Positions 1 through 64,000 of a DNA stretch of 64,000 bases are shown here, one piece after another. The stretch lies in contig JBPPKV010000017.1 in assembly GCA_051294905.1 (NCBI GenBank), positions 806,001 to 870,000 of the forward strand, read 5' to 3'. Under the pieces are notes generated by a model. The model was given only the letters and a program-made list of their open reading frames with translations. It made no database searches and was not told the origin of the DNA. The stretch comes from Botryllus schlosseri (lineage: Eukaryota). The translations under genes and the position numbers were made by a program. Position 1 is the first letter of the stretch. Every line of letters starts with the position of its first letter.

Positions 1-299
1 GATCCACAATATTTGTTATTAACGTATACTAGTCGCGCAAAGTGTTCAAATCGTATTCGATACAACTTGTCCGTATTGCTCTTCGCCTAAACTTGGTGCC
101 TTATGGGGTGGCGCCATGCCATGATATTCTCTAAAACGGGGTCTTCTAGTAAACAAAGGGTTTATATCGCATTTTCATATCAATGCTATAATTTACATCT
201 CATCTCCTCGGATGCATCAATACGAATCAAGCTCTCTGCACCTTCTGCATAGCTCAATTTGCAGCTTACAGTCCGTGCGAACGAATTAAGACTGTTTTC

Positions 300-469
300 A
301 AAACTACTTACTTACTTGAGTAGATTTAAAGTCGGTCAATTCTACTTCTACTTCAAGTAGTTTTAGGCTGCTTATGGGAGAAGTACTTCTACTTGTACTT
401 GAGTAGATTTTGTCGTCGCTACTTCTACTTCGACTTGAGTAGCTTTCTTGACTACTTTGACCACCTCTG
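300..469. mobile_element. End of MITE family F (CTACTTCTACTTGAGTAG subterminal repeats)
   Basis: Ends CTACTTTGACCACCTCTG. Related pieces occur at ~9590-9673 and, inverted, at 60366-60450. Confidence 0.7.
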
Positions 470-1016
470 GTGATTTCGCGCTATATTTCTTATTTCGTCG
501 CGTCATTAACCTACCAAATCAATATAGTTTGCGCTGCTGTAAATTGCCTATAGAACTACCCTGTTGAAGTACTGAGATATCTCAATCATAGATGGGACCA
601 CCGAGATTGGCGTTACAATATTTCCGATAAAACATCAAAGATGTGTCGGTGTTGATGTTTCGACAGATTAATGCTACGATGGCGCATTGGTTTCATCGCC
701 TGGTATGGTTATCTGAATTTCAATCATAAAAAGTGATGTAAATCTATCCAAATACCACTCGACAAATTAAGAATGTAAACAGTGAGTTTGACCGCATAAA
801 CTACTCAATTAGAAACGGAAGTAATCTACAACCCCACTGCATGAGTGTAATGTGTATAACATTAACAAAGATATTGGAATAAATGAAATATGGCATTACG
901 GATCATATTATGTGGAAGACGACAAGTCTTAAACTGATTGTGAGAAACTGTGTCATAATGAACAAGGATATATCACATTTTTACTTCAGTCACCGACGCA
1001 GTGCTGCGGTACTTAC

Positions 1017-4000
1017 GGATGCATTTTGGTAGTTCAGCCCTCCAGTTGCCGCCACGACCGCAAGATACTTGCTGATACGCTTTATTGAGCTTGTATCCGC
1101 GGCTGCAGTAGAACGTGATCTTTTCCCCGTAAGAGTAGGAGTATTTATTCCCCGGGTAGAAGAAGGCGTAGGAATAGGGACGGGGAACGCCGCAGTTTTC
1201 TGGAATACGAGTATATTGTGTTACGATTAGAGCATTTAATTTTGAACAGCCACATAAAATTAATATTTGCAGTTAGTGAATTTCCCACCCACCCCCCACC
1301 ATAGCGAATGAATATCGGTAAATTATCCCCACAAACATCCACCCTCTTAATTATCAGATAATTATAAACTGGTCGTGTTCTATTAGGCTACTTTCCCCAT
1401 CCTTTAACGAGTATAAAGTCAGGCGAAGAGTATGTTTCGTTATGGAAGTCAACACAGTTTTAGTTACCATACTCAATTGCTTTGTAGTGTGCACTATGAC
1501 ATTTATTGTAGCGATGCATTGTGCTTTCACTTTTTTTGGTACTGTCCGACTGCATCGGCGTCAGGGCGTGTTAATACAGTCACTGGGGCAGCTGGTACAT
1601 ATAGGTTTATCAGCTACATGAAATTATTATTTACACAGTCTCCCATTAGAAGTATTTAAAATACGTTGTTGGCTATTGTTTGCTTGTTTGGTGTATTCGT
1701 CTATTTGTCCACTAGTACGGTCGTTGGTCAGTGGTCACTTACACCTGGCCGATAATTTTCATTTTTATTCCGTAACTGCCGACTTCTAGCGCGGCCCACT
1801 TCTAGGATTGTTATAAGACCGCTTACGCTGGTTAGATGGCGAGGAGGAGCCAAGACATACCTTAAGCACTTAAGTAGGAATTGTTTGTCGGCTATATATG
1901 AACAATTGAGCATGGAGATCGTATAAAGTTAAAATCGTGTTCTCATCATCATTTTGTGGATTTACTTCCAGATCAAGCAATCACCACATCGTACGGAAGC
2001 TTATAAACATCAGACACGGTTTCTCAATAAATGATTATATCGCCCAAAGTAGCGGTAGGCCTATAACCGTTTAATTATTCGAACAAATGCTCATTGAGAC
2101 TTGCTGTGACACTAATATTTACAACCGTGTTTCTTTTAGTCAATCAACAGTTTCAACTTGTCTCATTGCTTTGAATGTGTTATCCAAATCACTTACTGTT
2201 GCACATGGGGGCCTTGTTATCCCAGTTTCCGTCATCCATACATGTCATGTAGGAATACCTGGAACCGTGGTACGACATTTGGTATTCTGACTTGCAGCGG
2301 TATTGCACTCGCTCGCCCTTGCGGTAGTACATTTTCATTGGATAGTAGTACCCGTGCATTACATCGTTTCCCATGCAGTACTCTGTAAATGAATCAACTT
2401 TTGTAAAGGATGTAATCTAATTGTTGCGGACATGATACGAAACCTATTCGGTAATATGATTTAAAATAAAAAATCTGTTCCATACAAAGCTACTATAGCG
2501 AACCAAGAGTGAATTGCAGAATGCAGAATCTTACCCTTGCACTTCTGCGGCTCGCCGTCCCAGTTTCCGTCCTTCATACACTTCGCGTGTTTGCGGTAGT
2601 TGGCAGGGGCGTAGTACCCGTAATCGCATTCAAACTTGATGTATTCGCCTTCCATGTATCGCATCTTGGAATACGCCACGTGGTTGTAGGCGCGGTGATC
2701 TGGCACTTTGCAGTATTCTTAAGGGATATCATTCGGATTAGCATGGCAAAGTGCGTGAAAGCGGATATACTTAATTGGGAAAAGTTGAATACGCTGTTTA
2801 TATAGCCTACAAAATTATCTTGCAAGTATAAATATAACAGTATCTGTGTGGGCTTTCTTTGCTACACCCAATACGTTGTGGTCGCAGGACCATGGGTAAA
2901 CAGAGTATATTAACTTGTGCACGCAAATACCATTTCCTGCCCATATTCTGTTAGATTTGTTCCGAAAAGCGTCAATTGTCCTCCATGACAATATCTGATA
3001 TGATTCCGTAACATGAATGCTGAATTTTACCCAAGCAGCTAGACATTCTATCATAAGCAGAGGATCTGATAGATTAATACTATCCACAGAGAAGTAGCAG
3101 GTTGTTGAGAATTTTTGACGGATTCTATATAGGATAACATATGACCGGAACGAGCACCACCTTAGTCTATTACCTAATACCTACACGCACGGATAAGATA
3201 TTGTACGCGAACATATAAACTTTGTGCGATAATTGGGCAGGATAGAAATACTTTCATTAAACTCCGTAAATTCTTACTGGTTGGCATCCTTTTGCACTTC
3301 GGTAATGTGTCCCAATTGCCGTCCATCTGGCAGGAAGAGTAATATTTCATCATCATTCCCTCGTTGTACTTGTAATACCCTGGTTTGCACTTCACGTATA
3401 TCTGGTCTTCGGTGTCGTAGTATTTCATCTCGGGTTCGTAGTAGCCGTGTTCTACCATTGGCGGGGAGCAGTATTCTGAGAAAGATGGTATTCTGAACTG
3501 ATTGGGAATATGATTACTTGAGTTCCACAAAACGGCTCTCGTAGTCAATTCTGCTTTGACCCTTGATTGCAATGATTCGAATATACAATAAAGATTGAGT
3601 GTTCATGATTACCAGATCTAGCCCTTGTCCATACAATAACTCTGATTACAGGTAGAATTGTCATTTCAATCGAGCGCGTCATTTCAACCGTAGACATAGA
3701 ATGTTCAATTCGTTGGATGATTAACACAGGGCGATGCATATCATTTAGTTTTCGGTAACCAATTAACTTGTTCTTTTTGATAATAACTTGGAGTCGACTT
3801 TTATTAAAATATGCCAACCTATTTACTACCAACAAAAGGAGTTCATGTACCACATAAATATAGTACCTTGAACTTGAACGAAATCTTCACCTCGATTATC
3901 ATTCGTATTTTCATGTCGGTGACGTCATGCTTGGTGATTGGATTGTTGATATACTCTGTTCTTTCTACTTCTCAACTAGTTTTTTTATGTCATAATGACC

Positions 4001-7000
4001 AGTAAATAATTGACTGGTAATCGAACCGTTCAGGAAGGTACTGAGACACCATAGGATTTGTATGGCTGGGGAAAATCGATTCCTAAACGAGTGTTAAGCT
4101 TGTGGTCGATTATTTGAGTATCACTCATTATGACATTTTAACTATAGGCCTACAATGTGTCTACTCTACACTTGAATTTCAGTAGCTGCCCGGATATTCG
4201 ATACATACTTTTACCGATCTTCATACACTTGGGTTGCTTCCGAGTCCATTTTCCATCTCTACCGCAATAGTTGTAGACGTACGCGTTGTCATCATGGTAC
4301 TTGAGTCGGTATCCAATAGCACACTGGTAATATACTCTGTCGCCCGGTTTGTAACTAGCCTTCATCGGTGAATAGACGCCATGTGGTACCATCATATGCA
4401 TACAAGAGCCTGTAAACGATATGATGATATTCGTCGGTTAGAGACATCGGGCTAGTTCGAAATGCATCTACTCCTAGTGGTGCTACCTCAGTACGAGTAG
4501 CCTAAAAGTAGTGGTCTCAAAGGCGTGTCAAAATACTCCAATTCGAAGTAGAAATGGGAGGTTTGAAAAGTATTCAAGTTTCAAAACGTAAAATAGATTA
4601 AAGCGTCGCATAAATATTGTAATCAAACTGAGGTAATCTATTTTCCATATAGAAAAATGCATTTTGATACCATCGCAATGACGAATGACTATTGAAAGAT
4701 TTACGATTCAGGACAATGGTCGAATAAAATATTGAAGTACAGTCACAAAGGACTCTCTCACTCGTGAAAGTGATACAAACCTATCAAAGAACTACTTTCC
4801 GCTTCACAGATTCTGAGGAGTAACTAATTCAGTGCTTTGGTACTAAATCTGTCGGGAAAAAGAAGTAGCCTCGCGTATAAGCATTGAAATTTGAGCACGT
4901 AGTCTGAGTAACCAATGCCTGCTTGAGTACATTAGTAGAATAATTTGGTGACTGATACTGATCGTCTCCAACGGTAAGATGCCATAGTATATGTTTAACA
5001 TTATAAACGCTTCAAACGGAGTATAATGTTTGATACCTGCTGTCATCTTCTTGCACGTTGGCGGCTTCATGTCCCACATGCGATCCTGTCCACAAGTCGC
5101 GTACGAATAGTATTTGCCTTCGTAGTGCTTGTAATATCCCTCGTTACACTTGAAACGGAGTTGGTTACCGACGGAGTACATTTTCCTGCTGGGCTTGAGT
5201 GTGCCATGTTCGAATTTCGGCATTTTGCAGTACACTGTTATCGGAAAATACTAGTCACGCCTTCAGCAGGGGAATGTCTTTGTAAAACATCGGGTAAGGG
5301 TCAGCAAGAAAGCAGACACATTAGAATTACACCAAATTAATCAGTAATGTTTTAGTTGTTGAGTAAGTGCCGCCATAGTTGCTGTAGTTACTATTATACG
5401 TAGAAAAAGTCGTCTCGATATGGAGTTGCAATTTCCGATTATATATATATATTACCCGCTACTGGGCAAAGCATTTGCTGTCTTGTCGTAAGACGGCAAG
5501 TAAATAGTGGTAACACTCTCGTTCGGGACTTGGTCTATATCTCACTAATTGGATAACCAATTTCCTCTTCGTATTTGGTCAAATGAACATGCACGGACAA
5601 AAACGCTGTATGTCAGCATTGTATAATCTTATAGCCTAAAAATAAAATTTCGCTGCATTTCAGGCGATTTCAAATTTTGCCAAAATGATTTTCGGTTGCG
5701 ACTCGTACCGAGTATAATATATTTTAGGTATGAGAGTGTGTTAGATTTCGGTCTTGTGTCAAATAATACTGGTATCGACTAAACGATTCAAAAATTAAAT
5801 TCATAACTTGATATGGCTGTTAGAATAATCGCAATACATACAGTCTACGGTAACGTTACATTGGCCAACCATTCGACGAGAAGAGCACAGGTTCACATTT
5901 TAAAGGACCACATTAAAAAATCTACACGGGATAAGGATTCAGAATTTTTTGCGAAACTGGATTTGGAAATGGAATTTTCAATAATATGAAATTTTCGTGT
6001 TATTACTAACTACTTTATGTGCAGGAATATTCTCGGAATATAGTTTCGATTAACAACAGTTTGACCACTGATTATAAATCGCTCGTAATACTTCCATCAA
6101 CCTACTTTTCTTCATATCCAAGCACTTGGGTGATTTGTACTTCCATTTCCCGTCCATGCAAACGTTATATTCGTATTCTTCTCCTCTGTAAGATTTCTTG
6201 AAGCCCCTGGCACATTGGTAGTAGAGCTTCGAACCTTGTTGATATCTTTCAAACATCGGCCAGTATGATCCATAATAAAATTCCGGCGCGTAGCAATAGC
6301 CTGCAAACAATGGGAACAATGTACACCCAGGTAATTTTAGTCGGCGCCAAACGTACTCATCATCGCCTTCTTGCACATCGGTGGTTTCCTGTCCCAATAC
6401 CCGCCCGGTTTGCACGTAGCGTAGTCGTATCTCTCACCCTCGTAGTAGAGCTTGTAACCGTCTTTGCATTTGTAGCTGACTTTCTCGCCGTACGCATATT
6501 TGGATTTGGACGTCATGACCATACCGTGTTCAATCACGGGAGCATCGCAATGAGCTGAACATAAGTGTGCCGTGTAGAGGTAAGCAATATTTTGCTTTAA
6601 GCTAATTATATGTATCAGCTACTCGATTAAAATCATTGTTAAATAAAACTTGAAGGTTTTAAAATGGGGCAAAGCCGTCAGCATTCCAAGCATACATCTT
6701 GCAATCTTGCATTAACATAGCATTCGAGATTTATTAAAACCCTCCTTCACTCTATTCTGACTTCAGCATTTAATTTTATAGGAATTCGTTTTGATGCTAA
6801 AAGCTATAAGCCAGGGGTGTCAAACATAGGGCCCGCGAAGCTAAGATTGCTAAATTAAAATGATTATATTAGTTCGCACATTTAATTCCAAAGTTCTCTC
6901 TCGACAGCAAATGCGAAGTACGCTCACTGCTCATATACCAAATTATAACATTCTGGCGGCAATGCTGCGCTTTCATAAGTAGCAAGTCGGTGACATTGGT

Positions 7001-10000
7001 ACCAAATAGTGAGGCGGTTAGGAGAAACGCAAGCCACCAGTTCAGTTCATGAACCGAAAGCTAGTCATTCACAGGGACGAAAACGCCATTGTTGAACATA
7101 ATGCACGTAAACCTTCATTGTGCTCGAAGAATACAGTGTAAATATCTGCGGGTGCGCTTCTCGGAGGAAAACGGTCCCCGGCCGCAGTAACTCATTTGAT
7201 CCGTATTATATCCAGCATTCATGCCATTCTAGATTATATTTTAGTTGTGCTTACATAATTATTTAGGCTCCACTTTCATGAGTGAGTTTAATGCTTCCAA
7301 GTTTTTTATCATAGAGTCAATGAGTTGGGTTTCATTGCTAAATTCCAATTTCGTTGGTATGGATATATATAACTACGCTGTCGAGTTAAAATCTGTCACG
7401 TACGTTGATTGCAGTTTGGGCTTCAATGACATCATATGCTGAGCAAGAGAAGCCTATACTAGTAATTAATACGCGGCAGTGATCCTTAGATTTTCATACG
7501 TAAACCCGAAGCAGCTACGGCCTGTAAAAATGAATTCTCACGGATATCACACTTTAGTCTGTGGACGTGAACTCAGTTTATTAAAAAACTGCATTAACGT
7601 CATGATAGATATCGGCAATAATGCGAAGACAAAAGTAGCTTTGACTCTATATTTTTGTGATCACCGTGACAGTTCATACAAGCCATAGGAAAGCTAGATT
7701 ACAATTTAATACGTAATACATATTTTGAGGGTGAATAGAAACGGAAGTCCGGGTACCACGATCTTGGGTTTCACGAAACAGGTCTCCATACCTTTCGTGG
7801 CCAATTTGCACATTGGATGCATGAATTTCCAATTTCCATCGCCCATACATATGTTGTATTCAAACCAATCTTCGCCGTACACCAGCGTGTATCCTTCCTC
7901 GCATTTGGTGTAGTAGAGACGATCTCCTGCACTGTACAGCTTCAATGCCGGCGTGTACTTTCCATGCTCGAAATTCGGTGGGTTGCAGTAATCTGTAGCA
8001 ACAAGAATTTTCAGTCGAGACACGGTTTGTTTTGAATGGATCGCTTTGATTCACAAAAATGAAGCGTCATCTGTATAGTAGGTAGTAGACACAATTTACC
8101 AGTGATAGTTACCTTTATTTTCGTTACCATCAAAAGATCATTATTTCCTAATATGTTCTATTATCAAATGTAATGGCAAGAAAGAAAGAATGCAGACTTA
8201 CCCATCTTGTGGCTTTTGCACATCGGCGGATCTTTGTCCCAAATGCCATCTCTTCGGCATGTAGCATACTCGTACTGATCCTTCCAATAATACATACCGT
8301 ATCCATAATTGCACTTGAATCGCAAACGGTCCCCATAGTTGTATCGCCTCATTTTAGGGTGGTACATGCCGTGCATGATTTTCGGAGAGTAGCAGTAATC
8401 TGAAGGAAATCATTCAATCAACTAAGCCAACCGGGAAAACGTATTCACCACATCTCGTCTTCAGCTATTGTTTGGCATTGTGTGACATACAATTCGCTCA
8501 ATAGACGTAGGCTTAGACTGCGTAGACTTTTCAGGGTGATTGGAAATCTTACTTTTGTGCGCAGATTTGCACATGGGCGGCGGGTGATTCCACATTCCGT
8601 TTTCGCACATGGCGTAGTCGTATTTTTCCATGTCATAATGCAATTTGTAACCTTCGTCGCAGTCATAGTACACTTTTTCTCCGTCTTTGTACCAGCTTTT
8701 GTTCGGTCTTCGTTTGCCGTACATTACGTCATGTCCCACGCAACCAGCTGAATTCAATATGGGATGAATCATTTCGAGAATCTAGCGAAAGTAGCCTACA
8801 ACTGTCCAAGCCTACTTCGATGAATCTAAATTGCTTGTCCCGCAGATTAGTACGCTTTTGAATTTATGACGCTTCTGTACAATATGTCTATATTATCTAT
8901 TGTAAATGTCTAAGAGAAACGACAAAACTACTCTAGACGCCATTTTGTATATGTGACGCCATATTGCTTTTCAAAAAGAAAGCGTCATCTGTTCGCATAT
9001 TTCCTGCTTATGAGTATGATAATTAATATATATATATTATTACTCTTGTAGAGTCCTGTCAAAGAATCCGTTTCTATATAGACTCAGTTTGAGGAACTAA
9101 GTAAAATACTTGACGAAAATTATAGGAGGAAACCTCTTGAGAATTAAGTTCAAATAACTGAAAACCCGTATTCCAAGCAGAAAAAAGCGGCGATAATAAG
9201 GTTCATATCACATACTTCTATAACACGCATATGCGTTTTTGAAATTTTATGTTGGACAATTTATATCCATCACGTTATTGTGGTTTTGTGATATTCCGAC
9301 GATTTATATGTTTAATTTTGAGTGAAATATAGTTTGTTGAGAAGTTTGAATCGATTTTAATAATGAATGCCACACGAATTGTGCGATGAAGGTGCTGTAC
9401 CTGCCCACTCCAGCTGAATATATTTTTGAAGATCGTATGCATCTGTAAGGTCAGTCAGTTGGCGTTAGTCTGAAAGATCTCTTAACTTCGGAAGTAGCCA
9501 CATACGTTGCCTGCTATAATTATGCGAGCTCTCGGCCAAATCTAGTCTTAGAACTTTTATTACTTCAGTAATTCCTAGACCTATTATTTTTTCACAAGTA
9601 ATTGAGTACAAATTTAGAGCATAACTACTACTTTTACTACTTGAGTAGCAACGTTAACCACTTTGGCACCTCTATAAATTAAACAGTATCAATAACATGT
9701 TGAAAGCATAAAGGTCGTGCGCATATTGTAAATGCGGTTACAAAATATGTATTTAGCAACAATATAAATGCCTTACATCCACTAGAGTGCTTCATGCTCT
9801 TGCACTTGGGAGGATCGAAGTCCCATTTACCATCTTTGCCACAAGTGCGATATTCATACCAGTCATTTTCGAAAAACAGCCCGTATCCCTCTTTGCATCT
9901 GTGGTACATTCTATCTCCTTCCGTATACATTTTCATGTCAGGGAAATGATAGCCATGTCCGACCATGCTCGGCATGCAATATTCTGAAACGTAGTGGGAA

Positions 10001-13000
10001 TTTTGCATTTGTTAGCGTTCGGACATGATGGGATAGTTCCATATTGGCTGATATCGCATTGAAAACTCACTCATATTCATGGGTCTGCATTTAGGTGCTT
10101 CGAAGTCCCAGTTTCCATCGTTCTTGCACGTGGCGTATTGAAACCAGTCTTTGTCGAAGAACAACTTGTATCCGTCCTTGCATTTGAAAGATATGCGTTC
10201 CCCTTTCTGGTATTTCTTTTTCATGGGCATGACCATTCCGTTGAAGTCAGGTTTCTTGCACATTACTGATAAACATTTAATTTGGATATATCTAGAGCAG
10301 GTACTTTCGTTTTGATATTAAGAAACAGTTTATTCAGAAAAGGACTACGGCTGATACTTCTAATGTAGCAAAACTTCAAAGATTCCGATTTCCAAGTCAC
10401 ATGTTGCTTAACCATAAATCAATTTCACGAATCCATCTATATCGCCGTACTGAGGGAAGACAAGCACTCAAAAGTTTTCCAATTGTTCGTTTTCGAACAT
10501 TAAGATGACATTTTCCTTGCATTCATCACAATACACTTTTGACAACAACACAATTGACGAAATTATATTAAACGCTGATCCAATTGTAGTATGTCGGAGT
10601 ATAATGTCAATTCTAGTGAGAATATAGGAATTGGGTGATGGCGTGCCACCCGAAATTGTCGCAATTCTTTCAAAATATTTTTATAGAGCGTTGATACACA
10701 TTCCTCATATTTTTACTTGATATAATCTTGTAAATTATGGCAACAATGAAATTCCAAGGGTCAAGTTAAATACTGGGAATGGTGGGAACCTCGGAAAGGT
10801 TCAGGCTCGTGTGAACACGAACCTTTTAAAAGGTTCTGTGTGAACGCGAACGTGAAACTCATGAAGTCACGTGACGTCATATTGCTAATTCCAACCCTAC
10901 ATTTCAGTGAAGTGATATATATTAATATACACGATACCTAACTACGACTCGGGCCACATAATGCCACAATGCTGAAGTACATACTGACTTTTCAAACGTC
11001 GCCAAATGTATCATCAGGGACAATCAAATGATATAATGATTCCATAACATCAGTATCTTCCGCCGCTTTGCCAACAATTTCGACGAGTACTTGCAAGGAA
11101 ATATAAGCTTAGGCTTTAACGGTCTAGGCCAGACCGGACAATGTATTCGGCGTCTGAGTGTTGCTACGTTGATGTTGAGCAGAGTGTGCTATGGGTTTTA
11201 CCCCATTTACAAGTTCTACAGCATCTAGCCCACACCCAAATCGCACGGATTTGGTTTTTATGACGCAGTGAAACATGAAATCGGGACGGACCCCGTACGC
11301 TTGCGAGATTTGTTATATCAGATAACGGTATCAATTTAATTGATTGGTTGAATAAGCGTTATTCGCTGACCACCTGTAGCGTATTTCGCGCTTGATGTTG
11401 TGTGATACAGTGATTGCGGGTCAAGCTTACAGCAGAGAGTCACTAAATATTCACAAACACAAAGTTGGATATTTCGAGCAAACTATTTTGACAAAGCATG
11501 TAAAATTTTTGAGATTGTGAAGGTGCATGCTCGATTAGTGTTGATTTTTTATGCTGCCAGCGCCATGCATAGAGTGGCCCGTAGTTGAAATGTGATAAAT
11601 CTCAACCAATGATGTTATAATGACGTGAAAATTGTAATATATGACAAAGGTTCACAGTGCAGAACCTACCAAGGTTCGTTTGTGAACGTGGACCTCTAAA
11701 TTTCCGAGGATCACACACAGAACGCGAACGTGAACCTCACGTTCTCACCATCTCTAATAAATACCCAATTGCTACAAAATACGAAAGTTAAGTTAATGCT
11801 GAACAGTTGCTATCAGCGCCACAAAAAGTACGAGCTTGAAACAGAATGGTATAGAATGCGCTCAAAGCTTCCCCATAACAACGAACGGTCACCCGTCAGG
11901 TAAAACTGTTGTATATACCTTGTTTCATTACGCATCTGGGCGGCATGAAGTCCCACATCCCATTTTTCATGCAGGTAGCGTATTCATACCATGGTCCGTC
12001 GTAAAATAGCATATATCCTTCGTCGCATTTGTAAGACACCCTGTCCCCGTAATAGTAGTGATTCTTGTTAAGCTGTGGCATCCCATGCTCGATCATTGGT
12101 TTTTCACAGTACTATGAAAAATTGAGATGCCGGTCAATATTCCATACAGGCGCCATTTTAAGTGTTGCAGCATCATTCATTTAGGATAATCTCACGTAAA
12201 AACGCGTATTCCTGGCGTACGGCATGTGATTGTATTTCACATGCTTCGGAGCCGTAGATTTTTCTGTAATGGACGTAATTAGGGTTGCATTTAAAACAAA
12301 AATCAATTAGAAACAAACATGTTTGAAACAAGGCCCTAATTTAAAACATGTTTTTTATTTTTTCAAGCCTTGACGTCTCGAATATCCAATTGTGACATCA
12401 TAATGGAATTTACATTGACAGATGAAAATATAGGGTGAATATAGCTCCTTTGACGAAATATCTGTACTATAACTGTTGAACCGACTATTTTGAGGGTTGC
12501 AACCATCCGATACCGATAAACGTCGGCTAAATTGGGCGGTAATTGTCCGTAGGCTCATACAACATATTTTTCGGAGATTATTTACCCAGTTATGGCATAT
12601 TTTACAACTTGAAAAAAAATGGTAAAATGCCTCTGTTTAAAACACAGTTTAAAGCATGTTTTAAACAAAGTGTTTTAAAACACGGTTTGTTTTATATGCA
12701 ACCCTAGACGTAATTGTGCATCTGATGATTGTAGGGAGGCAATCCAAGCCGGGACAAGTTACGTTTCTACGAAATATTGCTTACAAAATCTTATAATTTT
12801 CAAGTAATGGTAGATATAAAAATTCTAATCGGCGTACTATAAGGGTTCTCGAAAAAAAAAAGTATTGTTTCATTGTATAACACAATGTACAGTTACTCGT
12901 CAAATTTAAAGTTACAAACATAAGTATAACCATGTCCCTGCCCTACACCTAATTTCCTATCGCACTCACTTGCACTTTCACATTTATACGGCATATTGTC

Positions 13001-15591
13001 CCAATTGCCGTCCTTCATACAAGTTGCCCACATGTAGCCATATTTTTCTGGCTTCTTGTAGCCGTCCATGCAGTAGTAATAGATCTTGTCATCGTGCATG
13101 TACATTTTCTTAGCGTAAGACTTGTGATGATTCATCATGTGATCCGGAGCACTGCAGTATTCTAACAATAATACATTGAAAATATGAGTTTGTCGAATAC
13201 ATCGCTGTTTTCAGATGTCCCGGCTTTATGATTAAGATTCGTCAAATTTCCATAAAATGCAGTTTCATTCATTGCAACAGCCACTGTATAGTCAACATTA
13301 CAAATGTAGGGAGTAGGCGTTGCATTGGATCTAGCTATTTAGTTTTGCTGGAATAAGCTATTTAATGAACCTAGCAATGCTATTGAATTGTTAGCTCATT
13401 TTATACCAACTTTGATTATTACTATTTATATTATAAGACCAAATTACCCATGGAATTAAATGAACTGTAAACAATTCAATACCGGGTAATAAATTTCTGT
13501 AGTTTAATAATCAATCAACGCTTGATAGATGCATGGTTCGTTTATCGCTTGTACGTTAGAATGAAGCTTTGTAATCCGCCATATTTCTGATTTATGGGTG
13601 CGAAGGTCATGACAGTCAGGGGTAGACCATGGGCATTGCTAATCGCGACCTGATACTGCAGTAAAGGGATAATACTTACTTTTGCACATTGGAGGTGTCC
13701 TATCCCACATTCCGTTGTCTCCGCACTTCATGTAATCGTATTTTCCCCCTTCGTAGTATTTATAATACTTATCGGGACACATAAAGGTAACTTTCTCGCC
13801 GTAGTAGTAGTGGTCCTTCATGGGTTCGTATTTGCCGTAGTTCATTTTGGCCACCTTGCAATAATCTGACTCAATAAACGACGATAAATTATACTGTGGT
13901 ATGACGCAACGAGGTGCGAACGCATTCATTGACTCCCCGCAGACTCCTTACCGTAGCATTTTGACGCCTGCTTCCATTTTCCATCCATTTGACAGGTCGA
14001 ATACGTATGCTTTTCTCTATTTCCTGGGCAGCCATAATAGAGTTTGTCATCGTATTTGTAGCCAGCCTTGTCCGGATAGAATCGACCGCCGAAGAATGTT
14101 CGAGGATGTGCGCAAGGCTCTGAAATATTTACGAAACCATAATGACTACGCCCTTTGTCTTCAGCGTCGTGACTTTTACACGGCCACAAGGCGCCTGTGT
14201 TGGGAACTCGTTACTACCTTCCAGTCACTGCTGCATATTTGTAATCCGGTAGAGTCAGTTAAAAGTCACGCAATTTTCGAATCGTGTCAAGACAAGTCAT
14301 CTCGCATTCGTCAATTTCCAGTTGGTTTCACCCCACCATATATCTTAAGCGTCTCTTGTCTGATTTTAATCTGCGGATCCTAGACCACGCCGAACTATAT
14401 AGTCAAACTTGGTTTTCTACGATTTCTAAACCACCAAGTCGATGTCTGCCACAGCTACGGTTGCATTCAAAACAAGTGGTCCCTATATGACAGGGGTTGG
14501 AAGCCTATTTCGTCAAAGAAGCTTTATTTGACCCTATATTTTCAAATGCGAATATAAATCCAGTATGACGTCATGACTCCGAAAACAATGTTTTAAACGT
14601 GTTTGTTTTAAATAGATTCTTGTTTTAAACACAGCCCTAGTCACAGCGGTAGTGTATGTATACGTGTCCGAACGAGAATTATGGTTACAGGTGCTCCTGT
14701 CGAATTAGTATGGGAGTGTAATTCAACGTAAGCTACGTTTCATGGCAACAATTTAGCATATAAGGCTATAAAGGCCGACCTCATATTTGCAGAGAGAAAA
14801 ATTAAGGTTTGAGCATATACCAAATGTCGTCGAAATTGCTAAGAAAGGATCAACTTTGTATTTTACACACCTGATTGAATATATTTACGCATGGTTTCAA
14901 TGATATTAGCCAACAATACCTGTAAACGTCAATATGGCGTCAATTAAGGCTAGCCGTAGCTGGTTTACCTCGATGTCGCCGCTGCTAACACTAATGATAT
15001 CGAAATCGGAAACAGAAATAGAATTCAAAACATAATGGAATGATTTTTATCGCATGCCTCAAGTTGAATATTTGATGACTTGAAAATTAGATCAAAAAGT
15101 CTGCATCCGATTCGCGAGTTAATCCAAACTTGTTAGACCAGCTGTCTGAGTAAAGCCAAGTTATTTTGGGGCGGTGGTTGTCAAGCCAAGACCAAGGTAA
15201 TGAGATGCAGGCTGCTCTACTGTTAGCTTCCTGATTTAAACGTTTACATTCACGGAGAAAGTTATACGTGGACTTACTATTATCGCTACTGGTATATATC
15301 ATCCTTCAGCGGGAAATATCCGATTCATTAAATTTGACCTTATTCGAAGTGGAGAAGATAGTATTACCCAGAGTTTCACTGTACGCCTACTACTTTAGGC
15401 CTACTTACTTATGCACATTGGCATATCAGAATCCCAATTGTTTGAGCTATCGCAGTTCAGTCGTTCTTTTCCTTTCATCTCGTACCCATCCCAGCATTTG
15501 ATCCACACGGCACTACCGGATGGATATTTACCTCCACGCATGTCATGTGATGACCGCATTGTGGCATATTTCACATTAGGTTTGTCGCACG
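1017..15591 (-). CDS. Multi-exon CCP/sushi (SCR) repeat protein, >=18 tandem modules, Tyr/Met/Lys-rich; 5' and 3' ends not resolved
   Basis: Each exon encodes one C-x-C-x-C-xxxG-x-W-x-P-x-C module with canonical AG/GT sites. Exons are phase 1-1 except one linker pair. In transcript order: 15591-15409, 14119-13952, 13865-13680, 13161-12970, linker 12263-12196 (phase 1-0), 12111-11919 (phase 0-1), 10265-10071, 9983-9777, 8747-8553, 8399-8202, 7992-7792, 6554-6357, 6300-6106, 5234-5037, 4409-4215, 3475-3278, 2717-2535, 2382-2197, 1199-1017. Exons 15591-15409 (ACDKPNV...CWDGYEMKG...CDSSNNWDSDMPMCI) and 1199-1017 (ENCGVP...CSRGYKL...CGRGGNWRAELPKCI) are missing from the ORF track and were translated by hand. 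Confidence 0.92.
10774..11756. mobile_element. hAT-type MITE family B (GTTCACGTT subterminal repeats)
   Basis: TIR ~TAGAGATGGTGAGAAC. TSD TTAAATAC/ATAAATAC. A second partial copy lies at 51969-~52360. Confidence 0.85.
12280..12706. mobile_element. hAT-type MITE in CCP gene intron
   Basis: TIR TAGGGTTGCAT..AAAACAAA. Perfect 8-bp TSD GACGTAAT (12272-12279, 12707-12714). Confidence 0.9.
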
Positions 15592-17649
15592 CTGCAAGAG
15601 TAATACATGTGATTAGTTAGTACACGATAAAAGTTCGTGTGAAACGGGATTTTGGTGTGGGAAATCGCTATATAAAATCTAATATTTTTATTCACATAAT
15701 AATTCCAGTATTGGTTGTAAATATGTTTTAGTATATCTGTCAATTATCGAGTTAAATCACCCAATAAACTGAAAAATCTGAAGGAATCTTCCCAAGCAGC
15801 TATTAGTAATATTGAGGTTGATTCATTACAATTTACGCTGGTTCGCTCATCCTGCGGATAGCCCGCGTGTTGATACGCATTAAGTTTGTTTACTTGCCGA
15901 TGTTTTATTCAAAATCAAAAGTGTTTAGCATGTAGTTGCCCGTGGCCGGGCTCAGTGCATAGTGTTTCACAATGCGGTTGCTTACAATCAAGTGAACTTA
16001 ATAAGTTATAGGCCACTTACCAAGACATATTTGAATGATCAGTGCCACTGCGATGCAACTGAATAAATTGATCATGGTTGATTCTTCCGACTCTCGTTCG
16101 GATCGAAATCCACTTGTATATTCCGTTACCAAGACCAATCAAGGCAACTTGATCAAATGAGGTTTATCCTAGCATATATACACTTTGAGAAGGTCACGTG
16201 ACAAGTATGCCCTCGGGTGAACGTGATCTTACCGGTTATTTGCAGAATGTTTGAAAACGCAGATTCGCGGTAACGCCGGCCAATTTTGCATACGAATACA
16301 ATCACTTCAAACCGAGTCGTGAATACAGACAACAACGTTGGATGACTTGCATTTGGGCGAAATGTGTTTTTTTAAACTTTGACACGAATCAGGGAAATTA
16401 TAGATACAACGTGTACGATGTAAACGTATCCACGGGTACCGTTCCGAAGGATTACCAGAATTCAAGTTCATAACCACAATGATTTTGCTGTTTCGCTCAT
16501 ATGAATTGGCCTAAAACCACTTTCGTTCTCATCGATGTGATTCGCATGTAATGGAACATTTAGGTTCGCACGGATGGAAATTTCCCCGACAGTTTATACT
16601 GTGTTTAATTATTGAAAAGAAGAATTCTTTGAATGTGTGAAAAAGCATGGCGTATTTGCCCATCCGTCGAGATAAGATACCTACCAACCCTGAAAGTTTC
16701 ACGGGGTGTGTTGGTATGATCCGAACCATTGCATTTGTGTTTCCATCCACTTCCATAAAGTATTTGCCGAATGCAAAGATGGCAATAATAAAAGCGGTCT
16801 TGTTTTATTGAATACCCAATAGTATTAGCTTACAATGGCTGTTATTTTACTAAGCTTTTTTGTTTCCTACTGCAACCTTAATCTGAAGTATTTTGACTTT
16901 ATTTGAAAGTACTATTTCTAATTTACTTACCTGAGGACAGCATCACTTTTTATGTCATCCGTGTAGCACCAGTAGTCGAGTCCTCTCAATATAATTCGAT
17001 GCTGCTGTTCAATTACCATGGTTTTATATTATGCTAGAGTTTAAGCAACAACCAAGTGTTCGGTAGCCAATAAATCTCGACAGTTCAATTCGAATTTCTA
17101 GTTCAATCCGTTACTAAGCTCTCGGTCGCAATTTCTTGACACATGTCATCGGCAAATACCACACGGAAGTATTGGACTGGAAAGTATTGAAAATTATTCA
17201 TATACTACAAAACGTTCTGATATCGCAATTATTTGCCTCTGCAGTTTGGTGTAATATTGATATGATTGTAAATCTATGAAATAAATCTACTTTAATCCCT
17301 TCGCTTAGTATCCGACGCTGTATAATGGTTTGGAATATTTTGACCGGAGATATATAGTAGCCATTTGTAAAGTTGTCGGAAAACTAGGACAGTTTTTCTA
17401 AGCAAAAATTCAACATATTTGACCATTTGTAAGAGTCTATGGAGTATTACTATGGCAACCTATGTGATGTATTGCATTTAACCTGAAGCACTCGGGAAAT
17501 AAAGTACATATGGGCATATCGCGAATTTTAGGATTAAACAGAACATGTATAGTTAGTAATATATTCGTGCATGTTGTCGTATGCATGTAGGATTACTTTT
17601 CGAAACTATCAAATTTTCCTACACAACGTGGCGTGAATTTCATTTTGTC

Positions 17650-19690
17650 AAAATCATGGCACGCAATCGAATCAACTGCGCACAGTAATTCCTCGTAGAG
17701 AGATTGTACATGGGCGACTGTAATCGTGAGCGAGGAAAATACATTTTTAGACATTCTTCCATTTTGTTGCGATAAATACACCGATCGGTTGGAGAACATT
17801 GTTCCGTCGGCGTACTTAACTTTGTAAAACTTACTGCATGATCACTGATCAGTGATCACTGCACTCGTAACCGTTTCAATCTATTTATTGAAACTGCAAG
17901 TACATCAGGGGCATAGTGATTATTCTCTCTTTACGTGCTGATCTCGACAAAATTATCGTTGTTTTTTATTCTCACCTTACTTACATTTACTGCTACATTC
18001 ATCCCAACTCATGCTTAATGGGCTGTACCAGCTGAGATACACCCCGTTTGTGTTGCCGCAGGAATGGTATATTTGAGAGAATTTGATGCAGGTCCAAGCA
18101 GATGTCCGTGATAGAATTGCTGTGATGTAACATGGTGGAATATATATCAATTCATAAATTAGTCGGCTTTCTGGTCGCGTAGATAACGATATCTCACATA
18201 ATTTGCAACCCTAGTAACGTGATGTAATAGTGCCAATATTTCGCAACGTTATTCATGCATTTGCAGACACAGGCTCATATGCGACCGATGCCTGTAAACG
18301 TGATTTTTGTCCAAATCAGAATTTTGGGCAGGTTTTCGGTCGATCACAACTACATAGCACCATTTCATACTCCATTGTTCAACCTCCAACCTATGGGATT
18401 CATCGTAGTTTCCTCGTTGCGAAATGTGCCAAATTAAACGTATATTTCTGTCTCAGTGATAAAAATATTTCCCCGCACACCAATTAAATTCATGTTATCT
18501 TGTTATCGCCATTTATGGTTTTTGAGCCTTGATTTCATGTCCTTATCGTGATAATATCTTATTTCCCGGCTCTTGATTTTGTGCTATTATTGACCATTGT
18601 CCATTTCGCTTACACAATTTTTGACTGTGGTTCAAAAGACCATCAGGTGATAAGCATTCAATTTTTTGTTTAATGAACAACGACAACTGCATGGCGTGCG
18701 TACCAGTATATGTGGTTAAGATTAATCGACAAACCAGTAACTCTGATCGGTAATTATACTGTAATAAGAAGATTTAATTTTATCTTGTCATTGGCAGCTA
18801 CAAGACACGACGATAATAACATACGAAAAAGGCATAGTGCCACTTCGTACTAATGTTCGGTGAAATTAAATATGTATTTTATGTGTAATTTTATTCCAGG
18901 AATTTGTAAATACTCTATATTTGAGCACTTCATTCGCGCAATCACATTGTATTAAAACCAGCGTATTGTATTATCCATAGCTGTTGGCCTATTCAATGGC
19001 CGCAATTCGAAACAAAGCATTGCGTACGGTGTCTCCCACAAGAATGTATATAGAGTATGAACAGAGACGATGGAAAGATGTATCATATACATGTATCAAT
19101 ACGGGCCATACTACAAAGGCAGTACCTGTATCACAAAACCCATATAAATGGTTTTCATTTTGTATCCAGACCAGGGTAGCTTGCTAACCAGTTCTTCGTC
19201 GCTATTGGAAATTAGCTACGTGGCATAAATCCTACAAATAGTCAGACCCATGCATTCGTTGCTCAACTAAACCTCCAAATCCATGCGCGCCCCCAATATC
19301 GTACGGAACTCGTTATTTTGCAGCTTGGATCCAAATAAGAAGTATGGTAAGTATAGAACACCTGAAAGCAGGGAGTGTCGTAGTCGCTCATCGCTTAAAC
19401 TACCCACTGCTGCCTACCAAGTTACTAATTACTATAGATGGCGTGTGGGTGTGGGGTTGGCTTTCCGCACAGCGACGAGGGATTCGTGTTCCAGTCATCA
19501 TGGAAGGAATGGTGTGGTACTATATTACCCTTCCAGTAATACTTACAAAGTCTATCAATATAGGTATGCCATCAAGTTTTTGCACTAGAATACATTACGG
19601 TTAATTGGGAAATGTATGGATGGCATCGTTCAGTGCTTCTCAAACGTTTTGTATATGTGTCCTATATATCGCACATTTTTACCTAGTTCG
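17650..19690. repeat. Arm 1 of ~2 kb inverted segmental duplication (partner ~25150-27140; third partial direct copy ~20300-21150)
   Basis: Collinear shared blocks, e.g. TTTGCAGACACAGGCTC, CACATTTCGCAA.GAGGAAACTACGATGAATC, AAAGACCATCAGGTGAT, GGCCTATTCAATG and GGGAAATGTATGGAT...CAGTGCTTCTCAAACGTTTTGTAT. Confidence 0.85.
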
Positions 19691-19948
19691 CGGTTGACCT
19701 TGATAAATAGATCGGAACAGAAGTTGCTAACTCTGAAGGGCTAAAGGCTACTGTTCTGACTGACCGCAAGCCAATAGTGCCGAGATCAGTTTACCACAAA
19801 TGGTTTCCTGCGAAGGCAAGTCTGGTGCGGATCATTCACTGTGTATCTTTTGAAATTAGCCTGATGTTTACCAATCCAGACACCGCTCATCCATTACGAT
19901 TATATGGATCTCTTCTGACTCAAGTCAATACTACATTGACTATTCTTA
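18981..19948 (+). pseudogene. Decayed CCP-like exons
   Basis: 18981-19175 is an AG..GT-bounded 195-nt segment (the modal CCP exon size here) containing KDVSYTCINTG and YKWFSFC. 19438-19563 contains SDEGFVF. 19778-19948 contains CRDQFTTNG and HYDYM. Frames are broken. Confidence 0.35.
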
Positions 19949-22505
19949 GTAAGTGGGTACATGAAGCTTCCTTACCTCACTTATACAGCCTATTGTTTAG
20001 TAGGCACAGCGATAATCAGATGCAATGCTAAATATAATTTTTACTTTCATATTTGATTCGGCTAACCAAATTTATAGGTAATGGGGAGTTACTCGCGACC
20101 ACTAGAGAAAACTGCCGCCATTGGTGGTACGCGTACCGGAGTCTCGGAACCACTGGAGTAGTCAATGTATCTCGCAAACGTAAAACTAATCACACAAGTA
20201 TCTTTTCTAGAGTAATTGTGATATTTCCTAAACTAGCAGTCTGATCCATCATAATCGACCCTGTAAATATGTATTGTATGAAGAGATGGCGTCGAAATAT
20301 TAGTTGGATAACCGAAAATACGAAAGGATCTGAATTCGTGAGCTCATTTCATATAACTTCTACCAATTCGAAATGCTACAAGACTGCAATCGTGAGCGGG
20401 AAGAATTTATTTTTAGCTATTCCTCCATTTTATTGCGATGAGCCTACATAGCAGATCAACAAAGTTGTCCCGTTAAGTATATTTGACTTTGCCATGAGAA
20501 CCCGCATTATCACGACACTCGTAACTAATACGAAATCGGCTTACTGAAACTGAAAGTACATGGATTAGGAGCGTTACTCACGTCATTATTCTTTACATGC
20601 CAGCAGTAAGATAGACCTGTATAACGTGATTGTACTGCGATTTCAATGATATATGAGACAATTCGATGCAGCTCCAAAAATATGTCCATGATATGTCCAT
20701 GATACCGAATTCCTGTGATAGATCATGCTGAAATTTATGTCCCTTTATATATTATAGTCATCTATAATAACAAAGGATATTAAAATCTTGTATAGTCTGC
20801 AACCCTGTAAACGTGAAATAGATGTCCATATTCTTTTAAGCCTTTTGAGACATGGATTCGAATCTGGCCGAGGTCTATTCGCTGTTTAGTTATTTTCAGC
20901 AAAATCAGAATTTCCGAGCGCTTTTCGTTCTATTACAAATGTATGTTGTACACTTTAAATCAGTTATAAAGTTGAACCGGTCAGATAATACTGTAAAAAC
21001 ATGATTGATCAATTAATATTGTGATGGACAACTATAACACTCGGTGCACTCATAATTCGAAAAAACATATTGGAACCAGTTTTACTCCAGGAATGAGCAT
21101 ATATTTGATTTGAGCATGTTCAAGTATTTCATACAAGCAAGCACACTGCGTTAACCCCAGACACGGCGCTGATGAAACGTAAGATACAATTGTTTTAACG
21201 CGATATAAAATAAATGCAGTATCACCACAGAATCCAAGTGCATTATTATTTGTTATGTTGAATCCAGATTAGAGCAAGTTTCTGACCAGTCCTACAATGC
21301 AATAAACATAGTACGACAGTAATACTGTAGATAACCAGACCCGAATGTTGCTTATTCCCTAACCACTCATTTTCGTCCTACGATTTAGGAGCAGACAGCT
21401 CCTTTCGAAGCTTGGATATCGATGAGCAACCTGAATCAGTAGACAACACTTGACCAGGAATTCGAAGGAGACGATGTTTTTGTATCGTAGGCGAGCTGAG
21501 TAGAAGCCGCACACGGAGAGATATTAAAATACTTTCAAAGCGTTACTTCCAATCGGTGGTTGATGAAGATATTTTTTAGTTCTTATATAGTCTTCTTTAT
21601 TGTTTTTGTTGTATTTATCGCTTGAACTTTGATCTCGAATGGAATGATCCGCTTTTTGCCAGGGCTGGCCACAACGATTTGAGTACTCAAATCCGAGTCT
21701 CATGGGATGATTAGCGCTATTGATTTTAAATCAGCGTGTGGTTGTCAAAATGGTGCCTATACCTTGGTCACGGTTATATTATCTAGGAATCAATTTTAAA
21801 AAGCCTTCACAAACAACCGCAACTTGCCTATTGCAATAAAGTGAATCTGTTTTTGATTTGACTACGAGTCATTCACAGTAAATGACTTGGTGTGACCACT
21901 GTAACGTATTGACGACATTCATAATAAATAGCAAGCGTTTTGCATCATGGAGATGAAGCTGTTTTCAAATGTAAACCCCACTCAAGTCACCGGTACATGG
22001 GCTTAATGCTGGCTATTTCCATACACGTTCCTTCATGTTTTGTGTTATAAATACCGAGCTATCTATTATAATGCTATCTTTCAGATTAGCGGCGAGTTAT
22101 CGCACCTATCACGCTCAGGAAAGCACCCAGCCTCGGGCTACAAGGATTTCGCGCTGTTCACTGTGAATCAGCGGGTTCCAATATATCGCCGAACGAGACA
22201 GTTTTGAATTACGAGACAGCAAGACAGGTTCACAATCGTTCAGCGTCTACAGAATCACCTCAATCCATGTCACGAAATGCGCTTGTTCCTTTACCTGATG
22301 CATTGCCACGTTCCACGCGATTTGTCAGCTTTTATGCCAGGGATAGCGGTGGGATGTTTTCCAAAGAGTGCGGTACAGAAGTATCAGCATACACTCTTAA
22401 CCTTGTTTCTAGCAACGGTTTATTTGAGGACCCGACACAAAATCATTTCCATTCTTTATAGGTATTGGTGGACCATTTAAGCTCGGTGACTAGTTTCACT
22501 AACGG

Positions 22506-23904
22506 TAGGCTTACCATATTCTGGAATCGGAAATGGAGAACACTTTTATCAAATCATAAAAGTTGGTTAACCGAAACCGAAAACAGCTGATTTGAAAATA
22601 TTTACTCGAAATCTTGTTGTGTTGACTAGAAAAAGGTCATCACTATGACTCGACTCCCGGATTACCCACTTTTTAACGATACTTCTGTGGTGTTGACTGA
22701 AGAAAGAAAACAAGTCATCGGTCAGACTCGACTCCCGAATGACACGCTTGAACGCCAGCATTGCGTATTTCGCGTCATTTGCGTCGATTTTCTGTTAACC
22801 CTGTCCATTAGCCCAGCTGTCAAAGCTGTGAAGGAGAACGAATTTCCATAAGGGAGGACATTTAGGCGTCTTTGGAGGACATTTCAATATTCTGAAAAAG
22901 GAGAATAGGGGAGATGTGGTACCGATGGATCAAAAATTGCAAAATGATCTCTGGCCCTCAAATCTTCAGCGGAGAATAGCAGATCTTTTGCTGTTTCAAC
23001 ACTTCGATACAAGCTCTACCTATCGCGGACATTTACATGAATATTCGCCTTTTCAAAAAATATTTATAAACGTTTAAAATTTGTTGATCGAACGTGTCAT
23101 CGGTCCCCACCCGGTGGGTCCAAGGGCACACAACCATGGGACCCATGAGACATACGCTGAAAAACTCAAATTTGTTAACTTGTTTTGTTGTGTACTATAA
23201 GCTAAGCTACAGCAAGCCAATAAAGAACATTTCATAGCGACATTCAAGAATAAAATAGATTATATGAACTCAAATGTTGGCATAAAATCATGTTTTGATT
23301 TACGCCTAAACTTACAAAATAATGCCACCTACATATTACCCGCAAATCGACATTTTGACTTTCAAATACCTCGTAATTGCGATCAAATACCACAGGTATC
23401 TATGATTTACAGCCTATATATATCTAGGTGAGTTTCTCTTGTGAAGTGATTAGTTGGTCCATATATTTTGTTTGATTTGGCTATGGTCCCATAGGTCCCC
23501 CACCCCATAAATATTGTGATTGACTTGAAAATAGTCCACTCGAGGATGGTATTGATTCAAAATATATGTGCCATTATATACCCTGATACAAGCCATGTAC
23601 TTCACATCAAAAATTATAGCGGATGTGTTATTCTGAAATGTGATATAGAAAAATGCAAATGTCGATCCAAATTTACTTTACACCGACTAAAACGTCAATG
23701 ATTCGTCACAGATCCCATAACTCACGCAGGTCGAATGTTTTTGCATGTGAGGGAAGATTCTGTCACCATGCATCTGTAGACAAATTCACGGAGTGTAATC
23801 ATGGAATTATCATGGAGAATTTTTTAAGTATTTTCGGTCCCATGTGATCCATCGGTACCATATCTCCCCTAAATCCTCCTAAAAGTGGGCATATGGTAAC
23901 CCTA
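22506..23904. mobile_element. hAT-type MITE with a nested TA-flanked TIR element (22906-23871)
   Basis: Outer TIRs TAGGCTTACCATA / TATGGTAACCCTA with near-TSD ACTAACGG/GATAACGG. Inner ~27-bp TIR TAGGGGAGATGTGGTACCGATGGATCA. Confidence 0.8.
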
Positions 23905-25149
23905 GATAACGGTCTAACGATCGATTTGAATTATGAGAAGACGTTATGCTAAACATGTTTTGGTAATTTTAAATTATGAACTCATCGTTTTTTCTATTGG
24001 CTGATCCCTGAGAACGTTGTCATGATCCAAATACCCATCCCGGAGCTACGCTGGATTTCGATGTATTTTAAAGACCGATATCCTGATCTTATAGCATGCA
24101 TGTTGTAGGTCCAAATCGCGGCATAGGGCGATTCTGTGACTAAAAGTCTTAGCATAAATCGTTCGCCGATTTCCGAAATCCGTGGCGATCACGTGCTCTT
24201 TTTGTCTAATAATCACGGAAAGTTGAATCGGGATGGATACAATTGAGCGGATTTAGTATTTCCCAATTCATATCCAGATTCATATTCAGCATCAAACGCA
24301 AGCCTAGAGTATGTATTCACTTAATATCATGTGTCAATCCAATTTTATATAGCGACAATGACTATGATTTATTCAAAAGCTGGATCGATTGAAATGCCAA
24401 CTCTAAATTTAAATCCATTTAAATATGTCCAAAAGTTTCGAATCCTGTTCTTACAAACCAAAATCGTCGCTTATTGCCTATGCTCGTGTCTACTATGCAA
24501 CAGGGCGCCTGCCGCCACTTTTGAGCGTGAAAAATGTTTTTAATAAAATAGGCAATCGAATGTTGCCCTCGACACCTGTAACGATTCATCATTGGCGTGA
24601 CAAAACTAATTAGCGTTCGTAACAATTTACCGTTAAGTTAGGTGCTATGGTGACAGCTATGTGATTATATCCCGATTTCAAAACAACTTCAGATACGCGG
24701 TCCAGTTCATCTGGTAACATTTATACACACGACTAACAAACAAACAGCCTCTGTCCGTGTCAAGTAAAGCCAGAGCTTACGCAATTCACGAACGCGCGGC
24801 AAATCGAATCGTTTCTATCACAGTTACGTGATCACATTTTGCGGTAAAACTGATGGGGCTGATGACGGTGAAAACTTCATGCGCGATATTCCACAATGTA
24901 AATCTTATGCCATATCTTGTGACATGTTCAATTGTTCGTGCCACACGGACGGTTAAGATAAAGGAGTATCAATCGATACTAGCGATGGCTTTGGGGTTAC
25001 TGAATCTATTTATACACCCTGATTTGGCCTGTACCCCAGAATGAAATGTCCCCCCTTTTTTCACGGCGTGGCATTATTTGATACTTCTGTAAGTTATTTT
25101 TCATTGAGTTTGGATGTACATCTATTTCAAATATTATTCCATTCCATTG

Positions 25150-27140
25150 CTTTATACTGCTCGATATATAGGATGCAAATACAAAACGTTTGAGAAGCAC
25201 TGGACTATGTAATCCATACATTTCCCGATTACCAGAATCGAAAACACCACTGCCAATGCATTATATGCAGGTTACGTGCAGAATATATAATTTCACAAAG
25301 AATCCTTGGTCGCACTGCCGCATAACTTAAGACTCAAAAGATGCCCTGAATCCAATTCGTGATTTAATAATATTTATCGAAATTCCAACGTCCGCATCTA
25401 CAGTTAAGTCTTTCTACTCCTCACCGCGCCTATACTTAGGGCTAACACCGCATAGCGACTAAAACAATGGAAGTAAAAATATATGTCAACTTATATCGTC
25501 GCTCAAACTACTGATTTGGTGTTTTATAACTGTATTCAATCGGTCAACCATTGTATTTTCTTCCAATTCTATTGCTCGCAATTAAGTTGCTGTTTGCCAG
25601 CCTCTCTGACCCGTAATATACAATTATGTACATACTATTCAATTGTATATTGAAGTTCTGTACCTCCAAGAAGCTGTTCAATTATGTATATTGGCTTGGT
25701 AATAAAGTAATAAAGTCAGAAACAAGGGTAAGGATGTGGGGGTAATATTTTTGCATGATTTGACTGGTCCGGCCCGCTATACCCAAGTTGAGTTTGACTC
25801 CCCTGCTTTATACCTTCTTGTGGCAGGGACACTATACGCAATGCTCTGTTTAGTATTGAGTTCATTGAATAGGCCAGGATATATGGAAAATACAATTGTC
25901 TAGTTTTAACACAATATGATTGCAGCAATGAAGTGCTTCAACATGCTCAAATCGAGTTTTTACAAATTCCTGGAATAAAGGCATATATATATTTATTCAC
26001 GCCGAACATTTGTTGGTGGTGGCACTATGCTCTTTTCGTATTTCAGTATGGTCCTGTGTTATAGCTGTCAATGACATTAGAATCATGTTATTAAAATATA
26101 ATTAACGATTAGAATAACTGGTTTATCAGTTTAACTGATCTACTTACTGGTATGTACGTCATCTAGTTGGTGTTGTTTATTAAACAAAAAATTAAATGCT
26201 CATCACCTGATGGTCTTTTTAACCACAGTCAAAGATTGTGTAAAGTGAAATGGGCATTGTTCAATGATGGCACAAAAATAAAATCCAAGACATAAGATTG
26301 TTCACGATGAGGAAATGCAATCAAGACATGAATATCATAAACGGCGATCACAAGATAACTAGAATTCAGTGATGCATTGGGTATTTTTTCGATCACTTAG
26401 GAGACTCGTAGGAAAAAAAATTGGCGTTCAATTTGGCACATTTCGCAATGAGGAAACTACGATGAATCGCATGCTTGAGGCTATGGAGTAAGAAATGTCG
26501 CTATGTAGTTGTGAGCGAACGCCCCCTCCCCGAAATTTGGATTTGGAAAAAAAATCACGGGAATAAGCATCGGTCACATGCGAGCCTGTGTCTGCAAATC
26601 CGTGAAAGACGCTGGTAAGTATTGGCGCCTGCATCATGTTAGCAGGATTGCAAATTATACTGTCGTTGTCTTACTAGCTTACTAATTTATAACTGATATA
26701 TATTTACCCATGTTGAATCAGACCAATTCTTACGTAATGGATATATCTCTGGAGCTGCATCGAATTCGATCATATATATATCATTCATATAACAACACAA
26801 TGGATTATATGTCTGCCCAATGAGCATGAGTCGGAATAAATGTAGAAGTAAAAAAGTAAGATGCGAAAAACAAACAACTGTACTTTTATCGGGCTTGATA
26901 CGTAAAAAGAGAAAAATCAGTATGCCCCTGATGTACTTACACTTTCAATAGACTGACTGGAATGGTTACGAGTGCAGTGATCATGCAGTTTTTGACAAAG
27001 TCAATTGTGCCGACCAAACAACAATCTCGAACCGACCGGTGAATTTATCGCAACAAAATGGAGGAATTTCTAAAAATGGATTCTTCTCTCTCACGATTAC
27101 AGTCGCACGTGTTCTTGTACAATCTATATTGGATTCGGAA
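25150..27140. repeat. Arm 2 of the inverted duplication
   Basis: Reverse-complement match to ~17650-19690 as above. Interrupted near 25800 by a CAGGGG-type MITE end. Confidence 0.85.
25215..25397 (-). pseudogene. Decayed CCP-like exon
   Basis: VMRQ-C-DQGFFVKLYILHVTCI*-C-IGSGVFDS keeps the 17-residue C2-C3 spacing and the CxxxGx(W>F)D register of the neighbouring gene, but contains stops. Confidence 0.4.
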
Positions 27141-27634
27141 AGAATAGTATTTACGGGGGCAAATTGTTTAGTTATTTATTATAGATCTACCTCCCGTGAA
27201 TACTATGATTTGATATCTTAAATTTGGACCTCAGTAACTTCGCGTCCGCTGATTGGAAACGAGCCAATTTTGTAGTGTAACGTGTTTTTTTTAGATAGCC
27301 TATCCATGTTAACAGGCAGCTAGTAAAATTTAAAATAGTTGATTTTGAACATTCCTTCATTATTCATAGCTGTGTGCAAAATGCTTTCGATAAACGGCTA
27401 ACTGAGGTTTTTTAGTTCTAATATGAATTATTGACACTGTAAAATAGTAATATTGCTTTAGATCGGTATATATTCTCTTTGCTCAATTAAATCATCTCTA
27501 ACTAGTTGAATCATAACAATCGATACTCCACTCATATTCAAGTAGGCTACCTACCATACAATCGATCCAATGTCTCGGTCGTATATTGTGTGAAAGTCTT
27601 CTTGACAATTGGCTGATTGCCTTTCGTGTCGCAG

Positions 27635-30600
27635 GCTTATCAGATGCGTCCAGCGATCATCTTTTTCGATGAAATCGACGGGCTGGCGCCGGCGCGGTCC
27701 AGCAGGCAGGACCAGATCCATTCGTCCATCGTTTCGACCCTGCTGGCGCTCATGGACGGCCTGGACAACCGCGGCGAAATTACAGTTATAGGTGAGATTC
27801 TGAGTTGCGGTTTTGCTTGCACGTCACGACAATTTTCTTCTGACACAGGTGCTACGAATCGTATTGACTCCATGGATCCTGCCCTGAGACGCCCCGGACG
27901 TTTTGACAGGGAATTCCAATTTTCCTTGCCTGATAAAGAGGTATTCGATGCTTCCTGTTTGTCGAATTCTGTGATTTTTTCTAAATGTATAACATGTGTT
28001 TCTAGGCATTGCCTTTAGTGGGAACAATATATTGAAGTGTAGAAGTGCTTGTGCAGTATCCTCTGATAATTGTCTACCTTAAATTCAAGTCGATTTTTGG
28101 ATTTGATCGCGGGCAAAATATCAGATGTAACCTGTTCAGTGTTCAGCCACCTTTGCATCAACAATATCAATAGAGCCTTATTTTACCGGACGAGATTCTC
28201 CGATCGCCCATATCACAAAATGTGATTTACTACTTCTGCAATCCAGGCCCTGCCAGGAAAAAATCACTTTTTATAAATATATATTTAAAAAGCGTTATTG
28301 TACTTGGTGATGTCTGCGGTCAATGCAGTCAAATCAGCAGAAAGTTGCATTTATTTTTCAGAAAAGTTGCGCTAAAAGTTGCCTTTGTGCTCAAGTTCCT
28401 TGAAATTATTAGGGTATGAGATACTTAAAACACTCCGTATGCAAGGCACTGTTGCAAAACTCAATGTTGGCAACTCAATGAAAATCTCATTTTCGGCGGT
28501 CTAGCCTGAATGTACGTCAAATCAGAAAGGACCTAAATTTTAAATGGCGGTGAAATAATCAAGCGATATATTTACATGTAGTGCCAAAGATTTCCAGTAA
28601 TAAGTAAAAAATAGAGGAGAGTTGCAAAATGTTGCGAGATAAGATTCCTTAAACAGCTTGAAACACCATACTAAATAGCGTCTGAGTATTTAGGAAGCAG
28701 CTGGAAGCTGTAGGAAAACTTGCCCTACCGGACTTTGAAAACAAATTTGAAAACATATTTGTGGCAGATACGTCACCACCCCCGGCTATCCCGTGGCAAT
28801 AACTTGATCAAATTGCCATCGTCACCGTTTGTTAATTACCACCCACTTACCACTGTGACAGGCGAGAGCTTCAATTTTAAAAATTCACACGAGCGAATGG
28901 GACCCACCGTTGAAGCCGACGTTTGTCGATTACCTCGCCAGTAGAACAGTGGGCTACTGCGGCGCCGATCTCCGGGTGAGTGTTAGCTGTCTGCTTTATG
29001 TGGTCAGACTCGCGAACACGTCTTTCAACCATGTAATATGTTTTCAGGCTCTTTGTGCGGAGGCGTCGCTGGTGGCTTTGCGTAGAAGGTACCCGCAGAT
29101 CTACGAAACCTCGGACAAGCTTCAAATTGACGTTGATTCTATTTCTATCGAATACAACGACTTCACAACTGCTATCCAGGTAGATGCCTGTATTTTATTT
29201 GTTGTTAGTTTTCTGCTGTGTTGATATTTATATTCAGAGGCAGTCAGTAACATACAGTCAGTGATTCTAGATGTACATTAATGTATCAAACTTTCCGCCA
29301 TGAAAACTATCACTTCAAATCCAAAATTTTGAACAACGATTGGAGAGGCACGATAGTGACTTTACGATATTACAGTTTCAAACATTCCGATACCATGGAT
29401 CTGTCTGAAAAGTACTTTTTAGCCATCTTTTCCTTCTGCATCCCGGCACCCCTATTTTGTGGCAAAATTTCCATTAGTATTCCAGATAATTCAGTTTTGA
29501 CGGTTGTACGAGTGTTATCGGTATGTTGATGTTTTTCCAGACAATCCTACCTAGTTCGCAGCGGTCCGCCGGCAGCCCGGGACGCGCGCTGTCCGCTAAA
29601 ATGAAGCCTTTGCTGCTGTGCTACTTGAAAAATATCGTGCAACAACTCGCCGGATTGTTGCCGCAGCTCAAAGGTTTGTGTTGTCTTACTTCGATTGGTC
29701 GATAGCATTGACAAATAATATCCAACCCTTATTTTGCCGTAGCAGACTACGACTAATTGAGCTAATTGTCGCAAAATTCTAACTTTAATCTAATTTGTGA
29801 AATGTTTCCCTGCTCCAACTCAATCCAATTTATGAACTACATCTATGGTGTCATTCGAATAATAATTGAATTTCTGGTTTTCCTGAAAATACTGCAGAAC
29901 TGTATAATGAGACAAACGAGTCAAGTTTGCTGCGCGGACATTTGTCATTCTCTTGCTTACTACAATGAACTCTGATTTGGTGTGAATTGATGCTGATTCA
30001 ATTTTCAAGTTTTCTTGGATTCAGTGATTCTAGTCTGATATGGAGGAAACTGTGCTGCTGTAATTCTAATCTTATTTGGAAGATGTGAATATTTTCTAGT
30101 TGGCAATCTCTGTATCGCAGTAGCTTAGGTTTTCATTGCGCTGTGTGCATAGGCGCCGAACGCTAATTTTCCTTAGACATGCGAGTTTGATGACGTCACA
30201 GAGGAATGATTTCATGATCCGACGGAATTGATAATTAGGGATAATATAGCATCAATTCATGAGGGTTAAGTGCCTGCATAAATGCCAATTATGCAATATC
30301 TTCGTGTTAACAAACTTGCGCGTATGATAAGCTTGTCGACGAGTCCGGAAGTGCTGTCAATTAGCGAGTCCCTGATCGCTAGCGAACAATTAAATACGCC
30401 GCTTATCAACGCGTATTACGTAACCTCGGCGACGATTTGCGCAAGGCAAAATGTCCGAGTTGTTATGGAATCTGTTCTATAATGGCACCGATTTCAGGTT
30501 GTTCAAACCTTTCTCGTCTTTTACAACTCAAGCCTTGACAGTTGACACACATCTTCTGATGGTTATGTTTAGGTATTAGCGGAATTCACTTGCGCATGCA

Positions 30601-33600
30601 CGGCGCACTCACAATCGCACATGTCTGCGGACATTCGATGTCATTCAGGTCAGCGATGTCGCTCTTTAATTACAATCGCTAACCAACAAACACGTAACGG
30701 CATTGTCACCAAGCCATCGAAAGATTGGAGCTAACGCATGCTAGGCTCGAGAGACGCGATAGTTGGCCACTGGCCAGCGATGATATCTTTCGTACCAGGC
30801 CTGTTGCGGATGCGATTGTGTAGACAAGCGATAATATCGTGTGCGCCAATGCAGATGCGATAGTGCAGGCAGCGATGGCACCGGGCCTACTGCTGATGTG
30901 ATTGTTCATCATGCTCAAGCGAGTGAAACTAGGCTTGTGGGAGACGCGATAAAGCAGGCAAGCGTCCCAAGCGATGATTGCCGAGCGCACGGCAATCAAT
31001 GACACAATTTCGCGATCATCTCAGCGGGATATCGCGTCGCGTTACATTGTGCACATACAAATCTCGTTAATTGGCAACGCGCTTGTAGCTAATCGGCCAC
31101 GCGCAACGGGTCACCTCGCTCACATAAGCGGTAGCAGGTAATGTCGTAAACGGAAATACATTGCGATTCGTTCTAAATAACACAATCGGGGTTTATACCG
31201 ATTCATGCCAAACCGAATTCTAGGCATGCCGCATACCTAAAAAATGTCTAGGCATGCCTGGCATGCCTTGCATGCCCAGGTTCGGCGCCTATGGCTGTGT
31301 GTTCAACTGAGTTCAACTACTAAGCCTATGCTAGTCAACAACAGCACTAGCCGCTCGTCAACCTAGTCTAGACCCAACCCTAGGCAAATGTAACCTAGTC
31401 TAACTCCTTCCCCGATCTAACGCAACCTTAACCAAATCTAACTCCTCGCCTAACCCATCCCCAATTTTATCTACACTCAACCCGAAACAAATCTAACATA
31501 ATCTAAACCGAGCCCTAATCCAACCCAACCTTTACCCAATCTAAAGCCTCGCCTAAACTAACCTAAGCTAGTCCAAACCCAACGCTAAGCTTACCCAATC
31601 AAGCCCCAGCTTCAAACTATACCTAACTTACTACAACACTGCACCCAGCCCGAATCTAACTCCAACCCAGTGCATTTATTTGAATGCTAACTCAGATATA
31701 CTTGAACCTTCCTTTTGTTTAATGACCTTCTTGCTGTCATTACTATACACTCCTTTTCTGTGTACAGCAAAATCAAAAGTTCTTCAGTCTACTACGACGT
31801 CGTCCAACAACTCTGGAGCAGACGACCAGCTCACTTGGTTCCCTCCTGTGTCGATCTATTCAAACGAAACAGGTAAGTGATGGTGTAACGCCGTTCCATT
31901 TGACGTGGCGTAAATTGGTCGCTTTTTTGTGCAGATGAAGATGTCAGTTCGGTGGCACTTTTGGGGCATTGCACCGGCGAATCGTCGAATTACAGCAACG
32001 TTGTCCGTGCCATCACGTCGGAAGAGCAGACGTAAGTGTATTTCTTTTCAAGTTTAAGGCTTTAGCCTAAATTGTGTTAACAAACGGAGTTCGTGTATAA
32101 TCTAAGAAGAATAGTACATTGAGCTCGAGCTTGCTATCGGACCATCATAGTAAAAGAAATTATTGCCTGTGATTTTGCTGGCCTTCCGTTTGTGTAATTT
32201 CTTTATATTGACAGTTTGATCACTGTGGACCGACCTCGAATGCTTGTGTGCGGGGAGTCCGACGCGGGATTCCTGTCGCACGTCGTGCCCGCGTTACTTC
32301 ACGACATGGAAAGCATCCCGATTCACTGTCTCGATTCGGCATCCATGTACGGCACCGACGTTAGGACGACTGAAGAAGCCTGCGCGCAGGTACTGTATCA
32401 GTGTTGGTATTACTGTAATTACGAATATAAAATCACAGGTAAAATTGGCAGACTTGTGTGCAAGGTACCAATCCCAGTTAGTTGACTGACTGCCTGTAAT
32501 TATTGTTTTGACACTCTGTCTCATATCAAGTCTTGATACTCTGATTAGTTTCATCGTATATTGTGGTGAAATTATCATGGGAACATCATAAAATAGCACA
32601 AGTATCACGATACTGAATATATTTCTGAAAGAGGCACGTATTTGTAGTGTCATGATAGAGATTTTGCTTTAGTCATAAAGACACATCATGCAATTTGGGA
32701 TTAAGCCACCAGTAGCAGCAGTGACTTGACCACCTTTGCCTTTATAAGAGCGACAAGAGTATCGGTTGATATCTCACTGCAGCGTAGCCCTGACCGATAT
32801 TGTCTCGTGCAAAAATCTTGATAATCTTTTTATATTTTAGGTGTTCCGAGAGGCTAAACGGGTCACGCCGAGCGTCATCTACTTGTCGAACGCGGACAAA
32901 TGGTGCGAGGTCGCGTCGCCAAGCGTCAAGTCGACCGTGTTCTCTCTACTGCGAGATATTCCTTCAGATCTGCCCATTCTCTTCCTGGGTAGGTGGTGAT
33001 TGTAAAATCGGATATTATTTACGGTGTAGCCTGTTCAAAGATATAGATTACTAGCCTACAGATGCGCTATTAGAGTCGTCACACTTGAATACCCAGAGAG
33101 GTCTACCGCTGAGCCGGCTAAAAGCAGCATAATAGACTATCCTCCAGCTGTTGACCCGATCATTATAATTTGAGGGGACTAGCAACCGTTAAATTTAAAA
33201 AAGCATCAGAATTTTCAAATTTTTTGGGGGGGTTGCAAATATTAACATGGTGCCTCTGTTTTCTCGGCATGGCCTTATCTCACCAAAAAACGAGTAAAAA
33301 TTGCTGAATTTCAATTTCACTCGGCATACGGTTAGTATTTTCTTTCCAATGCTAAAACGTTCTATAGCGGTTTTCTCCATTGTAAATTTTCGGTATGACG
33401 CTTGTGGTTTTTTTTGAAAAGCCAACATCCAGATCTATGTTTCACTCATTCTTTGTTTGGCCTAGGTATAACATGGTCTGAGTAGAGAGCGCCACAGCAA
33501 ACTTGAATTACTAATGAATTTTGAAATTGCAAAACTAAATTTCTCCCAAGCGAGTTGCACATAATCCTTTGAATTTTAGCAACACGCAAGCCTGTTCTAT

Positions 33601-36600
33601 GACTTCCTAAAACCGGCATTAGATCGGAAAGGTGGCATCACAATTTTGGGGTACGGTGTTTCGCGCGTCGGAATACTATTTCTCCTGCCAAATCCAAATA
33701 CAGTGGGTTAGAAGCTTAGAACTACAAGTTGCGACATTTTGTTCGTAGCATAGCGACACCTAGCATCTGTGAAAATTTCATGCTGATGGGGGTTGCCCTT
33801 TGAGGGATAGCTCTGTTCAGTTGCAAGTCCCCTTGGTAAAACTGGTCTTGATCAAAAGCTACTGTCGCACTGATTTCGAAGTTGTATTAAAGTCGGGTCA
33901 GGGCAATGGAACCACCCTGCAGCACCCTTCAAAGTTCATTGTCTTGAAAAATCGTAGCGCAGCTAAACAATGACCATGATAATGGCCAATTGCGTCATGC
34001 GACTATTCGGAACAATGCCTATTTTGAGGTTTTGACGGCTATTTCGGTAGGGCTCCATTGCCCTGACCTGATTTGAATTTCTATATTCGGAATCAGTGTG
34101 ACAGATACTTTGGACTGAGGCTAGTATTAATGAATTTGACCGCTTGGTTTGGCAGTTACAGGACTGCCAATAATTCTGTTTTTATTTCAAGATTTTATTC
34201 AAGTGCGAAGGCTTAGTTGCGCATCCATCCATAGGTTGGTAATCTATAGTAGAACACGACTTTGGCATAAGTTTGCATTCGTATTATGCGTGGAATCACC
34301 ATAGGAAGTGTGTGGAACACCTATCACAAATAGAAACTCAATGTGTACAATTCGCCAGTAGTGTCAACACCAAGTCTCATTTCCAAATGGAATTGTGTTA
34401 CAGCGTCATCAAGTTGCGACTACCGCCAGCTACCCCGCTACTTTTCCAAACTCTTCCACACCGATTTCCAAGAGGTGTACGAGTCCAGGTTTCACACCAC
34501 TGCCGAACAAAGACGGGTCTATTTCGCCCCCATCTTTTTACTTCACGCCGTAACCCCACCGGCAAGAAAGACAGACAACAGTGAGTATGGAACGGATATC
34601 GTGGTCCGCTTACTTTAAACATGTCGAAGTGAAGAGAGAGTTTTGGATTTTATATTAAGTTTACGATATTAATAATTTGAATTTGATGGAGAACGCCAAA
34701 TAGGTTGCCTAAAAACACTAAAACAATTTGGGCTCAATTCCAACCCGTCAAAGTGAACTTTGTAGAATAGTAAACGTTGGATTTTACAAAAATATTTATA
34801 TTTACTTCAGTAAATTCTATCAATTAGCTATGATGCTATGTCGAAAGCTTGTTGCTCAGAATACTGGTTATTTACATATCTTTACACTCGGTCTTTATAA
34901 TTTCCTGGCATCAAGATATGTTGGCATTTCTTTGGAATTAAACCAAATTTGATGTGCGACGATTGCTTAGAAAACCATACGATTTCAATGTTAGCCTTTG
35001 AAATTTGAAAAAAAGGTTAATAACAGGAACAGTTTAATATCTAATATAGTTGAGTTAGAGTTATGTTAAGAGTTAGGGCTGCAGTAAGGTTTGCGTTTGG
35101 GTTGGGGTGATTATAAGTTTTAGATTTGGAGGTAAGGTTATGAAGACTGGTAAGTTTTTAATGACTGGCTGATGAGATTTGAGAATCACTGGGTTGAACC
35201 ACGTTTGACAACTAAATGCTACGGCTATTTTTGCTCTATTTTCATTATCATTTATTGTATTTTAGTTATGTGTATTTTGTGTTGATGATTCACGCCGGCT
35301 ATCTTTTTATCCAGGTCACGTGCAAGAGCGTCTAGAGGTGGCCAAGGCCCCGGAGCCTGCGCCCCTGACGGCCGAGGAGGTTCAGAAGCTGGAGAGGGGT
35401 GAGGAATCGGTGATGAGGAATAGGTATAGAGGAAATATAGGAAATTATCGTTTTCGTGATTTAGAATCAGCATTTTAATCTTTGTGCTCGCATGAAACGT
35501 ACGTGTTTAAACTCACCACATCATTTATACATTATGCTGCTATGACGACATTGGAGGGTGCTCGATTTTGCCTAGCTTTAGTCGTTACCAACGAGTATAA
35601 TCAAAGTATGTGAGCGATTTGCCTTCGTGCGCCGTGTGATATCATGTTGTGACAACATATTCGTTTCAGAAGCAGTGCAGAGTCCGCCACGGCGCATGTC
35701 CTCACGGTGCCGTAAAAATAGCCGGTCCGTGCCCGACAAAGTGGAACAACCGCCGCCGCCCCCTCCGTTTATCGTGGACAGAGCCAAGTTTTTGGCTTTA
35801 CTCGAGAAAGTGGTGTCGGTAAGCGATTCCGTTCCCATAGTTTTGGTGGTTAATCGATTTTTGCCAGATGCCAAATGACTTCTGTAATGCGACTAAAGAT
35901 CTTCAAATATATATTCTGTTGCCACGATACACAGGTTACTATAGATTACTAACATTCGGATGGATACACAACTCCCTGTGGTTACGCTTGGGTAAGCAGT
36001 GTCTTTTACTATTGGGCAATCTAAAAGCAGCCTAATTGGGCGAGCGATTGTTCGTAACACTGCCGATTTTCAAACTTTGAGTGCTTTGAGAGGTGGTTCC
36101 ATTGCCGTATCAAGATTTTAATTTGCATTGCCGAAATCAGTGCGATACCAGCTTTCGATTGAGACCAGTTTGGTTCAATTCCAGCGCTCGGGTCGGCTGC
36201 TATAGCCCTACCAATTATGCGGCTTCTAGATTGTGCAGCGATAAGAGAGACTACTTGCCCAAGCATAACGGCAGGATCTGTGTATCCAAAACACCCAAGC
36301 TTTGAATTCTTGTCGGTAGGGTCAAGCCCGCCTATGACAGCTTACGGATGAAGATCCTTTGGCCAAAACACCAGAATGTCTTGTTTACTGAATTCCTACC
36401 AATTTATATATATACATCATGTCTTAAAATCTGAACAAGAACTTTGGTGGATCCATTGCGGAAACTCTGTACTACGCCCTTACGGGCGTAGCTATTAGTT
36501 TTTCTCGCTATGCTGCCTTCGGCAGGTTAACATCGCGAAGAAAAATCTCATGTAGCATAAATCTGGCGAAAAATAATATTGTTATTTGTTTGTGTCGATT

Positions 36601-37481
36601 TACTTCAAGCCTTCAAAATTCCGGACATTCGGCATATTTTAGAAATTCCTCCCGGACGCAGTTTAAACAGTGAAATTTCGGACATGTCCGGGAAATTCCG
36701 GACGTATGGCAGCCCTAATCTAACCCAAACTTCGCTTTCCCAGTAATTAGATTCTCGGGTTGGTTAATAATATGTAAAATTCGAGAGTATTTTGCGCATT
36801 CAAGTCACGAATTGATCTGTGGTCTTTGCCACCGGTCCGTGCGAGCTGGCGCGACATCGAGAGAGCAAGAATTTTAGTTTAAACTTTTTGCTTCCTTTTC
36901 AGCTCACGCAGTCTTTCAATCTGATGGACTTGGAGAAATTCCACGCCATTTTGTCGAGGTGTATCGACAAGCATAAAATGCGTTACAACAGAAGCGCATT
37001 AGCCATGGTGAGTTCGGCGCTTTGCAGTAGACTATGAAACATATGCGAATTCCTCTAAAATTCTGATTCAGAAATCGCCTGTGAGCTTTCCCATTTGATT
37101 ATTTAGAGCCCGACTGATGTCAGAAATTCGCTTTGATACCTATATCACTGATATCATGCATATTCGCCAGTAAAACCAAAATTGTCTGGTGATATCATGA
37201 TGTGACGAATTTCAAATAGAACTTCTAATTAGTGACAGTATTTTTTTCTAAATGTATCATATATAAACTATATTTATTCACAATCATTTGTCACGAATCA
37301 GAGCCTCTTATCCGGACTGTGTATTTTGACTTGATGTGTGCTCTTTTCGATGAAGCTTCGCTCACTTTGCCGAAATTGTCGCGTTTCGCCACAGGAACTC
37401 GAATTGGAAATCGCGAGATGCGTCGGAATGTTCTCCACAGCCAATCACAATTCTTCTGCCGACTCGGACAATTCGGAATGA
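27635..37481 (+). CDS. ATAD2: ATAD2/ATAD2B-like AAA+ ATPase, partial (no N-terminus or Walker A found; bromodomain absent)
   Basis: Exons: 27635-27791, 27849-27940, 28862-28975, 29048-29179, 29541-29673, 31768-31872, 31935-32031, 32215-32389, 32841-32988, 34404-34580, 35315-35398, 35670-35818, 36903-37007, 37395-37481. All GT-AG with consistent phase, giving 584 codons plus stop. AYQMRPAIIFFDEIDGLAPARSSRQDQIHSSIVSTLLALMDGLDNRGEITVIGATNRIDSMDPALRRPGRFDREFQFSLPDKE and LRRRYPQIYETSDKLQ are near-identical to ATAD2 as recalled. The C-terminal VDRAKFLALLEKVV...LEKFHAILSRCI matches the ATAD2 C-terminal domain. Confidence 0.9.
30148..31293. mobile_element. hAT-type TIR element in ATAD2-like intron
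   Basis: 14-bp TIR CATAGGCGCCGAAC. Perfect 8-bp TSD GCTGTGTG. GC-rich interior with recurring GCGAT motifs and no transposase. Confidence 0.9.
31330..31670. repeat. Degenerate (CTAAC/CCCAAC)n repeat tract
   Basis: Strongly C/A-skewed tract of CTAACC/CCCAAC-like units. An opposite-strand (GTTAG)n-like tract lies at ~35040-35150. Confidence 0.7.
33862..34104. mobile_element. Hairpin (long-TIR) MITE
   Basis: CTGTCGCACTGATTTCGAA...GGGTCAGGGCAATGGAACC is mirrored by GGCTCCATTGCCCTGACC...TTCGGAATCAGTGTGACAG. Confidence 0.65.
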
Positions 37482-39084
37482 GCAGCTATACACCCACGTA
37501 CTGGATATTGAAAAGCGGTTTTGCAAATGATAACCGTAGGCTTAGTGATAAACAGCAACAAAATGACTATTCTTGAAAATAATATCATGCTATTCACGTA
37601 GAAATTGGGTTGACTTCTATTATTTCAAAGCAAATTCTGCAACTTCATTTCTTCAAATACGCGGTCGTGTCTTGAAAATCCGCTCCTTCGATTTGATATG
37701 AACAAGTGCCGAAAATTCATTTCCACAAATAGAGATGGTGGCAAATGTAATAATCACGCGTTACGCGTAATTATCGAATGTAGCGTAACGCTTCCGACAA
37801 CACATTTGGGTATATGATCGCAACAAATATTGCACTAAACCTATGTTGTCCTACAATCGTTGACCGCTAGACTGGGACTATTGCTGTATTTCATATAGCT
37901 TACGCATTCAAAGTATCCAGATGTAGCCTTTCTAGTTTATTTCATGTTCGAATATGACAATGGCTGTAAAGCTGTTGATATAAATGCTCTGCGGTTTTGA
38001 AAATGCGCCTTTTAAGGTAGATTCCATCACCACGTGAACAATATGAAATTCAGGTTCATGATCCAGCTCCATTTCCTGGCCGAGCCCGTAATATGGCCTT
38101 CTGTCTCAAGATCGAGTCATACCTTTTTCTTACGGATGGACCTGTCCATTGTTTGTATATAGAGGCTATTATTCCTCCATCAATTTCTAGCTACTGGAGC
38201 GAACAGTACATTATGACATCATACGAATAATTTCGTCGTCGGGCGTACATGCCCTAACCACATGCGATTTTGAGACAGATAAGCTTAGACTTGAAAAACC
38301 AGACGATTTTAGATCTCTATAATTCGACTGATTAGAGCGAAATGCCGGACATCAAAACAATGGGTTCTCACACCGCATGAAATTTGTTTTTCGCGCTTGT
38401 TCGCCCCTTTGCATTTTCTGAGTCATGTTCGCACAGGTACGGCTGGCCCCATGTTGATGATTATGTTGTCTGCTGACTAATTTCGAAGTAACATGCACTG
38501 TAACAATGATCAAGTGTTGGCATATCGGCGACTGTTGCTTGAATCGTCATTTTTTTTGGTTGCGGTCTTCCATGGTGACAGTTCAGAAAAGGTAGATAAA
38601 CGGTCGCAGATTTTGCTGATAGATACATACTTTTCGCCTACGCCCAAGGTTAACACGCTATATACTACTTCTACGATGCTGTCTACAGTGTCTGTAGAAT
38701 GTACATGTAAAATAGTCAAATATGTGATTATACGGTTTGCCGAAACCACGTTTCGAAAACGATTACACGAAAAACGGTCTGGTTTCGGCATACGTGACGC
38801 AGCGTCGTACGCCGTGTCGGGAAGTAGCACTACTCGCAGGAGATTGTCAGAAATTGTTTCCCACAACCGCATAAGCGATACCACGATAAGATACAGAGCA
38901 TGTCGCATGAAGCCGGGTATCTCCGATTCGTTGAAATTGTACTTTTGTCCACTTTCCAACCGGTACGAACTACGAAAAGTGAGAAATAGTGCGTTGGTAA
39001 AATCAATACCCGGCTCCGCGAAAGGCAACGACACGCCAATGATGGCGAACGCAGAAAAACGAGCAGAGCCCACCGCACGAACAA

Positions 39085-39790
39085 TAAAAGATGTTTATAT
39101 CCATCTACCTTGGATTGGCCCCATTTCCACCCGCTTTGAAAAACAATTGATTTCTGCTGTCGGTAAATGTTACGATACAGTCAAAACCAATGTGATTTTT
39201 ACAACAACACAACTGCTCCCTTCAACACGCAAAGACGTGCTTCCTGCACTTCAACAAAGTAATGTAGTGTACGAATATAGGTGCCACTGTGATTGTGGCT
39301 ACGTGGGAAGAACGTCAAGACGTCTGCAGGACCGCATAAACCAACATGTCCCCAGATTTATCAGAACACGTGCGTCACGCGATGTGAAAAGCTCACCCTT
39401 AACTCATCCACTTAAGATTGATGCTGATCGATCAAAGGCCATTAATTCTGCCATCGGCAAACATCTGTTGGATAATCCGATTTGTGCGAATAATTATCGA
39501 GACGACCGATTTCGAATCGTAGGTCGAGGTCGTTCACAATTCCATTTGTGTGCCTTGGAATCAACTTTTATCAAAATACACCAACCAAAACTCTGTCAAC
39601 AAAAGTAGTTCGTGTATCACCTAAAAATAGTACATTGAACGTTCTCTCATTCGAAATTTCATGCTGGTGACGTCATATTTTGTGATACGATTGTTGATAT
39701 ACAATGTTCTTTCCAATTCTCTACTAGTTGCTGACGATTACCCCTGACGAGTGTCAGCTGAAAATATTCGGATTCATTTCAATATGAATA
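39085..39790 (+). mobile_element. Penelope-like retroelement, 5'-truncated (RT C-terminal tail, GIY-YIG endonuclease, 3' end)
   Basis: VYIHLPWIG...KDVLPALQQSNVVYEYRCHCDCGYVGRTSRRLQDRINQH...SAIGKHL...FRIVGRGRSQFHLCALESTFIKIHQPKLCQQK is the characteristic PLE GIY-YIG C-terminus. No RT catalytic motif was found. Confidence 0.85.
39738..39774 (+). ncRNA. Degenerate minimal type I hammerhead ribozyme-like motif in PLE 3' end
   Basis: ttaccc-CTGACGA-gtgtcagct-GAAA-ATAT-TC-ggatt. The second copy (49705-49742) has a perfect aaccc/gggtt stem I but a mutated core. Stem II pairs poorly. Confidence 0.35.
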
Positions 39791-40959
39791 TACTATTTAA
39801 TTGTAGACTGGACATTGTAAACTCAACGGGCACTTACATAGAATTGGATGTCGCGACGATGGCCTTCGTGCAACATGTGGCGTTATAGAGACGGTTGAGC
39901 ATTTCTTGTTACAATGTTCTCGATATAGCTCACAGCGTAACTATTTTAAGGACATTGCACTACGAAACAATGTGCCCATAGACATTGTGTCACTTCTTGG
40001 CAACCCTTACACAATTTTGCCTGTGATCGATTATGTTTTCCTGACCGAGAGGCAACTATAATGCAGCAGTATAGAATCTAGTACACATGCCTACAACACT
40101 TTGGTCTGGTGCACAAGGCCGTAGCTGCTAAGCACCATAACCACAATATACATACATACATCCTAAATGCCAAGATGTAAGCCTACAGTAAGGGACACGA
40201 GATGTCTAATCATTGCAATCAGTGATTGCCAGCTCCATACCTGAATCTCTTGGATAGACTGCGTTGATGTCCAACGCGCAATATCCAAACTCGTAAGTGA
40301 TCATAATCCGATTCGCGTATTCGACCGGTTTTCCGTCAATCAACCATTCGATCTGGAAATAATCATTACAAAATAATATATTCATCCTAAGAAATTATAA
40401 AAAAATCTTAAAATCATAATACTATAAATCAGGGGTGCTTAACCTACACTCCTAAAGTCTATCAACTCCATAACAGTCCGCAGACTAGTTTTAAGTGATC
40501 GATGTAGCTTATTTTCAGCGCGAAAGTGATTGATGACATTTGTTTATCCATCAGGCGTAGCATTTCCGATAAAAACTATGGCAGATGGTACAATATGATG
40601 CTATGATTAGAACTGGGCGATAGTGTGATAACCATTTTTAGTCATCAGCTACCAAAATTTCAAGCTTAGGGTTTCACGGTACTAACAAAAAATAAAAACT
40701 ATTAGTAGTCTGGTGGTGCTCGATTATATAAATTAGAGAAATATACCTTCATTGAGGGATCCCCGACGGGTACGATGTGACATTCGAAGTGCGCCGACCC
40801 CAGTATTTTCTGTTTGACAGGGGTGAGCTTCTTTTTTATTCTAGGCTTCTGCAAACGCTTCTCGTCGTAAAGATCGCTTTCGTCGAAATTGTCAATCTGA
40901 AATTAGGCAGGAATTATTTTCCTTTATCTGTCCGCAAGCGTCGGGGTGTCCTGATCAGA

Positions 40960-41570
40960 TTTGGACAACTGGAAAATTGTTATCTTCTCCAAATTAGATT
41001 GGAATTATAATTGTAGCTACACGGTTTTGTTCAGATTAGATTATAATTAGAATAATAGGTTGGACTGCACAGTGTTTTCTAAATTAGATTAGAATTATAG
41101 CTACACAGTTTTGTCCAAATTAGATTAGAATTAGAATTATAGCTACACAGTTTTGTCCAAATTAGATAATAATTAGAACTAGAGTTCACATTTTTCTTCA
41201 AATTAGGATTAGAATTACATCTACACAGTTTTGTCCGAATTAGATTAGAATTAGAATTATGGCTACACAGTTTTTTCCAAATTATGTTAGAATCAGAATT
41301 ATACCTACGCAGTGTTGTCCAAATTAGATTAGAATTAGAATTAGAGCTTCACAGTTTTCTCCAAATTAGATTAGAATAGAATTATAGCAAGGCAGTTTTC
41401 TCCAAATTAGATTAGAATTAGAATTATAGCTACACAGTTTTGTCCAAATTGGATTAGAATTAGAATTATAGGTGGTTTTGTGCAGGATTAGAATTAGAAT
41501 TATAGCTACATTGTCTATTACAAATTAAATTAGAATTAGAATTATACTTACATAGTCTTGTCCTAGTTAA
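40960..41570. repeat. Minisatellite, ~40-bp unit AATTAGATTAGAATTAGAATTATAGCTACACAGTTTTGTCCA
   Basis: Roughly a dozen diverged tandem units are visible. Related pieces occur at ~48020-48080 and ~51210-51260. Confidence 0.92.
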
Positions 41571-42952
41571 ATTACTATCGCAATTACGGTATTCCCCCAA
41601 TAATCGAGTTCAGTTTATCACAGATCAGAGTACATTGCCATGGGCATGACAATGGCAAATGTCTGTTCATCAAGCTTGGCTCGTTTGGCCTCGTACAGTT
41701 TTCCTGTAGCATATCTGGGAAGCCTTACATGAGATTACAATTATAATTACTGCCCGGAAACCTTCAAAGATTTAATAAGAAATAGATTACCGGAATTTCG
41801 CTCTAAATGGTCTAATTGGTCAACTAGATTTATCTACAGTTGCCCAAGTAGTATCCTTACTCTTCTGGTCTCGCGGTCCGGAGACGGCTCCGAAGGCAAA
41901 AATTTCCTCGCCGCCTTCGGTATGTACAGCTTCCTTTCCGGTTCCGGTTCCGAATCTCGGGCGTGGACTTTGACTTTGCATCGGGTAAGGTCCCTTCCTA
42001 CTTTGTTAACGGCGGTGACTGTGTACCAAGCGTCGTGTAGAGCAGTGCTCTTCAACCTTCTTCGACGTGGTACACCCTTTTAACGTTTGCTCAAAACTCG
42101 TACACCCCTGGTCTTCAAAAATGACTTTTTTCCTCAAATCGTACTGGCTACTTGATAAAATTGTTAGGTTACCTAACTTAAGCCTACACACCTAATTTGG
42201 TTCAATTCCAACCAGTAGCCGCATGGCTACGGGACAAGAAAGTTGCTATTTATTATATAAAAATAAATAACGAAAAATGTGAAATTTTTCTGTTGTCTAT
42301 AAAAATGATGTTCTTCAAATTTGATTTAATTCCAACCAGTAGAAGCGGAGTTATTGCCGTCAAAAAAATTGGATTTGAATAAAATAGTATTTGGTCACAG
42401 AGTTTATTCGCAGCCAGTTAGGCCGCCCGCCACGCAAATTGGAATTTATTTCGTGTCAGCCCCAAAACAGCATGACATTACGAACGATAATCAACCTAAA
42501 TGCAACAGTATTGGGGATAAAGTAAGTAAAGCTACTGCTGCAGAAGCGGTAATTCAGATCAGCAATGATAGCAGGCGCACCAGCCTACGGCGTATCAGGC
42601 CTGCCTCACACCACACACAGTCGATAGTAGCACATGGGCTGCCGGGCTGGAAGAGATGTCAGTAACCTCAGATCGTATGCCGCTATACACAGTCTATTGT
42701 CGCTAATTGGCATCACTAATAACAAAATACTAAATTGCAAATGTATGGCGAAAGATTGGATATAAAATCGGCATTTTAAAACAAAAGGGTTTCGATTTCA
42801 ACACGGAAGCTGTTTCGACCCTGGCTGGCTACGTCACTTCATTCATGTGCATTGCAGTATTTATTAACGCCGGGTAGGAAGTACCGATTCAAGACGTCTG
42901 AGCTATCGCGGCGGTTTCCTCAAAAATCACTTAAAGAGAAATGACTATAGCT

Positions 42953-44240
42953 CAGACCTGGGCAAAGTGCGGCCCGCGAAGCCATCCTGTGCGGCCCGCG
43001 AAAGGTTGCTTGGAATTCTTAACATACAACCTGCTTTTTTAACGATGATGCGTGGACTAAAATTTAGGCTGTATCAACTAAACAGACAATTCGTTTGCTT
43101 TGAAGCCTGTTCATTAATATGTCACGACTACGCTTCCTACATACCTTCCATGCGTACTCCAGATTCAAAATAAAGGCATTGTGGCAAAGTATGAGCAACA
43201 ATTAAATCCATAAGAAATCACTCTTTCCATAGTTTAGGTCAAACCTTCTTGGTTGCGATTGTCACATTACGCATTATACGGTACGAGTTTCAAATCGTAA
43301 CGTGAGGCGTTTCCAAATCTGTAGTTGGTAAAACCAGTCAATCAGTGCTCGCCACTGCTATATGACTCATCATCATCATCATACCTAATATCTATCACCC
43401 ATAAAGGATGAAAGTTCATGTCAAAAAGAGGAAATCGAAAGCTGAAATTCATAGAGGGTTTAGCGCACTAATATTTGTATACTGGAGTTAGGGGTAGACC
43501 CGTCATTTTAGTTTTTGCCAATCATGTCGGCGGAAGTAAGGGTTTGAATTATGACAAAAACACAAATCTCTCGGTCAAGAGAGGGCGAACTTCAGGAAAA
43601 CTGCAAACTTCGCTCAACATCAAGGCTATTCGAGCTGCACACTACTCGGAATACAGCGACCAAAGTGACCAAGATTTGTACTATCCCATATACATTTCAG
43701 TGCAGTGGCTCTCGAACTGGGGGCCGCGAAAGCATCTGAAGGGAGGCGCGAAGCCGAAGTTAAATGTATTTTTTTTCGCGTCTCGCGCGATCTACTCCAA
43801 GCTCATAGTATAGTTATTGCTCTGTGTATTGTCCAAATTTGATATTATAGAATTCCCTCATCAACAACTATAACCTTCCATGGCATTAAACCATCCGTTG
43901 GATTGGGCGTGAACATTTTCACTATCATGAAGCGGGGCGTTCCTAAAATAAGTTCGAGAACAACTGTTTTAGTGTCTTAATAGAAGATCGTCGATAGGGG
44001 TTTAAAAAGAGTTAAAAACGTATCATATTTAACATTGTTTCGAATCATGACGGCAGATAGCTATTTCATTAATTAACCGCCACTTTCTCATTAGCTAACA
44101 TACACTGAGCAGCATATATTAACAATATAATTTAGAAATAGAAACACACTGGATAATATAGCTAAAAATTTCCACTCGGCCCGCCAACGTATTTTCTACT
44201 TCTCATTTGGCCCGCGGAGTAAAATAATTGCCCATCCCTG
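42953..44240. mobile_element. hAT-type MITE nested in the 42043-44623 element
   Basis: Imperfect TIRs CAGACCTGGGCAA / TTGCCCATCCCTG. Perfect 8-bp TSD CTATAGCT. Confidence 0.85.
43703..43966. mobile_element. Third-level nested hAT-type MITE
   Basis: TIRs CAGTGGCTCTCGAACT / AGTTCGAGAACAACTG. TSD TTTCAGTG/TTTTAGTG (7 of 8 match). Confidence 0.75.
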
Positions 44241-45574
44241 CTATAGCTGAACACATGTTTGTTAACTGCATACTTTCCAACACCAAACGGAACCATTGGT
44301 CTATTGCCGACGGCTAAATGAATAGGAGAAATATTTGCTTATGACATCACAATCAAGCGGTGTACAGTATTACCCAGGGATATCTAGAAGTCTAGGAGTT
44401 CTAGATATCCCCGAGTATTACCTTTGAGATAACATCGTACCATATTGCTCATTAACCTGTGCGTCAACCTGTACTGACCCATAAACCTGCCTTTGTGATA
44501 GCTAGCCATCGGCTCATTGTAATTCGGATCTGGTACACCCCTGTACACCCCATCCGAGTGGTACACCCTTTTCAAATTCTGGTACACCCTAGGGTGTACG
44601 ACCACCCCGGTTGAAGAGCACTGGTGTAGAGCGCGTATAGTGGACGGGATGGTAAGCAAGCCGTGCCCGTCGACGCCTTCAATTCTAAACAAGTTTTTAA
44701 CTTGTTTATGCTGCCACCGCGACACCGTGGATCATTTTTTTTCACTCCGTGGTCTAATGTGTGTTTTTATCGCATATTTATAATCAAACTAGACTGGAAC
44801 TAGCTAACCAATGCAGCTAGTCGACGGTCAACCAACTGCTGATTTTTTTAGTATTTCTAGTTCTAGTTCTAGTTCCGGTTGGGCGTTTTGAAAATGTAGT
44901 AGCCTGCACAAATGTGACCAATTCAAAATGAATTAGTATTGTATTACCAATTTGCTCAGTGTCACGTGACCCTGTGCGCAATTTGTATTATCGAGTGTTC
45001 CATTATCGTCTTTTATCGTTATTTCATACGAACCCCTGTCGTGGTATACACTGTTCATTTCATTGACCTTGGTGCAAAAAGCTGTAATGTCACAAGTACA
45101 AAACCTTATTTTTTTAGAACAACATCAAAACAAGTTTGATTAAGAATGATATAGTCCAGCATAGTTTATAAACTTTTTTTGACTAATCGCCCCCCTATCA
45201 AGCTAGAAATTTATTTATCACCCTCCCCCGAAAGGCAAATAATAACGCAGCACTTCTACTTTCCCGTACTGCTCAAGTATAGCTAAAATCTACTTCGTAC
45301 ACTACGTCAACTTTAACAGATTTTGATGCTGAAATACTAATTTACGCATACCTATTATTGCCACACGAAACTAGTTTTGCGGTGCATTGCGATGACGGGT
45401 TGCTATAAGATGGGAGAATTAATAAGCAAGTTCTATAGACGTAATTTCCCCGATTTGATCCCGGGCCGGGCTAAGTCAAGCATTTGATCGCTTCTATCAA
45501 CATCTTTCGATTATACATTGGAAGTAACAAGAAACATAACATTAATTAAATATGATTGAATGGACGTTCTAACA

Positions 45575-46855
45575 CAGTGGTTCCCAAACGGTGGGGAATT
45601 CAATGGTTTCTGGTGGGGAATAGACCCATTTGTTCAAAATTAATCACAGGACAGTCTTCATATTCACGGAGACACACGCGCAATTACCGATACCAGTTAG
45701 CTGCTCTGGAATGTATGTATCGAACATTATATTGCGTGTTGTTAACAAATCCTCGTTTGAACTCTGGATGGCCAATGATGGCGTCACAAACGCATCCAGC
45801 ACGACTAGTTTGACGTGAGAAAACGGTTTCGCGAAATTTTGAGCGTTGCTGGTATCCGTTCACAGTAGCCTACGTTTTACGTTGCAGTTATAGGTGATTG
45901 TCTTGTGTACTGGTGTGTCTTGTGTAGTCAAAGCAGCAAATAGCTGCTCTATGATGACAAAAGTGTTGGGTAGTGGGGAACAGGACCGTAACTGCCGCAC
46001 GCCAAACCCCCCAATTATTGGGGGGGGGGGGCGAGCTCGAAGGGGACCAAAAGGATTTCGTGAATTAACATAAATGATAGAGTATTTTTTGGAAATTGAT
46101 GTCAATTTTTCAAGTTGTTTTTTTTTTGCGCGGCGCGCGCGATTTAATATTGTCAAATATCTTGATTATTGGGTACTCATCCCCCACGAAGATACGTAGA
46201 ATTTAAAGAAATGAAGACTTCAGCGTATGCTATTACTGCGCCACGACGCACCAAGACATGTGAAGTTATAGACCATGTAACATGCGTGTGTGCCAGGACG
46301 ATCAGCGAGTAAACCTCGGCCGAGAAGGAATGCCCTTGTGGTGACCGAAAACTTATATGTATGTATTGTATATACAATATACATATATGTTCAATTGTCC
46401 GGCGGCGGCTAAATTGCTGGTGCCAAATGTTCCCGTTCTGGCAATTGGAACCCCACAGTACAAATGCCATCCCGCAAGGAAAAATTATTTGCCAGTGAAG
46501 CAATACAAATTAGATTTCCATGTCTTTTGACATAGCAGATATAGGAGGTTACGAAATAGCATCATGTAACGAAGTCAATGTGTCAACGGGTCTGCCCGAT
46601 GATGTTCAATTCATATTTAGGGGTCGTACCTTTTCCAAGATACCTCACTCAGCTCTACCGGTAAATCTGATTACGTAAGCAGAGAGGGGATAAAAAATTG
46701 ATAGCAAATTATAGGCCAAACCCGATCATATTGACCGAATCAAACATGAATTAAATAAATTTTTAGCGCTTCGCGCGTTTACGATCCTGGTGGGGAATGA
46801 AGGCTCGGAATAAATCCGAAGTGGGGAATGAACACAAAAAGGTTGGGAACCACTG
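45575..46855. mobile_element. Family A non-autonomous hAT-type element (~1.3 kb)
   Basis: TIR CAGTGGTTCCCAA. Interior shared with 50280-51143 (same orientation) and 60779-62692 (inverted). Confidence 0.85.
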
Positions 46856-49674
46856 CTATATAACGACATAAAAGTATAGATGACGTTCAAAGTAGTTCAA
46901 ATATGTACCTTTTCTAGGACAACAAAGAAGTTTACGCCAGTTCTACATCGCATTAAATAACATTTGTTATTTTTCCGAGGGCACCTATTTAATTATACTT
47001 TGTGATAATGATGTGGGTTGAGCACGACTTCACGGAGATGTCATTTATACCAACGTGAGTAGCTTCGTATGATCAGATACGTCCTAACGAGGTTTGAAGG
47101 TTTACGCGTTGATAAAAATAGTATCGAATTCAATCGAAACTGTAACTCTCGTTGATAAACTTCCACTCAGCGAAAAAGAGCGGTTCCTTTCGGTACTCTT
47201 GAACCGAATTGATATCAATGTCTACTCGAACGCAATTTGCGCCCATATGACCATACGACTAATTAATGACATATTATAATGATTGTATTACACTGAGTAT
47301 ACATGTAATATCTAATAGCACTCTGAATTGCTACAATCGGCGATCTAGAATCATAGATGTAGATGCGATTGATGATAAATCCGTGTGGCAAAGTCTTGAC
47401 TGACGGCTTCGACAATTACTGCTGGCTATCGAGATGCCGTCCATATTCAAAAACAGTATATTACTCGCGTATCACCGTCAGGGTTACGCTGCTAACAACT
47501 TTTCCTGCTTTATTCTCTGCCACAACCGTATATTCGCCTCCATCACGCGGGCTAGCCGGAGAGCTGATAAGCGACCGTACACCGTCCTCTTTAACCACGA
47601 CCCGGTGGCTGCAGTCCTCGTGCATCGAGGCCCCTGTTAACAAAAGCCGACAGTTAATGACTATAACATGTACTGTATGTTTAAACCCGTTGGAAGTAAG
47701 CTCAACACAATATTTACGGGAGCAGTTTCATTTCACGACTCGGGACCGTGATCTAATAATGTCAGCAGGATAATTCAATTATAAGGTCTATAAATCAACA
47801 GGTGAAAGTCAGTGAATAAACCAATAAGTTATTGAGGTAAAGGGAGAACGGAACTTCATTCTATTAGCGATGAGCAAATCGATCACTTAGGCTGCTGTGC
47901 CATTGTCTACTGCGCCTGGATTAAATCAGATAACCAGCGAACTTGAACAAGTTGAAATATTCGGCTTCGCACGAGATCACAGACAAAGAGTTGAAACACT
48001 ATAAAATGCTAAGCTTTTCCGTATTAGAATTAAAATTATAGCTACACAGTCTCTTCCAAATTAGATTAGAATAAGAATTACTGAATTCGAATCTCATAAT
48101 CATAAGAATCCCAAACGTCTGTATACTGTCCAGGTTCGTTTCGCACTATACGGTTCTCCTGCTGTGGCATTTTCAGGATAACCAGAAATTAGATTACAAT
48201 TAAATTTAGAGCACAGAAACCTTTCATAAATTAAAATATAATTAGATTACCGGCATCTCGCTCTCATTAGTCTGGTTATACAACTTTAATAAGCCAAGTT
48301 ATACATACGACGCTTGCTAATGACGTCGCTTACAATAGGTATACCTTTAACGCCGTTATGCGTCATGCTATCTCCCGCATCTTTCGCATTACGATTGTAA
48401 CATTTTTGTAGCGGTTTCAATGTTTTTTGAGACTCTCTCCATTGGTTAAGACTATTTACTCCAAACAGCGTACTCGGAGTGGAACCGTCGACGCGGCCTT
48501 ACATGCGACGCAAGTAATCCTTGGTTTTAACGTAAGGTCGAAATGGCCCACGATGAGCGAGGATGTTTCGTTCATAGATTCGATGGGAAACAGTATTACA
48601 TGATGCATGTTCAGAAGTTTTTTCTTTCAGTTCTGTTCTACTTTTATGGATATCATGCTTTCCAATTACAGTGTCTGCTTTCATACTATCCGCTGATTAT
48701 GGAGTGGATTATATATTATACTACCGGTATTACTTAGTGCATCTTGAAACATGAAGCTGTTATACATGATTGTCCATTGCTTTGTAAATCAACTTATTGA
48801 AATATACAGTGCTAAAAGAAAAAACTTGCACATCGTTATAGCGATAATGATGTCTCTGTTATCATCAAATAAGTCTCTCATGGAGATTACAACCGTGCAT
48901 AATAATATCGCCTTCGAATGATGTTGTACGCAATCGAAGAATCGCCGTATCTTAATCTGATGAAATATCAATCTGGCTAAAACTAAAATAATATGAGTTT
49001 CATATCGTTATCGGAGGCGTAGACAGGCAACGGGCCACACACGCTCAAGAACGGCACTGAATAGTATCGCGACCTAGAACTACCAGAAAACATTTTAGGC
49101 CTGCCATATTTCAGCTAACATTATGAACATTATTGGTATATATCTGTAGTAGCTCTGAACATAACCCCTAATCCCTGCAGTGTATAGTTCGATCCTCAAG
49201 CCCTTATTAATATACGCTTGCGTACTACCAATCACTAAAACTGAAGCGACTCCATGTTTGGCGTGTAAACATGCTTATGGTAACGCAGCCTTTGATGTAT
49301 TCTCCCAGTCAATGGGCTTAACATCGGTAGAACAAAATATATTAGGATGCAAAACACCTAATGAAAAGGCGTTATCCCGACCGTGCGATATTAATGTGCG
49401 TAGTGACCATTATTGATATATCCACAAGACATGAAGGATATAAGAATACGCAATGTAAAGTAACACTTGCTGACCATAAATTGTTATTATATCTTTTTCC
49501 ATTTTTAAAAGAACTAAAATTCGGCTATCAATCACGAGTCGATGTAAACCCATGTGTGCTAATGCTATTGCAAAACTAGGCCATAAAGTTTTACGACACT
49601 CGCTATATACCGGCAAAGCACGCTAAGGAAATAACATCAACTTTAACCCATACCACATAGCTATATTCCTTCTC

Positions 49675-49770
49675 CACAATGAATTCTCTACTAGTTGCTG
49701 ACGATAACCCTTGACGTGTGCCAGCCGACAATATTCGGGTTTACAGCACTTCAATATGAATATGGAATGT
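49675..49770 (+). mobile_element. Solo 3'-end fragment of the same Penelope-like family
   Basis: AATTCTCTACTAGTTGCTGACGAT.ACCC.TGACG.GTG.CAGC.GA.AATATTCGG...TTCAATATGAATAT matches 39715-39790. Confidence 0.8.
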
Positions 49771-50279
49771 CTCCCGTACAATCATAGCTATATAAGGTAA
49801 ATTGGAACATCTTAAAACAGGACAAGTGATTGTTTAATGTTTATACAAATCACTCGACTGCTTGTTACTGGATTACAAATGTCGTCAATTACATCGGTTC
49901 TGCTATTATGGTGAGAAATATGCGGAGAAATCACGAATCAAGTGGCGATAGAAAGATGTTATACGGACTGCTGATTTACGCATATTGTTTACATTTACAG
50001 TTCATATCAAACCAGAATCTATTTAATGAGCATGCGGCTGGCAATGTCTGTTCTACACAGCAAGCTTCACTCGCTTCGCGCTATAACAGGGGTGGGCAAC
50101 ATACGGCTATATACCACTACGCTATCTCGCCACCTAATGAATTGATACCATCGTAAATCTGGGGTACCGGGCTTATCGCACGCCTTAAAACCGTAATTTA
50201 GGATGGCACCTTGTGTTGATTGATCAGAGAGAAGCAGACATGGCGGTGCAGGGTACATATGTATGCCAGCTCATGGTGA

Positions 50280-51143
50280 TTCCTCTGTCTATTGACCGAA
50301 GTCATATTTGAGAATTCTCTCATCAACAGCCATAACCTTTAATGTATAGGTCATGTAACATGTGACTCCGAGAAGTGTGCCAGAACGATCAGCAGCGAGA
50401 AGACCTTGACCGAGAAGGAATGCCCTTGTGGTGACCGAAAACTTCGATGTAAATACAATATACATCATACATATATGCTTAGTTGTCCATCGGCGGCTAA
50501 ACGGCCTGCGCCGAATGTTCCTGTCCTGGTGATCTGAACCCCACGGGACAAATGCCGTCACGCATAGAAAAATTATTTGCCAAAGCAATACCAATTTGAA
50601 TTCGTGTGTGCTTTTTAGTTTTGGTGATTTCCATATCTTTTGACATGGCAGATATAGGAGGTCATGATATAGCATAATGTAACGAAGTCAATATACCAAC
50701 GGGTCCGCCCGAAGCTGTTTAATTAATATTTAGGGTTCCTACCTTTTCCAACACACCTCACTCAGCTCTACCGGTAAATCTGATAACGTGAGCATAGAGA
50801 GGGGATAAAAATTGATAGCAAAATATATGCAATTCCCGATCATATTGACCGATTCAAACATGAATTATATAAATTTTTCGATCTTCGCGCGTTTTGTCGA
50901 AATAAGGCGGCGCACTAAACAGTGGACCCAATGTAGATGATAAGTAGCGGGGAAAAATGTACAGGCTCAGGGGGGCTGAGGGGGAAACCCCCCCCAGAAG
51001 TTGGGTTAATCACCCAGTGGGGGCCCAAGACCAACGTTTTTTTTTGGAGGGGGTTGACGAAGTGCTGTTACGGTTCTGATGGGGAATGAAGGCCCGCAAT
51101 AAATCTGATGTGGGAATGAAGACAAAAAGGTTGGGAACCACTG
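50280..51143. mobile_element. Family A partial copy
   Basis: CCGAGAAGGAATGCCCTTGTGGTGACCGAAAAC...AAAAGGTTGGGAACCACTG matches 46310-46855. Confidence 0.85.
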
Positions 51144-51968
51144 CTCTACACCAATCTTAACTCGTTTCGCAAGATACAGGTCTCTTGTAGCTTTTATAAA
51201 AAAAAACAGATGTTAGATTAGAATTAGAATTAGAACAACATGTCACAAATTAGATTAGAACTATAATAGTGTCATTCGCTCTAATTATTTCAATTAGATA
51301 ACTAGATTTATCTATAGTTGTCCAAGTCTGCTATGGTGTTATAGTTGCCGGATCAATGGATGACCTAACTCACATTACTTCTCTGTGCCTATTGGTTGTG
51401 GAATATATAAAGTTATAAGAAATGGACGTGTCAGGGGTGTTTTGTAAGAATTTTTGGCGATACAAATTTTAAGAAACCACTTTAATTTTTCCGCAATACG
51501 TACATGTTTGAAGTCAGGAAACAACGAGTAGACACTAACTAGCAGCAATAACCTTGATGAAGAACGAGCAAGTACAATTTGTATGTAAACGATTTGCGGG
51601 TGTATGTAACGACAAGGAGTTAACGAGACAACTGAATTCGAAAGATTGCGTACATATGACGGACGAAATATGTTTCAGGACAGTAACGAAAAACCGGAAT
51701 GTCGTTCGTCATCTGTCCTTTCCGGATTGCTCCTGTACTATCGTGAAAAAATGTTTGCGAGAGTGGTGTATCAATTACATGGATGTCTGCACTTGTCAAT
51801 ATTAGAATGGAGAGGAATTTAATCACAATCACTTCAAACTGAACTCTCACGTCCTCGCTTGTATTAAATCGAATCACTGCTATTTTATTACGAGTTTTAT
51901 TAACTGAAGTAAAATATATTGGTAGCCTATAGATCTCGAATACATAGAATACACTGCACACTTATTAG

Positions 51969-52360
51969 TAGGGATGGTGTGAACCTCTGAAAGGTTCAGG
52001 TTCGTGTGAACGTGAACCTTTTTGAAAGGTTCTGTGTGAACACGAACGACGAACGTGAACCTCATGACGTCACGTGACGTCATATTGCTAATTTTAAACC
52101 CCATATTTCAATTAGGTGATTGCCTATATTAATCTACTGTACACGATACCGAGCGACGACTCGAGGCCACATAATAGCTCAGTACTTAAGTACATATTGA
52201 CGTTTGAAACGTCGCCAATTGTATCAACTGGGGCAATCAAATGATATAATAATCCCATAAAATCAGTATCTTGCGTCGCTTCGCCGACATTTTCGACCTG
52301 ATCGGACAATGTATTCGACGTCTGAGTATTGCCACATGGATATTGAGCAGAGTGTAAAAT
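51969..52360. mobile_element. Partial copy of MITE family B
   Basis: TAGGGATGGTGTGAACCTCTGAAAGGTTCAGGTTCGTGTGAAC... followed by interior similar to 10790-11190. Confidence 0.8.
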
Positions 52361-52489
52361 GGGTTTCTATATACTTGCACGAGTGTAAAAAAAGCAGTGG
52401 TGACAAATAGCGATGTCGGCAGAATTCGTCAGATGCGTTGATCTAACCATAACGATTCGCAAATTTCTTCATCTTCAAGTCATATAAAA

Positions 52490-52658
52490 TAAGCCTAGTC
52501 AATGACTTGGGTCGAGTCATGCGTAATGATGACTCGAGTACAAGTCGAGTCAATCCAAATATTGACTCGAGTCGAGTCTTGTCATTTCCGTTTTTTGAGT
52601 AAATGACTCGAGTCAAGTCGAGTCATCAGAAAATCGTGCCTCGAGTCATTACAACCCT
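52490..52658. mobile_element. MITE family C end (GACTCGAGTC repeats)
   Basis: Multiple GACTCGAGTC/GTCGAGTC units ending ...TTACAACCCT. A related copy begins CAGGGTTGTAAC at 63671. Confidence 0.7.
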
Positions 52659-54203
52659 CGAAAGAACGTCACCCGAATATCGCATGAAACCGATTGGATG
52701 CTTTGGTCTAGGAGTGTTAACTGTGTAGTGTGTAGCCTGCGGGAGCGCAACTATTATATGAACTTGCATTCCGGCGCTGGGAATTTTCACGCAATAGAAT
52801 ACACGACCTGGACGTATAGTTTCGCAAAACATGCGACCATGCGGCCTCCGTGCGGAGTGTGCGTTGCCAAAATGATGGCTGGCGATAAAACCTTGAAACA
52901 AAATAACCGCCTCGTGTTGACCAAAACGTTCGCCCCGTGTCGAAATGCAAATTTGGAACCGTGTTCGTCTCTCGGCAGGAGATATACTTTTAGTTTCGTC
53001 TGGTGTGCATGCGATTCCAATATATCTGGAGCAACGACAATCTTTTCTGCTTTACCGCGACCTTTGCAGGTCTAATGTCAGATCAACCTTACTGTGACAC
53101 CAAACCGACTTGAATGATACAGTGGTATGGGCAAACTTATTCCCTTCGCGAGCAATAATATAATTCAAGAATAACTGGCGTAACGGATGCCGTTGCCAGG
53201 TGCAGGGAAACGATTGGTTGTATTCCTTGCTTGAAACGGTAAATAATAATTAATTGAATGTTTGACACTCGAGCTGGTAATACTTTGGCATTTTTTGACA
53301 TTTTGGCACCTGCACACAAAAAGTTGCCGGCCCCTGCACTATACAACTACAATTCTATCTAAGATTTGCTACTATGCCACAGAAAGCTGCGATTATGAAG
53401 CTATTCGATCGCAGGAATGAACACAGTTGTTTAACATGGAGACCTAATATATGTACCTGTCAGTGTGATTATACACGCGCTTCCGTGGCCAAGAAATACG
53501 AATCACATAAGCCATTCTTCATCCCAAGTCAAACATTTCCGTTCGATTCGTTAGTTGTTATACATATAAAAGCGCATCCCATATCAATCAGCAGGGTCAC
53601 ACACTGAGATCACAAATTGAAAAGCGAGCACTGGTCTAAAACAACACGTGTCCGCTCAACGTTTATATTCATGTCGTTTCCACACAAAATTGTACACTCC
53701 CGTCTCCCGACCCTTCCAGTGTTGTTAACCGATGGGACAAAGATTAGTCGATCCCGTTGTCTGATACGCGTGTTTCCGCGGCCACGAAACACGAATGACA
53801 TAAACTATATCCTTCTGCCTCGTAAAACATTTCCGTTAGACTCGTTATACCAATAAAAGCGCATTCCATCGCAAGAGGAAGATGGTCAGTGTCACATAGT
53901 TAAATCCCTGCCTAGATACTTGGACTAGAGAATAGACCCGTCACGTTACCGAAAAAATATGCCCAACGATACAGTTTACGCAACAGACCCATTCTAAGAC
54001 GCAGTGACGAACACAACGTCTTGGGAATTTGGAAATGGTAGCAACAATGCAAGCCAGGAACTGTGGTTCTTACGGTATTAATTCAGCGTACAGCAACTGA
54101 TTATGGTACTGACAACGAGCGGATTTGCCCATACTTAAATTGTACCGATGCGAATACACTGTAGCCTACCTACACATCAATGGCAAGTTTCGTGTCGTAT
54201 CGG

Positions 54204-54210
54204 TATAAAA
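54204..54210 (+). promoter_or_regulatory. TATA box candidate for the cystine-knot gene
   Basis: TATAAAA about 95 nt upstream of the proposed ATG at 54303. Confidence 0.4.
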
Positions 54211-54302
54211 GTGTGACCGATGTACTGAGCATGAGTATTATAGGAACTTCGAGATACCAAAGACAGACAGCACACACAGACGACAATAGCTGATACGACA
54301 CA

Positions 54303-55047
54303 ATGAAGGTATACGCTATTCAGTATCCACGCCTACCATGAAAATCGTTTTACAACGCCATTTGGCGTTTATTACGTTTACGTTATACTGGTTAATCCTC
54401 CGTTTAATAAACATACAAGTCACGATAATCGACGTTCGTTACGGTATTTATGATCCGTTTCGACTTCTCTTACCTGCCCCGATGATAAGAACTTTGTGGA
54501 CTCACTTTGCTAGTAAACAAGTTAACCTTCGTTTTGTCACAGGGGACAGCCGTGTGCATAACTGCTGTGTTATTACTACTGAGCGCGACGGGCGGATGCA
54601 GGCCTACCAAAGAATTACGATTCGGGTATGTGTGATTGATAAATACCGAGATTATGATTAGATCATTATGAATATCCAACATGCGAATTGATCGGTGATA
54701 TCCAAATACTGCCCCCTCGTAATGAAAGTATTACTATTAACAGGACGGTACCGAAAGTGTCCAGACGACGTTGTAAAATCACCAGCTTAGCAATGGTCAG
54801 CGAATCGATGGTACCGCACATCGACGCTAAGGTCGCATGCAAGGATGGGGTGAAATTTACCACCAAACTATGCCCGCAAAAACTCTGTCAAGATCCGGTG
54901 ACCATGCAGATACTTCGAAGTGCGAAGAGCAAAGGCGAATATAGGGTTGAAAGAATAACGAAGCAGGAGTTGGGTAAAATGGATAGCGGGAGATACACCA
55001 GAGTAACAATAGCCACAGGTTGCCGGTGCGTCTTTCGGAAGAGATAA
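54303..55047 (+). CDS. Small secreted cystine-knot protein, IL-17-like Cys spacing (~130 aa, 3 exons)
   Basis: Exons 54303-54308 (ATG AAG|gt), 54543-54625 and 54744-55047 splice in phase. Product: MKGTAVCITAVLLLLSATGGC RPTKELRFGTVPKVSRRR C...C...CPQKLC-x44-CRC VFRKR. It has a hydrophobic signal peptide, a basic RRR site and six mature Cys. The first exon and exon-3 acceptor are inferred. Confidence 0.65.
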
Positions 55048-56557
55048 ATCTTCTATCAATTTAAATTAAACATACTTTAATTTCTATTCTTTGTCATCCA
55101 ACGGACAGTCCCTGGGCGAACGTGTGTCGATTTCAAGTGTGCAGTCTTGCTATAATGACAAGGCTGAGAAGCTACCTTGCAACCATTTTGTACCATTAGC
55201 TATGCAAATAACTCAGCACTGTGTAAACTATAATGCGTGTCGGTAATTCTGCTATAAACTGGTCATGGTGATATCGTTGCCAATTCTATTTAGTATTTTT
55301 TGGTGTAGAATTTTCGTTCTCCGAAACTTCATTATTGCGTCACGCAGCTTATTCCTCTCCAAGCAATCATTGGATCAGATATTGCCAAGTAACGGTCCCG
55401 TAGCCAATAAATACGGGTCTTGTACCAATAATATAGAACTTGAATTTATACTACCATGTATTTATACTGCAAATAACAATAAATACAATACATGTATTGT
55501 TGCTGCACATCATTTCGTAAAATGCGAAATTTGGGAAAATTACTTGTACAAAATAAGTTCAAACATTTACCAGGTGCAGACTGATACGCTATGAGCTCCA
55601 AGACGTGTGGTGTGATGTCACTGGCAGGGAAATCGCTTTGATAAGTGTATAGGTATGAGATGGATACGGAGGCCTTGTGTAATTTACCAGACGATTTTCA
55701 TACTTTTTGCGGTCTTGAAAGGCGTGATATTGTACCACATATAACATAGTCTGTTGGGCAGTAAACTGTGCGTGGAAATATACGAGAAATGTTACATTTC
55801 ATACATAATCTTGGCCTCTGGCACTCACAATAGAACGTCTTGTCTATATTCGGGGGTATGACCCTATCAGGTCCCTGAACATATAAAGGCTGGGAAATTC
55901 CGGGCTCCGATACAGCAAATACACCACAGGTTCGTAGGATATTGCACTGTAAACGTAATTCGTGTATTTCGCCGATTTCCCTCGTTGTGTAAGGTGGAAA
56001 ACGGCACTTTCTGAGTATAATATTTGGATTTCACGCCCATCCCAATGGGTGAAAATGAGTCGAATACTCCAGCCCTTATGGAGTGTGTTTCGTGTGCCAC
56101 CCTACGACGGCGCGAAAGATTGTATCCACGATTATGGAAATAACTATAATATCATATTTAACATTTTGTCATAACAACATGAAAAAATTCGTAATTTCAT
56201 GGCGTACCTCGTCCTTACAACCCTAAAGTTGGACCCCCTACTAATTCCATAATCATGTTTGAGTGGAGAATCCGCAGGTTGGGAACTACTGCTCGAAGGC
56301 GGAGATCATAGAGTTAGCTTATCCAGGAGAATGGTAATCGTCTAATTAAAACTGCTAATCGTGGCGCATAAAATTGGATAACATTTTGGTGAGACTTTTA
56401 ACCCAGCGGCCAGCGCAGTAGGTTTGCCACCAGTAACAGTTTTTAATCAGACGATTAGCATTCGCATCGCGACCCTATATCCATTTGTCACGTGGCAGTC
56501 GAAAATAAATACCCCCCCGTTTAATCCTAGCCAAGTCCCCGCCAATAATCACATCAC

Positions 56558-57083
56558 CTTTTTCGGAAGCGGGAATATCTCCAAACGGATTGGAAAATCC
56601 ATATTCGCCGTCATCACCTGCAACAAATCGCAAGCTTTACATAGTTAAACGAACAACGAAAAAAGGATGTTCGCATCGTACTTTCTTTATCCGGATTCTC
56701 CGGCTGGGTTCCGCATCTCCGCCGCAGTACCAGCAGGGATATTACAGCAAGCACCACTACAAGAATCGCAGAACCGCCGACCACAAAGTAATACAGTGTG
56801 TTCCTGTCCGAGCCCCGTCGCGCAGCACTGAAACGGGAAGACCCCGGTAAAAATCCGGTCGTGTAACCAGTCGCCATGAGGTCACACGCCTCCTCGCACC
56901 ACCCAGGCCGACTGTTCCTTGGTTTTGGCCCAGGTTTCGTTGCTGACTACGCGGCAAGTCACGTGACGGACGGCGGCGTACGTTTCCTGTAGGAACGCGC
57001 GGTAGTCGCGAGGGCGCAATGGAGAGCTGAACGGGAAACGGATTGGTGTGTATAGCTTGCAGCACCGGCGTAGCCGCTCATTT
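56558..57083 (-). CDS. Exons of a putative single-pass type I membrane protein
   Basis: Exon 56827-56682 encodes a clear TM helix, YYFVVGGSAILVVVLAVISLLVL, followed by RRR. A short intron (56681-56618) leads in phase to SDDGEYGFSNPFGDIPASEK (56617-56558). Upstream exon 57083-56886 (...HVTCRVVSNETWAKT...) joins in phase only via a weak GTGACC donor across a 58-nt intron. Confidence 0.5.
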
Positions 57084-58002
57084 CTTATGCGGTAATGTTT
57101 GAGACAGCTTGTACCACGCATGTTAACAGTCCTTTAGGCAAAACAACTTAATTTTTGAACTTAGGATTTTGTAATGTGGAGAGTAAGTAGCTTTAGGGCA
57201 TGCCACAATCCCCTTTGTGAGTTGTTATTGTTGTTTTTTGTTGTGATGTTAATACCACAAAAATAGAATAGGCCTACAGCTCATACCAAATCAGCAGGTC
57301 GTGTTGTTTTCGGCATTTCGGGAACCAAAATAAGTGTAAAATCCCAAAAATGAGCTATTTTTTGGTATATTTGGCACCTACCAGAATATAGATGTTTCTG
57401 AAAGTTTTAAATAGAAATGTAAACAAGTATTGAAACGAGTCTGCATGAAGCGACAAAACAAGTGTGTAACGCTAAATTCCTAAACTAAGGCCTGTGAACC
57501 CTTCGGAAGGCCGCGGTCTACCGTCCAAGAGATCTATGTAATGAAAATAGTCGAGTACTGATACCTGGATTTACAATATACTGTTGATTGATCAACCCGG
57601 GTAGTAAATGATATCCAGCAAATAGAGGGATGTAGCTAAATGCCAAGGAATTTTCCTGTCGTCACCTCTCGTGCATTTTTGTGACATCACGAAGCCGACA
57701 CGCGCGACCCTTGCTGTATTCAAGTCGACGCGTATATAATCCCATTTACTTTCAACTTGTTAATGAAAATGTCAGCATGTCGTGCAATCACGTTGGACAA
57801 TAGCAGGGTTACCATGCGTCCTCATTTTTGAAGAAATGTACCCCTTCGCCTAAATGTTTTTTAGGCCAATATCATATCGTTAAAAAGTGGGTAATTCAGG
57901 TGTCAAGTCAAAGCGCAGAACTTTTTTAGTCAACACAACATGATTTCCAGTAAATATTTGAAACCAACTTTCCCTATTTCAAAATATGGTAACCCTCTAG
58001 AG

Positions 58003-59446
58003 CAGTGGTCGGGAACCTTTTTTGTCCGAAGAGCCATATTGACCCCATATTTTCCATCTTAACTTCCAACGAGCCATACGTTTTAATCAACTAATACGTC
58101 ACAATTGAAAAATTGGGACGTCATGTTAGCGTAAATTCGTCGACTTTCGTCAGTTACACGGGATCGTAGGTTCGTCTTGACGATATTCTTAAATGCGAGG
58201 ACCCATGGGGGACATAAGTAGGCGGAGTCAAACATGATGGTCACTACACAGCAGCATGCATACCAACTGTAATGTGTGATGCGTCAGTGACGTGGTTTCA
58301 GGGGTGGCACGTGAGGCAGTGCCTTACCTGTCTACTAGATTTTGAACATTTTTACTACGAAAATCACGCAACTTACCTATTTATTGTTCGAAAATATAGC
58401 GTGAAAGGGGAGGTAAGACATTGGTGAGGCACGGCCGGGATTAGCATAGCGCAATTCATCGTAAATATCATATACTTTATAATAACTGATAACACTTGAC
58501 TGGTCAACACATATTTTAGGCATCCAAAGTAAGAGTGTGTTTGGTGGTTCTGGAGGGCGCTGATTCTGAAAATGACCTTGGTTTTCTCAAATTGGCTCTT
58601 GTTTTGTAAATAACCCATGGGACGACATGAGGGTTCTTCATAGTCAATTATTATCTATTGAAGTGCAGTATAAAATTAAAAAAACTACGATTTTCTTCTT
58701 GCCAAGTGTATTCAATGGTAAATAGAGTAATTTTGGACTTTTTGAGGGGTACAAGAGCCAATCTCTAATTACTAATGTAATATTCATAATCAGCAACCTC
58801 GAAAACCCCAGAAACGGCTTTTAGATGTTCTGCCCAATTTTCTTTTCGTTCTGTTGACCAGTGTAATAATTGAATGTAATAGCCGCACCGATTCCGATTC
58901 GATTTCTCAATTCTCAAAGTATTCGTCGGTAACACAACGTTGTGCCACACGCCTACATTTGAACAGCAACTACAAAGCTTCGTTTTCAATCAAGAACGTG
59001 GATCACTATGGCGTTGTTTGTAATTTGAATTTGTAATTGTGAATGTCAATTCCACGGAGTTCATTTCTCGCCGTAGATCAGGAAGACAATGTGTATTTGA
59101 AAACTGCATTGTCATACAGGCGTCGCCTTGTCTGCTATTCTCATTGAGCAATCAACGCATCGTGCAATCCGAGATTTCGTGGCGCATGCGAGACGAGACA
59201 GCAACTTAGATTTGATGATTTTGAAACGGGGTCCGAGCCCCTAACCCTGAATACGCCACTGTATTCACCTCTCAAAGACATGTTTATACTGCCACAAGAA
59301 TGATTATACTGGTCGTGCTGAAGATTTAATAACAAGTTGCTGCAATATTGATCAATTATGCACAAAATTAGAATTTTCGCAAAGAGCCATACTTTTTGCC
59401 CAAAAGAGCCATATATGGCTCGCGAGCCATAGGTTCCCGACCACTG
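58003..59446. mobile_element. hAT-type composite MITE
   Basis: TIR CAGTGGTCGGGAACCT at both ends. Flanks CTCTAGAG / (ca)GTCTAGAG. Nested CAGTG-ended element at ~58285-59261. Confidence 0.75.
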
Positions 59447-60139
59447 CAGTCTAGAGTCTAGACCAGGGGTTCTCAACCTCAATATTGTTTCATATTATAT
59501 TGCCACTCGTGATTTCTAACCATCAGTTAGCGAGTGAAGGGCTGTGATTCAAACGTATCAGTAACGATTTTGAATTGTTATCGTAAGCGGTATTGTGATC
59601 TGTGTGAAATGCAGGTAATTATGCACGCATATCGAATCGCTATTCGAATAAGATAGTGCAGAAGCAGTTGGTCGGTTTTGTGAATTGACTTTCAAACATC
59701 GTTGTCAATTCGGTTTTTACTACCGCTGTTTGATGACACAAAGTGGATACTGTCCTGAACGTTTTGCGACTGTCGTATGATAGATTACACTGTGCGGCGT
59801 TTAACATCGGTAATTCGAGTATACAGATATGAATTCCTGGCAATGCCAAATCTGCCAAAAATAAAATCGGAAAGATGCCAAAAATAAGCTATTTTTGGTA
59901 GTTTTGGCGTATGCCAAAAATAACACGACCTGCAAATCAGTGCCCAGTCTCATGATGAAATAAATGTCTGTACACCAACCTTGGCTCGTTTCGCTGTACA
60001 GTTTTCATAAAATATTTTCAGTTGAATCATAAGGTAGGTTCGAATTAGCTTACTGGCATTTCGCTTTAATTATCTATAGTCTACGCAATCGTGTCTTCCG
60101 ATTACATCCAGAGGACAGGCATGTAGCGTATGCTACTGC

Positions 60140-60365
60140 GTATACATATGAGATACATACGCGGAGCCCTTTCCCGTTGCGTTGTCTGCATGTAATACGG
60201 AGTCCTGCTGCCAGCGTTTTTCCAACGGCACGACGAGGGTGGAGTTGAGTTGAATCAGATATCCGCCACGTTCGCGCTTCACATTTCTTGTTTCGGAGAC
60301 ATTATTTATCGCTTGTCCGTCTAAATACAACGCACGTATCGTAAACGGGTGAGTGGCGTCTCGTG
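60140..60365 (-). other. Exon-like segment, possibly Ig C2-set; 5' side abutted by a MITE end
   Basis: GC-rich frame FTIRALYLDGQAINNVSETR...GGYLIQLNSTLVVPLEKRWQQDS, with RITCRQRNGKG in an adjacent frame. The first residues of ORF 60133-60396 come from a MITE TIR starting at 60366. Confidence 0.3.
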
Positions 60366-60778
60366 CGGAGGTGGTCAAAGTAGTTAGTGCTGCCACTCAA
60401 GTTGGTTTAACGCGGTAAATTTCTACTCAATTACAAGTAGAAGCAGCAATTTACTGGACATGTTAAAAAGTAGGTTTGATGGGGACAGTCATGCGCTTTT
60501 AGCAGTTGATCGGAGGTCATTAACTTTCGAAACTGTAGTGTGCATCTTCGTGACCAAAACGATTAATGACTCTACAAATTATGAATATTGAGCTATCTGC
60601 AACGTCATATTCTCCACACCATCCCGATCCGGAAATTTTCAGTCGAAGCCAGGCATGGGGTGATCGTGATTAGTAATCTTAATCGATTGCAACATGTAAT
60701 TGTAATCTCAATCGATTTTAATTAAAAAGAAATCAGTAGTAATCGATTCTTTTGTCAAAGAACTTTGTCAGACTATGA

Positions 60779-62692
60779 CAGTGGTTCCCAACCTTTTTGT
60801 CTTCATTCCCCACTTCAGATTTATTCCGAGCCTTCATTCCCCACCTGATCCGTAACAGCACTTTGTTAGCCCCGTCAAAGAAACGTTGGTATAGGGCCCC
60901 CATAACCCCCTCAGCCCCGCTGATCCTGTACGCTTTTCCCCTATTTCGGCTAAGCGCGAAAATTATATATAATTCGTGTTTGAATCGGTCAATATGATCG
61001 GGAATTGCATATATTTTGCTATCCATTTTTCATACCCTCTCTCCTTACGTAACCAGATTTACTGGTACAGCTGATGGAGGTGTGTTGGAAAAGGTAGGAC
61101 CCCTAAATAAGAATTGAACATCTTCGGGCGGACCCGTTGGTATATTTGACTTCGTTATATTATATGCTATATTCCGTGACCTCCTATATCTGCTACGTCA
61201 AAAGATATGGAAATCACCAAAACTAAAAGGCACACACGATTTCAAATTGGTATTGGTAAATTGGTAAATTGGAAATTTTTCCCTGCGGGATGGCATTTGT
61301 CCTGTGGGGCTCACATCGCCAGGCAGGGACATTCGGCACCAGCCATTTAGCCAATTAAAAATATATGTATATTGTATATATATCGAAGTTGTGGGTCACG
61401 ACAAGGGCATTCCTTCTCGGGTAAGATCTTCTCGCTGCTGATCGTTCTGGCACACTTCTCGGAGTTGCATGTTACATGGCCTATAACTTCATATGCCTTG
61501 GTGCGTCGTGGCGCAGTAATAGCCGAAGCCGAAGTCTCAATTTCTATAAATTCTACGTATTTTCGTGGGGGAAGGGTACCCAATAATTAGATAATTGGCA
61601 ATATTAAATCGCGCAACCAGCGCGAAATTTGTTTGAAAAAGTGGCATGAATTTTCAAAGATACTTAAATTTATGTTAATTCATGAAATAAATTTGGGCCC
61701 CTTCGAGCTCGCCCCCTCCCCAATTGGGGTTTCGGGGTGCGGCAGTTACGGTCCTGTTCCCCACTACCCAGCACTTTTGTCATTACAGAGCAACTATTTG
61801 CTGGTTTGACTACACATGACACACAACCACAACAGTACGCAAGACAATCGCCTATAACTGCAACATAAAACGTATTGTGAACCGATACCAGTAACGCTTA
61901 AAATTTCGCGAAAGCGTTTTTTCACGTCAAACTAGTCGTGCTGGATGCGTTTGTGACTGGCCATCCAGAGTTAAAATGAGGTGTTGTGAACAACACGCAA
62001 TAGAGAGAGAGAGAGAGAGAATCTTTATTCGTATACATTACATATCAACATAACACTACAAAAATGTCACTGTGAAATGCGACATGCAAGGTAGAATTCT
62101 CGTTACATATATTCCAGAGCAGTTGACTGGTAACGGTAATTGCGCATGTGTCTCCGTGAATATGTAGACTTTCCTATATATAGTAGGCTTACCATATTTT
62201 GAAAATCTAAAAAGAGGACACTTTTTCAGAAATTTGAGACTTGCAAAACCGGAGAAGAATTCTCTAAAATCAGTGAATTTTTCCCACTTTGTGTTCGGTT
62301 GACTAAAAAAAAGGTTAACTTTCCGCTCAGAGCTCAAAATACCGTTTTTCTCTCCGCATTGCTAGGTGGTTGACTAAAAAAAAGGTCAACTCTTCGCTCA
62401 GAGCTCAAATCACCGTTTTTCACTCCGAAATACCCGCCGGAGCGTCACTTCTGTGCTCATTTACGGCATATCACTCGCATTTTGCTCTAAATGTGACCTA
62501 AGTTTTCAAAAAAGAGGACAAAATCTCAAAAAAGAGGACAAAAGGGCGTCCTCCGAGGACACTTTCAAAAAAGTCAAAAAAGAGGACAAATCCTCTTAAA
62601 AGAGGACGTATGGTAACCCTAACGGCCTAATATATAGTTTTGAACAAATGCGTCCAGAAACCATTGAATTCCCCACCGTTTGGGAACCACTG
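60779..62692. mobile_element. Family A inverted full copy with nested element 62184-62629
   Basis: TIR CAGTGGTTCCCAA with perfect TSD GACTATGA. The nested element is flanked by TSD ATATATAG and carries AAAAGAGGACA repeats. Confidence 0.9.
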
Positions 62693-63670
62693 GACTATGA
62701 TATAAAGTGAACAGCTGATCCGGATGTACGATTACCACTGGTTTAGATAATGTGCTTACCGAGAGTCCATTATATTTGAAACCCAGGCGTGGCGTGATTA
62801 GTGAAGCATAGTATCTCCGCCTCCTTTTCTGACCAATCGTATTTAGTTAGTCCATGGTTCGGGGCCATCTCAATAGCGGGAGGTACTGTGAAATGGAGAA
62901 ATGGGCATGAATAAGTTTTAGCGTGCTTTGCAGTTAAACCATATCAATACAACATTTACGGTCCATTACGACCATTCGATATTTCACGTACACCATATAT
63001 ATGACCTTTTGACCATGAAGTTTATGTGAGTATATATCGGTCTTATCGGATGATTAACCGGATCAATAAATCTACTTGATAGTAGCATCATAGCGTCCTA
63101 TATGGGGTCAACACAGGCAAATCTCACGCCTCAGGGAAATTGTATCACGTCACGATTTGCATTTGGCTACAGGCAATTTGACGGTCATTTTTGTCCGGCT
63201 TGCCGAGCATTAAAGTTGGTGAAACGGGTATCAATCGAAAGCGGACTCTGCACTGATTACGAAAATATAAATTTTATTCCGCTCGTGGCCCTGGAACTCC
63301 CACAAGCAGCCTGGAATTTTTCATTGTTATGGAGATTGGCATTGGGACGCAACAATGCTGTCTGGCTCTTTTTCTCTTGAGCTACTCTCTCGTTTCGCTC
63401 TTCCCTGGTAATTGTCTGCCAATTGTAGAATTCAATAATGCGTTGATGATGGATGCAAGAGATGACGTAGCAGTGCTAGTTTACACATCGACAATCTAGT
63501 TTACACATCTACACATTGTAGCAGACCGCTGGTGACAGTGTGACAGTGTCAAGTATCAGTGGATCTCAAGTCACAGACAAAGAGGTACAGATTTCGTTTA
63601 TGTTACGTGGATCGACCTTATTCTCACGATCAGCGGATCGACGATTCATGTTGTATTATGTCCCAAGCTG

Positions 63671-63860
63671 CAGGGTTGTAACCAAGTCACACGGCTTCGA
63701 GTCACAAGTCAATCTCACTTTCATCTTTTTGACTCGAGTCAAGTCGAGTCATTTTCAATTCCCACCGAGTCAAGTCCGAGTCCAAGTCAGCGGACAGAGG
63801 ATCGAGTCCGAGTCATGGTATTATGACTCGAGTCCGAGTCCAAGTCATTGTGTTGACGGC
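63671..63860. mobile_element. MITE family C fragment
   Basis: CAGGGTTGTAAC terminus followed by GACTCGAGTC(C/A)AGTC repeats. Confidence 0.7.
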
Positions 63861-64000
63861 TCAGTTTCCAGTTAAAGTCTTCCTAAACCCACTTTTTAAA
63901 CTCTGTTTGGTCATGATATTGAAAGCTTCGCATTTATAATATATCAACTTTCCTCACTTTTAGCAGTTTCTGGTCGCATTTTCAAGCACCAGTACCAACA

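What the first reader, a model, noticed from the sequence alone, without database searches (positions are those of the whole stretch)
1017..15591. 18-module sushi/CCP protein with extreme Tyr/Met/Lys composition - candidate structural, adhesive or redox-active protein rather than a standard complement regulator
Seen: exon 2382-2197 has 11 Tyr and 8 Met in 62 aa; exon 3475-3278 has 11 Tyr and 7 Met in 66 aa; exon 13865-13680 has 12 Tyr in 62 aa. Runs such as YYY, YYKYY and MMMKYY recur. Established: typical complement-regulator CCPs (factor H, CR1) do not show this bias. Tyr/Lys-rich secreted proteins are substrates for DOPA or dityrosine cross-linking in marine adhesives and cuticles, and surface Met can scavenge oxidants. 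Inference: this may be a sushi-fold scaffold repurposed for cross-linking or oxidant buffering, for example in tunic, adhesive papillae, egg coat or haemocytes.
Basis: partly seen in the sequence, partly recalled or inferred. Interest (0 to 1): 0.78.

Follow-up and report, generated by a model that had tools for sequence, protein, structure and literature searches.

The report
Tyrosine-lysine-methionine-rich sushi-repeat secreted protein
This sea-squirt gene encodes a secreted chain of 18 "sushi" modules whose outer surfaces are packed with tyrosine, lysine and methionine; it belongs to a small conserved gene family that no paper I found describes, and it looks more like a cross-linkable building or glue protein than an immune regulator, though that role is untested.

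Summary
The spliced frame is open (1153 aa): Tyr 13.7%, Lys 12.1%, Met 7.8%, Leu+Ile+Val 5.8%, pI 9.0. Among 1344 modules from the 148 best sushi-array proteins of a 1.84-billion-protein library, none has at least 7 Tyr and at least 3 Met; 12 of 18 modules here do.

The extra Tyr, Met and Lys sit at positions that are normally polar, so probably on the surface. The gene is one of at least four full-length paralogues in this genome (dN/dS 0.13-0.18). Colinear orthologues lie in Styela clava (Tyr 17.8%, Met 5.4%). Tyr positions are conserved between species (82%); Met positions are not (26%), although Met content stays high.

Spliced transcripts exist, but they carry the letters of the chromosome-1 copies. 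The window copy has a mutated splice acceptor (AG to AT) at exon 5.

There is no specific orthology to any characterised complement regulator. The best reading is an extracellular, phenol-oxidase or peroxidase cross-linkable matrix or adhesive protein (about 0.4); this rests on composition only. It is a new variant of a known kind. The scan has only this same first-reader note on this stretch.

The parts
16021..16075 (-). Candidate first coding exon: ATG plus signal peptide MINLFSCIAVALIIQICL(A), with donor G|GTAAGT in phase 1
   Evidence: It is the only hydrophobic ATG-to-phase-1-donor candidate with a consensus GTAAGT donor in the interval homologous to the C1-B upstream region. The ORF, ATG and donor are conserved in paralogues C1-A (99%) and C1-B (89%). 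No read joins it to exon 1, so this is an inference.
15409..15591 (-). CCP exon 1, the least biased module (3 Tyr, 5 Met)
   Evidence: spliced joint 14119/15409 in RNA-type contigs
13952..14119 (-). CCP exon 2, a short module
   Evidence: joints 13865/13952 and 14119/15409
13680..13865 (-). CCP exon 3 (12 Tyr, 6 Met, 10 Lys)
12970..13161 (-). CCP exon 4 (10 Tyr, 8 Met)
   Evidence: joint 13161/13680
11919..12113 (-). CCP exon 5. In this copy the acceptor dinucleotide (12115-12114) is AT instead of AG. A cryptic AG two bases in would give a stop after two codons.
   Evidence: The joint 12113/12970 is seen in a contig. C1-A, C1-B and C1-C all have AG at this site.
10071..10265 (-). CCP exon 6 (12 Lys)
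9777..9983 (-). CCP exon 7
8553..8747 (-). CCP exon 8
8202..8399 (-). CCP exon 9 (11 Tyr)
7792..7992 (-). CCP exon 10
6357..6554 (-). CCP exon 11
6106..6300 (-). CCP exon 12 (12 Tyr)
5037..5234 (-). CCP exon 13
4209..4409 (-). CCP exon 14
3278..3475 (-). CCP exon 15 (11 Tyr, 7 Met); this module was folded
   Evidence: AlphaFold2 pLDDT 89.1 with a CCP fold, TM 0.74-0.81 to factor H CCP5
2535..2717 (-). CCP exon 16
2197..2382 (-). CCP exon 17 (11 Tyr, 8 Met)
973..1199 (-). CCP exon 18 (1199-1017). If the GTAAGT at 1016 is not used, a short basic tail ...CIRKYRSTASVTEVKM follows, with the stop at 975-973.
   Evidence: The read-through frame is identical in C1-A. Styela clava P0079 ends with a similar short basic tail. 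No downstream TM exon or AATAAA signal was found. The 3' end is therefore unresolved.

Best explanation
The locus encodes a secreted, basic (about 140 kDa, pI 9.0, net charge +64), almost unglycosylated chain of 18 CCP/sushi modules. The disulfide/Trp/aromatic core of each module is kept. About 5-6 extra Tyr, 4 Met and several Lys per module occupy positions that are polar in ordinary CCPs, so they are presumably solvent-exposed.

The gene belongs to a small family of head-to-head and tandem paralogues in styelid sea squirts, and that family is under purifying selection.

The most likely function is inferred, not shown. It would be an extracellular material-forming protein: a multivalent scaffold whose surface Tyr are oxidised by phenoloxidase or peroxidase (to DOPA/quinone or dityrosine, perhaps with halogenation). 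Its Lys, His and Met would serve as nucleophiles or partners for quinone tanning, cation-pi cohesion or redox control. The site of action could be tunic, wound plug, adhesive or egg/larval coat.

The window copy is a recent segmental duplicate of a chromosome-1 gene. Its splice-acceptor lesion at exon 5 may cause in-frame skipping of that module, or truncation.
For: Shown here:
- 18 Pfam Sushi modules in phase-1 exons, with an open spliced frame of 3462 nt.
- A conserved signal-peptide exon.
- A confident CCP fold for a module with 11 Tyr and 7 Met.
- Composition unmatched in 1344 background modules.
- Extra Tyr at profile columns 26, 37, 42 and 44, and Met at columns 6, 8, 15, 48, 52 and 59. 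Background modules carry T/S/G/E/P/N/Q at these columns, while the core columns 19, 25, 27, 33 and 53 stay canonical.
- pI 9.0, net charge +64, and a single N-glycosylation sequon.
- dN/dS of 0.18, 0.14 and 0.13 against three paralogues. 114 of 116 Tyr are conserved at dS 0.27.
- Colinear Styela clava orthologues with Tyr 17.8, Lys 11.8, Met 5.4%.
- Between species, Tyr positions are 82% conserved. Met positions are only 26% conserved although Met content stays high, which points to selection on a bulk surface property.
- Spliced family transcripts exist.

Context from papers:
- Stolidobranch ascidians deliver phenoloxidase (Tuphoxin) from morula cells into the tunic (PMC9395347).
- They use DOPA chemistry in holdfast adhesion (PMC13079984).
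- Methionine-catechol adducts in tyrosinase tanning are cited in PMC9395347 (reference 6).
Against: - No modification, tissue, cell type or enzyme partner was observed.
- Read depth was low in the four runs examined.
- Lys-Tyr adjacency, which is typical of mussel adhesives, is not enriched (z 0.1).
- The known ascidian DOPA materials are small peptides or non-CCP proteins (PMC13079984).
- The strong position-specific conservation of Tyr would also fit a specific binding surface.
- The own-genome CCP composition baseline could not be computed.
Confidence: 0.4

Rival explanations
1. It is a humoral recognition or regulatory CCP protein (complement-regulator-like, opsonin or allorecognition-related). 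The Tyr-rich surface would then be a sticky, antibody-paratope-like binding face rather than a cross-linking substrate.
For: The CCP-array architecture is that of RCA proteins, and the best PDB sequence matches are CR1, factor H and CR2. NCBI names the Styela relatives 'C4b-binding protein alpha chain-like' and 'complement factor H-like'. Tyr positions are strongly conserved. Multi-copy, rapidly duplicating clusters are typical of immune genes.
Against: The similarity is only the generic scaffold, at 4-32 bits per domain. There is room only for a 15-aa tail, so no C4BP-type oligomerisation domain. dN/dS of 0.13-0.18 shows no sign of diversifying selection. Met and Lys enrichment with positional turnover fits a bulk property better than a defined interface.
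Confidence: 0.2
2. It is a metal-binding or redox-buffer protein. Surface Met and His would bind Cu(I), or Tyr and Lys would bind Fe(III) or V. Alternatively, surface Met would act as a sacrificial antioxidant in blood cells or plasma.
For: Met and His are concentrated in the first third of each module (Met 38/10/29 and His 22/7/3 by thirds). [M/H]x1-2[M/H]x1-2[M/H] triplets are mildly enriched (z 2.2). Tunicate catechol-metal chemistry is documented (PMC13079984).
Against: MxM and MxxM motifs are not enriched (z 1.2 and 0.4). Only 26% of Met positions and 4 of 12 His positions are conserved between species, which argues against fixed coordination sites. The related Styela P0079 subfamily keeps Tyr and Lys but has 0.8% Met.
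Confidence: 0.15
3. This particular copy (the window, on unplaced contig C17) is a decaying duplicate or a mis-phased haplotype copy. The functional genes would then be the chromosome-1 paralogues.
For: The acceptor of exon 5 is AG to AT only in this copy, and the nearest AG gives a stop after two codons. The duplicated block covers only about 25.5 kb (C17:803,395-828,907; window -2,606 to 22,907) at 94-98% identity. The RNA contigs carry C1-A or C1-B letters at the diagnostic sites 14083, 13092 and 13148.
Against: All 18 exons are open, and dN/dS against C1-A is 0.18. All exons are phase 1-1, so skipping exon 5 keeps the frame. A contig is compatible with use of the AT site.
Confidence: 0.3
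4. It is an amino-acid store for Tyr and Met, analogous to insect arylphorins and Met-rich hexamerins. It would supply tyrosine for tunichrome or DOPA synthesis.
For: Tyr is 13.7% and Met 7.8%. Met content is conserved but Met positions are not.
Against: 82-98% of Tyr positions are fixed, and a costly disulfide-rich fold is kept. Observed transcript depth is low, which is unlike a bulk storage protein.
Confidence: 0.05

Closest known systems
Styela clava predicted proteins: XP_039261768.1 'C4b-binding protein alpha chain-like' and XP_077973294.1 'complement factor H-like' (P0079/P0151), plus the two flanking 1315-aa Sushi genes on OZ123521.1
   Same: The flanking genes have colinear modules (s1-w1, s2-w2, s3-w3 and so on), 52% identity, Tyr 17.8, Lys 11.8, Met 5.4% and a head-to-head arrangement. 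P0079 has a signal peptide, 10 CCPs, Tyr 12%, Lys 9.8% and 33% identity.
   Different: P0079 has only 0.8% Met and normal LIV (14.6%). None of these proteins has been studied; their names are automatic.
Vertebrate regulators of complement activation (factor H, CR1, CR2, C4BP, DAF, MCP)
   Same: Arrays of CCP modules with the same four Cys, Trp and aromatic core. The predicted fold has TM 0.74-0.81 to factor H CCP5.
   Different: Tyr is about 3-fold, Met about 7-fold and Lys about 3.5-fold above typical arrays, and LIV is one third. There is a 4-residue insertion carrying a Y-x-Y motif before Cys3. No specific orthology, no oligomerisation or TM domain, and almost no glycosylation sites.
Mussel foot protein 2 (mfp-2) and other DOPA adhesive proteins (from my own knowledge, not tested here)
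   Same: Secreted, basic, Tyr- and Lys-rich, and built of tandem small disulfide-knotted modules. This suggests the protein may work like a cross-linkable plaque or matrix protein.
   Different: mfp-2 uses EGF modules, not CCP, so there is no homology. DOPA is not shown here. Lys-Tyr adjacency is not enriched. High Met is not an mfp feature.
Ascidian phenolic materials: Halocynthia holdfast halogenated-DOPA peptides (PMC13079984) and morula-cell phenoloxidase Tuphoxin (PMC9395347)
   Same: The same animal group (stolidobranch ascidians) and the same proposed chemistry: Tyr-derived catechols cross-linked in tunic or cuticle.
   Different: The peptides are 1.5-2 kDa with about 50 mol% catechol. 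Tuphoxin is the enzyme, not a substrate. Neither contains CCP modules.

Membership tests
Sushi/CCP/SCR domain (Pfam PF00084) | Profile match above Pfam's gathering score | tested here: met
   18 of 18 modules match; first module 32.7 bits against a cut-off of 20.7; best E 3e-12
Sushi/CCP/SCR domain (Pfam PF00084) | Four invariant Cys, invariant Trp, and conserved aromatic/aliphatic core positions in about 60 aa | tested here: met
   C1, C32, C46, W52 and C59 are invariant. Core columns 19, 25, 27, 33 and 53 are canonical.
Sushi/CCP/SCR domain (Pfam PF00084) | CCP beta-sandwich fold | tested here: met
   AlphaFold2 pLDDT 89.1 with five strands. Foldseek TM 0.74/0.81 to factor H CCP5, and matches to MASP, C2 and CR2 CCPs.
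Regulators of complement activation (factor H/C4BP/CR1 type) | Specific sequence orthology beyond the CCP scaffold | tested here: not met
   Per-domain scores to CR1 are 4-32 bits. BLAST identity to all non-family arrays is 23-26%.
Regulators of complement activation (factor H/C4BP/CR1 type) | C-terminal oligomerisation domain (C4BP) or a TM/GPI anchor (CR1, MCP, DAF) | tested here: not met
   Only a 15-aa basic tail lies before the stop if read through. No TM-like downstream exon was found within the duplicated block. The 3' end is not confirmed by reads.
Regulators of complement activation (factor H/C4BP/CR1 type) | C3b/C4b binding, cofactor or decay-accelerating activity | not testable with these tools
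   Needs biochemistry
DOPA-type adhesive or tanning substrate proteins (works-like comparison, not homology) | Secreted, basic, with high surface Tyr and Lys | tested here: met
   Signal peptide exon; pI 9.0 and net charge +64; extra Tyr and Lys at normally polar columns
DOPA-type adhesive or tanning substrate proteins (works-like comparison, not homology) | Tyr converted to DOPA, dityrosine or halo-Tyr in the mature material | not testable with these tools
   Needs mass spectrometry or redox staining
DOPA-type adhesive or tanning substrate proteins (works-like comparison, not homology) | Expression in a matrix- or glue-secreting cell together with phenoloxidase or peroxidase | not tested
   The only reads call showed low-depth spliced transcripts in runs of unknown tissue.
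Met-motif Cu(I) binding proteins (Ctr1/CopC-like Mets motifs) | Enriched and conserved MxM/MxxM clusters | tested here: not met
   MxM z 1.2 and MxxM z 0.4. Only 26% of Met positions are conserved between species.

The most novel reading that the evidence does not exclude
Styelid sea squirts have evolved a dedicated sushi-fold counterpart of mussel mfp-2. It would be a family of CCP arrays whose surfaces are loaded with Tyr, Lys and Met to serve as the protein substrate of phenoloxidase/peroxidase tanning. The chemistry would include DOPA or halogenated Tyr, Lys- and Met-quinone adducts, and dityrosine. The material would build or repair the tunic, or glue the animal to its substrate. If so, this is a new class of cross-linkable structural protein in chordates.
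Probability: 0.3. Interest if true: 0.75.

Novelty: new variant of a known kind. Interest (0 to 1): 0.55.

Why it matters
CCP/sushi arrays are normally read as complement regulators or adhesion receptors. Here the fold is kept, but the surface chemistry has been rewritten (Tyr 14-18%, Lys 12%, Met 5-8%) and held by selection in several paralogues and in two sea-squirt genera.

If these proteins are the missing high-molecular-weight substrates of the well-known phenoloxidase/DOPA chemistry of ascidian blood cells, tunic and holdfasts, they would give a defined, recombinantly tractable scaffold for studying chordate "tanning" and underwater adhesion. They would also show that the automatic database names ('C4b-binding protein-like', 'factor H-like') mislead.

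If instead they prove to be binding or metal-handling proteins, the positional turnover of Met with conserved content is still an unusual case of selection on bulk composition in a folded domain.

Tried and rejected
- **Word-index searches.** A search with Styela P0079 returned only itself. A search with module 3 found no candidate. Short fragments or same-length relatives are therefore not in that collection, but length limits mean this says little about longer kin.
- **Own-genome CCP baseline.** I used a global background instead.
- **AT-mutation bias as the cause.** Rejected, because Ile, Phe and Asn are low.
- **Aliphatic core simply replaced by Met/Tyr.** Mostly rejected. Columns 7 and 25 keep V/I/L/F, and most Met sit at columns that are polar in the background.
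- **Lys-Tyr adjacency, YY, MM, MxM and MxxM enrichment.** Not significant.
- **Thyroid-hormone precursor or iodination scaffold.** A Tg1-domain protein has been identified for that role in Styela clava, and the paper never mentions sushi proteins (PMC12992692). I kept this only as a remote possibility.
- **Halocynthia holdfast DOPA peptides.** These are 1.5-2 kDa peptides and are unrelated.
- **Literature.** Searches for Tyr-rich sushi, ascidian adhesive or tunic proteins gave nothing specific.
- **Copy-specific expression.** Not obtained. The contigs and reads laid on the window carry the letters of other copies or alleles.
- **3' end.** No AATAAA/ATTAAA within 1.5 kb and no convincing TM exon downstream.
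- **Species.** Size (495.5 Mb), GC of about 40% and 16 large contigs fit the 496-Mb haplotype assembly of Botryllus schlosseri (PMC12448946). This is an inference only.

Full report
**What is in the sequence**

A scan for the four-Cys/Trp pattern finds 18 modules, all on the minus strand between 1021 and 15589, and none elsewhere in the 64 kb. Each module is one exon flanked by AG and GT(A/G)AG in phase 1-1. All 18 modules pass Pfam Sushi (PF00084). They share invariant C, Y, C, C, W and C columns.

After one correction to exon 5, the spliced sequence is 3462 nt, in frame and without stops, and encodes 1153 aa.

**Gene ends**

Upstream, 430 nt from exon 1, lies a short exon at 16075-16021. It starts with ATG, encodes MINLFSCIAVALIIQICL and ends at a G|GTAAGT donor in phase 1. 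Joined to exon 1 it gives ...CLA|CDKP, a plausible signal-peptide cleavage site. This exon, its ATG and its donor are conserved in two paralogues, at 99% and 89%. No read joins it to exon 1, so it remains an inference.

Downstream, exon 18 is followed by GTAAGT. If that donor is read through, the frame ends 15 codons later (...CIRKYRSTASVTEVKM, stop at 975-973). This frame is identical in the chromosome-1 copy and resembles the short basic tail of the Styela relative. I found no polyadenylation hexamer and no convincing membrane-anchor exon downstream. The 3' end is therefore unresolved.

**Is the composition unusual?**

Yes. The protein has Tyr 13.7, Lys 12.1, Met 7.8, Leu 1.9, Ile 1.3 and Val 2.6%. 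With the tail included it has pI 9.0, net charge +64, a mass of about 140 kDa and only one N-x-S/T sequon.

I built a profile of the 18 modules and searched it against 1.84 billion representative proteins. That search returned 8216 hits. The 150 best hits are large sushi arrays with medians of Tyr 4.1, Met 1.1, Lys 3.35 and Leu+Ile+Val 17%. None of them exceeds 2.3% Met.

Among 1344 complete modules cut from those proteins, the mean is 2.7 Tyr and 0.65 Met per module. None combines at least 7 Tyr with at least 3 Met, whereas 12 of the 18 modules here do. Low Ile, Phe and Asn rule out a simple AT-rich mutational drift.

There is indirect evidence only. The genome has more than 1000 candidate sushi exons, but only the paralogue clusters score above about 50 bits with the Tyr-rich profile.

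**Where the odd residues sit**

I aligned background modules to the profile and compared columns.
- The canonical core is intact: Tyr/Phe at columns 19, 27 and 33, Val/Ile/Leu at 25, and Trp at 53.
- The additional Tyr occupy the inter-module linker and columns 9, 12, 26, 37, 42 and 44. Background modules mostly carry N, T, G, S or T/E at these columns (column 12 is aliphatic in the background).
- Met occupies columns 3, 6, 8, 11, 15, 48, 52, 56, 59 and the linker, which are P/E/S/N/Q/T in the background.
- Lys occupies columns 24, 28, 30, 34, 35, 59 and 61.

The excess is therefore mainly at surface positions, not a re-coded core.

A module with 11 Tyr and 7 Met is still predicted with confidence (pLDDT 89.1). 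The model superposes on solved CCPs, with TM 0.74/0.81 to factor H CCP5, and also matches MASP, C2 and CR2 modules.

**A gene family under selection**

The window is G000:C17:806001-870000. Window positions 1-22907 are a 94-98% identical copy of C1:13,373,486-13,349,270. The homology ends there, and beyond it is only patchy. The window gene is thus either a recent segmental duplicate or a mis-phased haplotype copy of gene C1-A.

Next to C1-A, head to head, lies gene C1-B with 19 modules. Further on lies gene C1-C with 18-19 modules. More copies sit on contig C23, and single modules occur on C17.

All compared exons are open. dN/dS is 0.18, 0.14 and 0.13 against A, B and C, at dS 0.03, 0.27 and 0.52. 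Against C1-B, 114 of 116 Tyr and 63 of 71 Met are kept.

**Relatives elsewhere**

In the protein library the only specific relative is Styela clava XP_039261768.1, named 'C4b-binding protein alpha chain-like'. It has a signal peptide and 10 CCPs, Tyr 12%, Lys 9.8%, Met 0.8% and 33% identity.

Its genomic locus shows it is flanked, head to head, by two 1315-aa Sushi genes. Their first 12 modules are colinear with ours and score 33-86 bits (eight of the twelve at 69 or more) against our profile, against a maximum of 46 for any unrelated array. They contain Tyr 17.8, Lys 11.8, Met 5.4 and LIV 4.1%.

Across seven orthologous module pairs (52% identity), conservation differs by residue:

| Residue | Conserved positions (window count) |
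|---|---|
| Tyr | 42 of 51 |
| Lys | 23 of 54 |
| Met | 9 of 35 |

Both species nonetheless remain Met-rich. Tyr is therefore fixed by position, while Met (and partly Lys) is maintained as content with positional turnover. That is the signature of a selected bulk surface property.

**Transcription**

Contigs of two RNA-type runs laid on 11801-17800 join the exons exactly as predicted: 13865/13952, 14119/15409, 13161/13680 and 12113/12970. Depth is low. A bulk RNA-seq run gave a few reads and another gave none.

At diagnostic sites the contigs carry the letters of C1-A (14083 T) or C1-B (13092 C, 13148 G). A loose end reads the C1-B version of exon 6. Expression is therefore shown for the family, not specifically for the window copy.

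The window copy alone has AT instead of AG at the exon-5 acceptor; C1-A, C1-B and C1-C all have AG. The next AG would give a stop after two codons. Skipping exon 5 would keep the frame, because every exon is phase 1-1.

**What it most likely does**

Shown here: a secreted, basic, barely glycosylated rod of CCP modules with Tyr/Lys/Met-coated surfaces, conserved and multi-copy in styelid ascidians.

Inferred: it is a material-forming protein that phenoloxidase or peroxidase cross-links (DOPA/quinone, dityrosine, possibly halogenated Tyr). Lys, His and Met would act as nucleophiles or redox partners.

The inference rests on three things. The first is composition. The second is the known delivery of phenoloxidase from morula cells to the tunic in stolidobranchs (PMC9395347, whose reference list also cites methionyl-catechol adducts in tyrosinase tanning). 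The third is DOPA chemistry in a tunicate holdfast (PMC13079984). I put this reading at about 0.4.

Against it:
- No modification or tissue was seen.
- Lys-Tyr adjacency is not enriched.
- The known ascidian DOPA materials are small peptides.

Rival readings:
- A binding or immune CCP protein, about 0.2. The architecture and the fixed Tyr fit, but there is no specific orthology and no diversifying selection.
- Metal or redox handling, about 0.15. Met/His clusters are mildly enriched at z 2.2, but MxM motifs are not enriched and the sites are not conserved.
- Amino-acid storage, about 0.05.
- A thyroid-hormone precursor role is unlikely, since a Tg1-domain protein fills it in Styela clava (PMC12992692).

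**Comparison and novelty**

The protein is a true member of the Sushi/CCP superfamily; profile, Cys/Trp pattern and fold were all tested and met. It fails the tests for the RCA regulators: no specific orthology, and no oligomerisation domain or anchor. It may work like mussel mfp-2 (tandem knotted modules, basic, Tyr/Lys-rich), but it is not homologous to it.

Seven literature searches found no description of Tyr-rich sushi proteins. I therefore rate it a new variant of a known kind, with interest 0.55.

The genome's size, GC content and 16 large contigs fit a Botryllus schlosseri haplotype assembly (PMC12448946). This is an inference only.

Noticed in passing
window 12114-12115 (minus-strand acceptor of exon 5): AG to AT change in this copy only. 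Paralogues C1-A, C1-B and C1-C have AG. The cryptic AG two bases in would give Ile-Leu-stop.
   Followed up: partly
window 1-22907 vs G000:C1:13349270-13373486: A duplicated block of about 25.5 kb at 94-98% identity; the homology continues about 2.6 kb left of the window start. Beyond it, C17 carries ATAD2-like and titin-like genes while C1 carries an inverted paralogue. C17 also holds two patchy 87-93% copies of the C1 downstream region (C17:704660-731579 and 788075-803956).
   Followed up: partly
window 12200-12800 and 14400-14800 (introns): Interspersed repeats with very high depth in RNA-type contigs (thousands) and many rearranged joints. Probably a transcribed transposon family.
   Followed up: no
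window 1-469: A high-copy repeat: more than 40 copies at 82-98% identity on many contigs of the genome.
   Followed up: no
G000:C1:13328139-13343811 (minus) and 13280637-13308959 (minus): Two further full-length paralogues (19 and 18-19 modules). Gene B has an extra module between the counterparts of exons 4 and 5, and it lies head to head with gene A, 12.8 kb apart.
   Followed up: partly
G000:C23:60104-71397: A palindromic pair of partial family copies (modules at 60104, 61130, 62510 / 68809, 70186, 71215) on a small contig.
   Followed up: no
L052 (Styela clava OZ123521.1:5461525-5486642): The same head-to-head layout as here: a 675-aa Tyr/Lys-rich, Met-poor CCP gene between two 1315-aa Tyr/Lys/Met-rich CCP genes. 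The newer gene model P0151 ends differently from P0079, inside the last module.
   Followed up: partly
I saw only the AAA-domain ORF at 27617-28018.
   Followed up: no

What the first reader, a model, noticed from the sequence alone, without database searches (positions are those of the whole stretch)
54303..55047. Hidden three-exon secreted cystine-knot gene with IL-17-type CxxxxC-x44-CxC spacing but no IL-17 signature upstream
Seen: the ORF track misses the signal peptide because it is split over a 6-nt exon and an 83-nt exon. The spliced model gives a signal peptide, an RRR site and six Cys. CPQKLC to GCRC is separated by 44 residues, the same as CRHLGC to GCTC in human IL-17A as recalled, and VTIATGCRCV resembles ILVSVGCTCV. 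The usual IL-17 PW..D..R.P..EA.C motif is absent. Two extra Cys follow the basic site, more like processed growth-factor knots (neurotrophin, spaetzle or trunk-like). Inference: a divergent, possibly lineage-specific cytokine or growth factor.
Basis: partly seen in the sequence, partly recalled or inferred. Interest (0 to 1): 0.7.

Follow-up and report, generated by a model that had tools for sequence, protein, structure and literature searches.

The report
Hidden sea-squirt IL-17-like cytokine gene
A small three-exon gene, for which I found no annotated protein, encodes a secreted six-cysteine protein of a tiny orphan family in what earlier notes of this scan call a sea-squirt genome; its predicted shape is closest to the immune signal interleukin-17, so it is a plausible but unproven, very divergent extra member of that cytokine class.

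Summary
Exons 54303-54308, 54543-54625 and 54744-55047 join through GT..AG introns into a 130-aa protein. It has a signal peptide, an RRR site and six later cysteines (C-x21-C-x10-C-x4-C-x44-C-x-C).

The gene family is real. A search of 1.84 billion cluster representatives found three unannotated homologues (48-30% identity). They share all six cysteines, PH, TTK and CRCV. Two have DNA, and both show a phase-2 intron before the last exon. One also reproduces the mini-first-exon/signal-exon layout.

No Pfam or PDB sequence match exists. An AlphaFold model built on the four-sequence alignment (pLDDT 68, pTM 0.53) matches cystine-knot cytokines only. IL-25 and IL-17A come first (Z 5.6-6.0, TM about 0.5), ahead of NGF and Spätzle (Z about 4). 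Language-model features of two of three members also point to IL-17.

The knot lacks the Cys1/Cys4 bond, as published for tunicate and vertebrate IL-17s. An extra invariant cysteine pair probably staples an N-terminal hairpin. The IL-17 "DPNR.P..EA.C" motif is absent. The RRR site is not conserved, so the processed-neurotrophin idea is weak.

The scan already found canonical IL-17 clusters elsewhere in this genome, but not this gene. No transcript evidence was obtainable.

The parts
54204..54210 (+). TATA-box candidate (TATAAAA), 99 nt upstream of the ATG
   Evidence: Only TATAAA in the 400 nt upstream. The two ATGs after it (54220, 54231) lie at or before the expected start of transcription. 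Inference; no transcript data.
54303..54308 (+). Coding part of exon 1: ATG AAG, then donor gtatac (phase 0)
   Evidence: Donor score 4/7. An alternative, ATG|gtcagt at 53882, cannot be excluded. L002 has an analogous ATGTTTCAG|gt mini first coding exon.
54309..54542 (+). Intron 1 (234 nt, GT..AG, GC 0.39)
54543..54625 (+). Exon 2 (83 nt): hydrophobic core of the signal peptide, probable cleavage region (ATGG/C) and a short basic linker. It ends with GG of a split Gly codon.
   Evidence: It is the best hydrophobic phase-2 exon candidate upstream of exon 3. The L002 counterpart (4678-4754) also ends F-GG|gt.
54626..54743 (+). Intron 2 (118 nt, GT..AG, phase 2, GC 0.34)
   Evidence: A phase-2 intron sits at the equivalent place in L001 (acceptor 814-815) and L002 (acceptor 5278-5279).
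54744..55047 (+). Exon 3: the whole conserved domain (100 aa) plus the stop codon
   Evidence: Homologues align over residues 2-100. AlphaFold model.
54763..54771 (+). RRR, directly before the first invariant Cys
   Evidence: Not conserved in the family (RRRC, GHRC, TQGC, KRKC), so a processing role is doubtful.
54772..54840 (+). Extra invariant cysteine pair, C40 and C62 of the precursor (exon-3 residues 10 and 32), with a fixed 21-residue gap. They flank predicted strands 11-18 and 25-31.
54814..54819 (+). Invariant Pro-His, 18 residues before the C-x4-C. It lies near where IL-17s carry S-P-W/Y.
   Evidence: Compared by eye with the Ciona IL-17 sequences read. A lead, not a test.
54871..54888 (+). 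C-P-Q-K-L-C: knot cysteines 2 and 3 (C-x4-C), preceded by the invariant TTK
   Evidence: The Ciona and sea-urchin IL-17s also have C-x4-C.
55021..55029 (+). C-R-C: knot cysteines 5 and 6, within the invariant CRCV motif and followed by a basic tail
   Evidence: Matches 6 of 8 positions of the IL-17 motif 2 core [VI][APT]V[GA]CTC[VA].
55065..55070 (+). ATTAAA, candidate polyadenylation signal 18 nt after the stop (AATAAA also at 55406 and 55478)
   Evidence: Inference only.

Best explanation
This is a real three-exon gene for which I found no annotated protein. It encodes a small (130 aa precursor, about 100-110 aa mature), very basic (pI about 10) secreted protein.

It belongs to a tiny orphan family with the pattern C-x21-C-x10-C-x3/4-C-x40-47-C-x-C. 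The domain most likely adopts an IL-17-type 'open' cystine knot. Two disulfides (C73-C123 and C78-C125 of the precursor) would tie strand 2 to strand 4. There is no Cys1/Cys4 bond, which matches the published T2 type of tunicate and vertebrate IL-17s. A family-specific extra disulfide (C40-C62) would staple an N-terminal beta-hairpin.

By analogy it would act as a dimeric extracellular ligand for an IL-17-receptor-type (FN3 plus SEFIR) receptor in immune, inflammatory or wound signalling.

Shown: the gene model, the family, the conserved cysteines and intron phase, and the fold ranking. Inferred: disulfide pairing, dimerisation, receptor and biological role.
For: Gene and family:
- Canonical splice sites give a 393-nt CDS.
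- Exon/intron GC contrast and a TATA candidate.
- Three homologues at E = 6e-21 to 5e-5 among 1.84 billion representatives.
- 16 invariant columns, including all six Cys.
- The same phase-2 intron in L001 and L002, and a parallel three-exon model with a signal-like exon in L002.

Fold:
- The AlphaFold model with the family alignment has pLDDT 67.8 and pTM 0.53.
- Foldseek against the PDB gives TM 0.49-0.56, rmsd 3.8-4.0 Å and probability 0.97-0.99 to IL-17A.
- In the VIA second look, all 50 top entries are IL-17A, IL-17F or IL-25, with Z 5.2-6.0.
- The Foldseek-independent scan of 48,161 chains puts IL-25 (5.8) and IL-17A (5.6) first. They are followed only by other cystine knots (NGF 4.2, Spätzle 4.1, Norrin, Gremlin, TGF-beta and others) for about 25 rows.
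- The Atlas shape search has an IL-17 cluster first, TM 0.49.
- AFDB gives IL-17B and an amphioxus IL-17-like protein with probability 0.93-0.99.

Language-model features: the IL17 family is the commonest named hit for the window protein (0.88, 176-178 features) and for the 30%-identical L002 protein (0.90, 180 features).

Literature:
- 29 of 34 vertebrate IL-17 genes have two introns.
- Ciona IL-17s read show C-x4-C and I-A-x-G-C-x-C-V followed by basic residues.
Against: - No sequence-level link. Pfam IL17 (PF06083) gives no hit at E up to 10 for any of the four members. Neither the single-sequence nor the profile search of PDB sequences finds IL-17.
- IL-17 motif 1 (DPNR.P..EA[RK]C) is absent.
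- Only one of five AlphaFold models exceeds pLDDT 60. The single-sequence model gives only noise hits.
- Z of about 6 is in the range the tool itself calls 'middling'. The margin over NGF and Spätzle is modest.
- Language-model features of the third member (L001) point nowhere.
- No transcript, no receptor data and no coordinates to check disulfide geometry.
- The identity of exon 1 is not unique.
Confidence: 0.55

Rival explanations
1. It is a secreted cystine-knot ligand of another branch, related to neurotrophin, Spätzle, Trunk/PTTH or Noggin. It would be made as a pro-protein and released by cleavage at the basic site, then signal through a Toll-, Trk- or Torso-type receptor.
For: NGF, Spätzle, Norrin, Gremlin and PTTH all appear in the structural hit lists. 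Spaetzle, NGF and Noggin clusters appear among the language-model neighbours. An RRR or KRK run precedes the first Cys in two members.
Against: - These families keep the full six-Cys knot with a Cys1/Cys4 bond. Here no conserved Cys lies between knot Cys 3 and 5.
- Their structural scores are lower (Z 3.0-4.2, TM about 0.3) than those of IL-17 (Z 5.6-6.0, TM about 0.5).
- The basic site is not conserved, and the 'pro-region' would be only about 18 aa.
- No Pfam NGF, Spaetzle or Noggin hit.
Confidence: 0.12
2. It is a lineage-specific secreted cysteine-rich protein that is not a cytokine, for example an antimicrobial or defensive peptide, a tunic or matrix component, or a binding protein. Its IL-17 likeness would come from a medium-confidence model and a common C...C-x-C pattern.
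For: - It is very basic (pI 10.2; 23 K+R in 100 aa), as in many antimicrobial proteins.
- No sequence homology to any known family.
- Four of five AlphaFold models are poor, and the single-sequence model gives unrelated hits.
- One family member gives no IL-17 signal in the Atlas.
Against: - An unbiased scan of 48,161 PDB chains returned almost only cystine-knot ligands in the first 25 rows. A random beta-rich model is very unlikely to give that.
- Two members only 30% identical independently recall IL-17 clusters.
- The cysteine geometry equals that of IL-17s.
Confidence: 0.25
3. It is not an expressed gene: a decaying or never-transcribed ORF whose splice model is fortuitous.
For: No transcript evidence could be obtained. 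No protein of this species with this sequence is in the 15-billion-protein collection. ORFs of about 100 aa are common in this window. The gene sits alone in repeat-rich DNA.
Against: - Homologues at 28-49% identity keep an open frame, all six Cys, and the same intron phase in the two with DNA.
- The signal-peptide exon lies where needed in two loci.
- Coding GC is raised relative to the introns.
Confidence: 0.08

Closest known systems
Interleukin-17 family (Pfam PF06083; human IL-17A/F, IL-17B and IL-25; Ciona IL-17-1/-2/-3 and IL-17D-like)
   Same: - A small secreted protein with the domain at the C-terminus, in the last exon of a three-exon gene.
- C-x4-C ... C-x-C with 40-47 residues between them.
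- No Cys1/Cys4 bond (T2 type).
- The C-terminal [VI][AT]x[GA]CxCV motif followed by basic residues.
- The best structural match (Z 5.6-6.0, TM about 0.5).
   Different: - No HMM-detectable similarity.
- Motif 1 (DPNR.P..EA[RK]C) is missing, and S-P-W is replaced by V/A-P-H.
- The loop after knot Cys3 is only 2 residues before the conserved Pro.
- There is an extra invariant C-x21-C pair upstream of the knot.
- No serines at the Cys1/Cys4 positions.
- It is a solitary locus, not part of the genome's IL-17 cluster.
Neurotrophins (NGF), Spätzle, Trunk/PTTH
   Same: Cystine-knot superfamily fold with a C-x-C in the last strand, a basic protein, and a basic run before the domain in some members.
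   Different: Those have a complete three-disulfide knot, a long pro-domain with a conserved convertase site, and different Cys2-Cys3 spacing. Structural scores are lower here (Z 3.0-4.2).
DAN/sclerostin, Norrin, CTCK knots
   Same: They appear in the hit lists, and they share two long beta-hairpin 'fingers'.
   Different: By established knowledge of these families, they carry C-x-G-x-C rings and 8 or more cysteines. That was not tested here. Scores are lower (Z 2.8-4.0).

Membership tests
IL-17 (PF06083) | Significant match to the Pfam IL17 profile or to IL-17 sequences | tested here: not met
   No Pfam hit at E up to 10 for any of the four members. No IL-17 chain appears in the PDB sequence or profile searches at E up to 10.
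IL-17 (PF06083) | Four knot cysteines arranged C-x4-C ... C-x-C | tested here: met
   C43-x4-C48 and C93-x-C95 (exon-3 numbering) are invariant in four sequences. One member has C-x3-C. Ciona and urchin IL-17s show the same arrangement.
IL-17 (PF06083) | T2 type of tunicates and vertebrates: the Cys1/Cys4 disulfide is absent (PMC11087794) | tested here: met
   There is no conserved Cys between knot Cys3 and Cys5, and the residue before the invariant P-H is V or A. The serines usual at these positions are not present.
IL-17 (PF06083) | Motif 1: DPNR[IYF]Pxx[IL]xEA[RK]C (PMC4517768) | tested here: not met
   The 18 residues before knot Cys2 read ...KDGVKFTTKL-C. There is no DPNR, no second Pro and no EA[RK].
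IL-17 (PF06083) | Motif 2 core: [VI][APT]V[GA]CTC[VA] | tested here: inconclusive
   The window has I-A-T-G-C-R-C-V, which matches 6 of 8 positions. The family consensus is [VT][AT][TI][GA]CRCV.
IL-17 (PF06083) | IL-17 fold (two beta-hairpins tied by two disulfides) | tested here: met
   IL-17A, IL-17F and IL-25 are the best matches in four independent libraries or aligners. The model is only medium-confidence (pLDDT 68) and Z is about 6.
IL-17 (PF06083) | Homo- or heterodimer that binds an IL-17R (FN3-SEFIR) receptor | not testable with these tools
   No multimer prediction or binding assay was available.
IL-17 (PF06083) | N-terminal signal peptide | tested here: met
   The spliced model gives MK plus a 14-residue hydrophobic core plus small residues. 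This was judged by eye and a hydropathy scan. SignalP was not available.
Neurotrophin / Spätzle / Trunk | Complete six-cysteine knot including the Cys1/Cys4 bond | tested here: not met
   There is no Cys4 equivalent. The two extra Cys both lie upstream of knot Cys2.
Neurotrophin / Spätzle / Trunk | Long pro-domain removed at a conserved basic site | tested here: not met
   The linker between the signal peptide and the first Cys is about 18 aa. The basic site varies: RRR, GHR, TQG, KRK.
Neurotrophin / Spätzle / Trunk | Pfam NGF (PF00243) or Spaetzle (PF16077) match | tested here: not met
   No hit.

The most novel reading that the evidence does not exclude
The four sequences define a previously undescribed, tunicate-restricted branch of the IL-17 superfamily. 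In it, the canonical receptor-contact motif 1 has been replaced by a disulfide-stapled N-terminal hairpin. Such ligands might pair with the very divergent IL-17-receptor-like genes that earlier notes of this scan report elsewhere in the same genome. That would be a private ligand-receptor axis parallel to the canonical IL-17 cluster.
Probability: 0.25. Interest if true: 0.6.

Novelty: new variant of a known kind. Interest (0 to 1): 0.4.

Why it matters
IL-17 is one of the few vertebrate-type cytokines with clear invertebrate roots, and tunicates are the sister group of vertebrates. A family that keeps the IL-17 knot geometry but has lost every sequence signature that HMMs rely on shows two things. 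Cytokine repertoires in tunicates are under-counted by annotation. Tiny first coding exons also hide signal peptides from ORF-based gene callers.

If the protein binds one of the divergent IL-17R-like receptors of this genome, it would give a tractable example of ligand-receptor co-divergence. If not, it remains an ordinary orphan secreted protein.

Tried and rejected
1. Sequence homology to known families found nothing. This covers Pfam on the window protein and on all four members, and PDB phmmer and profile searches.
2. The word-indexed 5.8-billion-protein search found nothing with the single sequence. With the profile it returned only the same three proteins.
3. The JGI metagenome scan with the family profile gave 159 pattern matches, none confirmed.
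4. The single-sequence AlphaFold model is poor (pLDDT 52) and its Foldseek hits are NUDIX-type noise. It served as an informal negative control.
5. Paralogues: tblastn of all four members against the window and both loci shows a single copy each.
6. Signal exon in L001: none is recognisable in the 815 nt available.
7. Sample identity: only SAMN08714533 was traceable, to marine biofilm metagenomes. The two Logan runs were not found in papers.
8. Transposon or virus context: no Pfam domain in ten flanking ORFs and no framing repeats of note.
9. Profile-profile comparison with an IL-17 alignment was not run. No tool returned IL-17 sequences by reference, and long sequences may not be typed. The Ciona sequences in a paper supplement were compared by eye only.
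10. The DNA of the closest homologue, P0001, could not be fetched because the sample file is too large.

Full report
**1. Observation**

ATG AAG at 54303-54308 is followed by gtatac. Exon 2 (54543-54625, 83 nt) follows the acceptor ttttgtcacag and ends GG|gtatgt. Exon 3 (54744-55047) follows attaacag and ends with TAA.

The joined CDS is 393 nt and encodes 130 aa. It reads M-K, a hydrophobic core, small residues (ATGG), a short basic linker, RRR, and then a 91-residue domain with six cysteines.

The exon-2 ORF has no in-frame ATG, and its mechanical start is a TTG. That is why ORF lists show no signal peptide. The spacing of the cysteines after RRR is 21, 10, 4, 44 and 1.

Supporting signs:
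- CDS GC is 0.49 against 0.34-0.39 in the introns and 0.40 in the window.
- There is a single TATAAA, 99 nt upstream of the ATG.
- ATTAAA lies 18 nt after the stop.

One caveat: exon 1 is not uniquely determined. An ATG|gtcagt at 53882 would give M- instead of MK-. This hardly changes the protein.

**2. Is it a gene?**

An exhaustive phmmer search of 1.84 billion cluster representatives gave exactly three hits: P0001 (E = 5.8e-21, 48% identity), P0002 (1e-6) and P0003 (5e-5). Each is a singleton cluster without a name. They come from two Logan run assemblies and one ENA metagenome. That ENA sample belongs to marine-biofilm metagenomes.

The four sequences are 28-49% identical. They share 16 invariant columns: six Cys, P-H, G, T-T-K, P, V and C-R-C-V.

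In the two homologues with DNA, the conserved ORF is preceded by an AG acceptor that leaves one base of a split codon. This is a phase-2 intron, as in the window. In L002 a hydrophobic exon (4678-4754) ends F-GG|gtaagt, just as the window exon ends F-GG|gtatgt. It is itself preceded by a possible ATGTTTCAG|gt mini coding exon. Joined, these give a 136-aa precursor.

A family that keeps frame, cysteines and gene architecture at 30% identity is under selection, so I take the gene as real. No transcript evidence could be obtained. The collection holds neither this ORF nor its spliced product. Each locus carries one copy.

**3. What fold?**

Sequence methods find nothing in Pfam (E up to 10, all four members) or in PDB sequences, whether searched with the single sequence or with the profile.

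AlphaFold with the single sequence is poor (pLDDT 52), and its Foldseek hits are unrelated NUDIX hairpins. With the four-sequence alignment the best model reaches pLDDT 67.8 and pTM 0.53. It is all-beta, with strands at 11-18, 25-31, 37-42, 66-80 and 83-97. The other four models stay below 57.

That model matches as follows:
- Foldseek against the PDB retrieves NGF and IL-17A/F. TM is 0.49-0.56, rmsd about 4 Å and probability up to 0.99 for IL-17A, against TM about 0.3 for NGF.
- In the VIA-align second look, all 50 top entries are IL-17A, IL-17F or IL-25, with Z 5.2-6.0.
- A Foldseek-independent scan of 48,161 representative chains puts IL-25 (5.8) and IL-17A (5.6) first. NGF (4.2), Spätzle (4.1), Norrin, Gremlin, TGF-beta, GDNF, PDGF, PTTH and others follow. 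Practically the whole first 25 rows are cystine-knot ligands.
- The Atlas shape search puts an IL-17 cluster first, TM 0.49.
- The AlphaFold DB returns IL-17B and an amphioxus IL-17-like protein.

Language-model features point the same way. IL17 is the commonest named family among neighbours of the window protein (0.88; 176-178 shared features). The same holds for the 30%-identical L002 protein (0.90; 180). It does not hold for L001.

No single number is strong, and the tool warns that Z below 8 is 'middling'. The homogeneity of the hit lists still makes a cystine-knot cytokine fold likely (about 0.75). IL-17 is the closest class.

**4. Which kind of knot?**

PMC11087794 classifies IL-17 knots by their disulfides. 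Tunicates and vertebrates keep only type T2, which has lost the Cys1/Cys4 bond. PMC4517768 says the same and gives three MEME motifs.

The family here has knot Cys 2, 3, 5 and 6 as C-x4(3)-C ... C-x-C. It has no conserved Cys between Cys 3 and 5. So it is T2-like and unlike NGF, Spätzle or Trunk.

Its C-terminus (I-A-T-G-C-R-C-V followed by basic residues) fits 6 of 8 positions of the motif 2 core. It resembles Ciona IL-17D-like (I-A-I-G-C-T-C-V-R-R-R, read).

The invariant P-H, 18 residues before Cys2, lies roughly where IL-17s have S-P-W/Y. This is a by-eye comparison and only a lead.

The two extra invariant cysteines are always 21 residues apart. They flank the first predicted hairpin and probably bond to each other. 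They do not restore the knot's third bond.

The '44' spacing that matched human IL-17A is not a family constant; it ranges from 40 to 47.

The RRR site is not conserved (RRRC, GHRC, TQGC, KRKC). It would remove only about 18 residues, so convertase processing in the manner of neurotrophins is not supported.

A two-intron gene is the usual vertebrate IL-17 layout: 29 of 34 genes.

**5. Mechanism proposed**

After signal-peptide removal, the basic domain of about 100-110 aa would fold as an IL-17-type open knot. Like other members of the class, it would dimerise and bind an FN3-type receptor ectodomain, triggering SEFIR/CIKS-type signalling. Everything beyond the fold ranking is inference. I put about 0.55 on 'IL-17-type knot ligand' and about 0.35 on actual IL-17R-type signalling.

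The rivals are another knot family (0.12), a non-cytokine secreted cysteine-rich protein (0.25) and a non-expressed ORF (0.08).

**6. Context and earlier notes**

Flanking ORFs have no Pfam domains, and no repeats frame the gene.

Earlier notes of this scan were not checked by me. They say the genome is a sea squirt. They also say it holds a canonical five-to-six-gene IL-17 cluster, a divergent three-exon IL-17 gene, and an array of divergent IL-17R-like genes on other pieces. The present gene is not one of those. The scan had no look-alike by sequence, but the operators warn that such a blank means nothing.

**7. Verdict**

Family membership is not proven, because the profile test and motif 1 fail. 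I file it as a new variant of a known kind, of moderate interest.

Noticed in passing
window 46177-46503 (-) and 50289-50675 (-): Two ORFs share a 47-residue stretch at 55% identity (E = 3e-16). They are probably two diverged copies of a dispersed repeat or transposon. Neither has a Pfam domain.
   Followed up: partly
window 53528-53587 and 53822-53874: Two short direct-repeat families sit 287-294 nt apart (84-88% identity). This looks like an old tandem duplication of about 290 bp, roughly 450 nt upstream of the gene's TATA candidate.
   Followed up: no
window 51124-51148 and 57998-58022: A 25-nt inverted pair (84% complementary) lies 6.8 kb apart and brackets the gene. It is most likely two oppositely oriented copies of a small repeat rather than a mobile unit carrying the gene.
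   Followed up: no
window 38493-39608 (+): The longest ORF of the middle of the window (371 aa) has no Pfam match. It overlaps a 187-aa ORF on the other strand. It may be transposon-derived.
   Followed up: partly
window 27617-28018 (+): An exon-like ORF carries the second half of an AAA ATPase domain (PF00004, E = 2e-17).
   Followed up: partly
L002 4503-4516: An (AT)n/TATA-like run lies about 85-95 nt upstream of the proposed ATG of the L002 homologue, a distance similar to that of the window's TATA. Two short upstream ATGs lie between them.
   Followed up: no
contig of P0001 (Logan SRR25569784; no DNA fetched): A 42-aa ORF was called 152 nt upstream of the homologous ORF. This mirrors the 42-aa exon-2 ORF of the window (54507-54635). 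It is probably the signal-peptide exon of the closest homologue.
   Followed up: no
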